From the NCBI GenBank assembly GCA_041634115.1, contig JBFJMD010000001.1, forward strand, positions 1 through 38,299: DNA of 38,299 nt. The letters are read 5' to 3'. A program made the translations under genes and the position numbers. Each line of letters begins with the position of its first letter. The first letter of the stretch is position 1. The DNA comes from Thermoanaerobaculia bacterium (GTDB taxonomy: Bacteria > Acidobacteriota > Thermoanaerobaculia > Multivoradales > JAHEKO01). This document shows, in pieces, positions 1 to 38,299 of this stretch. A model generated the notes under the pieces. That model was not told the DNA's origin, searched no databases, and worked only from the letters and a program-made list of their open reading frames with translations.

Positions 1-624
<624 letters not shown>

Positions 625-636
625 AGCGGGCGCGGC

Positions 637-3600
637 CTAGGCCTTCCGCTTCCCCTTTCCCTCCCCTTTCTGCTTTTCCTTCCTCTTTTTCTCCTTCTCC
701 TTCACCTTCTCCGCCGCCAGGCTCTCGTCGACTTCCGCCATCCAGGAGCGCGGGTGGCGCGCCTTGTGGTACTCGTTCAGGACCGACTTGAAGAGGTCGC
801 CGAACCGGGCGCGATCGATCCGATGGTAGAACTGCTGGAGCTGTGCGTCGTCGATGACCCTGTGCCACTCCACCCCATGGTCGACGATGAGCCGCAGGAT
901 CGACGCGCGCCCCAGGCCGAGGCGGCGCAGGTGGTCGCGAATCCGTAGAAACGAGATCGAGCGTCCCTTCGCCGTCTTCCACACCGAGGCGATCCCGACC
1001 GTGTACTCGAAGACGACGTTATCCTCGGGCTCTTCCGGGCGGGGCGAGAAGCGAGGAATCGCGCGCAGCCTCTCGGCGGCCCTCGACTTGAGCACGACGA
1101 CCTTCAGGAGATAGACCTCTCCGGCCTTGTTTTCGACCAGCTTGCAGAGCAGGCGGTCTTCGAGGTCGAGGATCTTCCGGCTCTCGCGCAGCTTCCCGAT
1201 CGCCGCCCAGCCGGCCTCGAGCGAAGCTTCGGGAACCTCCAGCCGCTCGGCCCAGACCATGCCGATCTCGAGGCCGAGCCGGCGCTGGCAGAACGTCTGG
1301 AAGCGGGCGCCGTAGGTGCTGGCGCTGATCGACCACGTCTGCCGGAAGGTCCTCGACCACGACCAGTGGAGGAACAGGTTCATCCAGCCGCGGTTGTCCG
1401 GATGGCGCCACTCCCGCTCCAGGTCGAGATCGAGGTAGACGTTCTCCATGAGCTGGATCATGGAGTTGCAGAGGTAAAAGCCCTGGCGTCGCTGCTCGTC
1501 GGTCAGCTTCTTTCTCGTCTTCTTCTCGGCCGGCTCCGGCGCGGACTCCCCTTCCTTTTCGGGGACGACCGGCCGGCCCCGCTTCCACTGCTCGATCTCC
1601 ACGTACATCTCATCGTCGAGGAAGTCGAGTTCGTTCTCCCCCCGCAGACGCTCGAAGATCTCGTCGAGCATCTTGGTGTGACGGGTGAAGGCGGCTTCCA
1701 CCCGCTGGCTGGGCGGGTACCAGGCCTGCCGCAGCTCGACGAAGACGGTTTCGATGTTGCGCTCTTCTCGGGGCATTTCACGGGCGAGCGAGCGCAGCCG
1801 ACTGGGCTCTTTGTCCTCTCCGCCGCGTCGCCGCGGCTCGACTCCGGCCGCGCTGAAGAGCTCGACCGTCTCGTGATACCCGAGCTCGCGGTAGCTCTCG
1901 AACTGCGACTCGCCGAACCACTGGTCCGCGGTCGACTCGTGGGGAAAGTCCGGGAAGCGCCGCTGGTAGTTCTGGAGGTCCTCCGGCTCGTCGCCGGTGA
2001 GCGACGCCTTGAGGTAGACCAGCGTCCCCTTGGGCGCGTTCTCGTCGACCTCCGCGTAGTGGATCGCGCCGACCGCGCAGTGCCAGCGGCTGAAGCCGGT
2101 CGCCGCGTCCTTGCGGATCGGGTCGACGTCGATCTCGATGTCGATGCCGAAGTCGCTTCGGCAGCGGCGGATCGCCCGGCCGAGGGCGGCGAACTCCAGA
2201 TGGGGATCCGCCTCCGCGTCGCAGGCCAGGATGAACCGGCAGCGCCGCCGGACGAGCTCGTAGATCCCCAGATTGTCGAAGAAGCCGCCGTCCGCGAGGT
2301 TCACGAACTTCGATTCCGAGCCCATCGTCCCGGTGAGCTCGCTCAACAGCGCCGTGAGCCCGAAGCCCGGCCCGCGGCCGTCCCAGCCGCGTCGCTTGGC
2401 GGGATTGCGCATCCACCATCCGAGGCGGGCGTTGAAAACGGTGAGGAGGAAGCTCAGGGCCGGTGAGCTGTGGAAGCCCATGTTCGGATTGACCGCCGCG
2501 CCCGAGATCGCCATCGCGGTCCCCAGGGTGATGCCCTTGCCCTTGTTGGCGCGATGGATGTGTCGGAAGCCGCGCCCCTCCTCGCCCCGCTCGCCGCGCG
2601 CCTCTTCGCCCCGCTCGTCGCGCCCCTCCTTGCCCCGGAAGCGCCCGGGATCGAAGCCGTAGTGGAGCGGGGTGAAGAAGAACGAGTTCGCCTTCCGCTC
2701 CTGCCAGGCGAGCTGCTCGCCCGCGGCGAGATTGACCGTGGTGTTGAGGATCGGCAGCGGTCCGCGATAGGGGCTGCCTCCCCCGCCGCCGGGCAGGGTC
2801 GGGTAGATGTCGTGGAGCGGAAAGTCGTCGTCCGGATCGAACCCGGTGAACGGAATCGGGTGGCGGGTCCGGCTGGCCCCCAGATAGGGGCGGATCAGCC
2901 GGTTGCGGTAGAAGAGGTGCATCGAGAACTCGTTGATGTCGACCCGCAGGGACAGCGGCACGGTGACCAGCAGGAGCAGGAAGACGGTCCCCGCCAGCCC
3001 CCGCCAATCGCGGTCGATCGATCTCCCCGCGACGTCGAGCTCGGCCGAGATTGCCTCGAGGTAGCCCTCGGCCTCGCGCGGCTCCTCGCCCCCTTCGAAG
3101 CTCGGCCAGGCCGAGACCTCGGACGAGGCGGGCCGCTCCGCGGAGTGCCCGGTGACGTTGGCGTGGATCTTGTGGATGCCGACGCCGAGCGCCGCGACCA
3201 GGCCGGCCACGAAGACGTAGGGCGCCACGAGCGCCACCAGCTCGACCCAGCGTTTCGAGCCGCGGCCGCCGGTCGCGGGGCTGCGGCCGGCCCAGATTCC
3301 GGCCGCCGTCGACAGCAGCCAGCCGACGACGGCGGTGCCCTTGAGGGTCGTGCCCAACCAGCGCAAGAGCCCGGGGCCGTAGAAGACGACGACCAGCAGA
3401 CCCGCCCAGGCGAGAATCAGGATGCAGAGCCAGCCCCCGAGCCGGCTCCACCATTCCCGATGCTCCTCCTTGAACTGCCGGCCCATCAGGCCGATGTGGA
3501 TCACCGCGGTCAAGATGAAGATCAGGGTGACCGCCGGCGGTCCCCAGATCGTCTGGCGGATCAAGGCGACGACCGAGCTGCCGGTCGTGCCCACGAAGCC

Positions 3601-4746
3601 CCGGAAGAGGCCGAAGAGCGCGGCGCCGCCTCCGGCGCCGGCGACGAGCGCCGGGACCAGCACCCACAGCCAATTCGTGGTCTCCTGGCTCCGATCCCGC
3701 CGGCGCAGGAAGGCGACCACCAGCGCGACGAGCCAGAAGGAGAAGTAGGTCAGGGCGGCGAAGGCCATCCAGCGCCAGATCTCGGTCTCGCCCGGGATCG
3801 AGGCGCTCAGCTCTCCGACGGACCCCGTTCCCTCGCGGGTGAGCCAGGAGAGGCCGTAGGAGGCGAGGACTCCGGCCAAGAAGAGCGGCGCCGCGGCGAA
3901 CCAGAGCACGGCGGGCGTCGACGTCAGGTGGCGGCCCTCGACGGCCCGGCCGCTGTCGTAGTTCTGCGCCACCACCGCGATCGCCATGAGCAGAAGAAAG
4001 CCCGCGAAGGTGAACAGGTGGTAGCCGAGGCTCTGCGGCAGGTCGACGGCGACGAGGAGCCTGGGCAATAGCAGAAGGACGCTCAGGAAGAGCACCACGA
4101 TCGTCAGATTGAGGACGAGATTGCGGACGTAGGTCGCGACCGCGGTCCAGGTGTCCACGCTCAGGGCGCCGGTCTTCGGCGTCAGGTAGTTGCTGAACTG
4201 CCGCAGGAACGTGATCGGCGAGCCGCGCCGGTGGCGCCGCCTCCTCCGGGCTTCGGTCTGCCCCTCGACCTCGCGAGGCAGCTCCCGTTCGACCGCGTCG
4301 ATCTGCTCGCGGTGAATCCAGCCGACGAGCCAGCTTCCGATGTATCCGCCGCCCGAGACCGTCGAGAGATAGTGGAAGGCGCGCAGCAGGCCGACGTGCG
4401 CCAGCGCCTGCAGCACGCCGAGGTTGAACGTCGCGCTGCGGATGCCGCCGCCCGAGAAAGCGAGCCCGACGAGCTGCCGCCGGTGGGCGAGCTCCTGCGG
4501 GGGGCGATCCTCGTTCTCGGGCTTCGCCGCCGCCGGCGGCCCTTCCCTCTCCGAGTCGGGACCGGCGTGGAACCTCCCCTGCTCTTCGAAGAAGTGCAGC
4601 TCCTCCCGCAGCACCTGCGAGAAGGTGTCCGGCGGGACTCCCCGAAACGACTCCAGGAGCTCGTCGAACTTGGTCTCGGCGTAGTCCGGCAGGCCGGCGA
4701 GCTTTCGCCCGAGTTTCTTGAAGCTGCGAAGATTCCAGGCGCTCAT
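637..4746 (-). CDS. Giant (1369 aa) patatin-like phospholipase with a ~10-helix membrane insertion and a long unassigned C-terminal extension
   Basis: Oxyanion motif GLAFSGGGIRSA (aa 95-106). Nucleophile elbow STVSGGGY (Ser131). About 10 hydrophobic helices between aa ~200 and 600. Then INEFSMHLFYRNRLIRPYLGA and the catalytic Asp motif LADGGFFDNLG (Asp819). aa ~970-1369 have no family I can name, apart from an RRLGLG (R-x-x-G-x-G) GNAT-like motif and a Lys/Glu tail. Confidence 0.8.
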   Translation of the reverse strand: MSAWNLRSFKKLGRKLAGLPDYAETKFDELLESFRGVPPDTFSQVLREELHFFEEQGRFHAGPDSEREGPPAAAKPENEDRPPQELAHRRQLVGLAFSGGGIRSATFNLGVLQALAHVGLLRAFHYLSTVSGGGYIGSWLVGWIHREQIDAVERELPREVEGQTEARRRRRHRRGSPITFLRQFSNYLTPKTGALSVDTWTAVATYVRNLVLNLTIVVLFLSVLLLLPRLLVAVDLPQSLGYHLFTFAGFLLLMAIAVVAQNYDSGRAVEGRHLTSTPAVLWFAAAPLFLAGVLASYGLSWLTREGTGSVGELSASIPGETEIWRWMAFAALTYFSFWLVALVVAFLRRRDRSQETTNWLWVLVPALVAGAGGGAALFGLFRGFVGTTGSSVVALIRQTIWGPPAVTLIFILTAVIHIGLMGRQFKEEHREWWSRLGGWLCILILAWAGLLVVVFYGPGLLRWLGTTLKGTAVVGWLLSTAAGIWAGRSPATGGRGSKRWVELVALVAPYVFVAGLVAALGVGIHKIHANVTGHSAERPASSEVSAWPSFEGGEEPREAEGYLEAISAELDVAGRSIDRDWRGLAGTVFLLLLVTVPLSLRVDINEFSMHLFYRNRLIRPYLGASRTRHPIPFTGFDPDDDFPLHDIYPTLPGGGGGSPYRGPLPILNTTVNLAAGEQLAWQERKANSFFFTPLHYGFDPGRFRGKEGRDERGEEARGERGEEGRGFRHIHRANKGKGITLGTAMAISGAAVNPNMGFHSSPALSFLLTVFNARLGWWMRNPAKRRGWDGRGPGFGLTALLSELTGTMGSESKFVNLADGGFFDNLGIYELVRRRCRFILACDAEADPHLEFAALGRAIRRCRSDFGIDIEIDVDPIRKDAATGFSRWHCAVGAIHYAEVDENAPKGTLVYLKASLTGDEPEDLQNYQRRFPDFPHESTADQWFGESQFESYRELGYHETVELFSAAGVEPRRRGGEDKEPSRLRSLAREMPREERNIETVFVELRQAWYPPSQRVEAAFTRHTKMLDEIFERLRGENELDFLDDEMYVEIEQWKRGRPVVPEKEGESAPEPAEKKTRKKLTDEQRRQGFYLCNSMIQLMENVYLDLDLEREWRHPDNRGWMNLFLHWSWSRTFRQTWSISASTYGARFQTFCQRRLGLEIGMVWAERLEVPEASLEAGWAAIGKLRESRKILDLEDRLLCKLVENKAGEVYLLKVVVLKSRAAERLRAIPRFSPRPEEPEDNVVFEYTVGIASVWKTAKGRSISFLRIRDHLRRLGLGRASILRLIVDHGVEWHRVIDDAQLQQFYHRIDRARFGDLFKSVLNEYHKARHPRSWMAEVDESLAAEKVKEKEKKRKEKQKGEGKGKRKA

Positions 4747-4834
4747 CGTCCCGCCCGCGCCGGAAGCGCCGGCGCCGCCGCGAACCTCTGCCCTACACCC
4801 CGGTGGTTGCTCGGCAATGCTACTACAGGTCCGG

Positions 4835-5866
4835 TCAGAGCCGCGGGCGGCCGAGCCAGAGGACCCAGACCGCCTCTCCCTCTCGCTCGCCGCCGGGCCG
4901 CACCCCGACGCCGATCTCCAGGAAGAACTTGCTGAAAAGGCTCTCCCGGTACTCCGCGCTCGCCAGCAGCGCCTCGACGACGTCGGCGGCCCCCAGCGGC
5001 CCCCACGCCACGATCTCGGCGACGCCGCGGCGCAGATCGGGACGGTAACCGGCGCCGCGCGCCAGCGCGTAGAGGTCCCGCGGCCCCGGCAAGACCTTTG
5101 TGGCGGATCCCGGCGCCCCCACCTCCTCCGCCCGCGACCGCGCGATCCGATCGAGCGTCGGGTCGTGGCGCAGCGGCGCCCGGCCGGCCTCCCGGCGCGC
5201 CTCGTTGAGCCGCTCGACCAGCTCCGCGCCCACCCTCCCCGCGACGGCCGTGAGGTCGGTCTCCTCGAGCGGCACCTCCGCGGCGGCGGCCGGCAGCAGC
5301 CGCTCGATCCCGTAGTCCTCCTGCGACTGCGCCAGCGCCAGGGCGTAGACCGGCACCCCCCGGTAGTCGCTGAAGCCCACCCCGAGATCGCGCACCTCGG
5401 GGTGGAAGACGCTCCGGCGGTTGCGGTCGGCGTGGCGGCCCCAGTCGGCGACCAGCTCCGCGAGCGGCAGATCGGCGTGGGCGAGCTTCTCGGTGACCAG
5501 GCGGGCGTGGTAGCCCTCGCGGTGGACCCAGGTCTCGATCTGGGTCCCGTCGGGGGAGGTGAATCCGAAGTACTCGTGGCGGGTCATGTCGTCGGCGTGC
5601 GCCTGCGCCGCCCGCGACAGCGCGGCGTCGAGGGCGAGCGGCCCGAGGCCGAACACCTGCCGCTGGACGTTGATCAGCTCGAGCAGGTAGGCGCGGGCGT
5701 CGTCGCGGCCGTCTCCGAGCGCCGGCGGCTCGGCGCTCTCGTCGGCGAGCGCGGGCGCTCCGGCCCCGAGGGTCGCCGCCGATGCCGAGAGCGCGGCGAG
5801 CAGGGCGAGCGATCCGAGCGTCGGCCGCCGGCGGCCGGTCCCGGCGCTCGACTTCTTCGCGACCAT
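4835..5866 (-). CDS. Secreted protein with two CAP/SCP/PR-1 (YkwD-like) domains
   Basis: I prefer the internal ATG at 5866 (MVAKKSSAGTGRRRPTLGSLALLAALSASA...ALA): it gives a signal peptide with a twin-arginine stretch. Two repeats of the pattern LINxxRxxxGLxPL...AxxHAxDM / EARREAGRAPLRHDPTLDRIARSRAEE. The longer ORF start at 5980 would overlap the rhomboid gene. Confidence 0.7.
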   Translation of the reverse strand: MVAKKSSAGTGRRRPTLGSLALLAALSASAATLGAGAPALADESAEPPALGDGRDDARAYLLELINVQRQVFGLGPLALDAALSRAAQAHADDMTRHEYFGFTSPDGTQIETWVHREGYHARLVTEKLAHADLPLAELVADWGRHADRNRRSVFHPEVRDLGVGFSDYRGVPVYALALAQSQEDYGIERLLPAAAAEVPLEETDLTAVAGRVGAELVERLNEARREAGRAPLRHDPTLDRIARSRAEEVGAPGSATKVLPGPRDLYALARGAGYRPDLRRGVAEIVAWGPLGAADVVEALLASAEYRESLFSKFFLEIGVGVRPGGEREGEAVWVLWLGRPRL

Positions 5867-5909
5867 CGGGGGTATTATCTCAACCCGTTCGACCGACCCG
5901 GGCTCCGCC

Positions 5910-6566
5910 TTGATTCCGCTCCGCGACACGATTCCCACCCGGCGCGTGCCGGTCGTGACCTGGACCCTGATCGCCGTCAACCTCGTCGTCTTCCTCTTCG
6001 AGCTGGCGCAGACGCCGGAGGACTTGACGCGCCTCTTCCAGACCCGCGGACTGGTGCCCGCCCGGCTGGCGCAGCTCGGCCGCTACGGCGGGCTCTCCAC
6101 CCTCGTCACCAGCACGTTTCTCCACGGCGGGTTCTTCCACCTGCTGTCGAACATGTGGACGCTGTGGATCTTCGGCGACAACGTCGAGGACCGCATGGGG
6201 CCGGGGCGCTACCTCGCCTTCTACCTCGGCTGCGGGGTGGCCGCGGGGGCCATCCACGCGCTCTTCGACCCCGCCTCGGTGGTGCCCACGATCGGCGCCT
6301 CGGGGGCGATCGCCGGCGTCCTCGGCGCCTACTTCATGCTCTTCCCGCTGGCCCGGGTGGTGACCCTGGTACCGATCGTCATCTGGCCGCTCTTCATCGA
6401 GGTGCCGGCCTTCTTCTTCCTCGGCTTCTGGTTCCTGTCGCAGCTCCTGAGCGGCGGCCTCGCCGTCGCCGGCGTCGCCTCGGAGGCGATCGCCTGGTGG
6501 GCGCACATCGGAGGGTTCGTGGCCGGCGTCCTGGCGCACCGGGCGCTGCTGCGCCGGCGCCGGTGA
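5910..6566 (+). CDS. Rhomboid family intramembrane serine protease
   Basis: TTG start giving MIPLRDTIP. Motifs HLLSNMWTLWIFGDNVE, GASGAIAGVLGAY (catalytic GxSG) and AHIGGFVAGV (catalytic His). Six hydrophobic helices. Confidence 0.85.
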   Translation: MIPLRDTIPTRRVPVVTWTLIAVNLVVFLFELAQTPEDLTRLFQTRGLVPARLAQLGRYGGLSTLVTSTFLHGGFFHLLSNMWTLWIFGDNVEDRMGPGRYLAFYLGCGVAAGAIHALFDPASVVPTIGASGAIAGVLGAYFMLFPLARVVTLVPIVIWPLFIEVPAFFFLGFWFLSQLLSGGLAVAGVASEAIAWWAHIGGFVAGVLAHRALLRRRR

Positions 6567-6619
6567 CGGCGCGCCCGGACCCGCGCCGGGCGGTCCGGTC
6601 CGTGTGCCGCGGATCAGAT

Positions 6620-6642
6620 GCGCCCCCCACAGGTGGGGGCGC
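6620..6642. terminator. GC-rich hairpin between convergent genes (possible bidirectional terminator)
   Basis: GCGCCCCC (6620-6627), loop CACAGGT, GGGGGCGC (6635-6642): an 8-bp perfect stem between the rhomboid stop (6566) and the DUF885 stop (6676). The flanking sequence has only a weak T-run (AACCGGTTT). Confidence 0.35.
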
Positions 6643-6675
6643 AACCGGTTTCGGAGGCCGCCGGAATCTGGTCGA

Positions 6676-8421
6676 TCAGAACCGCGCCGCGGCGTCGCCG
6701 TCGAGCATCGCGCCGCGGACCAGGGGGATCGGGGGGCCGCCGTAGGAGAGGAAGCGGTCGTGGAACCGGCGCAGCGCCTCGCGGCCGCCGTTCGCCGCCG
6801 TCCAGTCCTCGCGCAGGCGCAGGATCATCAGCTTGCCCATCGTGTAGGAGAGGTACGCGGGGTCGAAGGTGCCGCGGGCCGCCTGCTGGCGGGCCGCCGC
6901 CGGGCTCTGGAACGCCTTCTCGCGGAACAGCCGCTCCGACTCCCCGAGCGTCATCTCGCCGGCGTGGAGCCCGATCGCCGAGACGAAGCGGACGTCCCGC
7001 AGCAGCGCGTTGAGAAGCTGCCCGACGCGGACCCGCGGATCGCCGTCGCCCAAGCCCTCCTCCCACATCAGCTCCTCCGCGTAGTGGGCCCAGCCCTCGG
7101 CGAAGGCGTAGCCGACGAAGAGCCGGCCCACGGCCGACGGCGCCCGGTTGGAGTGCAGGAATTGCAGGAAGTGCCCGGGCCAGACCTCGTGCGCCGAGAT
7201 GAAGAGCAGGTCCACCTCGCCCAGCAGGTAGCCCTGGCGCTCCTCTTCGCTCCAGGCCGGGTCCGGCGGCGCGATGTAATAGACGGACGGCAGGTCCTTC
7301 TCGAACGGCCCCGGGATGTCGATGTAGGCGGGGTTCCAGCGATTGAAGGGGGGCGCCTCCTCGACGAGGGCCTCTTCGCCGCCGTCCGGGATCCCCACCC
7401 GTCCCCCCTCCGCCACGATGCGGCGCAGCTCCGCGACCTGGCGCCGCGCCGCCGCCACCGGGTCATCCGGCTTTTCCGCGAGCACCGTCCGCACGCACTC
7501 CTCGACGGCGACGCCGGGCGCCAGCTCGCCGCAGGCGCGGCCGAGCGCGGCGAGGTTGCGCGCGAGGTCCTGCTCGCCGATCGCCGAGAGCTCATCGAGG
7601 CCGGTCTCCACCCGCTCGGTCGCCGCCAGCATGCGGGCGAAGCGGTCGGGTCCCAGCGCGAAGCCGGCGCTCGCCGAGCCCCGGGCGCCGAGGTCGGCGG
7701 CGAGCTCCTCGAGCGCCGCCACCGCGCCCCGGTTGGCGCGCTCGAGGTCCGCGCGCAGCTCCGAGTCGTCGACGCTCGCGAAGATGCCCGCGACGTCGTC
7801 GCGCAGGTAGGTGACCAGGCCTCCGAAGTACTGGACGGCGAAGTCGGCGAAGGTCTCCGGCAGCTCGGTCTCGAGATTCGCCCGCGCCTGGGCCGCCGCC
7901 CGCGGCAGGTTCTCGGCGAAGCGGGCGAAGGCGCGCAGGCGCTCGGGCAGCGGCGCGTACGGCCGCGTGAGGTAGAGGCTGGGGCTGAAGGCGTCCGCGT
8001 AGTAGATCGGGTTGCGCTGCGGCCAGCGCGCGTCGCGGAGCCAGAAGAGCTCGCCCTCGAGCTGCGCCAGGAGGTGGTCGCGCTCGAAGGCGCGGCCGTC
8101 GTCGAGGCCCTCGGGGTCGAAGGCGAGAGCGGCCGCGCGGCGCTCTTCGAGCCAGCGCGGCCACGCCGCGAGACCCTCGGGGCTCCAGTCGGGGAAGCGG
8201 CCGTCGTGCTCGTGCCGCCCCCAGTCCGCCGCCGCGTGGGGCTGGCGCTCGCAGTAGCCGTCGACGAAGTCCTCGATGAAGCGGTCCCACTCCATGGACA
8301 CCTCCCGGGTCGCATTCTCTCCCACTGCGGCGCCGGGCGGCCCCGGGCGCTCGCAGGCCGCGAAGACGGCGGCGACCGCGACGAGCGCCGCGACGAGCGC
8401 CGACCGCGCGGCGCGGCTCAC
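6676..8421 (-). CDS. DUF885 family (metallopeptidase-like) lipoprotein
   Basis: GTG at 8421 gives VSRAARSALVAALVAVAAVFAAC (signal peptide plus lipobox-like Cys). The body matches the DUF885 pattern, including ISAHEVWPGHFLQFLH (HExxPGH). The 1299-aa ORF in the track is a read-through of the upstream gene in another register. The start overlaps the upstream stop (GTGA). Confidence 0.75.
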   Translation of the reverse strand: MSRAARSALVAALVAVAAVFAACERPGPPGAAVGENATREVSMEWDRFIEDFVDGYCERQPHAAADWGRHEHDGRFPDWSPEGLAAWPRWLEERRAAALAFDPEGLDDGRAFERDHLLAQLEGELFWLRDARWPQRNPIYYADAFSPSLYLTRPYAPLPERLRAFARFAENLPRAAAQARANLETELPETFADFAVQYFGGLVTYLRDDVAGIFASVDDSELRADLERANRGAVAALEELAADLGARGSASAGFALGPDRFARMLAATERVETGLDELSAIGEQDLARNLAALGRACGELAPGVAVEECVRTVLAEKPDDPVAAARRQVAELRRIVAEGGRVGIPDGGEEALVEEAPPFNRWNPAYIDIPGPFEKDLPSVYYIAPPDPAWSEEERQGYLLGEVDLLFISAHEVWPGHFLQFLHSNRAPSAVGRLFVGYAFAEGWAHYAEELMWEEGLGDGDPRVRVGQLLNALLRDVRFVSAIGLHAGEMTLGESERLFREKAFQSPAAARQQAARGTFDPAYLSYTMGKLMILRLREDWTAANGGREALRRFHDRFLSYGGPPIPLVRGAMLDGDAAARF

Positions 8422-10514
8422 CAGCGCGGGTGGCTGGCGATGAGCGCCCGCGTCTCCTCCGAGTCGAGGGGGCGCGAGAAGTAGAAGCCCTGTCCGTATT
8501 CGCACTCGAGCTTCTGCAGCCGCGCGAGCTGGTCCGGGGTCTCCAGCCCCTCCGCCGCCACCTGCATGCCGAGGCTGCGGGCGAGCGAGATAATGGTGCC
8601 GACGATCTGCGAGCGGTCCTCGTGGTCGTTCATGCCGGAGACGAAGGAGCGGTCGATCTTCAGGGTCTGCGTCGGCAGCTGGTGCAGGTAGCGCATCGAG
8701 GAGAAGCCGGTGCCGAAGTCGTCGATGTAGAGCTGCACCCCGAGCTGACGCAGCTCCCGCAGCCTGGCGATGACGCCCTCGACGTTCGACATCAGCAGCC
8801 GCTCGGTGACCTCGATCTGCAGCCGCGCCGGGTCGAAGCCGGTCTGGTAGAGGATCACCTCGATGCGCTCGATCAGGTCGGCCTGGCGGAACTGCTTCGC
8901 CGACAGGTTGACGCTGACGCCGAGCGTGCGGGTGAACGGGAGCTGCCGGTGCCAGGTGGCCATCTGCCCGCAGGCCTCGCGCATCACCGCCCAGCCGATG
9001 GGGACGATCAGGCCGGTCTCTTCCGCCACCTGGATGAAGTCGGCGGGCAGCACCAGACCCCGCTGCGGGTGCAGCCAGCGCACCAGCGCCTCGAAGCCCT
9101 CGAGCTCTCCCGACTCCAGGCTCACGATCGGCTGATAGTGCAGCCGGAACTCGCCGTTCTTGAGCGCCCGCCGCAGCTCGGCCTCCATGTTGAGCAGCTC
9201 GGTGGCGCGGTGGTGCATCTCCTCGTCGAAGATCGCGTGCCGCGCCTTGCCGAGGTACTTGGCCCGGTACATGGCGGTGTCGGCGTCGCGCAGCAGGTCC
9301 TGCGGACGGTCGTAGCCGGTGGAGCTCAGCGCGATGCCGATGCTGGCGGTGGTCGAGACCTCGTGCCCCTTGAGATCGAACGACTTGCGCAGCTCCTCGT
9401 GAATGCGCTCGGCGATGCGGGTCGCGTCGCTCGGGCTCTCGATGCCGTTGGCCAGGATCGCGAACTCGTCGCCGCCCAGGCGGGCCACGGTGTCGCCGGG
9501 CCGCAGCAGGGTCTGCAGCCGCAGGGCGACCCCGATCAGGAGCTGATCGCCGATCGCGTGCCCGAGGCTGTCGTTGACGGCCTTGAAGCGGTCGAGATCG
9601 AGGAACAGCACGGCGAAGCGGTACTCCTCGCGCCGCTTGGCCTGCGCCAGCGCGATCGCCAGCCGGTCCATCAGCAGCGCCGAGTTGGCGAGGCCGGTCA
9701 GGGCGTCGTGCATCGCGTCGTGCAGGAGCTGCTGCTCGGTCATCTTGCGGGCGTCGATGTCGGTGAGCGAGCCGGCCATGCGATAGGCGACGTCGTTCTC
9801 GTCGCGCACCGCGAGGGCGCGGGCCAGCATCCAGCGGAACTCCCCGGCCGCGGTGCGCAGCCGGTGCTCCGTCTCCAGGTGCGGGGTGCGCCCGGTCAGG
9901 TGCGAGCTGATGTCCTTCTTGAGCTTGTCGAGGTCCGCCGGGTGGACGCGCCCGAACCACTCGTCGACGCGATTGCCGACCTCCTCGTTCTCGTAGCCCA
10001 GCATCTCCTTCCAGCGCTTCGAGAAGAAGACCCGGTCGCTCACCAGGTTCCAGTCCCAGACCCCGTCCTTGGCGCCGCTGACCGCCAGCTCGTAGCGCTC
10101 GCGGGTCTCGCGCAGCGCCTCCTGGGCGCGCTTGCGCTCGATGCCGTAGCGGATGGAGCGCACCAGCGAGTCGGTGTCCACCTTGCGCTTGACGAGATAG
10201 TCCTGGGCGCCCTCGCGCACCGCCTGCAGCGCCAGGCCCTTGTCGTCGAGCCCGGTCATCACGATGATCGGCACGCTCGGGACGCAGGCGTGGATCGACT
10301 GGAAGGTGTCGATGCCGTTGCTGTCGGGCAGGGTGAGATCGAGCAGCACGATGTCGGCGGCCGACTGCGGCAGCCGCTCGAGGGCGGTGCCGACCCGGTC
10401 GGCGCGCTCGAGCTCGAAGGCGGAGAGCTCCGATTTCGAGAGGTAGCGCTCGACCAGGTGGGCGTCGCCGGGATTGTCTTCGACCAGGAAGACCTTGATC
10501 GGCTCCTGGCTCAC
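8418..10514 (-). CDS. Response regulator receiver-PAS-GGDEF-EAL protein (c-di-GMP synthase/phosphodiesterase)
   Basis: REC: KVFLVEDNPGD...DIVLLDLTLPDSNG. PAS: WDWNLVSDRVFFSKRWKEMLGY. Intact RLGGDEFAIL. Intact EALVRW, DDFGTGFSSM and QGFYFSRP. GTG start overlapping the upstream stop. Confidence 0.9.
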   Translation of the reverse strand: MSQEPIKVFLVEDNPGDAHLVERYLSKSELSAFELERADRVGTALERLPQSAADIVLLDLTLPDSNGIDTFQSIHACVPSVPIIVMTGLDDKGLALQAVREGAQDYLVKRKVDTDSLVRSIRYGIERKRAQEALRETRERYELAVSGAKDGVWDWNLVSDRVFFSKRWKEMLGYENEEVGNRVDEWFGRVHPADLDKLKKDISSHLTGRTPHLETEHRLRTAAGEFRWMLARALAVRDENDVAYRMAGSLTDIDARKMTEQQLLHDAMHDALTGLANSALLMDRLAIALAQAKRREEYRFAVLFLDLDRFKAVNDSLGHAIGDQLLIGVALRLQTLLRPGDTVARLGGDEFAILANGIESPSDATRIAERIHEELRKSFDLKGHEVSTTASIGIALSSTGYDRPQDLLRDADTAMYRAKYLGKARHAIFDEEMHHRATELLNMEAELRRALKNGEFRLHYQPIVSLESGELEGFEALVRWLHPQRGLVLPADFIQVAEETGLIVPIGWAVMREACGQMATWHRQLPFTRTLGVSVNLSAKQFRQADLIERIEVILYQTGFDPARLQIEVTERLLMSNVEGVIARLRELRQLGVQLYIDDFGTGFSSMRYLHQLPTQTLKIDRSFVSGMNDHEDRSQIVGTIISLARSLGMQVAAEGLETPDQLARLQKLECEYGQGFYFSRPLDSEETRALIASHPRW

Positions 10515-12046
10515 CTCGCCTTCCCTTTGCTCTTGCTGGCGCTGCGGTCGCGCGGGCGGGGCGCCGCCGGCTCACCGCCCAGCGGCACGGAGAAGTAGAA
10601 GGTCGAGCCCTTGCCGGGGGCCGAATCCACCCAGATCCTCCCCCCCTGTCGCTCGACGATGCGCTTGCAGATGGCCAAACCGATTCCGGTGCCCGAGTAC
10701 TCGGGGTGGAGCCGCTTGAAGATCGTGAAGATGGCTTCCGCGTCTTTGGGCTCGATTCCGATCCCGTTGTCGGAAACCGAGAGGATCCACTCGTCTTCGC
10801 CGCGCTGGGCGCCGATGCGGACCCGGGGCGGCTGCTTGCCGCGGAATTTTACCGCGTTGGCGATCAGGTTGCGAAAGACCTGCTCGAGGTCCGAGGGATC
10901 GCCCAGCACCTTGGGCAATTCGTCGCGCCGGATCTCGGCCTCGCTCTCGTCCACCGCCGACTGCAGGCTGCGGATGGCGCGGTCGGCGATCTCGCCGAGA
11001 TCGCAGGCGGTGAAGCGCCGGTCGCCGGCGCTCGCGCGCGCGAACTGCAGCAGGTCCTCGACCAGGTCGCGCATGCGCCGGGTGCCGTCGAGCACGAAGC
11101 CCGCCGCCGTCTCGGCCTCCTCCGACAGCTCGCCGGGCAGCTCCTCGTCCAGGATCTGGGTGAACTTCTCCACCATCCGCAGCGGCTCCTGCAGCTCGTG
11201 CGAGGCGACGGAGGCGAACTCCACCAGGTCGGAGTTGGAGCGCTCGAGCTCCTGCAGCCGCGCGACCAGCCGGCCCTCGTGCTCTTTGAGGTGTCCGACG
11301 TTCTGCACCAGCACGTCGACGACGATGTCGCCGTCCACGTCGAGCAGCATCACCTCCGTCAGGTTGAGCCACACCGTGCTGCCGTCCGGGCGCTCGAACT
11401 CCACGACCCGCGCCTGCAGCTCGCCCGCGGTGTTGAGCTGCTGCATCAGGTCGGCGCGGGTCTCCGCCCGGAAGTAGTGAATCGGCAGGTCGACCCGCAG
11501 CGCCTCCTCGACCGAGTCGACCCCGAGCAGGCGCAGGAGCGCCGGGTTGGCCTCGATCAGGCGCTGGTCGGGGGTGGAGCGGAAGACGCCGACGTTGGCG
11601 CGGTCCAGCAGCGTCTGCAGCCAGGGCTCGCTGCGCGCCACGAGCCGATCGGTGGTCGCCCGGTCGATCGCCTCGCGCACCGCCGTCGCCAGCCGCAGGT
11701 AGTTCTTCGAGGACTTGATCAGGAAGTCGGCGAGGCCCGCCTTCATCCCGGCGACCGCCAGCTCCTCGTCCTTGACGTGGGTGAAGACGATGACCGGCAC
11801 CTCGGGGTGGCTGTCGTGCACCGCCTCGAGGACCGAGAGGCCGTCCGACCAGCTCAGCTGCTGCTCGGTGACGATGAGATCGACGCCGCGCCCGGCGAGC
11901 GCGGTGGCGAAGCCCTTGGCGCTGTCGATCTCCAGGATCCGCGACTCGGGCAGCTCGCGCGAGATCACCACCGACGCCAACCCGCGGTCCTGCGGATCGT
12001 CGTCGATCAGGAGGATGCGGGGGCCGGCGCTCAGGGCGGCCCCCAC
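10511..12046 (-). CDS. Hybrid sensor histidine kinase (N-terminal REC, PAS, HisKA, HATPase_c)
   Basis: RILLIDDDPQD...DLIVTEQQL (REC), H-box SHELQEPLR, N-box NLIANAVKF, DNGIGI, GTGIGLAICKRIV. The ORF extends to an ATG at 12280, but codons between 12047 and 12280 are AT-rich at the third position and look non-coding. I prefer the in-frame GTG at 12046 (VGAALSAGPRILLIDDD). The start is uncertain. Confidence 0.8.
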   Translation of the reverse strand: MGAALSAGPRILLIDDDPQDRGLASVVISRELPESRILEIDSAKGFATALAGRGVDLIVTEQQLSWSDGLSVLEAVHDSHPEVPVIVFTHVKDEELAVAGMKAGLADFLIKSSKNYLRLATAVREAIDRATTDRLVARSEPWLQTLLDRANVGVFRSTPDQRLIEANPALLRLLGVDSVEEALRVDLPIHYFRAETRADLMQQLNTAGELQARVVEFERPDGSTVWLNLTEVMLLDVDGDIVVDVLVQNVGHLKEHEGRLVARLQELERSNSDLVEFASVASHELQEPLRMVEKFTQILDEELPGELSEEAETAAGFVLDGTRRMRDLVEDLLQFARASAGDRRFTACDLGEIADRAIRSLQSAVDESEAEIRRDELPKVLGDPSDLEQVFRNLIANAVKFRGKQPPRVRIGAQRGEDEWILSVSDNGIGIEPKDAEAIFTIFKRLHPEYSGTGIGLAICKRIVERQGGRIWVDSAPGKGSTFYFSVPLGGEPAAPRPRDRSASKSKGKAR

Positions 12047-12288
12047 GCCGCCCGGTCCGCGCCGGAGCGCGGCCGCGGCGGGTTCGACTGGGTAGACGGG
12101 TCGCGAGTCATACGCCGGGTTCCACTGGTGCCACCGATCGCCTGGGTGCTGGCCGAAGCCGCCGTATGATAGCGCAAAACGGAGATCGAAAAAACTCGAT
12201 AAATGCAAATAGGTCAATGCTTTACTCGCACTTGCACAGTCCGCCCGAGGTTGCGCCGGAGAGAGATATCCGCTATGCATCGGGGGCC

Positions 12289-12861
12289 GTGCCGAAAGTC
12301 TCCGCGGAGCACCTCGCCGCCCGCCGTGGCGGCATCCTCAAGGCGGCCTTCCGCTGCTTCAGCCGCCAGGGCCTCCATGCCACGACGATGCGCGACATCT
12401 GCCGCGCGGCCAATTTGAGCCCGGGCGCCATCTACAGCTACTTCGAGAGCAAGCAGGCGATCGTCGAGGCGCTGGCGCGCGACAGCCGCGAGCGGATCGT
12501 GGCCTTCCTCGATTCGGTGCCCGCGGGCGCGGATCCCCGGGAGACGGTCGGTCTCAAGCTCGAGGCGCTCATCTCCGCGCTCGAGACGCCCGAGGCGGCG
12601 GACCGCATTCGCCTCGACGTGGCGCTCTGGGCCGAGGCGCTCCGCGACCCGGCCGTGCGCCGCCTCTTCGACGCGGCGACGGAGGGCATCGTCGCCTCCC
12701 TCGCCGGCACGCTCGAGGACGCGCCCGCGAAGGAGGCCGAGGCGCTGGGCCGCGTGGTCCTCGCCCTGTTCGAGGGCCTCGCCCTGCAGAAGGCGGTCGA
12801 TCCCGACGCCGACCTCTCCGCCGCCGCCGCCGTCGCCCGCAGGATCCTGCGCCGGCCCTGA
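12289..12861 (+). CDS. TetR/AcrR family transcriptional regulator
   Basis: HTH region ILKAAFRCFSRQGLHATTMRDICRAANLSPGAIYSYFESKQAIV. I prefer the GTG at 12289 because the upstream in-frame codons (12166-12288) have atypical low-GC third positions. Confidence 0.75.
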   Translation: MPKVSAEHLAARRGGILKAAFRCFSRQGLHATTMRDICRAANLSPGAIYSYFESKQAIVEALARDSRERIVAFLDSVPAGADPRETVGLKLEALISALETPEAADRIRLDVALWAEALRDPAVRRLFDAATEGIVASLAGTLEDAPAKEAEALGRVVLALFEGLALQKAVDPDADLSAAAAVARRILRRP

Positions 12862-12871
12862 GACGTTCCCC

Positions 12872-12900
12872 TTGACAACCGGCGCGCCCTCGCGCAGAAT
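12872..12900 (+). promoter_or_regulatory. Sigma70-like promoter TTGACA-17 nt-CAGAAT
   Basis: TTGACA at 12872-12877, a 17-nt spacer, CAGAAT at 12895-12900. The ATG of the downstream TetR gene is at 12908, only 7 nt after the -10 hexamer. Confidence 0.55.
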
Positions 12901-12917
12901 TTGAACGATGGTTCAAA
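12900..12917. promoter_or_regulatory. Perfect inverted repeat TTTGAAC-GATG-GTTCAAA (candidate TetR operator)
   Basis: 7+7 perfect palindrome with a 4-nt spacer. It spans the predicted transcription start and the ATG (12908-12910) of the TetR gene that is coupled to the Mo-enzyme operon. Confidence 0.55.
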
Positions 12918-13555
12918 CCTCCTCCGATCGACCGCTCTCCGAGCGCGCCGCGGACCGCCGGCGCCAGATCCTGGAGGGCGCGTCGCGGGTCTTCCGGCGC
13001 CGGGGGCTCCACGCGTCCGGCATGCGCGACGTCGCCGCCGAGCTCGGCATGCACGTCGGCAACCTCTACTACTACTTCGAGAACAAGCAGCAGCTCCTCG
13101 CCTACTGCCAGGAGGCGACGCTCGCGGCGCTTCTCGAACTCGCCCGCGAGGTGGAGGCCTCGGGCCTGCCGGCCGACGAGAAGCTGCGGCGGCTGATCGT
13201 CGGCCACGTCGAGCGGCTGAACGAGCGCATCCCGGGCTCCCTGGCGCATCTCGAGGTCGAGGCCCTGGAGCGCGAGGGGCGGGAGCGGATCCAGCCCCGG
13301 CGCGACGCCTACGAGCGGGCGTGGCGCCGGATCGTCCGGCAGGGCGTCGAGGAGGGGCGGCTCGCGAGCGCCGACCCCGAGGTCACCGTGCGGGCGATCC
13401 TCGGGGCGCTCAACTGGACGGTCAAGTGGTTCCGCCTCGACGGCGCCCGCGACGCCGCCGAGATCGGCGAGGAGATGGCGGGGCTCTTCCTCGACGGCCT
13501 GCGCCGGCCGGCCGCCGAAGCGCCGGGACCGCCTCCGGCCGGGGGCACGCGATGA
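12908..13555 (+). CDS. TetR/AcrR family transcriptional regulator (coupled to downstream Mo-hydroxylase genes)
   Basis: RRRQILEGASRVFRRRGLHASGMRDVAAELGMHVGNLYYYFENKQQLL. The stop TGA 13553-13555 overlaps the ATG 13552-13554 of the next gene (ATGA). Confidence 0.85.
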   Translation: MVQTSSDRPLSERAADRRRQILEGASRVFRRRGLHASGMRDVAAELGMHVGNLYYYFENKQQLLAYCQEATLAALLELAREVEASGLPADEKLRRLIVGHVERLNERIPGSLAHLEVEALEREGRERIQPRRDAYERAWRRIVRQGVEEGRLASADPEVTVRAILGALNWTVKWFRLDGARDAAEIGEEMAGLFLDGLRRPAAEAPGPPPAGGTR

Positions 13556-14103
13556 GCCGCCAGACCACCACCCTCACCCTCCGGGTCAACGGCGAGGAGC
13601 GCACCGTCGCCTTCCCCACCCATCACACCCTGCTCGAGGTGCTGCGCGAGGAGTGCGGCCTCACCGGCACCAAGCACGGCTGCGAGCTGGGCGAGTGCGG
13701 CACCTGCGCGGTCCTGGTGGACGGGCGGCCGGTGCTCTCCTGCCTGGCGCTCGCGGCGGAGATGGAGGGGCGCGAGATCGAGACCGTCGAGGGGCTCCAG
13801 CGGGGGAACCGGCTGCACCCGCTGCAGGCGGCCTTCGCCGACCTCGGCGCCGCCCAGTGCGGCTACTGCACGCCGGGCATCCTGCTGGTGGCCAAGGCCC
13901 TGCTGGCCGCGAGCCCGCGGCCCGAGCGGCGCGAGATCGAGGAGGCGCTGGCCGGCAACCTCTGCCGCTGCACCGGCTACCACAAGATCGTCGAGGCCGT
14001 GGAGCAGGCGGCGGCGGTTGCCCGCGGCGAAGAGGCGACCCCGCCCCACGAGACCCTCTACGGAGCCGAGCCGCCCACGACCACCGGCCGCGGAGCGGAA
14101 TAG
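13552..14103 (+). CDS. [2Fe-2S]-binding small subunit of a xanthine dehydrogenase-family molybdoenzyme (HcrC/CoxS-like)
   Basis: TKHGCELGECGTCAVLVDGRPVLSC (plant-type 2Fe-2S) and AAQCGYCTPGILL...NLCRCTGYHKI (second 2Fe-2S). Confidence 0.9.
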   Translation: MSRQTTTLTLRVNGEERTVAFPTHHTLLEVLREECGLTGTKHGCELGECGTCAVLVDGRPVLSCLALAAEMEGREIETVEGLQRGNRLHPLQAAFADLGAAQCGYCTPGILLVAKALLAASPRPERREIEEALAGNLCRCTGYHKIVEAVEQAAAVARGEEATPPHETLYGAEPPTTTGRGAE

Positions 14104-14117
14104 GAGATCGGAGCGCG

Positions 14118-16682
14118 ATGGCCGAGCCCGCGAAGAGACCGGACACACCCCCCCGCGACGCGCCCCGCCGCGAGCGCGAAACGCGCTGGATCGGCAAGCC
14201 CTTCCGGCGCGTGGACGGCCGCGCCAAGGTGACCGGCGCGACCCGCTTCGCCGACGACCTCGTCTTCCCCCGCATGTGCTTCGCGAAGCTGGTGCGCTCG
14301 ACGGTGCCTCACGCCCGCATCCGCGGCATCGACTTCTCCGCCGCCGCCGCGGTCGAGGGCTACCTCGGACACCTGACCGGCGATTGCATGCCCGAGACCT
14401 TCGGCATCCTGCCGGTCTCCCAGGACGAGCACGCGCTCTGCCCCGACAAGGTGCGGATGGTGGGAGACCCGGTGGCCGCGGTGGCGGCGACGACCGAGGA
14501 CGCCGCCGGAGAGGCGGCGCTCGCGGTGAAGGTCGACTACGAGCCGCTGGAGACGATCGCCGACCTGGAAGAGGCGCTCGCCCGCCCCGAGCCCCGCATC
14601 CACGACTACCCCAAGGAGGGAGGCAACGTCCACAAGAAGGTGTCGCTCGCCTTCGGCGACGTCGAGAAGGGGCTCTCGGAGGCCGACCTGGTGCTCGAAG
14701 ACGTCCTCTTCTACGAGGGCAACACCCACCTGCCCATGGAGCAGCACGCGGCCGTGGCGGTGCCCGAGGACGACGACCGCGTCACCGTCTACTCCGCCAC
14801 CCAGACGCCGCACTACGTGCACCGGGCGCTCGCCCGGGTGCTCGGCCTGCCGGCGGCCCGCATCCGGGTCGTGGCCTGCCCGAACGGCGGCGGCTTCGGC
14901 GGCAAGAGCGACCCCTTCAACCACGAGATCGTGGTGGCGAAGATGGCGCTCGAGCTCGGGCGGCCGGTCAAGATCACCCTCACCCGCGAGGAGGTCTTCT
15001 ACTGCCACCGCGGCCGCCATCCGGTGCTGATGCGGTTGAAGACCGGCTTCCGCCGGGACGGCACGCTCACCGCCCAGCACCTCGAGACGGCGCTCGACGG
15101 CGGCGCCTACGGCAGCTACGGCGTCGCCTCGACCTACTACACCGGGGCGCTGCAGACCGTGACCTACCGACTGCCGGCCTACCGCTTCGACGGCGTGCGG
15201 GTCTTCACCAACAAGCCGCCGTGCGGGCCGAAGCGCGGGCACGGCACGCCGCAGCCGCGCTTCGGCTGGGAGGTCCACCTCGACAAGGCGGCCCACCGGC
15301 TGGGGATCGACCCGGCCGAGCTGCGGCTGAAGAACCTCGAGCGCCCGGGCGCGGTGACCGCCAACTGGCTCCAGCTCGGCACGGTGGGGCTCGGCCGCTG
15401 CATCGAGGCGGTGGTGGCGGGCAGCGGCTGGCGCGAGCGCTACGGCAAGCTCCCCGTGGGCCGCGGTCTGGGCTTGGCCTGCGGCTCCTACCTCTGCGGC
15501 GCGGGGCTGCCGATCTACTGGAACCACATGCCGCAGTCGGGCGTCCAGCTCCTGCTCGACCGCTCGGGAGGCGTCTCCGTCTTCTGCGGCGAGACCGAGA
15601 TCGGCCAGGGCTCGGACTCGGTCTTGGCGGCGATCGTCGCCGAGGTCCTCGGGGTGGACCTGGCGGACGTGCGACTCTGCGTCGCCGACACCGACCTGAC
15701 GCCGGTCGATCTCGGCAGCTACTCGTCGCGGGTGACGCTCATGGTCGGCAACGCCGCCCTGCAGGCGGCCGAGCGCGCCCGCGAGCTGCTGGCGACCGCG
15801 GCGGCCGCGCGGCTGGAGGTGTCGAAAGACCGCCTGGCCTTCGCCGAGGGCCGGGTCTTCGACGTCGAAGACCCCGAGCGCGGGCTGAGCTTCCAGGAGG
15901 CCTGCATCGCCGCGGAGGCGCTGCACGGCACGCTGGGCACGGTCGGCTCCTACGTCCCGCCGCGCGCGCCGGGCAGGTACCGGGGAGCGGGGGTGGGGCC
16001 GTCGCCGACCTACTCCTACACCGCGGCCGTCATCGAGGTCGAGGTCGATCCCGGCACCGGCCTCTACCGGCCGCTCCACGTCTGGATCGCGCACGACGTC
16101 GGCAAGTGCATCAACCCGGTGCTGGTGCTGGGCCAGATCGAGGGCTCGGTCTACATGGGCCTGGGCGAGGCGATGATGGAGGAGCAGGCGTTCCGGCGGC
16201 TGCCGAAGCGGCGCTCGGCGGCCCTCGTGCACAAGATGCCGTCGATGCTCGAGTACAAGAGCCCGACCTTCCTGGAGATGCCGCCGATCACCAGCTACAT
16301 CATCGAGGACCCCGACGGCGAGGGGCCCTTCGGCGCCAAGGAGGTCGGCCAGGGGCCGCTGCTGCCGGTGGCGCCGGCGCTCGCCAACGCCATCTTCGAC
16401 GCGGTCGGGGCGCGCGTCGACCAGGTGCCGATCGGCCCGCACATGATCCTGAAGGCGCTGGCGGCGGGGCGGCGGGGCGGCGAGGCCCGCTTCGGACCGG
16501 CCGGCTTTCCCGCGGTGGACTACGGCGAGACCCTCGTGGTGCCGACCCCCGAAGACGGCGGCGACGGTCGCGCCATCAACGACTTCCGCCACGAGCTGCG
16601 CAGCGGCATGCGCTCGGCGAGCGGCACGATGACCTCGCGCGAGGAGGCCGTGAAAGGCGGCAAGGGCCCGCTCAGCACCTAG
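14118..16682 (+). CDS. Molybdopterin-binding large subunit of a xanthine dehydrogenase-family enzyme (HcrA-like)
   Basis: WIGKPFRRVDGRAKVTGATRFADD, YSATQTPHYVHRALA, GGGFGGKSD, ETEIGQGSDSVLAAIVAEVLG, GPFGAKEVGQGPLLPVAPALANAI. AGGAG/GGAG upstream of the ATG at 14118. Confidence 0.9.
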   Translation: MAEPAKRPDTPPRDAPRRERETRWIGKPFRRVDGRAKVTGATRFADDLVFPRMCFAKLVRSTVPHARIRGIDFSAAAAVEGYLGHLTGDCMPETFGILPVSQDEHALCPDKVRMVGDPVAAVAATTEDAAGEAALAVKVDYEPLETIADLEEALARPEPRIHDYPKEGGNVHKKVSLAFGDVEKGLSEADLVLEDVLFYEGNTHLPMEQHAAVAVPEDDDRVTVYSATQTPHYVHRALARVLGLPAARIRVVACPNGGGFGGKSDPFNHEIVVAKMALELGRPVKITLTREEVFYCHRGRHPVLMRLKTGFRRDGTLTAQHLETALDGGAYGSYGVASTYYTGALQTVTYRLPAYRFDGVRVFTNKPPCGPKRGHGTPQPRFGWEVHLDKAAHRLGIDPAELRLKNLERPGAVTANWLQLGTVGLGRCIEAVVAGSGWRERYGKLPVGRGLGLACGSYLCGAGLPIYWNHMPQSGVQLLLDRSGGVSVFCGETEIGQGSDSVLAAIVAEVLGVDLADVRLCVADTDLTPVDLGSYSSRVTLMVGNAALQAAERARELLATAAAARLEVSKDRLAFAEGRVFDVEDPERGLSFQEACIAAEALHGTLGTVGSYVPPRAPGRYRGAGVGPSPTYSYTAAVIEVEVDPGTGLYRPLHVWIAHDVGKCINPVLVLGQIEGSVYMGLGEAMMEEQAFRRLPKRRSAALVHKMPSMLEYKSPTFLEMPPITSYIIEDPDGEGPFGAKEVGQGPLLPVAPALANAIFDAVGARVDQVPIGPHMILKALAAGRRGGEARFGPAGFPAVDYGETLVVPTPEDGGDGRAINDFRHELRSGMRSASGTMTSREEAVKGGKGPLST

Positions 16683-16705
16683 CCCGACCCGGAGACTCCG
16701 ACCCG

Positions 16706-17740
16706 ATGCTGCGCCTTCCGCCCTTTCGCTTCCTCGCCCCGAGCCGCCTCGGCGAAGCCGCGCGCATCCTCGCCGGCGAGGGCCCGGCCGCCCGGCTGGT
16801 GGCGGGCGGCACCGACCTGTGGCCCAACATGAAGCGCCGGCACCAGAAGGCCGAGACGGTCGTCTCGCTCATGCGTATCCCGGAGCTGCGCGGCATCGAG
16901 GCGGGGAACGGCGCGGGCGGCCTGCGGCTGGGAGCGACCGCGCTGCTCGACGACGTGGCGCGCGATCCGCGCGTCCGCGAGCGCCTGCCGGTCCTGGCCC
17001 GCGCCGTCGCCTCGATCTCCTCGCCGCCGCTGCGCAACATGGCGACGATCGGCGGCAACGTCTGCGTGGACACCCGCTGCACGTACTACAACCAGACCGA
17101 GGACTGGCGGCGAGCGATCGACTACTGCCTCAAGGAAGAGGGGACCGTGTGCTGGGTGGCGCCGGGCTCGCCGAAGTGCTGGGCGCACTCGGCCTCGGAC
17201 TCGGCGCCGGTCCTCTGCGCGCTCGGAGCCGAGGCGACGCTGGTCTCCGCCGAGGGCGAGCGCCGGCTGCCGCTCGCCGACCTCTATCTCGACGACGGCA
17301 TCGACTACCTGGTCAAGCGCCCGGAGGAGATCCTGACCGAGATCCGGGTGCCGGCGGCGGCCGAGCGCCCGGGCTGCGCGAGCGCCTTCTGGAAGCTCCG
17401 GCGGCGGGGCTCGATCGACTTCGCGGTGCTCTCGGTCGCGGCGGCGCTGTGGCGCGACCCGGCGGGCGTGGTGACGGACGCGCGGGTCTTCCTCGGAGCG
17501 GTGGCCTCGCGGCCGGCGCCGGTCCCGGCCGCCGCCCGGCTCCTGGTGGGCGGCCGCGCCGACGCCGAGGCGCTCGCCGCCGTCGCGCGGGCGGCGCGCA
17601 AGGTCGCGACGCCGATGGACAACACCGACTTCCTCACCGCCTGGCGGGGGACGATGGTCGAGCGCTACACCGAGGCGGCGCTGCGCGAGGCGGCGGGGCT
17701 CGAGCCCGGTCGCCTGCCGCCGCTCCATCCGCTCTTCTAG
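16706..17740 (+). CDS. FAD-binding subunit of the Mo enzyme with a Cys-rich [4Fe-4S]-type insertion (HcrB-like)
   Basis: LVAGGTDLWPNMK, the FAD-binding PCMH pattern, and ATIGGNVCVDTRCTYYNQTEDWRRAIDYCLKEEGTVCWVAPGSPKCWA with Cys125/141/149/158. Confidence 0.85.
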   Translation: MLRLPPFRFLAPSRLGEAARILAGEGPAARLVAGGTDLWPNMKRRHQKAETVVSLMRIPELRGIEAGNGAGGLRLGATALLDDVARDPRVRERLPVLARAVASISSPPLRNMATIGGNVCVDTRCTYYNQTEDWRRAIDYCLKEEGTVCWVAPGSPKCWAHSASDSAPVLCALGAEATLVSAEGERRLPLADLYLDDGIDYLVKRPEEILTEIRVPAAAERPGCASAFWKLRRRGSIDFAVLSVAAALWRDPAGVVTDARVFLGAVASRPAPVPAAARLLVGGRADAEALAAVARAARKVATPMDNTDFLTAWRGTMVERYTEAALREAAGLEPGRLPPLHPLF

Positions 17741-17840
17741 AAGAGCACGGCGCGACTGTGGTCGCCTTCACAGACCGCGCGCGACGCGCGTGCTATACGT
17801 CGCACGGAACGTCCGAGAGAAAGAGAGAGAGGAGGACGCC

Positions 17841-18791
17841 GTGGACGCCAGCTACTCGACCGACCTCGCGGGCCTCGCGGTCCGACCCGAGATCTGTTTC
17901 GTCGACGCGAAGGGCAAGCACGACAAGACCGTCGCGAAGCACCGCCGCAAGCTGCTCCAGAAGATCGCGCCGTTTCTCGGCAAGGTCCTCGAGGAGGGCG
18001 AGGAGGTGCACTTCGTCACCGCGCTCTGCTCCCCCTACTCGCTGCTCGAGCTGCTGACGACGGGGTGGATGATCGCACACGTGCGCGCCGCGGTCCTGAT
18101 CGTGACCGACCGCCGGCTGCTGCACGTGCCGACGACCGGCTCGCGGCGTCCCAAGGGCTCGATCGCGGAGGTGCGCTTCGGCGACCTCGCGGGGGTGAAG
18201 GTCACGGGCTGGCTCACCGGCAAGCTGAAGCTGGAGTACCGGGGCGGCGGCAAGGAGACCTTCACCGGCATCCCGCTGTTCTCGATCAAGCAGCTGCGCA
18301 GTCTGCTCTCCGAGCGCGCCGGCCGCGGCCCGGCGCCGGCCCACAGCGGCCGCCGCTTCCTCTGCCCCGGCTGCCGCCGGGCGCTGCCCCGCGAGCCCGG
18401 CCGCTGCGGCGGCTGCGGGATGGAGTTTCGCAGCCGCAAGAAGGCCCTGCTCCGCTCCCTGCTGATCCCCGGCGGCGGCTACTTCTACACCGGCCACCCC
18501 TTCCTCGGCCTCGCCGACGCCGCCGTCGAGGTCTTCCTGCTGCTCTTCGCGCTGATGGGGACCGCCCTGGCGCTCGTCGGCGAGCCGGACATGGTGGAGG
18601 GGGCGCTGCTCTTCGGCGGCGCCTTCGCCCTCGAGAAGCTCGTCACCGTCTACCACGCGGGCCACTACGTGAAGGAGTTCCTGCCGGTCGACCGCAAGGC
18701 GGCGCTGGCGCCGTCGGGCCCGGCCGGCCCGGCCGCGCCGCCGGTCGCGGGCGGCGGGCTGGCGAGCGACGCTACCCCGGTCGCGCCGTGA
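17841..18791 (+). CDS. Hypothetical membrane protein: PH-like domain + CxxC..CxxC zinc ribbon + 2 TM helices
   Basis: GGAGGA at 17831-17836 precedes the GTG at 17841. Contains LEEGEEVHF...VLIVTDRRLLHV...LKLEYRGGGKETF (bacterial PH-like pattern), CPGCRRALPREPGRCGGCG, then hydrophobic helices. No family assignment. Confidence 0.55.
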   Translation: MDASYSTDLAGLAVRPEICFVDAKGKHDKTVAKHRRKLLQKIAPFLGKVLEEGEEVHFVTALCSPYSLLELLTTGWMIAHVRAAVLIVTDRRLLHVPTTGSRRPKGSIAEVRFGDLAGVKVTGWLTGKLKLEYRGGGKETFTGIPLFSIKQLRSLLSERAGRGPAPAHSGRRFLCPGCRRALPREPGRCGGCGMEFRSRKKALLRSLLIPGGGYFYTGHPFLGLADAAVEVFLLLFALMGTALALVGEPDMVEGALLFGGAFALEKLVTVYHAGHYVKEFLPVDRKAALAPSGPAGPAAPPVAGGGLASDATPVAP

Positions 18792-19440
18792 GCACGACTT
18801 CGCCGTTCTCGACCCGGATGTCGAGAATCTCGTAGCGCGGCACCGGAAGGGCGAGGCCTTCGCGAACTTTCTCGGACCCGCCGCCGAGGCGCTCCGCCAC
18901 GGTGTCGAGCTCCAACTCGACCAGGGAGAGCCGCACCCGCGCGTCGCGCGCGAAGACCACCTCTCCCGCCCGCGCCGAAGGCACCCCCGAGATCGCGATG
19001 TCGAGGTCGCGGTCTTCGAGGAACGGCAGGAAGCGGCGGATCTTGTCGACGACTTCGCGCTCGCTCTCCTCGAGGTCGTCGCTCCGGATCTGGGAGAGAT
19101 TGACGACCACCCCGAGCTCGACCCGCTCGCCCCGGATTCCGGCCTCGACCCGCTTGGACACCGCGAGCAGCCGGCGGCCGCGCGGGTGATCGGCGAGGCT
19201 CGCGAGCAGCAGGTCGGCCAGGTCCGACTCGCTGAGGCGGATCGGGCCCGCGGAGCGGGCGTCGCCGCGCAGGCGCCGGTCGATCCGCGAGCGGGCGGCG
19301 GCCACCGCCGCCTCGCCGGTGGGCTCGGCCGCCGCCTGCAGCTCGCGCTCGGCGCTGCGGCCGCGCAGGAGCACCAGGACGACGACCGCGGTCGCCGCGA
19401 TCAGGACCAGCGCCATGGCGAGGACCCCGAGCTTTTTCAC
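18772..19440 (-). CDS. Hypothetical N-terminally membrane-anchored protein
   Basis: GTG start preceded by a purine-rich GGGAAGGGGAAGGGAGAG. N-terminal KKLGVLAMALVLIAATAVVVLVLL anchor. Coding-like GC3. 20-bp convergent overlap with the previous gene. Confidence 0.55.
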   Translation of the reverse strand: MKKLGVLAMALVLIAATAVVVLVLLRGRSAERELQAAAEPTGEAAVAAARSRIDRRLRGDARSAGPIRLSESDLADLLLASLADHPRGRRLLAVSKRVEAGIRGERVELGVVVNLSQIRSDDLEESEREVVDKIRRFLPFLEDRDLDIAISGVPSARAGEVVFARDARVRLSLVELELDTVAERLGGGSEKVREGLALPVPRYEILDIRVENGEVVLTARPG

Positions 19441-19556
19441 CGGTCTCTCCCTTCCCCTTCCCTCGCCGGCCTGCCGCCGTCACGGGCGGCCGGCCGGAGA
19501 CGGCCGAGGATATCCGAATCGGGCCGGCCGCCGGGATCGCCGGCGGGCGAGCCGCT

Positions 19557-20459
19557 ATGATCGGCCGGTCGCCCATGACCGCCGGCCTCCGCATCCTCGT
19601 CGCCTGCCCGGGCTGCGCGCTCCAGTTCGACGCCACCGGCCTCTCCACCGGCGACCGCTTCCACTGCGCCTGCGGCGAGGCCGTCACCGTGCCGGGCGCG
19701 CGGCCGCACGACGCGGCCGTCGTGCGCTGCTCGTCCTGCGGCGCGCCCCGCCAGGGCAGCGCCCCGGCCTGCGGCTTCTGCGGCTCCGACTTCACCCTCC
19801 ACGAGCGCGACCTGCACACGCTCTGCCCCTCCTGCATGACGCGGATCAGCGACCGCGGCCGCTTCTGCCACTCCTGCGCCCTGCCGATCGCCCCGCAGGG
19901 CTCGGCCGGCGACCCGACCGACCGCGGCTGCCCGGCCTGCGGGCCGGAGGCCCGCCTCCGCGGCCGCCGCTTCGCGGAGGGCCCGGTCGGCCTGCTCGAG
20001 TGCTCGCGCTGCGCCGGCGTCTGGCTGGGGACCGAAGCCTTCCGGGCGCTCGAGCGCCGGGCGCTGCGCGAGGAGACCGATCTCGAGCGGGCCGCGGCGA
20101 GCAGCGTCGCGGCGGCCGGGGGCCCGGCCGCCGCCGGCGGCCCGCTCTACCGGCCCTGCGTCGTCTGCGGCAAGCTCATGCACCGGCGCAACTTCGGCCG
20201 CAAGAGCGGCGTCATCGTCGACACCTGCTCGGCGCACGGCGTCTGGTTCGACTTCGGCGAGCTCGAGCGCATCCTGGACTGGGTGCGGGCCGGCGGACTG
20301 CGCCGCGCCCGCCGCGCCGCCGAGGACGAGCTGCGCCAGCGGCGGCGGCTGGAGCGCCTCGAGCCGGTCGAGCCGATGGAGCCGCCCGGGCGCCGGGCCG
20401 GAGGGGGCCGCGCGCTCGCCGAGCTGCTCGGCTGGCTGGGCGAGGTCCTTACGCGCTAG
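19557..20459 (+). CDS. Multi-zinc-ribbon protein with two TFIIB-type zinc-ribbon (CPxCG...C..C.GVW) modules
   Basis: Five CxxC..CxxC units. CPACGPEARL...LLECSRCAGVWLGTEAF and CVVCGKLMHRRNF...VDTCSAHGVWFDFGELERIL resemble the 'transcription factor zinc-finger' (zf-TFIIB-like) family. The alternative ATG at 19575 is possible. Confidence 0.6.
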   Translation: MIGRSPMTAGLRILVACPGCALQFDATGLSTGDRFHCACGEAVTVPGARPHDAAVVRCSSCGAPRQGSAPACGFCGSDFTLHERDLHTLCPSCMTRISDRGRFCHSCALPIAPQGSAGDPTDRGCPACGPEARLRGRRFAEGPVGLLECSRCAGVWLGTEAFRALERRALREETDLERAAASSVAAAGGPAAAGGPLYRPCVVCGKLMHRRNFGRKSGVIVDTCSAHGVWFDFGELERILDWVRAGGLRRARRAAEDELRQRRRLERLEPVEPMEPPGRRAGGGRALAELLGWLGEVLTR

Positions 20460-20465
20460 ATCGGT

Positions 20466-21023
20466 TCAAGCGGTCGCCGTCTGGGCCTGCTTGTCCTTGG
20501 GGAGGGGGGCCAGCACCATGGTCATCCGGCGCGACTCCAGCCGGGTCCGGGTCTCGACCGTGGCGATGTCCGACACCAGCGCGGACAGCTCGTCGAGGAT
20601 CTCCTCGCCGAGCTCGGGCCGGCGCAGCTGGCGGTAGCGGAAGAAGATGGTCACCTTGACCTTCTTGCCCTTGGACAGGAAGTCGCGGACCTTGGCGGTC
20701 TTGCGCTCCTGGTCGTGGGTGTCGATGTTGGGGCGGTACTTGACTTCCTTGACCTCGATTTGCTGCGTCTTCTTGCGGGCCTCCCGGGCCTGCTTCTCTT
20801 TTTCGTAGCGCAGCTTTCCCCAGTCGAGGATCCGGACCACCGGGGGGTCGGCGTTGGGGCCGACTTCGACCAGGTCGAGGCCGGCTTCTTCGGCTTTCTG
20901 TCGCGCTTCTTCGATCGGCACGATGCCGATTTGGGTGCCGTTCTCGTCGATCAGCCGAACGGGGCTCTTGCGAATGCGGGAGTTGATGCGCGTTTGATCG
21001 GAGGGCTTCGGCGCGTGCCGCAT
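20466..21023 (-). CDS. infC: Translation initiation factor IF-3
   Basis: RINSRIRKSPVRLIDENGTQIGIVPIEEARQKAEEAGLDLVEV...PPVVRILDWGKLRYEKEK...IEVKEVKYRPNIDTHD...KVKVTIFFRYRQL. The ATG at 21023 is the conservative start; an in-frame ATA at 21035 has better SD spacing (see findings). Confidence 0.9.
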   Translation of the reverse strand: MRHAPKPSDQTRINSRIRKSPVRLIDENGTQIGIVPIEEARQKAEEAGLDLVEVGPNADPPVVRILDWGKLRYEKEKQAREARKKTQQIEVKEVKYRPNIDTHDQERKTAKVRDFLSKGKKVKVTIFFRYRQLRRPELGEEILDELSALVSDIATVETRTRLESRRMTMVLAPLPKDKQAQTATA

Positions 21024-21351
21024 GGGTCTGGCTATGTCGTGCTCCTTTCCTCAGGGGTCCCGATCGGGGCCGCCGGGGTCGCGGGGACCGTCCGGGCGAG
21101 ACGCTCCGTCTCGCTCGCGTCGGGCGGGTCGCGGCGCTCGAGGGCGGCCGGGACGCTCACGGGTTGTTCGGGGTCTCCGGGGCGCGCGCCGCGCGCGTGC
21201 GGTCGCTGAGACCGGCGCCGGAGAGTATCGGCCAACTGGCCCCGGGCTCGGCTCCGGGTCGGGCGATCGACGGCCGGAGAGCCGGGGGCCGAATTCCACT
21301 TCGTGGCTTCACCGCGAAAGCCTAACACAAGAGGCCGCGCCGAGCGTGCCG

Positions 21352-23241
21352 TCAAGTCGCCGGTCGCCGATCGTCCAGCGGCGCGATCAGCGGCGCCTCT
21401 TCGACGGTGGGCTGATAGAGGGCCACCGCCACCGACCCCGGGCCCAGGCGCTCCTCGAGCGCCGGCCCGATCTCGCCCGCGATCCACTCCGTCACCGTGA
21501 GCCGCGCGTCGATGAGCCGCCGCAGCTCCTCCGCCGCCGCCGCGGCGCGCGCGTGGCTCAGGCCGACGATCGTCGGCCGCTTCGGGCCCAGCCGCTCGAC
21601 GGCGAGCTCGAAGAGCCTGCCGAGCGCGGCCCGCCGGCCAAACGTCCGCGAGACCGTCACCACCTGACCGCCGGCGAGCGCGAGGATCGGCTTGGCGCCG
21701 AAGAGCCGGGCGCCGCGGGCGCGGAACCGCCCCACTCTCCGCCGGCGGGCGAGGAACTCCGTCCGGTCCGCGAGCATCAGGGCGCGCAGGCGCTCCGCCA
21801 TGCCGACGATCCGCCGGGTGATCTGCGGCGCGTCGCGGCCGCGGCGCGCCAGACGGGCGGCGAAGAGCGCCAGCAGGCCCAGGGCCAGTCCCGCCTGACC
21901 GGTGTCCAGGATCGTGAGCCGCGTGCGCTGCGCGCCGAACGCCTCCTCCTCGCTGGTGGCGAGGCGGTGGGCGGCGGTGCGGGCGTGGACCACGGCTCGC
22001 GAGAAGCGCTCCGACGGCAGCAGCGCCAGCACCGCGTGCTCGTCCAGGAGCGCCGCGAAGCGCTCGGCCCAGAGCCCGACGAGGTCCCCCTCCCTCTCCT
22101 CCGGCAGGGCCTCCCACACCCGGTAGAAGGGGCCCGGCTCGACTTCGGCGGCGTCGGGCGCCCGCTTCGCGGCGGCGGCCAGGGCGGCCGGAGGGGAGAC
22201 CAGCTCGATGCCGTGGCGGGCCGCGAGCCGGGGCGGCAGATCGGCGCCGGGGACGGTCACCACCAGCGGCCGCCGGGTCTCGCCGGCGCGCACCAGCGCC
22301 CCCCGCCGCTCGAGCGCCAGCACCTCGCGCACGATCTCGCCGTCGGGCAGCGGCGAGGCGTCGACGATCCGCTCGATCGCGCAGCCCTGCTGGGCGGCCT
22401 CGAGGATCTCGCGCTCGAGAGCGCCGAAGGACCGCTCGAAGAAGCCGGCGCCGAGCTCGACCCGGAAGCGGGTGCCGGCGGGAGGGGCCTCGCCCAGCGC
22501 GTCCTCGATCGCCGCCTCGACCAGGGAGTCGAGGTCGTCGTGCATCTCCCGCCGCGGCGCCGGGCCTTCGGTGAAAACCACCCGGACGGTCCCCCGGGTG
22601 CGGCGGGCGAGCCGGCAGAAAGCCTTGAGCCCGGTCGCCCGCCCGGCGCGGGCGGCGACGATCTCGCCGTCGCGCAGCTCGATCGCGCCGTCGGGGTGCT
22701 CGACCCGGGCGTCGGCGCCGTGCCGCGCGAGTTCGCGCAGCAGGTCGAAGATCGACCGCGCCCCGAGCTCGCCGGCGAGCGAGCCCGCCACCGAGTCGGG
22801 CACCAGGCCGAGGGCGACCGAGAGCAGCAGGCGCCGCAACCGCTTCGCCACCTCCGCCTCGCGCAGGCCGCCGACCGGCAGCAGCGCGGCGCCGCCTTCG
22901 CCGGCCTCGATCGGCCCGGAGCGCTCGCCCAGCAGCAGCCGCCGGCTCGCTCCGCGGAGCTCTCCGAGCTCGCGGAAAAGGGGCCCTCCCTCGGCCAGGT
23001 CGGCCGGCGCCACGACGACCGCGGGCGCCAGCGAGCCCGCCAGACGGGCGCCCTCGGCGCCGTCGGCCGCGGGCACCACCTCCCACCCGTCGGCGGAGAG
23101 GACGAGACCCAGGGTCCGGCGCCGCTCCCGATCGGGGTCGACCAGCAGCACGCAGGGCTGCGGTCCGCTCGGCCGCCGCGGGCCCGGCGACGCCCCGGAA
23201 GCCCTCCCCGCCGGCTCCCTGCGGGCGGGGCGCGGCGACAT
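21352..23241 (-). CDS. Degenerate REC - PATAN/DUF4388 - wHTH-like - DegV-like fusion protein
   Basis: ATG at 23241. VLLVDPDRERRRTLGLVL...VVVAPADL (receiver-like, conserved Lys missing). GSLAGELGARSIFDLLRELARHGADARVEHPDGAIELRDGEIVAARAGRATGLKAFCRL (DUF4388 pattern). The C-terminal half follows the DegV pattern: VVTVPGADLPPRLAARHGIELV, LTILDTGQAGLALGLLAL, LFGAKPILALAGGQVVTVSRTFGRRAAL, IGPALEERLGPGSVAVAL. Confidence 0.7.
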   Translation of the reverse strand: MSPRPARREPAGRASGASPGPRRPSGPQPCVLLVDPDRERRRTLGLVLSADGWEVVPAADGAEGARLAGSLAPAVVVAPADLAEGGPLFRELGELRGASRRLLLGERSGPIEAGEGGAALLPVGGLREAEVAKRLRRLLLSVALGLVPDSVAGSLAGELGARSIFDLLRELARHGADARVEHPDGAIELRDGEIVAARAGRATGLKAFCRLARRTRGTVRVVFTEGPAPRREMHDDLDSLVEAAIEDALGEAPPAGTRFRVELGAGFFERSFGALEREILEAAQQGCAIERIVDASPLPDGEIVREVLALERRGALVRAGETRRPLVVTVPGADLPPRLAARHGIELVSPPAALAAAAKRAPDAAEVEPGPFYRVWEALPEEREGDLVGLWAERFAALLDEHAVLALLPSERFSRAVVHARTAAHRLATSEEEAFGAQRTRLTILDTGQAGLALGLLALFAARLARRGRDAPQITRRIVGMAERLRALMLADRTEFLARRRRVGRFRARGARLFGAKPILALAGGQVVTVSRTFGRRAALGRLFELAVERLGPKRPTIVGLSHARAAAAAEELRRLIDARLTVTEWIAGEIGPALEERLGPGSVAVALYQPTVEEAPLIAPLDDRRPAT

Positions 23242-23264
23242 GGGCCGGTCTGCACGCGGCCGCC

Positions 23265-24785
23265 TCAGAGGGCGGCGGCCCCTCTCGGGTCGAGCAGACG
23301 CAAGAGGCCGAAGAGCGACTCCGGCGCCTCTTCGACGAGACGCCAGCGGCCGCGGCCCTCGATCAGGGAGCCGGCGGCGGCGCGGGTCTCCTCCGAAGGG
23401 GCCAGGATCACGCCGCCCGCGCGGCCCGCCTGCTCCAGCCGGGCGACGACGCCGGCGACCGACTCCCGCTCCTCCAGGCCGCTCAGCCAGACGATCACCG
23501 CGGCGCAGGCGGGCACGACCGCTTCGACCCGCTCGCGCACCGCGGCGCTCAACTGCTGGACGTGCAGCGCCACCGCCCCCGCCTCGGTCGAGAGGATGCC
23601 GGTGCCGCCCCGGCGCAGCTCGAGCTGCTCGGCCAGCTCGGCGAGGGCCTCGGGGCGCCACGAGGGCGGCGCCGCCGCGAGCAGCGCCCTCAGCCGCGGC
23701 CAGGCCCCCGGCTCGGCCACCAGCAGGAAGGGCAGCGGCGAGCGCTCGAGACCCCGCTCGCGAGCCGCCGAGAGCAGCTCCACCAGCGCCGTCTCGAGGA
23801 CCTCCGAGACGGCGATCTCGGTGGTGGACGGCAGGTCCTCGAGCCGCAGGGCGAGGTCGGCGACCTCCACCGCTCCCTGCTCCCGCAGCCAGGCTGCGGC
23901 GAGCCGCGTCTTCTGGGGCGCGGCCCACTGCTGCTCGACGAGATCGTAGAGGCGGGCGGCCGGATGTGCTTCGAGATGCTCGAGCATCTGCCGGATCGGC
24001 AGCTCGGCGAATTCACCCTCCGGGTCCGGCGGCCGCTTTCCCGTGAGCTGGAGAGGGGTGCCGGTGGCCGGCAGGAAGGCCCGACGCTGCTCGAGCTCGT
24101 CGTCGAGCCAGGCGGCCCGCAGCAGCGCCCGCCGCACCTTGAGCGCCGGCGGCGCCTGCTCGCGGTCCACGGGCTCGGCCTCGGCCACGAACCGGAAGCG
24201 CCCCCGCTTCAGCCCCAGCATCGCCAGCATCGCCTCTTCGCCGCGCAGGCTCTCCCATTCGGCGAAGGTCGGCAGCCCGGCCACCACGGCGAGCCGTCCG
24301 GTGCCGCGCCGGTCCCAGACCAGGAGGCGGCCGTCCTTGCCGGCGTGCTCGACGAACTGCAGCACCTCCCAGAGCGGGTGGGCGTCGAGCCGGCCCTCGA
24401 GCGCCACCGGCTCGACCGGGCTCTGGCCGCTCAGCCGCTGGGCCCGGAGCACCAGCTCCTCGAAGTCGACCGGGCGGACGATCAGCTCGTTCGCCCCCGC
24501 CCGCAGCACCTCGACGCGGCGCGTCCCGTCGAGCGGGTCCGAGACCGCGAGGATCGGGACGGCGCGCGTCGCCGGCTGGTCGCGCAGCGCCCGGATCACC
24601 TCGATGCCGGGCACCACCGGGAGGCTCAGGTCCACGACGACGAGGTCGAGCTGCCGCTGGCCGGCGGCGGCGAGCGCCTGGGCGCCGTCGTCCACGACCT
24701 CGGTCTCGAAGCCGGCGCCGTGCAGCCGGTCCTGGACCAGCGCCGCAAAGGCGGCGTCCGACTCTACGACGAGTGCGCGACTCAA
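23265..24785 (-). CDS. Response regulator receiver - PATAN/DUF4388 - wHTH-like - unassigned alpha/beta C-terminal domain
   Basis: TTG start. ALVVESD...DLVVVDLSLPVVPGIEVI...ILAVSD...LIVRPV (REC, with Lys to Arg at the conserved position). LEGRLDAHPLWEVLQFVEHAGKDGRLLVWDRRGTGRLAVVAGLPTFAEWESLRGEEAMLAML (DUF4388). The C-terminal ~155 aa have no assignment. Confidence 0.75.
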   Translation of the reverse strand: MSRALVVESDAAFAALVQDRLHGAGFETEVVDDGAQALAAAGQRQLDLVVVDLSLPVVPGIEVIRALRDQPATRAVPILAVSDPLDGTRRVEVLRAGANELIVRPVDFEELVLRAQRLSGQSPVEPVALEGRLDAHPLWEVLQFVEHAGKDGRLLVWDRRGTGRLAVVAGLPTFAEWESLRGEEAMLAMLGLKRGRFRFVAEAEPVDREQAPPALKVRRALLRAAWLDDELEQRRAFLPATGTPLQLTGKRPPDPEGEFAELPIRQMLEHLEAHPAARLYDLVEQQWAAPQKTRLAAAWLREQGAVEVADLALRLEDLPSTTEIAVSEVLETALVELLSAARERGLERSPLPFLLVAEPGAWPRLRALLAAAPPSWRPEALAELAEQLELRRGGTGILSTEAGAVALHVQQLSAAVRERVEAVVPACAAVIVWLSGLEERESVAGVVARLEQAGRAGGVILAPSEETRAAAGSLIEGRGRWRLVEEAPESLFGLLRLLDPRGAAAL

Positions 24786-24887
24786 GGGATCGGTCTCTCT
24801 TCCATTGTCGCCGGCCCGGGTCGGGCGGCCGTCTCAATATAGCCTATTCGCTATGATCCCGGCACTTGCGACCGAGGACGGCACCCG

Positions 24888-25943
24888 GTGTCGAAGAGCT
24901 CCCCGCGCCAGCCCATCTATCCGCTCACTTTCGAGCCCGTGTTCAAGAGCTATCCCTGGGGCGGGCGCGGGCTCGAGACGCGGCTGGGGCGGGCGATTCC
25001 GGACGGGGTGGTGGCCGAGAGCTGGGAGATCTCCGCGCACCCGCAGGGCGAGACGAGAGTCGCCGGCGGCCCGCTCGCCGGCCTCACCCTCAGCGAAGTC
25101 GCCGCCCGGCTCGGCGCCGACCTGCTCGGCCGCGGAGGCGGCGGCGGCGCGAGCCCCTTTCCGCTGCTCGTCAAGCTGCTCGACGCCCACACCTGGCTGT
25201 CGGTGCAGGTCCACCCGGACGACGACGACGCCCTGCGGCTGGGCGAGGGCGCGGGCAAGACCGAGATGTGGGTGGTGCTCGACGCGGCGCCGGACTCGCG
25301 CCTGCTCTACGGCCTCGAGACCGGCGTCGGGCGCGCCGAGCTGGAGGCGGCGATCGCGGCCGGCCGGCTGGTCGAGGCCCTGGTCGAGATCGAGGCCCGC
25401 GCCGGCGACGTCTTCTTCATTCCAGCCGGCACCGTTCACGCCCTCGGACCGGGCCTGATCGTGGCCGAGATCCAGCAGACCAGCGACACCACCTACCGGC
25501 TGTTCGACTGGAACCGCACCGGCCCCGACGGCCGCGGCCGGCCGCTCCACCTCCGGCGGGCGCTCGAGGTCATCGACTACGCCGCCGCGCCGAAGGCCCC
25601 GGTCGAGCCGCGCCGCGTCGCCGGCGGGCCGGCGGCCGTCGAGGAGCTGGTCTTCTGCTCCCACTTCCGGTGCGAGCGCCTGCGGCTCGAGCCGGGCGCC
25701 GTCCACCGCGGCGCCTGCGACGGCGAGACCTTCGAGATCTGGGCGGCGCTCGCGGGCGAGGCGACCCTCGCCGCGGGGGGCGAGGCGCTGCCGCTCCCCG
25801 CCGTGAGCTGGGCGCTCCTGCCGGCGGCTCTCGGCGAGTTCGAGATCCGCTGCCGCGAGGCCGCGGTGCTGCTGCGGGTCCGCGGACCCGGCGCCGCCGA
25901 CCGCCGAGCGGAGACGCGAAGACGAAAGGAGCGCGAGCGATGA
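24888..25943 (+). CDS. manA: Class I mannose-6-phosphate isomerase
   Basis: GTG start. YPLTFEPVFKSYPWGG, ESWEISAHP, FPLLVKLLDAHTWLSVQVHPDD, KTEMWVVL, FFIPAGTVHALGPGLIVAEIQQTSDTTYRLFDWNR (metal ligands Q/H/E/H). Confidence 0.8.
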   Translation: MSKSSPRQPIYPLTFEPVFKSYPWGGRGLETRLGRAIPDGVVAESWEISAHPQGETRVAGGPLAGLTLSEVAARLGADLLGRGGGGGASPFPLLVKLLDAHTWLSVQVHPDDDDALRLGEGAGKTEMWVVLDAAPDSRLLYGLETGVGRAELEAAIAAGRLVEALVEIEARAGDVFFIPAGTVHALGPGLIVAEIQQTSDTTYRLFDWNRTGPDGRGRPLHLRRALEVIDYAAAPKAPVEPRRVAGGPAAVEELVFCSHFRCERLRLEPGAVHRGACDGETFEIWAALAGEATLAAGGEALPLPAVSWALLPAALGEFEIRCREAAVLLRVRGPGAADRRAETRRRKERER

Positions 25944-26761
25944 GCCTACCCGCCCTCGCCGAGTGGACGCCGACCCGGGACAGCCTGCACGCCTACAGCC
26001 GCATCCCGGGCTCGCTGCGGGCGGCGCTCACCCCTCCCCACCCCCGCTGGTGGCACAGCAGCCTGCGCCTCGTCCCCCGCGGCCTCACGACCGGCGAGCT
26101 GACGCGCCCGGGCTCGGCAGGCCCGGCCTTCGAGGCGGTCCTCGACCTCGAGCGTCACCGGCTCGAGCTCGCGGCGGGCGGCCGCGAGACGGAGGTGGCG
26201 CGCCTCGACGCCGGGCTCGCGGCCTCCGAGATCGGCGAGCTCGCCCTCGGCCGGCTGGCCGACCTCGGCCTCGGCCTCGAGCCCGAGCGGGAGCGCTGGT
26301 CCGACGCGGCGCCTAGAGCCTACGACCGGGCGGCCGCCGGCCGCTACCTCGAGGCCCTGCGCGCGGTGCGCGCCGCCTTCGAGACGGCGCGCGCCGGCTT
26401 CGGCGGCCCGACGTCGCCGATCCAGCTCTGGACCCATCACTTCGACCTGTCCTTCGAGTGGCTCGGCGGCCGCCGCGTGAGCTCCGAAGAGGGGGGCGAG
26501 ACCCGGGAGGGCTCCGCCCAGATCGGCTTCGGCTTCAGCACCGGCGACGACAGCCACCCCGAGCCCTACTTCTACGCCAACCCCTGGCCATTCGAGGAGG
26601 CGTTCGCCGAGAGCCCGCTTCCCGGCGGCGCCCGCTGGCACCTCGAGGGATGGAAGGGGGCGCTCCTGCCCTACGCGGAGGCCCGCGCGGCGGGCGCCGG
26701 ACGGATCGTCGAGTTCACCCGCGCGGTCTTTTCCCTCGCCGCCCCCCGGCTCTCGGACTAG
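25940..26761 (+). CDS. DUF5996-like protein
   Basis: AAGGAG at 25926-25931, an 8-nt spacer, then ATG 25940 overlapping the manA stop (ATGA). LPALAEWTPTRDSLHAYSRIPGSLRAALTPPHPRWWHSSLRLVPRGLTT and PEPYFYANPWP fit my recollection of the DUF5996 family. Confidence 0.6.
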   Translation: MSLPALAEWTPTRDSLHAYSRIPGSLRAALTPPHPRWWHSSLRLVPRGLTTGELTRPGSAGPAFEAVLDLERHRLELAAGGRETEVARLDAGLAASEIGELALGRLADLGLGLEPERERWSDAAPRAYDRAAAGRYLEALRAVRAAFETARAGFGGPTSPIQLWTHHFDLSFEWLGGRRVSSEEGGETREGSAQIGFGFSTGDDSHPEPYFYANPWPFEEAFAESPLPGGARWHLEGWKGALLPYAEARAAGAGRIVEFTRAVFSLAAPRLSD

Positions 26762-27731
26762 CCCCGGCGAGCAGCGGCCGCACGTGGACCGCGACGATCT
26801 CGGCGGCCCGCCGGTGTCCCTCGTCGGTGAAGTGCGACTCGTCGCTGAACAGCCTCTCGCGCGACTTGAAGAACGAATAGAGGTCGACGACCGGAGCGCC
26901 CAGGGCCTCGGCCACCTCGACCGTGGCGAGGTTGTACTCGGCGCCGAAGTTCTTCCACCAGGTCCCGTCGAGGAGCCCGCCCTCGTAGGGGCGGGTGAGC
27001 AGCACCGCCTCGGCGCCGGCGGCGCGCGCGCGGCCGACCATCTCCTCGAGGTTGGCGCGGTACTGGTCCAGGTCCACGCGGGCGGTGGGCTCGGCCCGGC
27101 TCGGCGCGCTCGCCCGGTCGACCGTCGCGACGACGAGCTGGCCGAGCCGGTAGCGGATCAGCCACTGCTGGAGTCCGCGCGCCGCCGCCGAGGTCGAGGC
27201 GAACTCACGGTCCGATCGCGCCACGCGGTGGGCGTCGTTGCCCCCGAAGCTGATCAGAACGAGGTCGGGGTCGTGCTCGAGGACGCGCGACAGGCGCTGC
27301 AGCCCCTGGTAGGACGAGTAGCCCCAGACGCCGGCGTTGACGACCGCGAGCCCGGGGCGCTCGGCGGCGAGGATCGCCTCCAGGTCGCCCGGCCAGTGCG
27401 CGCCCCCCTCCCCCGCCCAGCCGAGCGTGTTCGAGTCGCCGAGGGTGAAGATCCGCACCTGGCCCTCGCCCTTCTCGCCGGCCAGCTCGGGTCCGCGGAA
27501 GCCCTGCGAGTTGAAGACCCCGAAGCCGGCGCGCGGCCGCCAGATCGCGTCCGGGTCATAGACGAAATTCTCGTCGGCGAAGACGTGGTAGAGCCGGGCG
27601 TCGGTGGTGCGCCGCACGTTGACGGTCATCGGCAGGTAGTCGTAGCCGATCGCCCGCAGGAGCTGCTCGGCGGCAACCAGGCCGGCGACGACCGCGACGG
27701 CGGCGAGGCCCAGCTTGGCGAGCAGCTTCAC
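26715..27731 (-). CDS. SGNH/GDSL-family hydrolase with N-terminal membrane anchor
   Basis: GTG at 27731 (VKLLAKLGLAAVAVVAGLVAA) overlapping the upstream stop. Block I IFTLGDSNTLGW, block III ISFGGNDA, block V DESHFTDEGH. The 881-aa ORF in the track is a read-through artefact. Confidence 0.75.
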   Translation of the reverse strand: MKLLAKLGLAAVAVVAGLVAAEQLLRAIGYDYLPMTVNVRRTTDARLYHVFADENFVYDPDAIWRPRAGFGVFNSQGFRGPELAGEKGEGQVRIFTLGDSNTLGWAGEGGAHWPGDLEAILAAERPGLAVVNAGVWGYSSYQGLQRLSRVLEHDPDLVLISFGGNDAHRVARSDREFASTSAAARGLQQWLIRYRLGQLVVATVDRASAPSRAEPTARVDLDQYRANLEEMVGRARAAGAEAVLLTRPYEGGLLDGTWWKNFGAEYNLATVEVAEALGAPVVDLYSFFKSRERLFSDESHFTDEGHRRAAEIVAVHVRPLLAGASPRAGGRRGKRPRG

Positions 27732-28726
27732 CGTCCCCTCCCGCCCCGCCAGCGCCAGGGCAGCAGCTCGAGCATCCTGGGGTCGGCCCGGCCGATCCGC
27801 GCCCACTGGCGGGCGTTCAGGCCCTCGAAGGGCACCCCGGCCGAGGCCCCGGCCCGCAGCAGGAGCTCGGCGGACGTCACGTCGCCGCGCTGCACCGCCC
27901 GCACCAGCGGCGAGTGGCCGGCGTGGCTTCCCAGGTTGGGGTCGGCGCCCGCCGCCAGCAGGTCTTCGAGGATCCCCGCGTCGCCCGCCCAGGCCGCCCA
28001 CAGCAGCGGCGTCCACCCCAGGGCGCTGCGGGCGTCGGGGTCGGCGCCCGCCGCCAGCAGCCGCCGCGACGCCTTCCGCCCGCCGCTCCGCACGGCGTAG
28101 ACGAGGGCCGTCCAGCCGTCGCGGTCCGCGGCGTCGACCTCGGCGCCGGCGCGCAGGAGCCGCTTGAGGTTGCCGCGGCGCCCGTCGCGGGCCGCCACCA
28201 TGAGCGCCGTCGTCCCGGTGCGGGTCGCGGCGTCGGCGTCGGCGCCGAGGGAGAGGAGCAGACCGACTCGCGCCGCGCTCTTCCTGCCCGCGGCGACGAT
28301 CAGCGCGGTGGCGCCATACGGGTCCCGCGCGTCGAGATCGGCGCCCGCCGCGGTGAGCATCGCCGCCATCCGGTCGTCGCCGCGCCGCAGCGCCGCCGCC
28401 AGCGCCCAGGCGCCGCGCAGCCCGTCCGGGACCGCGCCGCGCGCGAGCAGCACGGCGAGGATCTCCGTCCGCCCCTCCCGCGCCACCGCCTGCAGGCCGC
28501 TCTCCGGCGCCACCCCCTCCTCCAGCAGGCGCTCCACCGCCGCGAGGTCGTCCGCCGCGATCGCCGCCTGGAAGGCCGCGCCCGCGGACTCGCCGGCGGC
28601 GTCCTCGGCCGCCGGGGCCGCGGCGCAGCCGCCGCCCGCGACGATCAGGATCGGAGGAAGGACGAGGGCGAGGACGGCGAGGACCCACCGGGCCGCCCGT
28701 CCGCTCGGAAGGCGATCGAATCTCAT
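27728..28726 (-). CDS. Ankyrin-repeat protein with signal peptide (possible lipoprotein)
   Basis: RWVLAVLALVLPPILIVAGGGC signal. At least 6 ANK-like repeats (GATALIVAA..LLLSLGADADA, GTTALMVAA..LLRAGAEVDA, GWTALVYAV..LLAAGADPDA, GWTPLLWAA..LLAAGADPN, GHSPLVRAV..LLLRAGA). Confidence 0.8.
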   Translation of the reverse strand: MRFDRLPSGRAARWVLAVLALVLPPILIVAGGGCAAAPAAEDAAGESAGAAFQAAIAADDLAAVERLLEEGVAPESGLQAVAREGRTEILAVLLARGAVPDGLRGAWALAAALRRGDDRMAAMLTAAGADLDARDPYGATALIVAAGRKSAARVGLLLSLGADADAATRTGTTALMVAARDGRRGNLKRLLRAGAEVDAADRDGWTALVYAVRSGGRKASRRLLAAGADPDARSALGWTPLLWAAWAGDAGILEDLLAAGADPNLGSHAGHSPLVRAVQRGDVTSAELLLRAGASAGVPFEGLNARQWARIGRADPRMLELLPWRWRGGRGR

Positions 28727-28937
28727 GCTCTTGTGCGCTTTTGCGATCGGGGCGCGGCGGCGCCGGTCGCCGGCCGGCCAATCCTAACAGCCCCTGGCAG
28801 GAGTTCGCGCGGCGGGATCGCGGGCGCCGTGGGGCCGGATGCCGGGCGCCGCATGGTCTTCGACCCCGGGCTGCTGGCCCGAGCGGAATCGGGGCGGTAC
28901 ACTCGGGCCCGAACCGCAGTCCCCGAGGAGACAACCC

Positions 28938-29270
28938 ATGGCCGACGTCGATCTCTTTTATCACCGCCCCTCGTGAAAGAGCTGCGCCCGCACCCGTGAG
29001 GTGCTCGAGCGCACCGGGGCCGGGGTCGGGGAGGAGCGCTCCTCGCGCAAGGCGCCGCTGACCGATCGCGAGGCGCGCGAGCTGCTGGCCGGCGTCGAGC
29101 GGGTGCTGGTGGCGCGCGGCCGCAAGGTCGAGGAGCTGGCCGCGGCGCGGGCCCGGCCCGCGGACCTCAAGGGCCCGACCGGCAACTACCGGGCGCCGAT
29201 GCTGGTCCGGGGACGGACGCTGCTGGTGGGCTTCCATCCGGAGGCCCTGGAAGACCTTCTGTCCGCATAG
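28938..29270 (+). CDS. ArsC/Spx-family thioredoxin-fold protein, candidate selenoprotein (in-frame TGA 28974-28976 read as Sec)
   Basis: GAGGAG at 28925-28930, a 7-nt spacer, ATG at 28938. It is in the same frame as the 89-aa ORF at 29001-29270. The only interruption is the TGA at codon 13. Product: MADVDLFYHRPS-U-KSCARTREVLE...RAPMLVRGRTLLVGFHPEALEDLL. Confidence 0.55.
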
Positions 29271-29292
29271 GCCCCGGCGCGAGGAGGACGAG

Positions 29293-29577
29293 ATGCCGAA
29301 AGCGACCTGGAACGGCGCCACCCTGGCCGAGAGCGACGCGACCGTCGTCGTGGAGGGCAACCACTACTTCCCGCCCGACTCCATCGACTGGAAGTACTTC
29401 GAGGAGAGCGAGACCCGCTCGACCTGTCCCTGGAAGGGCGAGGCGTCCTACTACCACGTCGCGGTCGGCGAGCTGACGAACCGCGACGCGGCCTGGTGCT
29501 ACCCCGAGCCCAAGCCGGCTGCGGCCGAGATCGCCGGCCGGCTGGCCTTCTGGCGCGGCGTCCGGGTCGAGCCCTGA
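29293..29577 (+). CDS. DUF427 domain protein
   Basis: GAGGAGGA upstream of the start. ATWNGATLAESDATVVVEGNHYFPPDSI...TCPWKGEASYYHVAVGE..RDAAWCYPEPKPAAAEIAGRLAFW. Confidence 0.75.
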   Translation: MPKATWNGATLAESDATVVVEGNHYFPPDSIDWKYFEESETRSTCPWKGEASYYHVAVGELTNRDAAWCYPEPKPAAAEIAGRLAFWRGVRVEP

Positions 29578-29606
29578 CGACGGCGGCCACCGCCGAGAAG
29601 GTCGCT

Positions 29607-30929
29607 CTACCCGTCGCGGGCGCAGCGGAAGCCGGCGAAGATCTGCCGGCGGTTCGGATAGTCCCAGTTGCGGAAGGTGCCGCGGGCGACCGCGGGCCGG
29701 GTCGCCCAGGAGCCGCCGCGCAGCACCTTGTACTCGTCGCCGAAGAAGACCTCCGAGTACTCCTCGTAGGGGAACGCGCGGAAACCGGGAAAGGGCCGGA
29801 AATCCGAGGCGGTCCACTCCCAGACGTCGCCGAGGAGCTGCTCGACCCCGTAGGCGCTGGCCCCCTCCGGGTAGGCGCCGCGCGCGGCGGGCGCGAAGAC
29901 GAGCTGATCGAGGTTCGCCCGCTCCGGACCGGGCGGCTCGTCCCCCCAGGGCCAGCGTCGGGCAGCGCCGGCGACGGGGTCCCAGAGCGCCGCCTTCTCC
30001 CACTCCGCCTCGGTGGGCAGCCGCTTGCCCGCCCAGCGCGCGTAGGCCTCGGCCTCGTGATGGCCGACGTGGACGACCGGCGCCTCCCGCGGCAGCGGGC
30101 CGGAGCGGTCCATGAAGCGCGCCCGCCACTGGCCGCCTTCGCGGAACCAGTTCGCGGGCGCCTCGGCGCCCGACTCGGCGAGCCACGCCCGACCCGCCGC
30201 CGACCAGGGATCGGGGCGCCGGTAGCCGCCGTCCTCGACGAACTCCAGGTATTCGCCCTGGCTCACCGGGAAGCGGTCGATCCAGAACTCCGCGACCTCG
30301 GCCTCGTGCCGCGGCTTCTCGTTGTCGTAGGCGAAGCCGGCGCCCTCCCAGCCCATCCGGAAGGGCCCGCCGGGGATCCGCGCCATGCCGGCCGCGCCCG
30401 GCCGGCCGGGCGGCGGCTCGCGGCGGCGCGGCGGCGCGTAGCCGGGCCGCTCCAGGACCTGCATTGCCTGCAGCAGGGTCTCCTGGTGCTGCTCCTCGTG
30501 CTCGGCGACCATCTCGTAGACGAAGCCGTCGGCGAGCAGCTCGGCGCCGCCCCGCCCGGCGATGCCGTCGTCGAGGACCGTCAGGGTCCGCTCGCGGACC
30601 CGCTCGAGATAGTCGAGCAGCGCCTCGCCGCTCGGCAGCGGCAGGCGCTCCCGGGTCGAGCGCGGCTGGAGCACCGGGTCGAAGAGGCGCCCGGCCTCGG
30701 CGTCGATCGGCGCCAGCCCGGCCAGCTCGCGGACCAGCCAGCTCTCCTCGAAGTGGGCGACGTGGCCGAGGTCCCAGATCATGGGGCTCAGGATGGGGGT
30801 GTGCTGGCGGCGCAGCGTCTCCCAGTCGAGGACCGAGACGAGCTCGAGGGTGCGCTCGCGAACGCGGCGCAGCCGGCCGCGGATCGCCTCCGGGTCGAGC
30901 GAGCGGATGGGGTCGGCGTCCGTGGTCAA
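29607..30929 (-). CDS. egtB: EgtB-like sulfoxide synthase (DinB_2 + FGE-sulfatase domains; hercynine oxygenase family)
   Basis: TTG start with GAGGAG 5 nt upstream. SPMIWDLGHVAHFEESW, VAEHEEQHQETLL (His triad), NEKPRHEAEVAEFWIDRFPVS, GDVWEWTASDF, VLRGGSWAT. Confidence 0.75.
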   Translation of the reverse strand: MTTDADPIRSLDPEAIRGRLRRVRERTLELVSVLDWETLRRQHTPILSPMIWDLGHVAHFEESWLVRELAGLAPIDAEAGRLFDPVLQPRSTRERLPLPSGEALLDYLERVRERTLTVLDDGIAGRGGAELLADGFVYEMVAEHEEQHQETLLQAMQVLERPGYAPPRRREPPPGRPGAAGMARIPGGPFRMGWEGAGFAYDNEKPRHEAEVAEFWIDRFPVSQGEYLEFVEDGGYRRPDPWSAAGRAWLAESGAEAPANWFREGGQWRARFMDRSGPLPREAPVVHVGHHEAEAYARWAGKRLPTEAEWEKAALWDPVAGAARRWPWGDEPPGPERANLDQLVFAPAARGAYPEGASAYGVEQLLGDVWEWTASDFRPFPGFRAFPYEEYSEVFFGDEYKVLRGGSWATRPAVARGTFRNWDYPNRRQIFAGFRCARDG

Positions 30930-30946
30930 GGCGGCTCCTCGAAACC

Positions 30947-30952
30947 ATTGTA
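30947..30952 (-). promoter_or_regulatory. Candidate -10 hexamer TACAAT upstream of the EgtB-like gene
   Basis: The minus strand reads TACAAT-GGTTTCGAGGAGCCGCC-TTG(start). No convincing -35. Confidence 0.3.
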
Positions 30953-31038
30953 ACGGCCGACCTCCGGGCCCGCCGCGCTTCGCTTCGGCGCCTCTGGCGC
31001 GCCTCTTCGGACGGCGGCGAGGAGGCTTCGGCGGCCGC

Positions 31039-31560
31039 TCAGGGGAGGGTCCAGCCGGGGAGGTCGTCGAGGCTCTCGAGGGGGCCGAGGCGGGCGGCGA
31101 TCTCGGCCAGGGTCTCGCCGGTCAGCGGGTGGACCAGGTCGGGCGCGACGTCGGCAAGCGGCACCGCGACGTGAGCGCGGCGCAGGATGTCGGGGTCCGG
31201 GATCTCGAGCCCCTGCGCCGGATCGCGGAGCACCAGGTCGCCGTAGAGCGCGATGTCGAGGTCGAGCGTGCGCGGCGCGTCGGCGTCGGCGCCGCGCTCG
31301 CGGCCCAGCTCCCGCTCGACGCGCCGCAGGACCTCGTGCTTCAAGGCGAGCGGCGCGAGCGGCGTCTCGGCGAGGAGCGCCGCGTTGAGAAAGGTCGGCC
31401 CGTCGGTCGCGCCCACCGGCTCCGTCACGTAGACGCGGGACAGGGCGAGGATCCGCAGGCGGGGCGCCAGCCGGAGCAGCGCCGCGGGCAGGTTGCGCCG
31501 CGGCCCGATGTTGGAGCCGACCGAGATCAGCGTCCGGGCCGGCCGCTCCCCCGCGCTCAC
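31039..31560 (-). CDS. folK: 2-amino-4-hydroxy-6-hydroxymethyldihydropteridine diphosphokinase (HPPK)
   Basis: LISVGSNIGPRRNL...SRVYVTEPVG...FLNAALLAET...RTLDLDIALYGD...LEIPDPDILRRAHVAVPLADV. The GTG start overlaps the folB stop (GTGA). Confidence 0.85.
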   Translation of the reverse strand: MSAGERPARTLISVGSNIGPRRNLPAALLRLAPRLRILALSRVYVTEPVGATDGPTFLNAALLAETPLAPLALKHEVLRRVERELGRERGADADAPRTLDLDIALYGDLVLRDPAQGLEIPDPDILRRAHVAVPLADVAPDLVHPLTGETLAEIAARLGPLESLDDLPGWTLP

Positions 31561-31934
31561 TTCGCCTCGAAGTCCGACCGCCGGCGCTCGATCTCCACCC
31601 CCACCGAGGCGGCGAACCGGAGCGCCCCCGGCTTTTCCACCCGCACGATCACCCGCTCGGCGCCGTGGTCCACGATCGCGATCCGCGCGATCGCCGCCGC
31701 CAGCGCCTCCACCAGGAAGTGGGAGGACCCCTCGACGTGCCCGATCACCGCCTTGGTCAGGGTCCGGTAGTTGAGCGCGTCCGCGACCTCGTCCGAGGCC
31801 GCGGCGGCCCGGGTGTCGCAGAACACGGTCATGTTGATCAGAATGTCCTGCTCCTTCTCGCGCTCCCAGTCGTTGACGCCGATGATGCCGCGCACGAGAA
31901 GGTCGCGAATCAGGATCCTGTCGCCGTCGGACAC
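31557..31934 (-). CDS. folB: Dihydroneopterin aldolase
   Basis: RILIRDLLVRGIIGVNDWEREKEQDILINMTV...DALNYRTLTKAVIGHVEGSSHFLVEALAAAIA. GTG start with GGGAGGAG 4 nt upstream. Confidence 0.85.
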   Translation of the reverse strand: MSDGDRILIRDLLVRGIIGVNDWEREKEQDILINMTVFCDTRAAAASDEVADALNYRTLTKAVIGHVEGSSHFLVEALAAAIARIAIVDHGAERVIVRVEKPGALRFAASVGVEIERRRSDFEAK

Positions 31935-31954
31935 GTGTCTCCTCCCATCGGCGC

Positions 31955-32713
31955 TCAGCGCCGCGCCAGCCCCTCGCCGCCGTCGATCGGCAAGATCGCG
32001 CCGGTGATGAAGTCGTTCTCCGCCAGCGCCACGATCGCGTGGCCGATCTCCCGCGGCTCGCCCGTGCGCGCCAGCGGCACCCGCTCTCCGCGCTTGCGCC
32101 AGTCCGCGCCCGCCGGGTCGGTCCCCGGCGGCGGCAGGATCGCGCCGGGCACCAGGGCGTTGACCCGCACCCGCGGCGCGAGCTCCACCGCGGCGACCCG
32201 GGTCAGGTGCAGGAGGCCCGCCTTGCTCACCGAGTGGTGAGCGTAGCCGCGCCAGGCCTGGAGCGCGCTCAGGTCGCCGATGTTCACCGCCAGCCCCGGC
32301 TTCCCGCCGCGCCGCTCGCCGGCCGCCAGCAGCGGCGCGGCGCGTCGGAGGCAGAGGAAGGGGGCGCGCAGGTTGATCGCCAGCACCTCGTCCCAGGCGG
32401 CGGCGTCGATCTCCTCGAACGCCCGGCCCTCGAAGCTCGCCGCGCTGTTGACCAGGACGTCCAGCCGCCCGGCGCGCGCCGCGAGGTCGTCGAAGAGCCG
32501 CTCGACCTCGGCCGGCTCGGCGAGATCCGCCTGCAGCGCCCAGGCCTCGGCGCCTCCCTGCGTCAGCTCGTCGGCGGTCCGCCGCGCCTCGTCCCGGCTG
32601 GTCCGGAAATGGACGGCCACGCGGGCGCCGCGGGCGCCGAGCGCCAGCGCGATCGCCCGCCCGACCCGGCGGCCGCCACCGGTCACCAGCGCTACGCCGC
32701 CTTCGAGGTCCAC
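31955..32713 (-). CDS. Short-chain dehydrogenase/reductase, FolM/pteridine reductase-like
   Basis: VALVTGGGRRVGRAI fits the TGxxxRxG variant of the SDR glycine motif that I recall as characteristic of FolM/PTR1-type enzymes. NSAA and Y..SKAG are present. It sits immediately upstream of folB-folK. Confidence 0.7.
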   Translation of the reverse strand: MDLEGGVALVTGGGRRVGRAIALALGARGARVAVHFRTSRDEARRTADELTQGGAEAWALQADLAEPAEVERLFDDLAARAGRLDVLVNSAASFEGRAFEEIDAAAWDEVLAINLRAPFLCLRRAAPLLAAGERRGGKPGLAVNIGDLSALQAWRGYAHHSVSKAGLLHLTRVAAVELAPRVRVNALVPGAILPPPGTDPAGADWRKRGERVPLARTGEPREIGHAIVALAENDFITGAILPIDGGEGLARR

Positions 32714-32815
32714 GACGTCGGCTCCGGGCGCCCCGGCCGCGGCCGGCGGGACCGGAAGATCCTCCCCGGGGCGCGGCGAGCGGTGGCGTTTTTCACAATC
32801 GGTCGCACCTCTCGA

Positions 32816-32824
32816 TGCTACAAT
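32816..32824 (+). promoter_or_regulatory. Candidate extended -10 promoter TGcTACAAT upstream of the pseudopilin gene
   Basis: TG at 32816-32817 and TACAAT at 32819-32824, in a locally AT-richer patch (TTTTTCACAATCGG...). ATG of the pilin-like gene at 32881. Confidence 0.35.
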
Positions 32825-32880
32825 GCCCGCAAGGCGGCGCCGGTGTCGCCTCCGGAGCCCCGCTGCGCTGCCCTCCCGAC

Positions 32881-33429
32881 ATGGCCAGAAGAAACGGACG
32901 GCCCCGCGCTCTCGCCGGGCGCCGGCGCGAGCGGCCGCGCGGATTCACCCTCATCGAGGTCCTGGTCGTCGTCGCGATCCTCGGCATCATCGCCGCCCTG
33001 CTCATCCCCAACTTCCTGCTGTCGCTCCACAAGGCGAAGCAGAAGCGGACCATGTCCGACATCCACGAGGTCGGGCAGAGCATGGCCTCCTGGCTCTTCG
33101 ACCAGGTCGGCGCCGCGGCGGCGGGCTCTTCGAGCACGACGTTCGACCTCAGCGACTACGGATCGACGATCGACGCCGCGGATCTCGAGGCGCTCCTCGT
33201 GCCCATGTATCTGCCCGGACTGCCGAGCCGGGACTCCTGGGGCTTCGGCTACGAGTACTACCTGAAGACCGCCGCCCTCCACGCCGACAAGATCATGGCG
33301 ATCCGCAGCCCGGGGCGGGACGGCGAGTTCTCTTCGACCTACTCCTTCGGCACGTTCGAGGTGACCGACTTCGACCAGGACCTGGTCTGGGCGGACGGCA
33401 ACTTCATCCACTGGCCCGGCTCCGGCTGA
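32881..33429 (+). CDS. Prepilin-type N-terminal cleavage/methylation protein, GspG-like pseudopilin
   Basis: Basic leader MARRNGRPRALAGRRRERPRG followed by FTLIEVLVVVAILGIIAALLIPNF (class III signal). C-terminal DSWGFGYEYY...IRSPGRDGEF resembles GspG. Confidence 0.75.
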   Translation: MARRNGRPRALAGRRRERPRGFTLIEVLVVVAILGIIAALLIPNFLLSLHKAKQKRTMSDIHEVGQSMASWLFDQVGAAAAGSSSTTFDLSDYGSTIDAADLEALLVPMYLPGLPSRDSWGFGYEYYLKTAALHADKIMAIRSPGRDGEFSSTYSFGTFEVTDFDQDLVWADGNFIHWPGSG

Positions 33430-33454
33430 GGCCGGGCCGGACCGCAAAGTCGGG

Positions 33455-33937
33455 CTAGGGCGGGCGCGTCTCCTCGACGCTCTTGCTATACCCCTCCTCC
33501 AGCCGCTTCATGTAGGCCTCCCACTTGGCCAGGTTGATCCCGATCAGCACCAGCAGGAGGATCAGCATGACCCAGTGGTTGACGAGCCGCGAGAGGTTGC
33601 GGGTCAGCCCCTGGCGCCGCGCCCGCATGTGGCTGACGACCTCGTTCGTGAGGATGAGGCCGATGATCCAGGCGAGCAGCAGGTAGGTCCAGTTGGCGGT
33701 CGGCGCCGCGCGCCGGAGAGAAGGCGTGAGCGGTCCTTCCATCGGGCCCGCCCAGAGGACCGTGAGGAAGACGTAGGCCGCGACGAGGACGATCAGGAGT
33801 ACGTGGCTGAAGAGGCGGCTCAGGTTCTCGGTCTTGCCCTGACGCCGCGCCATCACCACGCCCGCCAGCTCGGTCGTCGCGATCAACAGGACGGCGACGG
33901 CGAGGCCGATCTCCCACCAGCTGAACTTCTGGAGCAC
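33455..33937 (-). CDS. Hypothetical 4-TM membrane protein with internal duplication
   Basis: GTG start. Two homologous halves (TTELAGVVMARRQGKTENLSRLFSHVLLIVLV and LTNEVVSHMRARRQGLTRNLSRLVNHWVMLILLLVLI). By eye, lower GC than its neighbours. Confidence 0.55.
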   Translation of the reverse strand: MLQKFSWWEIGLAVAVLLIATTELAGVVMARRQGKTENLSRLFSHVLLIVLVAAYVFLTVLWAGPMEGPLTPSLRRAAPTANWTYLLLAWIIGLILTNEVVSHMRARRQGLTRNLSRLVNHWVMLILLLVLIGINLAKWEAYMKRLEEGYSKSVEETRPP

Positions 33938-33983
33938 GGGGGGAGTATATTCGGGAGAGGGAAGAAGGGGCTAGGATTCGAGA

Positions 33984-34937
33984 ATGCCGAACCAGGGCAG
34001 CAAGCCGGGCCAGCCGGATCGAGCGGCCAGAGCGGCCGCATCCGCCGCCGGCCCGCCCGACCCGGAGACCGCGCCCCGCCCCCGCATCAAGCAGCTCGAA
34101 GTGATGGTGGCGGAGGTCATCCGCGAGACCCACGACACCTCGACCCTGGTGCTCTTCACCGGCAACGACCACCTCGAGTACAAGTCCGGCCACTTCCTGA
34201 CCATCGGGCCCCATCAGTTTCCCGGGCTCGAGCGCTTCATCGACTACTTCGAGGAGCTCAAGGGCAGGAAGGAGCCGCCGCGCGCCTACTCGATGTGCTC
34301 GGCCCCGCACGAGAGCCAGCTCGCCATCACCGTCAAGGAGGAGCGCTTCGTGCCCGGGGCGACGAGATTCCCGCCGCTCCTGTCGCCGCTGCTGGTGCAT
34401 CGCACGCCGCCCGGCACCCGGCTGAGCGTGACCGGCTTCGGCGGCCCGTACGTGCTGCCGCCGGACATCGAGTCGCGAACGGACCACCTGGTCCACGTCT
34501 GCGCCGGCTCGGGCATCGTCCCCAACATGAGCATCCTCAAGCACGCCCTCGGCAACGGCCTGAAGCTGCGGCACACGCTGGTCTACGGCAACAAGACCCG
34601 GCGCGAGATCATCTTCCGCAAGCAGCTCGATCGCCTCGCCGCGGAGCATCCCGGCAAGCTCGAGGTGCTCCATTCCCTGAGCCGCGAGGAGCGGCCCGAG
34701 CGCCACGGCCCCGGGTACCACGCCGGCCGCGTCGGCGTCGAGATCCTGCGCGAGGCGATCCCCGATCCCTCCGCGGTCGAGATCTACGCCTGCGGACCCG
34801 CGATCGGGAAGTGGGAGAAGCGCCGGGCCAAGGAGACGGGGGTGCCGGCGACGCCCCGCTTCATGGAGACGGTGGTGGCGGCGCTCGCCGAGATCGGCGT
34901 GCCGAAGCAGAGGATCCACCGGGAGAGCTACGGCTGA
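33984..34937 (+). CDS. Ferredoxin-NADP reductase-like FAD/NAD(P)-binding oxidoreductase
   Basis: RAYSMCS (RxYS FAD motif), GPYVLP, HVCAGSGIVPNMSIL (GxGxxP), EIYACGP...RIHRESYG. Purine-rich SD region GGGAGAGGGAAGAAGGGG upstream. Confidence 0.7.
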   Translation: MPNQGSKPGQPDRAARAAASAAGPPDPETAPRPRIKQLEVMVAEVIRETHDTSTLVLFTGNDHLEYKSGHFLTIGPHQFPGLERFIDYFEELKGRKEPPRAYSMCSAPHESQLAITVKEERFVPGATRFPPLLSPLLVHRTPPGTRLSVTGFGGPYVLPPDIESRTDHLVHVCAGSGIVPNMSILKHALGNGLKLRHTLVYGNKTRREIIFRKQLDRLAAEHPGKLEVLHSLSREERPERHGPGYHAGRVGVEILREAIPDPSAVEIYACGPAIGKWEKRRAKETGVPATPRFMETVVAALAEIGVPKQRIHRESYG

Positions 34938-34949
34938 CCGGCGAGCCCG

Positions 34950-36275
34950 ATGGTCACCTTCGCCTCCCTCATTCTCGGCCTGGTCGTCGGCGTCCACCCG
35001 GTCGAGGTGCTGGTGGACGCCCGGGTGGCGGCGGTCGAGCTGTTCGTCGACGGCGTCCGCCAGACCCGCCTCGAGGCCGAGCCCTGGGTCGGCGGGGTCG
35101 ACTTCGGATCGGCGCTGCGCCCGCACGAGCTGGTCGCCGTCGCGCTCGACGCCGAGGGTCGGCCGATCGACGAGGCCCGGCAGTGGATCAACCTGCCGCG
35201 GGCTCCCGCCGAAGCCACGATCCACGTCGAGCGTGACGCGGCCGGCGGGGCGCGGGCGCGGGTCATGTGGGAGAGCGTCGTCGCGGTCCAGCCGACGTCC
35301 GCCCGGGTGCTCTTCGACGGCCGGCCGCTGGCGGTCGAGGACGTGCGCGAGTTCCCGCTGCCGCCGCACGACCCCGAGCGTCTCCACCATTTGCAGGTCG
35401 AGCTCGATTTTTCCGACACCGTCGTCTCGTTCGTAGAGACGACTTTCGGCGGCACCTACTCCGAGGAGATCCCCGCCCAGCAGACGGCGGTCCCGGTGGT
35501 GGTCGCCGGCGCTCGCGACGCGCCGCGGGCCGACGATCTCCAGGGGCGGTTCGTCAAGGGCGGCGCGCCGCTGCGAGTGCTGGCGGTCGACGAGGGTCCG
35601 TCCGAGATCGTGATCGTCCGCGACCGCTCCGCCCAGATGGCGCTCGACGCCCTCGCCGTCACTCCCTACGTGCGCATCTACGGCCGGCCCGGGATCAGCC
35701 GGGACGTCTCGATCGGCGCCTCGCCGACGCTGCGCTTCGCCGGCAAGCTCCCCAAGCAGCTGCGGGTCCGCTTCCTGTTCCCGTTCTCGCGCCGCTGGGT
35801 TCGCGAGGGGCTGGCCTTCGAGCTCTTTCCCCCGTCGCCCGAGTACACGCGGCGGGAAGGGGGCCTCGTCTGGCTGCTGACCAGCATCCGGCCGCCGTCG
35901 CTGCCGCTCGAGCGTCAGCGGCTGGCCGACGCGGTGGCGGTGGCCGGAATGGTGGCCGCCGCCCGCGATCGCCGCCGCGCCGTCGTGCTCCTGCTCGGTC
36001 CCGATCCGCGCGACGCCAGCCAGCTCGCGCCCGCCGCGGTCGGGCGCTACCTCGACGACCTGCGGGTGCCGCTCTTCGTCTGGAGCGCGGCGGGGGCCGA
36101 CGCCGGCGCCTGGGGCGAGGCGCGGCCGATCACCAACCTGGGGCGCCTCGAGAAGGAGCTCAAGACGGTGCTGCGGCATCTCGACAGCCAGCGCATCGTC
36201 TGGATCGAGGGTCTCCACCTGCCGCAGACGATCTCGCTCGCCGACCGCGGCGACGGCGTGCGCATGGCCCTGTGA
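34950..36275 (+). CDS. Hypothetical exported protein, possibly VWA-related
   Basis: N-terminal hydrophobic segment. The segment FVKGGAPLRVLAVDEGPSEIVIVRDRSAQM loosely resembles the acidobacterial VWFA-related domain. Good GC3 coding signal. Its stop overlaps the next gene's start. Confidence 0.5.
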   Translation: MVTFASLILGLVVGVHPVEVLVDARVAAVELFVDGVRQTRLEAEPWVGGVDFGSALRPHELVAVALDAEGRPIDEARQWINLPRAPAEATIHVERDAAGGARARVMWESVVAVQPTSARVLFDGRPLAVEDVREFPLPPHDPERLHHLQVELDFSDTVVSFVETTFGGTYSEEIPAQQTAVPVVVAGARDAPRADDLQGRFVKGGAPLRVLAVDEGPSEIVIVRDRSAQMALDALAVTPYVRIYGRPGISRDVSIGASPTLRFAGKLPKQLRVRFLFPFSRRWVREGLAFELFPPSPEYTRREGGLVWLLTSIRPPSLPLERQRLADAVAVAGMVAAARDRRRAVVLLLGPDPRDASQLAPAAVGRYLDDLRVPLFVWSAAGADAGAWGEARPITNLGRLEKELKTVLRHLDSQRIVWIEGLHLPQTISLADRGDGVRMAL

Positions 36276-37597
36276 CGCGACCTGCCCGGCGCCCCCGCGC
36301 GCTTCCGCTCCTCGCCCTGGCGGCCCTGATCTGGGCGACGGCGGCCGCTCCCCCCTGCCCGGCGCAGGAGGGAAACGAGGAGCCTGCCGCCGGCGACGAG
36401 CCGATCCTCGGCGCGCCGGCCGGCTTCGCCGTCGAAGGGAGCCGGGCCGGGACCGTCCGGGCTCGCGAGGGCGATCGGCTCTACGCGGCGCCGGACGGCC
36501 GCTCGACGCCGATCGCGATCCTCGACTTCGATCTCGAGCTGGAGGTCCTCGAGCGGCGCGGCGACTGGGTGCGGGTCGTCTTCGGCGCCCGGCGGGGCTG
36601 GCTGCCGGCCCCGGCCTCGGGCGACGGGGCGACCGCCGGGGACCTGCCGCCGCCCGCCACGCCGGCCGCGGGCGGGGCGGACGGGGCCACCGCCGGACGC
36701 GCCGCCGGCGCCGACCCGGCCCGCCTGGAGCGCGCCCGCGCCATCCTCGGACACCGCGGCGAGCCCGCGCGCCTGGGAGCGTTCGACCTCTACACCGATC
36801 TCGACAAGCCGGGGCTGCTCGAGTCGCTGGACCGCGTCGCCACGAGCCTGCCCTACGCCTACCGCGAGCGCTACGGACTCGCCCTCGGCGGCGGCGGCGG
36901 CACCGCCGTCGCGCTCTTCGCCAAGGAGAGCCGCTACCGCGAGTACGAGCGGGACGAGGAGGACATCTCGACGCTCTCGGCGATGGGTCACGCCGGCTAC
37001 GGGATCGCGGCGCTCTTCGTCGGCGGCCGTCGCTTCGAGAGCGTCGCGGCGCTGCTGGTCCACGAGCTGGCGCACCTGCTCAACCGCGAAGCGCTCGGCT
37101 CCGGCACGCCGGCCTGGCTGGAGGAGGGGGTCGCCAACGATCTCGCCTTCAGCCGCGTCGAGCGCTCGGGCCGCCTGGTTCCGGGGAGCCTCGGCGGCAG
37201 CTCCTACGTCGGCGAGGAGCGGCTACCCACCGCCGCCGGCTCGCGCACCGTGACGACCGTCCACCTCGACGGCGCCCTGGCCTCGCTCAGCGTGCTGCAG
37301 AAGGCGGAGCGCCGCGGCCGCCTGCTGCCGCTGGCAACGCTGGTCGAGCTGCCGTGGGTGGAGTTCGTGCGCCGGGAAGGGCGCGACCTGCGCTACATTC
37401 AGAGCGCCTTTCTGGTGCGCTACCTCCTGGACGGCGGAGACGCCCGCCGCGCGGCCCGGTTCCGCAGCTACTTGCTGGCGGTCTCGTTCGGAGCGAACGC
37501 CGATTCCGAACGGCTGCTGGCGGCGCTCGACACCGACTGGGACGATCTCGAGCGCGGCTTCCGCCGCTGGGTGCGGGCCCACCTGGGCAACCCCTGA
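36272..37597 (+). CDS. Secreted SH3b-domain protein with HExxH metallopeptidase-like motif
   Basis: GTG 36272 overlapping the TGA at 36273-36275. Signal peptide RALPLLALAALIWATAAA. SH3b-like RLYAAPDGRSTPIAILDFDLELEVLERRGDWVRVVFGARRGWLPA. LLVHELAHLLN with a downstream WLEEG. Confidence 0.6.
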   Translation: MTRPARRPRALPLLALAALIWATAAAPPCPAQEGNEEPAAGDEPILGAPAGFAVEGSRAGTVRAREGDRLYAAPDGRSTPIAILDFDLELEVLERRGDWVRVVFGARRGWLPAPASGDGATAGDLPPPATPAAGGADGATAGRAAGADPARLERARAILGHRGEPARLGAFDLYTDLDKPGLLESLDRVATSLPYAYRERYGLALGGGGGTAVALFAKESRYREYERDEEDISTLSAMGHAGYGIAALFVGGRRFESVAALLVHELAHLLNREALGSGTPAWLEEGVANDLAFSRVERSGRLVPGSLGGSSYVGEERLPTAAGSRTVTTVHLDGALASLSVLQKAERRGRLLPLATLVELPWVEFVRREGRDLRYIQSAFLVRYLLDGGDARRAARFRSYLLAVSFGANADSERLLAALDTDWDDLERGFRRWVRAHLGNP

Positions 37598-37678
37598 GCC
37601 GGCCCGGGGTCCGATCGGCTCCCGCGTCCGTCGCGAGACCGAGCGCGTCCCGGCGACCCGGGATCCCCGGGGCGCGGT

Positions 37679-37684
37679 TATAAT
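37679..37684 (+). promoter_or_regulatory. Perfect TATAAT -10 hexamer 6 nt upstream of the PilZ gene ATG
   Basis: GGTTATAATGCGCCGATG: TATAAT at 37679-37684, ATG at 37691. No clear -35 and no SD. Confidence 0.45.
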
Positions 37685-37690
37685 GCGCCG

Positions 37691-38299
37691 ATGCCGAACC
37701 TGCCCAATCGCCAGGCCTCAGTGGACTCGCGGCGCATCGCGCTCGAGCGCGAGGTCGCGATCCGGGTTCCGGCCTTCAACTCCTTCGTCAAGGAGTATTC
37801 CACCAACATCTCGACCACCGGCATGTTCATCGTGTCGGAGAAGCCCCACTCGCCGGGCACCGTCTTCAATTTCGAGTTCAGCGTCGCCGACGACTGGAAG
37901 CTCATCCGCGGCAAGTGCCAGGTCGTCTGGACCCGCTACCGGAGCGAAGGGGAGGACCGGCCGGCCGGCATGGGGGTCCGCTTCACCGAGCTCGACGCCC
38001 AGAGCCGGCGGCTGATTCGCTGGATCGTCGAGAAGCACATCCGCGAGGGCGGCAAGCCCTTCGAGCTGGAGGAGCTGCGCTCGGTCGTGGACGAGGCGCT
38101 GGAGCAGGTGCTCGAGGCGGAGGCCGGAGAGGGCGCGACGGCAACCCGCGGCGTGGCCGGCGGCCGCACTCCGGCGTTGAGAACCGCGATCCACCGGGCG
38201 GCGGCGTCTCGCGAGGCGAGCACCACCAGCCGGCTCGTGCCGATCGTCGCCACCGCCTTCGCCATCGTCGCCGTCATCGGCCTGCTGTTCTGGCTCTCC
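37691..38299 (+). CDS. PilZ domain protein with C-terminal TM segment (3' end outside window)
   Basis: Frame 2 is open from the ATG at 37691 to the window end, so it is absent from the ORF track. RRIALEREVAIRV...EYSTNISTTGMFIVSE...GMGVRFTELD (PilZ-type RxxxR / N-x-S-x-x-G pattern). Ends in IVATAFAIVAVIGLLFWL. Confidence 0.75.
   Translation, partial: MPNLPNRQASVDSRRIALEREVAIRVPAFNSFVKEYSTNISTTGMFIVSEKPHSPGTVFNFEFSVADDWKLIRGKCQVVWTRYRSEGEDRPAGMGVRFTELDAQSRRLIRWIVEKHIREGGKPFELEELRSVVDEALEQVLEAEAGEGATATRGVAGGRTPALRTAIHRAAASREASTTSRLVPIVATAFAIVAVIGLLFWLS

Follow-up and report, generated by a model that had tools for sequence, protein, structure and literature searches.

Known patatin-like lipases either occur as soluble or secreted proteins or are tethered through separate domains, as in PlpD, held by POTRA and β-barrel domains, and NTE, held by an N-terminal TM segment. 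To our knowledge, none carries a polytopic domain inside its catalytic fold. In the eukaryotic cPLA2 enzymes, the cap is reportedly an insertion within the lipase fold (Dessen et al. 1999), and in MprF a polytopic inner-membrane TM domain is joined to a cytoplasmic GNAT-fold synthase that modifies lipids. The protein described here, encoded in a 38,299-nt stretch of a Thermoanaerobaculia contig (the window), is a large inner-membrane enzyme in which ten membrane helices interrupt a patatin/cPLA2-type phospholipase domain, with a helical domain and a domain resembling acetyltransferases after it. Its family is widespread in bacteria, no characterised member was found in the literature, and the C-terminal modules belong to no described family. 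We give a probability of roughly 60% to the reading that it is a resident membrane acyl-hydrolase, working through Ser131 and Asp819 at the cytoplasmic face, with CoA-thioester-binding C-terminal modules and a stand-alone gene.

The gene call is identical on 16 public contigs and recurs in public MAG assemblies, and the features of the locus are collected in Table 1. The N-terminal leader contains no signal peptide within aa 1-90, and hydropathy places the first hydrophobic segment at aa 216; a homolog model has a helix at residues 10-29 in the leader region. Two further segments are confined to this lineage. The RGKEGRDERGEEARGERGEEGRG insert is encoded by a tandem repeat with a 24-nt unit in 2.9 copies and sits in an alignment stretch lacking any majority residue, while the expected charged tail is present in the translation and is missing from the C-termini of the sister proteins compared.

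Table 1. Positions of the lipase gene, its domains and motifs, and the adjoining CAP gene in the window; residue numbers refer to the lipase.
Feature	Residues (aa)	Position (nt)	Strand	Basis
Lipase CDS, complete, 1369 aa + TAG stop	1-1369	637..4746	(-)	ORF list, ATG start
Cytoplasmic leader, N-terminal	1-90	4477..4746	(-)	Conserved helix with F42, V45, E49
Catalytic domain, N-terminal half	91-200	4147..4476	(-)	Motif positions, conservation, HMMER
GGGIRS oxyanion/phosphate motif	99-104	4435-4452	(-)	
STVSGGGY nucleophile elbow	128-135	4342-4365	(-)	Ser131 codon 4354-4356
Polytopic membrane insertion, ~10 TM	201-603	2938..4146	(-)	Hydropathy, AF2 of P0059
Catalytic domain, C-terminal half	604-965	1852..2937	(-)	Motifs, conservation, Foldseek
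Low-complexity insert RGKEGRDERGEEARGERGEEGRG, lineage-specific	704-726	2569..2637	(-)	Tandem Repeats Finder, translation
LADGGFFDNLG motif with Asp819	817-827	2266-2298	(-)	
Module A, all-helical	~985-1160	1267..1794	(-)	Conservation; AF2 pLDDT mostly above 90
Module B, GNAT-like α/β	~1161-1340	727..1266	(-)	AF2, Foldseek, motif
RRLGLG, motif-A-like	1274-1279	910-927	(-)	R-x-x-G-x-G/A loop invariant
Lys/Glu-rich tail, 27 residues, lineage-specific		640..720	(-)	
Secreted protein, two CAP domains, signal peptide, 343 aa		4835..5866	(-)	Pfam CAP, public gene call

The catalytic domain shares the GGGxR motif, the Ser nucleophile and the DGG motif with the PF01734 patatins (patatin, ExoU, VipD, CapV, PlpD and RssA), and the patatin-like assignment of the original prediction holds at the level of this superfamily. 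S98, G99-G101, R103, S131, G132, G133, D819 and G820 are invariant across alignments of 24 and 70 homologs; the GGGxR motif, the dyad and many residues flanking them are kept in both sets, which speaks against a chance occurrence of the motifs. The dyad, estimated beforehand to span about 690 residues, is separated by 688. The elbow reads T-V-S-G-G and differs from the canonical G-x-S-x-G, and the C-terminal half opens with a conserved helix, INEFSMHxFYRNRLxRxYLGAS. No Pfam model matches the window protein at its gathering threshold, and PF01734 gives no match at E<=1; aa 93-150 produce a weak PLA2_B match (18.6 against a gathering cut-off of 23), and homologs, not the window protein, pass the PF01734 threshold narrowly over the first ~60 profile positions.

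The closest described relatives are the eukaryotic cPLA2 enzymes (IVA and IVD; 1cjy, 5iz5 and 5ixc; PLA2_B), which share GGGxR with its Arg, the xxSG[GS] elbow, the Ser-Asp dyad and a large insertion between nucleophile and Asp. HMMER aligns the N-terminal catalytic half to the GGGxR and GxSGS motifs of cPLA2 delta, and cPLA2 ranks first in both profile and single-sequence searches of PDB sequences. The whole-protein AF2 model is that of a full-length homolog, P0059 (1196 aa, 43% identical to the window protein; pLDDT 85.7, pTM 0.72), in which both catalytic halves build one domain, in agreement with the expectation that the lipase fold assembles around the membrane domain. Its best PDB matches in Foldseek are human cPLA2 alpha and delta (prob 1.00), with 424 columns aligned to cPLA2 alpha (1cjy, prob 1.00), whereas PlpD and VipD give only local or weak matches in the PDB sequence search and Foldseek. 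On the predicted model, the catalytic domain is structurally nearer to cPLA2 than to patatin proper. The window protein is bacterial and, unlike cPLA2, has no C2 domain, carries ten integral helices instead of relying on Ca2+-dependent peripheral docking, and ends in helical and GNAT-like modules that have no cPLA2 counterpart.

The membrane insertion matches its anticipated size of ~400 aa and ~10 TM helices. Kyte-Doolittle hydropathy assigns nine strong hydrophobic segments to aa 216-602, a tenth, weaker segment is placed at ~468-490 by reading the sequence and aligning it to the model, and the P0059 model has ten long helices in the corresponding block. A strongly conserved cytoplasmic loop, GLMGRxFxExxREWWSRLG (aa ~419-437), connects TM6 and TM7 and carries the conserved charged residues R430 and R435 outside the TM helices. 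The insertion matches no Pfam family and gives no confident PDB fold match in Foldseek. Its homology in 81 of 84 related loci, together with weak, low-probability Foldseek matches to secondary transporters, could suggest that the bundle does the main work, transporting or scrambling lipids, and that the lipase-like domain serves as a lid, regulatory or non-catalytic. That arrangement is very improbable: all catalytic residues are invariant, which would be unexpected for a pseudo-enzyme, the transporter matches have probabilities below 0.25, conservation among distant relatives is lowest in the TM region, and the (near-)invariant residues there consist almost entirely of Gly, Pro, Trp, Phe and Leu, with the conserved arginines in the loop.

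Across 70 homologs, K+R density is 0.166 in loops on the catalytic side and 0.064 on the other side. This positive-inside bias, read from sequence, locates both protein termini, like the catalytic domain, on the cytoplasmic side, which argues for a resident membrane enzyme and against the 'candidate effector' first proposed, as do the missing signal peptide and the ten TM helices. The proposal of a secreted or host-directed effector, sharing an operon with the secreted double-CAP protein, drew on the position of the CAP gene, which indeed adjoins the lipase gene 88 nt upstream on the same strand, with no terminator-like site found in the gap. The pair is also retained in the nearest sister lineage (L005), whose protein is 59% identical. 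This lineage shares the whole block, including rhomboid, DUF885 and GGDEF-EAL genes, so the retained pair reflects ordinary vertical conservation. A survey of homolog neighbourhoods found a CAP gene beside the lipase in only this one of 84 loci outside the window's organism and in none of the other 83, so the suggested partnership is no general trait of the family. Combined with the cytoplasmic catalytic side, these observations leave the effector proposal barely credible.

Beyond the catalytic domain, aa 970-1369 match no Pfam, NCBIfam or PADLOC model, in line with the earlier view that this region has no obvious family. AF2 folds aa ~985-1340 with confidence (pLDDT 88.6) into a helical and a GNAT-like module. 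Module A, marked by the conserved motifs WYPPS and HPDNRGWMNLFxHWSW, is a new helical module, with no confident match to its fold in Foldseek or PDB sequence searches. Module B has the predicted topology β1-α1-α2-β2-β3-β4-α3-β5-α4 with the R-x-x-G-x-G/A loop after β4, and this topology and loop are common to the GNAT superfamily. R1274, G1277 and R1280 are invariant in the homolog alignment, as are R1268, E1196 and G1251, and H1272 is nearly so. About 35 of the 50 top Foldseek PDB matches are GNAT acetyltransferases (prob up to 0.97), including 3fyn, AAC(3)-Ib (4yfj), RimI (7n1l) and GCN5; the structural similarity is modest (E 6e-3, target TM 0.32-0.5), with large inserts and an rmsd of 7-10 Å. 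Sequence matches to GNATs are weak (E 0.12-0.23) and confined to motif A, and none of the Pfam GNAT models gives a match, the best value being E 0.12 in one homolog. The suspected GNAT affinity of the RRLGLG segment is thus supported by the predicted fold and the invariant motif, while at the level of overall sequence similarity it stays marginal. In contrast to other GNATs, module B always follows module A, itself novel, in a fusion with a membrane lipase. The likeness to MprF is conceptual only, a polytopic inner-membrane domain joined to a GNAT-fold domain: MprF has a different catalytic chemistry and no lipase domain, it gave no sequence match, and it is absent from the top Foldseek matches of the C-terminal model.

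Most likely, then, the protein hydrolyses or transfers acyl chains of inner-leaflet phospholipids, and carries a module that binds a CoA thioester in a regulatory or acyl-transfer role. Catalysis would proceed through the Ser131-Asp819 dyad, with Arg103 in the GGGxR motif. The chain would leave the catalytic fold ~70 residues past the nucleophile, cross the membrane ten times and return to complete the fold, and the active site would therefore be fixed at all times to the cytoplasmic face of the inner membrane. The bundle would take over the role that peripheral membrane docking plays in soluble relatives, through the C2 domain and cap in cPLA2 and the membrane-localisation domain in ExoU. It is the probable path along which glycerophospholipids or lysophospholipids of the inner leaflet enter the active site, where they would be deacylated by phospholipase A, lysophospholipase or transacylase activity. 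With its intact pyrophosphate-binding loop, the GNAT-like module, together with the helical module, most likely binds a CoA thioester, and binding could either gate the lipase or couple deacylation to acyl transfer. The analysis itself establishes the architecture, the conservation of the motifs, the predicted fold, the topology bias and the absence of conserved partners; the substrate, catalytic direction and module B ligand named here, and a role in membrane lipid turnover or remodelling, are what we infer for this enzyme.

In an alternative, bifunctional enzyme, the GNAT-like module would itself be catalytic. Drawing on acyl-CoA, or taking over the acyl chain that the lipase sets free, it would N-acylate an amine such as lyso-PE, PE or the head group of an amino-lipid, and the product would be a remodelled or N-acylated lipid. 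The invariant loop and the other (near-)invariant module B residues suggest that a ligand site or active site has been maintained, the fold matches are acyl-CoA N-acyltransferases, and the cPLA2 family has transacylases and, in PLA2G4E, an N-acyltransferase among its members. In the 150 best of 1348 matching 50% clusters, the module is found fused to the lipase only, always at the C-terminal end of ~1200-1600-aa proteins or apparent fragments. We consider this alternative quite unlikely, given that no general base or acid is identifiable in the module, that GNAT sequence similarity is marginal and that many relatives lack the module or have the helical part alone. The C-terminal region comprises two separable modules: some relatives have module A without module B, many members lack one or both, and ~40% of those sampled have neither, which means that the core reaction cannot depend on the C-terminal module.

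The family comprises more than 7,500 90% clusters, and species-representative genomes from many phyla contribute at least 593 matching stretches; culturable carriers include Luteimonas, Halomonas stenophila and Rhizobium. Patatin-type lipases such as CapV are frequent defence effectors (PMC12480259). On such a model, the protein would sit inactive in the membrane as a latent self-destruct or defence effector until a danger signal, for instance from phage infection or envelope damage, is sensed through variable N-terminal domains and the helical/GNAT-like module. It would then break down the inner membrane of its own cell, in the manner of CapV in CBASS. The patchy distribution across phyla, the variable N-terminal additions (P0027, P0073, P0010), the clade-by-clade gain or loss of C-terminal modules and one locus (L007) near an AbiEii toxin-antitoxin pair and an AAA_14 gene would fit such a role. 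It is nonetheless unlikely, since PADLOC returns no match and none of the 84 loci has a conserved signal-generating or sensor partner nearby. No neighbour family recurs in more than 11 of the 84 loci, nine inspected contexts are mutually unrelated and consist mostly of metabolic or housekeeping genes, and synteny of the lipase locus is kept between orthologs only 59% identical. The phage search gave no matches, and the plasmid matches are megaplasmids or chromids, most on non-mobilizable megaplasmids. The lipase gene of the preferred membrane acyl-hydrolase most likely acts alone and not in an operon-encoded system.

Accessory domains vary among relatives. P0027 and P0073 carry PG_binding_1 at the N-terminus and lack a signal peptide, P0010 has an N-terminal extension of 330 aa, and some homologs hold a DUF1080-like domain in the TM2-TM3 loop. 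The PG_binding_1 and DUF1080-like domains, usually extracytoplasmic, map to the cytoplasmic side, which counts against the proposed topology. Database entries name the relatives 'patatin-like phospholipase family protein' or 'PNPLA domain-containing protein'.

The lipase gene appears in the window ORF list as one uninterrupted frame of 1369 codons, and the gene call is identical on 16 public contigs of the same organism. G+C content is ~69% around the gene versus roughly 73–77% across most of the window. The four diagnostic motifs lie where the original prediction placed them (see table), with Ser131 and Asp819 separated by 688 residues and a 27-residue Lys/Glu tail at the C-terminal end. Loss of the catalytic residues was checked in full-length alignments of 24 and 70 homologs and not found. 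Invariant in both alignments are Ser131 and Asp819 and, beyond this dyad, GGGxR, the two Gly after Ser131, the Gly after Asp819, and dozens more positions. Within the G-G-G-x-[RK] oxyanion motif, G99–G101 and R103 are invariant among the 70 homologs. The nucleophile elbow, T129-V-S131-G-G, retains an invariant Ser and invariant Gly residues at +1 and +2, while the first Gly of G-x-S-x-G is replaced; in the HMMER alignment, the elbow pairs in register with the cPLA2 delta sequence G-I-S-G-S. The D-G-[GA] catalytic Asp motif is represented by LADGGFFDNLG, with D819, G820, and N825 invariant and G821 nearly so.

Positions of the lipase gene, its protein elements, and neighboring genes in the window
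Feature	Protein residues	Window position (strand)
Lipase gene		637–4746 (-)
GGGIRS, oxyanion motif	99–104	
STVSGGGY, nucleophile elbow (Ser131)	128–135	
Strong hydrophobic segments (nine)	216–602	
Weaker tenth segment	~468–490	
Charged low-complexity insert	704–726	2569–2637 (-)
LADGGFFDNLG, catalytic Asp motif (Asp819)	817–827	
Module A, helical	~985–1160	
Module B, GNAT-like	~1161–1340	
RRLGLG	1274–1279	
Lys/Glu tail	1343–1369	640–720 (-)
ClpB-type chaperone gene, 3' end		16–624 (+)
Double-CAP/YkwD-like gene		4835–5866 (-)
Rhomboid protease gene		5910–6566 (+)
DUF885 to histidine-kinase gene run		6676–12280 (-)
Response-regulator-PAS-GGDEF-EAL gene		8418–10514 (-)
Response-regulator-PAS-histidine-kinase gene		10511–12280 (-)

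A charged insert of the ERGEEARG type occupies a loop in the C-terminal half of the catalytic domain and is encoded by a tandem repeat with a 24-nt unit (2.9 copies, 86% matches); the alignment there has no majority residue at any position. The Lys/Glu tail is specific to this organism's protein, and sister proteins of 65% and 59% identity have other C-termini.

The protein had been described as a patatin-like phospholipase, which its superfamily motifs and fold bear out; the narrower family name does not carry over, as PF01734 (Patatin; gathering cut-off 27.7 bits) gives no match to it at E ≤ 1 and the modeled catalytic domain is structurally nearest to cPLA2. PLA2_B (PF01735) matches aa 93–150 only, at 18.6 bits (E 7e-4), below the gathering cut-off of 23 bits, and NCBIfam returns no match for the protein. 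Homologs score 28–39 bits on PF01734, just over threshold, along the first ~60 profile positions only. In PDB sequence searches, cPLA2 delta and alpha rank first, with E values of 0.43 for the single sequence and 0.0023 for the family profile. The full-length fold was tested on P0059, a 1196-aa homolog 43% identical to the window protein and modeled in its place with a 70-sequence alignment (AlphaFold2; pLDDT 85.7, pTM 0.72). The best PDB matches to this model are human cPLA2 alpha (1cjy) and delta (5iz5, 5ixc), with a Foldseek probability of 1.00 over 400–546 columns, and PlpD matches only locally. The confident model and these matches place both sequence halves in one patatin/cPLA2-superfamily domain, supporting the earlier proposal that the lipase fold is assembled around the membrane insertion. 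Because Pfam finds no C2 domain, the N-terminus being a 90-aa helical leader, and because the PLA2_B score falls short, the window protein falls outside group IV cPLA2. It also differs from ExoU, VipD, and PlpD, which combine an export signal or POTRA plus β-barrel with a soluble catalytic domain; the window protein lacks these (no POTRA or barrel in Pfam) and has ten transmembrane (TM) helices. The superfamily assignment itself is already known, since databases label relatives "patatin-like phospholipase family protein".

The insertion comprises nine strong hydrophobic segments in the Kyte-Doolittle profile and a weaker tenth, recognized by reading the sequence and aligning it to the model, in agreement with the ~10 TM helices predicted between Ser131 and Asp819. 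In the P0059 model, the chain exits the catalytic fold past the helices after the nucleophile, forms ten long helices, and re-enters via a conserved INEFSMHxFYRNRL helix. The TM block of this model has no confident structural match in Foldseek and no Pfam family; a transporter identity was rejected, Foldseek matches to transporters having probabilities <0.25. No hydrophobic segment precedes aa 216, and thus there is no signal peptide. Across the 70 homologs, loop K+R density is 0.166 on the catalytic-domain side versus 0.064 on the opposite side. Together, the charge bias and the absent signal peptide indicate ten TM helices with both termini (N-in, C-in) and the active site in the cytoplasm, making a secreted effector unlikely; the earlier designation as a candidate effector is not supported.

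Several homologs carry additional segments. PG_binding_1 is found at the N-terminus (aa 10–85) of P0027 and P0073 without a signal peptide, P0068 holds a DUF1080/3-keto-disaccharide-hydrolase-like domain (aa 249–398) inside the TM2–TM3 loop, and P0010 has a 330-aa N-terminal extension with no assigned family. PG_binding_1 and DUF1080-like domains are usually extracytoplasmic, and it is an oddity that they map to the predicted cytoplasmic side of these homologs.

The best-supported reading makes the protein an acyl-hydrolase or transacylase of phospholipids or lysophospholipids that resides in the inner membrane and uses a Ser-Asp dyad; we infer its substrate, reaction direction, and physiological role. 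The predicted active site would face the cytoplasm, and the ten-helix insertion would hold it at the inner leaflet.

The C-terminal region lies outside described families, as proposed, with neither Pfam nor NCBIfam offering a model that covers it, and the same holds for the TM block in NCBIfam. Within the long subfamily, residues ~985–1340 show strong conservation (WYPPS, HPDNRGWMNLFxHWSW, FRIQDHLRxMGLAR), with R1268, R1274, G1277, and R1280 invariant. The AlphaFold2 model of window protein aa 960–1369 (pLDDT 88.6, pTM 0.81) contains two modules. Module A is all-helical and has no structural match in Foldseek; a helical-repeat identity was rejected (probabilities <0.1). Module B follows the modeled order β-α-α-β-β-β-α-β-α, and ~35 of the 50 leading Foldseek matches in the PDB are GNAT acetyltransferases, among them 3fyn (probability 0.97), AAC(3)-Ib, and RimI, with E values of 6e-3 to 1, target TM-scores of 0.32–0.5, and rmsd of 7–10 Å. 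In the model, RRLGLG sits at the GNAT motif A site ([QR]-x-x-G-x-[GA]), after predicted strand β4 and before helix α3, and across the family the last position of R1274-R-L-G1277-L-G1279 is occupied by either G or A.

At the sequence level, Pfam Acetyltransf_1 appears at E 0.12 in one of eight homolog module B fragments and not in the window protein, a PDB profile search of module B finds thialysine acetyltransferase at E 0.23 over motif A only, and hhalign gives 5% probability against an approximate RimI sequence. A sequence-level GNAT assignment was rejected, as all these matches are sub-threshold and confined to motif A. The proposed motif A resemblance stands in part: the conserved RRLGLG and the GNAT-dominated fold matches agree with it, but no GNAT sequence model was matched. 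Because sequence support is limited to motif A, we call module B GNAT-like with an intact pyrophosphate-binding loop; its ligand would be a CoA thioester.

When all 1.84 billion representatives were scanned by HMMER with aa 985–1340, E ≤ 1e-3 gave 1348 clusters, and tightening the cut-off to 1e-10 and 1e-30 left 700 and 285. Throughout the best 150 of the 1348 clusters, the module is C-terminal in ~1200–1600-aa proteins or lies in shorter, fragment-like sequences, a placement that makes it apparently exclusive to this lipase family. Fusion of the helical and GNAT-like parts to the lipase spans at least 700 50%-identity clusters. Among 84 related loci, ~35 lack the C-terminal module, the helical module stands alone in ~16, and both parts are present in ~29; these classes are clade-specific yet interleaved on a rough neighbor-joining tree. 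The C-terminal module is an optional addition outside the core reaction. The GNAT-like module of this subfamily probably binds a CoA thioester and either regulates the lipase or couples to it. A bolder scheme, which we consider improbable, would make the family a hitherto unrecognised bacterial machine for editing membrane lipids and combines a bilayer-built cPLA2-fold acyl hydrolase or transacylase with an active acyl-CoA-dependent GNAT in cis: inner-leaflet phospholipids would be deacylated and then re-acylated or N-acylated, so that a single polypeptide would carry a Lands-cycle-like or N-acyl-lipid pathway, and among bacterial lineages this one would lie nearest to the ancestor from which the eukaryotic cPLA2 catalytic domain descends.

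The family exceeds 7,500 90% clusters, with 7,529 at E ≤ 0.001 among 8,000 candidates scored in a word-indexed HMMER search, and a one-genome-per-species scan confirmed at least 593 stretches as relatives. Named homologs at ~40–48% identity are labeled Thermoanaerobaculia, and relatives of ~40% identity over >90% of the length occur in Thermoanaerobaculia, Acidiferrales, Bryobacterales, Deltaproteobacteria, Verrucomicrobiota, and Halomonas stenophila. The matches listed include Acidobacteriota, Gamma- and Betaproteobacteria, Nitrospira, Bacteroidota, Planctomycetota, Methylomirabilota, Gemmatimonadales, and Chlorobiaceae, with Luteimonas, Massilia, Chromobacterium, and a Pseudomonas sp. among the proteobacterial carriers. 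Short distant relatives of 837 and 1020 aa on Rhizobium and Azospirillum megaplasmids keep the split layout (GGGIRS, STVSGGGY, a hydrophobic helix block, an NxFSLHxLYRNRL helix, then DGG), which argues that the insertion is ancestral to a broad group. The plasmid matches are to genes of the short form, most of them carried by megaplasmids that are non-mobilizable, and the phage collection searched yielded no match. The family's patchy distribution, along with the variable accessory domains, favors the main rival explanation, a latent membrane-destroying defence or stress effector.

Defence searches and genomic context speak against such an effector. PADLOC has no match for the window protein, partner genes and island context are absent, and a cyclase-plus-effector arrangement occurs in none of the nine contexts examined, which are unrelated; one locus (L008) has a single adenylate/guanylate cyclase-AAA_16 gene ~4.7 kb from the lipase gene. 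Unlike CBASS CapV-type and anti-phage patatin effectors, the window protein has neither a defence-model match nor a conserved adjacent signaling or sensor gene. When flanking ORFs were clustered all against all, none of the resulting families reached beyond 11 of the 84 loci. The CAP gene lies 88 nt upstream of the lipase gene on the same strand and encodes two CAP domains and a signal peptide, as originally described, with no terminator-like site detected between the two genes. Partnership with CAP is nonetheless not a family feature: by tblastn, CAP and rhomboid proteins both occur only in the sister lineage L005 (lipase 59% identical) and in 0/83 other loci, and only in that lineage does the CAP–lipase pair persist alongside the rhomboid, DUF885, and GGDEF-EAL genes. 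A dienelactone hydrolase partner was dismissed as coincidence, the divergent upstream gene being present in two loci and nowhere else by tblastn. Unrelated contexts, no recurrent neighbor, and no phage copies indicate a stand-alone unit inherited mostly vertically within clades.

Phospholipid turnover at the bacterial inner membrane is poorly mapped, and to our knowledge bacterial patatin-type enzymes are soluble, secreted, or outer-membrane proteins. Here, an integral membrane domain interrupts a cPLA2-like catalytic fold throughout a large family. If active as predicted, the resident acyl-hydrolase or transacylase would have built-in interfacial activation, its membrane domain standing in place of a cap and C2 domain; it would be a candidate source of endogenous lysophospholipid, fatty acid, or N-acyl-lipid in many environmental bacteria and a bacterial structural counterpart for cPLA2 evolution. 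Some carriers can be grown in culture (Luteimonas, Halomonas stenophila, Chromobacterium alkanivorans, Rhizobium), so these predictions are directly testable. Full-text searching found no paper on a patatin/cPLA2 domain split by a polytopic insertion or fused to a helical plus GNAT-like module; the lipocone paper names patatin only as an operon neighbor (PMC12419801).

No tRNA or tmRNA genes, or Rfam families at gathering threshold, were found in window positions 1–38299. The ClpB-type gene converges with the lipase gene, their stop codons 12 nt apart with no terminator-like hairpin detected between them. The signal sequence of the double-CAP protein (GRRRPTLGSLALLAALSASAATLGAGAPALA) is rich in Arg and may be of the Tat type, and the rhomboid gene diverges from the double-CAP gene at a distance of ~43 nt. 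The DUF885, GGDEF-EAL, and histidine-kinase genes run head to tail with 4-nt overlaps in what looks like a c-di-GMP signaling operon, kept in the sister lineage. Elsewhere, a neighbor cluster of seven loci (L066 6355–7986 (+) and six further, mostly Nitrospira) consists of a smaller paralogous lipase gene directly upstream on the same strand. The L066 product has an N-terminal hydrophobic, possibly lipoprotein-type segment followed by GGGSRA and SSVSGG and is cPLA2/patatin-like; the arrangement looks like a lineage-specific paralog pair.

Follow-up and report, generated by a model that had tools for sequence, protein, structure and literature searches.

A tandem gene pair for putative PATAN adaptors, one carrying a DegV/FakB-fold domain, in Thermoanaerobaculia

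Two open reading frames, protA and protB, lie 23 nt apart on the minus strand of a 38,299-nucleotide stretch of Thermoanaerobaculia DNA (GCA_041634115.1 JBFJMD010000001.1:1-38299, here "the window" at its full length). The explanation we favour, with about an even chance of being right, is that they form a two-gene operon for distantly paralogous PATAN adaptors acting in protein-protein signalling, where the DegV domain of protB would serve in lipid sensing across the wider family and would have been repurposed in the lineage of the window. A first-pass annotation of this DNA had described adjacent genes on one strand at this spacing, and the reading frames bear this out. It had also assigned both products a receiver (REC), a DUF4388 domain and a winged-helix-like segment, which proved correct, with Pfam support for the receiver and DUF4388 domain of protA and profile-level support for those of protB. 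The features on which the argument draws are as follows.

21352-23241, minus strand: protB gene, 629 aa from ATG (ORF and translation); layout pseudo-receiver, PATAN, winged-helix-like segment, DegV
21352-22275, minus strand: protB DegV/FakB-fold domain, aa 323-629 plus stop (Pfam, TIGR00762, Foldseek)
22276-22476, minus strand: protB winged-helix-like segment, aa 256-322 (AF2 secondary structure)
22492-22794, minus strand: protB PATAN/DUF4388 core, aa 150-250 (HHalign; DUF4388 in 33 of 35 relatives)
22807-23160, minus strand: protB predicted pseudo-receiver, aa 28-145 (HHalign, alignment, AF2)
23242-23264, minus strand: spacer from protA stop to protB ATG, 23 nt, operon-like (sequence)
23265-24785, minus strand: protA gene, 506 aa, TTG start (ORF and translation); layout atypical receiver, PATAN, winged-helix-like segment, orphan alpha/beta domain
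23265-23828, minus strand: protA C-terminal orphan alpha/beta domain, aa 320-506 (AF2 model)
23856-24056, minus strand: protA winged-helix-like segment, aa 244-310 (AF2 secondary structure)
24081-24404, minus strand: protA PATAN/DUF4388 core, aa 128-235 (Pfam PF14332)
24420-24785, minus strand: protA receiver, aa 1-122 (PF00072, Foldseek, family alignment)

The peptides IRQMLEHLEAHPAARLYDLVEQ...LREQGAVEV, LEREILEAAQQGCAIERIVDA...LERRGALVRA, VPGADLP and FSRA were all confirmed in the translations. An alternative GTG start for protB at 23151 gives 599 residues; this version is recorded as P0001 in the NCBI-derived collection and was also picked by our own gene caller. Such a start would widen the intergenic gap and alter nothing else. 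The protein on record that is 100% identical to protA is P0058. Neighbours of the pair in the window are infC and a phosphomannose isomerase gene (PMI); the gene order PMI-protA-protB-infC, together with the 23-nt spacer, is kept in relatives at 77% identity, and the spacer is likewise 23 nt in relatives L083 and L084.

The protA receiver was matched by Response_reg (PF00072) over residues 5-114 (E=1.9e-17, 63.9 bits vs a 30.2 cut-off), and Foldseek aligned it with receiver-domain structures at TMt 0.84-0.92, in keeping with a (beta/alpha)5 fold. It is near-canonical, keeping Asp10, Asp52 and Ser82, but the conserved Lys is replaced by Arg104, followed by Pro; a receiver with the full catalytic quintet was ruled out by this replacement. 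Across the protA family alignment the Arg-Pro is near-constant and Asp52 is Gly or Glu in many homologues. Because the phospho-acceptor is substituted in so much of the family, phosphorylation would not be a conserved input. DUF4388 (PF14332) followed at residues 130-230 (E=7.9e-11, 42.5 bits vs 25). The single-protein modelling suggested by the first-pass annotation gave AF2 models of both products, with mean pLDDT of 84.7 for protA and 80.3 for protB. The orphan domain at the C-terminus of protA had no sequence match in Pfam or PDB and, among all proteins fetched, was confined to members of the protA family. Its AF2 model (pLDDT about 85-93) has the order b-a-a-b-b-a-b-a-b-a-b-a, which is Ras-like, and Foldseek returned weak matches to viral Rab/Ras/Ran G-domains (E 1.7e-3 to 1.2e-2, TMt 0.36-0.43). 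We read this likeness of the predicted fold as a hint. The identity of a Ras-like small GTPase was rejected, as neither the sequence nor the family alignment has the P-loop GxxxxGK[ST].

The kinship of protA and protB is visible between family profiles. BLASTP of one protein against the other found nothing (best E=5), and Pfam searches of the kind proposed at first pass (PF00072, PF14332, PF02645) recovered REC and DUF4388 in protA and DegV in protB but gave no REC or DUF4388 match at E<1 for the protB of the window. HHalign of the two families returned a probability of 98.3% (E=1.7e-14), colinear over protB 30-363 and protA 3-364 (about 320 columns). By domain, the values were 92.6% (E=4.5e-7) for the REC-like part, 97.7% (E=1.9e-12) for PATAN and 4.8% (E=0.008) for the winged-helix segment, the last not significant alone. 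Furthermore, the family HMMs reciprocally matched each other's ORFs (E about 1e-6 to 1e-12) and DUF4388 was matched directly by 33 of 35 protB relatives (best 3.8e-9). Judged by these profiles, protA and protB are distant paralogues over about their first 320 residues.

The N-terminal domain of protB is predicted to be a pseudo-receiver, profile comparison being the source of its receiver homology. Ala79 aligns with the phospho-acceptor Asp52 of protA, the conserved Lys is absent, and a Pfam REC match appeared in just two of the 35 relatives (E=0.06); a true PF00072 receiver was rejected on the missing Pfam match and these two sites. The AF2 model (E30-34 H38-50 E54-58 H61-71 E75-79 H87-94 E100-105 E118-122 H128-144) has no predicted helix alpha4 between beta4 and beta5. 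Both receivers are hence atypical, as had been claimed. Within the PATAN core of protB the motif K206-A-F-C-R210 (KAFCR) is invariant.

The DegV-like C-terminus ascribed to the downstream protein was supported alike by Pfam, TIGR00762 and fold. Pfam DegV (PF02645) covered residues 332-609 (E=1.9e-28, 100 bits vs 27), TIGR00762 scored 105.9 bits vs a cut-off of 99.7, and the top 45 Foldseek matches were all DegV/FakB proteins (TMt 0.67-0.79, the best 0.75-0.79), FakB1 and FakB2 among them. Model confidence was mostly 83-96 in pLDDT, with low confidence at the Ala-rich residues 354-372. FakB2 of S. suis contacts the carboxylate of its ligand through Thr61, Ser93 and His264, with Arg170 also involved, and docks FakA through Arg202 (PMC10848957); we mapped these roles onto the family through an alignment of P0009 to 4x9x and a site table. 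The protB equivalents of Thr61 and His264 are Arg383 and Arg598, the Thr of LSxT is Ala416, and the equivalent of Arg202 is Phe534. Asp-Ser at the N-terminus and Gly-Gly in GGRI are also replaced, so that only the serines of the LS motif and Arg502, which corresponds to Arg170, are retained. The window clade has three members, of which P0002 and P0003 share the substitutions, although the Thr61 equivalent varies (Arg, Thr or Ala). Canonical FakB ligand residues are present in about 133 of the 139 sequences from the family, whereas the window clade is degenerate. On these sites and on score, the window protB is unlikely to be a FakB: the carboxylate contacts and docking Arg are replaced, and the FakB1 equivalog NF038249 scored 26.3 bits vs a cut-off of 350.

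The architecture of protB defines a family found at 104 or more loci among species-representative genomes. Its homologues form 57 clusters at 90% identity (P0001-P0057), an exhaustive search gave 67 clusters at 50% identity (E<=1e-30), and of the 104 loci 80 were kept, almost all of them bearing the titles Thermoanaerobaculia, Holophagales or Acidobacteriota (MAGs). Members are deposited merely as 'DegV family protein'. The REC-PATAN-DegV arrangement had been thought undescribed; we found no description of a PATAN-DegV fusion in the literature, but it is not unique to the window. A neighbourhood survey across related genomes, also suggested at first pass, showed the two genes side by side in many Thermoanaerobaculia/Holophagales genomes. 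Among 82 loci analysed, protA lies directly upstream of protB in 27, at a spacing of about 4-35 nt, but 44 form a separate 'solo' clade without protA. In the neighbour-joining tree, paired and solo protB fall into separate clades and the window clade occupies a long branch. As 44 loci lack protA, protB can operate alone, which counts against the favoured explanation. So does the absence, among the loci examined, of a type IV pilus, MglA/MglB or FakA gene as a conserved neighbour. PlsX and PlsY were likewise not conserved neighbours, and an acyltransferase gene adjoins one solo locus. In favour of the pairing, a single fusion protein (P0098, from one MAG on a 266-kb contig) joins an N-terminus resembling that of protA (36% identity across 310 residues, E=8e-43) and protB in one polypeptide, though without the protA C-terminal domain.

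The segment following the PATAN core had been labelled a winged helix-turn-helix. Both proteins could be transcription factors of one-component type, binding DNA through this segment and sensing a ligand through the DegV or orphan domain; we consider this improbable. The label fits the order of the fold, three helices plus a strand placed just before the C-terminal domain in both AF2 models (protA: E244-247, H257-261, H264-273, H279-284, H290-302, E306-308; protB: H274-284, H289-295, H300-312, E316-319). Weak matches to MarR_2, TrmB and HTH_34 also appeared in five of 35 protB relatives (best 5.3e-4), and the module search gave similar weak HTH-type matches in one REC-PATAN protein of about 500 aa that lacks the protA C-terminal domain, but all fall under the Pfam cut-offs. 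The segment is net negative in both families (protA: -5 in the window protein, -2.4 as family mean; protB: -2), the third helix of protB is acidic across its family and the putative recognition helix averages -2.6. Moreover, the same segment trails the DUF4388 core in short, unrelated proteins of the REC-PATAN and PilZ-PATAN types. Given its acidity and its recurrence beside PATAN outside these families, it is probably an integral C-terminal subdomain of the PATAN unit and not a DNA binder.

Two further alternatives concern the DegV domain. It is unlikely, though somewhat less so than DNA binding, that protB is a working FakB which hands an acyl chain to FakA for phospholipid synthesis, with its N-terminus and protA serving only to localise or regulate it. 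Most family members do retain the full set of FakB functional residues, the Arg202 equivalent among them, the fold matches FakB1 and FakB2, and the acyltransferase gene beside a solo locus would suit such a role. Against this stand the substitutions in the window clade, the FakB1 equivalog score and the absence of FakA, PlsX and PlsY as conserved neighbours, and the 23 distinct DegV/FakB sequences with matched solved structures are chains of 277-320 residues, with no room for such an N-terminal fusion. Conversely, the long branch, the many lost functional residues and the poorly modelled Ala-rich stretch could mark protB in this lineage as a decaying or inert paralogue, its degenerate DegV domain and its pairing having no current role, which we regard as no more probable than a role in transcription. 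Within the DegV domain, the N-terminal half indeed has a raised dN/dS of 0.45-0.49. However, the whole domain stands at 0.32-0.34, comparable with 0.42-0.45 for PATAN, and every domain is well below 1, by NG86 estimates that are rough in a genome whose GC3 is about 95%. The reading frame is also unbroken, both in the window and in the two relatives sequenced (77% and 83% identity), clade proteins are recorded from 18 contigs at 99%, with several more at 77-83%, spacer and synteny are conserved, and the DegV fold is confidently predicted. On the substitution ratios, the DegV domain of the window lineage is still under purifying selection despite its lost motifs.

Under the favoured explanation of paired PATAN adaptors, protA and protB probably act together, through their like modules or through the family-specific C-terminal domain of protA, and the output of the pair would come from the PATAN units through protein-protein binding. 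In the family as a whole, the DegV domain may be a fatty-acid or lipid sensor that couples lipid status to PATAN output, because the carboxylate contacts of FakB and the Arg that docks FakA are all kept. The protA receiver would supply a second input, phosphorylation-dependent at most in lineages that keep Asp52, the window's included. The DegV domain of the window lineage most likely no longer presents fatty acid to FakA, because the equivalents of Thr61, His264 and Arg202, the Asp-Ser and the Gly-Gly are lost; it may instead serve structure or interaction, or have another ligand. The lipid- or ligand-gated pair proposed at first pass thus suits the wider family but is a poor fit for the window clade.

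A more ambitious reading, possible but doubtful, is that the family comprises unrecognised lipid-gated PATAN switches, in which a recruited FakB-type sensor forms a heteromer with a receiver-PATAN partner and the protA orphan domain, possibly a Ras-like fold without a P-loop, reads or controls the state of DegV. If so, membrane lipid status would be linked to a PATAN target, for example the type IV pilus or polarity machinery, and the window lineage would be a natural 'pseudo-FakB' whose sensor has become ligand-independent or has changed its ligand.

The pair resembles several known systems in part. Like the cyanobacterial PatA-type regulators PatA, PixG, PixE and LsiR, it combines PATAN/DUF4388 with a CheY-like receiver. 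Several PatA-type regulators are phosphorylation-independent 'orphan' regulators, and PATAN is their output domain, binding PilB1 and PilC proteins (bioRxiv 10.1101/2021.06.11.447907); PATAN is also described as a protein-binding output domain in PMC4316618, and the literature ties it to pilus-dependent motility and MglA/MglB neighbourhoods. We did not place the pair in the PatA-type class, as the order here is receiver, PATAN and a further domain, whereas PatA-type proteins are PATAN-REC. The pair also differs in its extra C-terminal domain (DegV in protB, orphan in protA), in being a paralogous gene pair, in its acidobacterial host and in having no chemotaxis-like or pilus context. The known PATAN partners come from cyanobacteria, with that reverse order of domains, which counts against the favoured explanation. 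FakB1 and FakB2 of S. aureus, FakB2 of S. suis and TM841 of T. maritima share the EDD/DegV fold and the Pfam/TIGR family with protB, and most members of the fused family resemble them further in keeping the carboxylate-binding Ser/Thr, Ser and His/Asn and the Arg170 and Arg202 equivalents. Known DegV/FakB proteins, however, stand alone at about 280-320 aa, whereas in this family DegV forms the end of a signalling-type protein about 600 aa long. The Myxococcus PATAN proteins SgnC, MXAN_3211 and MXAN_4965 have the succession of REC, PATAN core and winged-helix-like module in common with the pair. None of the sampled module-profile matches outside the family carried a DegV or protA C-terminal domain; the profile as a whole matched 2,850 clusters at 50% identity (E<=1e-3), many of them REC-PATAN proteins with lengths near 320 aa and near 500 aa.

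The pair is encoded by two adjacent genes, separated by a spacer of 23 nt, in a window with a GC content of 67–78%:

23265–24785, minus strand: protA, 506 aa, TTG start, strong coding signal; receiver, PATAN (DUF4388) domain, winged-helix-like segment and orphan alpha/beta domain
24630–24632, minus strand: codon of Asp52 in the protA receiver
21352–23241, minus strand: protB, 629 aa from an ATG, strong coding signal; pseudo-receiver, PATAN domain, winged-helix-like segment and DegV/FakB-fold domain

All peptides quoted for both proteins in the first-pass annotation were found in the translated sequence. An alternative GTG start at 23151 shortens protB to 599 aa, which is the version on record (P0001). 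Pfam assigned a Response_reg domain (residues 5–114, E = 1.9e-17) and DUF4388/PATAN (residues 130–230, E = 7.9e-11) to protA, and DegV only (residues 332–609, E = 1.9e-28) to protB, DUF4388 being matched directly by 33 of 35 protB relatives. BLASTP of protA against protB gave no significant match; their paralogy is visible only with profiles. When a profile of 35 protB relatives (alignment A1) was compared with one of eight protA relatives using HHalign, a single colinear match joined protB 30–363 to protA 3–364 (98.3%, E = 1.7e-14). By domain, the values were 92.6% and 4.5e-7 for the receiver-like region, 97.7% and 1.9e-12 for the PATAN core, and 4.8% and 0.008 for the winged-helix-like segment. 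Reciprocal HMM searches in the fetched loci showed each family model matching ORFs of the other family, with E-values of about 1e-6 to 1e-12. The earlier description of the genes as tandem paralogues with a common N-terminal module is therefore right, at the profile level only.

The model of protB (35-sequence alignment, mean pLDDT 80.3) predicts a flavodoxin-like beta-alpha domain without alpha4 (30–144), a beta-rich PATAN core (154–248), a unit of three helices and one strand (274–319) and the DegV domain, for which the best 45 Foldseek matches against the PDB were all DegV/FakB proteins (TMt 0.67–0.79). All the matched structures are stand-alone proteins of about 280–320 residues, whereas the DegV domain of protB is part of a fusion. 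In the protA model (AF2, nine sequences, mean pLDDT 84.7) the first three units correspond to those seen in protB, and the receiver matched solved receivers at TMt of about 0.9 (Foldseek). Residues 320–506 are predicted to fold into an alpha/beta domain whose elements run b-a-a-b-b-a-b-a-b-a-b-a. Among all proteins fetched, this C-terminal domain was confined to the protA family; Pfam and PDB sequence searches found no match to it, and a homologue search with the domain alone returned just two further fragments. HHalign against each of the pair's other domains likewise found nothing, and the idea of an extra receiver or a degenerated half of DegV was rejected. Receiver matches dominated the Foldseek search of the PDB with full-length protA and the C-terminal fold was not identified, while a viral fold library gave weak Rab/Ras/Ran matches (E = 1.7e-3 to 1.2e-2, TMt 0.36–0.43). 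The element order is like that of the Ras-like fold and the P-loop is absent from the protA domain; a Ras-like fold may serve as a lead, not as a finding.

When the N-terminal module of protB (301 positions) was used as a profile in an exhaustive search, it matched 2,850 clusters (50% identity) at E ≤ 1e-3, 323 at E ≤ 1e-10 and 67 at E ≤ 1e-30. Many matches extended to profile position about 295, including REC-PATAN proteins of 315–330 aa that end there and a PilZ-PATAN protein of 297 aa, indicating that the winged-helix-like segment travels with the DUF4388 core. From these matches, the segment is best interpreted as the C-terminal portion of a full PATAN unit, and the 122-position Pfam model stops short of it. 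Further contexts of the unit were REC-PATAN-Hpt-REC-GGDEF, REC-PATAN-TPR and four cNMP-PATAN repeats. A Roadblock/LC7 domain, called by eye at the C-terminus of protein P0065, was dropped as Pfam did not confirm it.

The receiver of protA keeps Asp10, Asp52 and Ser82 and has Arg104-Pro where Lys-Pro is expected, a replacement nearly constant across the 32 sequences of the protA-family alignment (A3). In many homologues the phospho-acceptor is replaced by Glu, or by Gly together with the loss of two residues. HHalign aligned Ala79 of protB with Asp52 of protA, and the conserved Lys is absent from protB. Together, these replacements argue that phosphorylation is not a conserved input of the family. 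Judged by its residues, the protA family probably comprises mostly phosphorylation-independent receivers; protA of the window could still be phosphorylatable.

Both the family and the pairing of its genes are conserved, within a mostly acidobacterial range. The protB relatives numbered 57 at 90% clustering, most with precomputed PF14332 and PF02645 matches and bearing no name but ‘DegV family protein’. Proteins of both families are already public, but under generic names (‘DegV family protein’ or ‘response regulator’), and this annotation hides both the common module and the pairing. Scanning one genome for each species gave 104 protB-family loci; of the 80 retained, almost all carry the title Thermoanaerobaculia, Thermoanaerobaculaceae, Holophagales or Acidobacteriota. 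Two copies occurred in several genomes, and several combined one paired copy (protA gene immediately upstream) with one solo copy. ORF and HMM analysis of 82 loci, the 80 from the scan and two others, found full-length protA immediately upstream on the same strand in 27 and no protA gene upstream in 44, a tally which counts locus L019 as solo though it is paired, its ORF running in frame from protA; upstream DNA was too short for scoring in 11. Paired and solo protB formed two clean clades in a neighbour-joining tree, with the window clade (window protB/P0001, P0002 and P0003), L019 and L056 on a deeper, paired branch. The gene order PMI–protA–23 nt–protB–infC was conserved in relatives at 77% identity. 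An Exo_endo_phos (endonuclease/exonuclease/phosphatase) gene precedes the solo copy on the same strand in 26 of the 44 loci (e.g. L031:6908–7693), and a radical SAM/SPASM gene follows some paired copies. Neighbourhood clustering detected no pilus, MglA/B or Fak gene as a conserved neighbour.

Outside Acidobacteriota, the two proteins were found joined in P0098 (NCBI MCH9647075.1), a protein of 945 aa on a 266-kb contig of a MAG labelled Deltaproteobacteria. Its N-terminal part, a fully canonical receiver, PATAN core and winged-helix segment, shares 36% identity with protA residues 1–309 (E = 8e-43), and is followed by a low-complexity linker and a complete protB-type pseudo-receiver-PATAN-winged-helix-DegV; the C-terminal domain of protA is missing. 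As a single case, the fusion lends Rosetta-stone-type support to the view that protA and protB are functionally linked. Two apparent read-throughs, P0164 and P0154, were rejected as fusions, their tails being out-of-frame low-complexity translations.

In FakB2 of S. suis, Thr61, Ser93 and His264 hold the fatty-acid carboxylate, Arg170 stabilises it, and FakA is docked by Leu181 and Arg202 (PMC10848957). Using an alignment of the canonical P0009 of the family with FakB2 of S. aureus (4x9x), these residues were mapped and then tabulated in 139 family sequences, about 133 of which show the canonical pattern (Asp-Ser, Ser/Thr, Ser..Ser.Thr, Arg-Gly-Gly-Arg, Arg, His/Asn). The window clade departs from it at most of these sites, making window protB a degenerate form of the family:

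N-terminal Asp-Ser motif: Val-Pro in window protB
Thr61 equivalent: Arg383
Thr of LSxT: Ala416
Gly-Gly of GGRI: Arg-Arg
Arg202 equivalent: Phe534
His264 equivalent: Arg598

Both serines of the LS motif and the Arg170 equivalent are retained, and the hairpin region 354–372 is Ala-rich and poorly predicted. P0056 and P0057 form a second divergent, degenerate pair.

Window protB scores above the TIGR00762 cut-off of NCBIfam (105.9 against 99.7 bits) and below the FakB1 equivalog cut-off (26 against 350 bits), and it is unlikely that it acts as a regulated metabolic FakB. With these substitutions, protB of the window lineage might instead be an inert paralogue. Nei-Gojobori dN/dS values, computed for the window against the loci of P0002 and P0003 and rough at the GC3 of this genome but comparable between domains, were 0.32–0.34 for the whole DegV domain (0.45–0.49 in its N-terminal half, 0.23–0.28 in its C-terminal half), 0.42–0.45 for the PATAN core and 0.16–0.20 for the pseudo-receiver. 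The DegV value indicates that the domain is not decaying; the loss of FakB functional residues is lineage-specific and occurred under continuing constraint, and inertness appears very improbable. That both proteins regulate transcription by binding DNA with the winged helix is similarly doubtful. Weak MarR_2, TrmB or HTH_34 matches in five of 35 protB relatives speak for it; against it, the segment carries a mean net charge of −2.2 in the protB family and −2.4 in the protA family, with a mean of −2.6 for the putative recognition helix in protB.

The pair belongs among the PATAN-domain regulators, rather than in a separate category. The known role of PATAN is as the protein-binding output of motility and polarity regulators: in Synechocystis, the PATAN domain by itself binds PilB1 and PilC and is enough for output (bioRxiv 10.1101/2021.06.11.447907), and PATAN genes recur near MglA/MglB (PMC4316618). 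On this basis, we suggest that protA and protB would signal through PATAN-mediated protein binding. The DegV domain of canonical members would sense a fatty acid, and that of the window has probably been repurposed. The established role of DegV/FakB proteins is to carry fatty acids, as stand-alone proteins, for the Fak kinase, and our literature search found no paper joining DegV and PATAN in a biological sense. That a FakB-type domain can serve as a signalling module would be indicated here for the first time, by a conserved PATAN-DegV fusion whose gene is paired with that of a receiver-PATAN paralogue; this would also open the study of how lipid status is coupled to cell behaviour in the poorly known soil Acidobacteria (Thermoanaerobaculia). 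The family offers natural comparisons between canonical and degenerate DegV domains and between paired and solo copies.

The protB stop and the start of infC (IF-3) are separated by a 328-nt non-coding gap (21024–21351), and the relative L083 retains a similar one (7875–8238). An Rfam scan of the whole window, gap included, returned no match, and promoter and terminator scans over 20400–25000 gave none above chance and no match in the gap. Three genes that each overlap the next by 4 nt (6676–12046, minus strand), some 11 kb away from the pair, resemble a c-di-GMP signalling operon:

10511–12046, minus strand: REC-PAS-histidine kinase
8418–10514, minus strand: REC-PAS-GGDEF-EAL protein
6676–8421, minus strand: DUF885 protein

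The window's only pilus-related signal, about 8 kb from the pair, is a small protein (32881–33429, plus strand) whose N-terminus carries a prepilin-type methylation motif (N_methyl, E = 7e-9). A very large ORF at 637–4746 (minus strand, 1369 aa) has a strong coding signal and a weak PLA2_B/lysophospholipase hit as its only Pfam match (E = 7e-4, residues 93–150). At 12289–17740 (plus strand), a tandem of two TetR-family regulators precedes a molybdenum hydroxylase of xanthine dehydrogenase/CO dehydrogenase type with three subunits (2Fe-2S, MoCo-binding and FAD). A DinB_2 and FGE-sulfatase protein (29607–30929, minus strand), which we take to have the architecture of an EgtB-type sulfoxide synthase of ergothioneine synthesis, adjoins the folate genes folK/HPPK (31039–31560) and folB (31557–31934).
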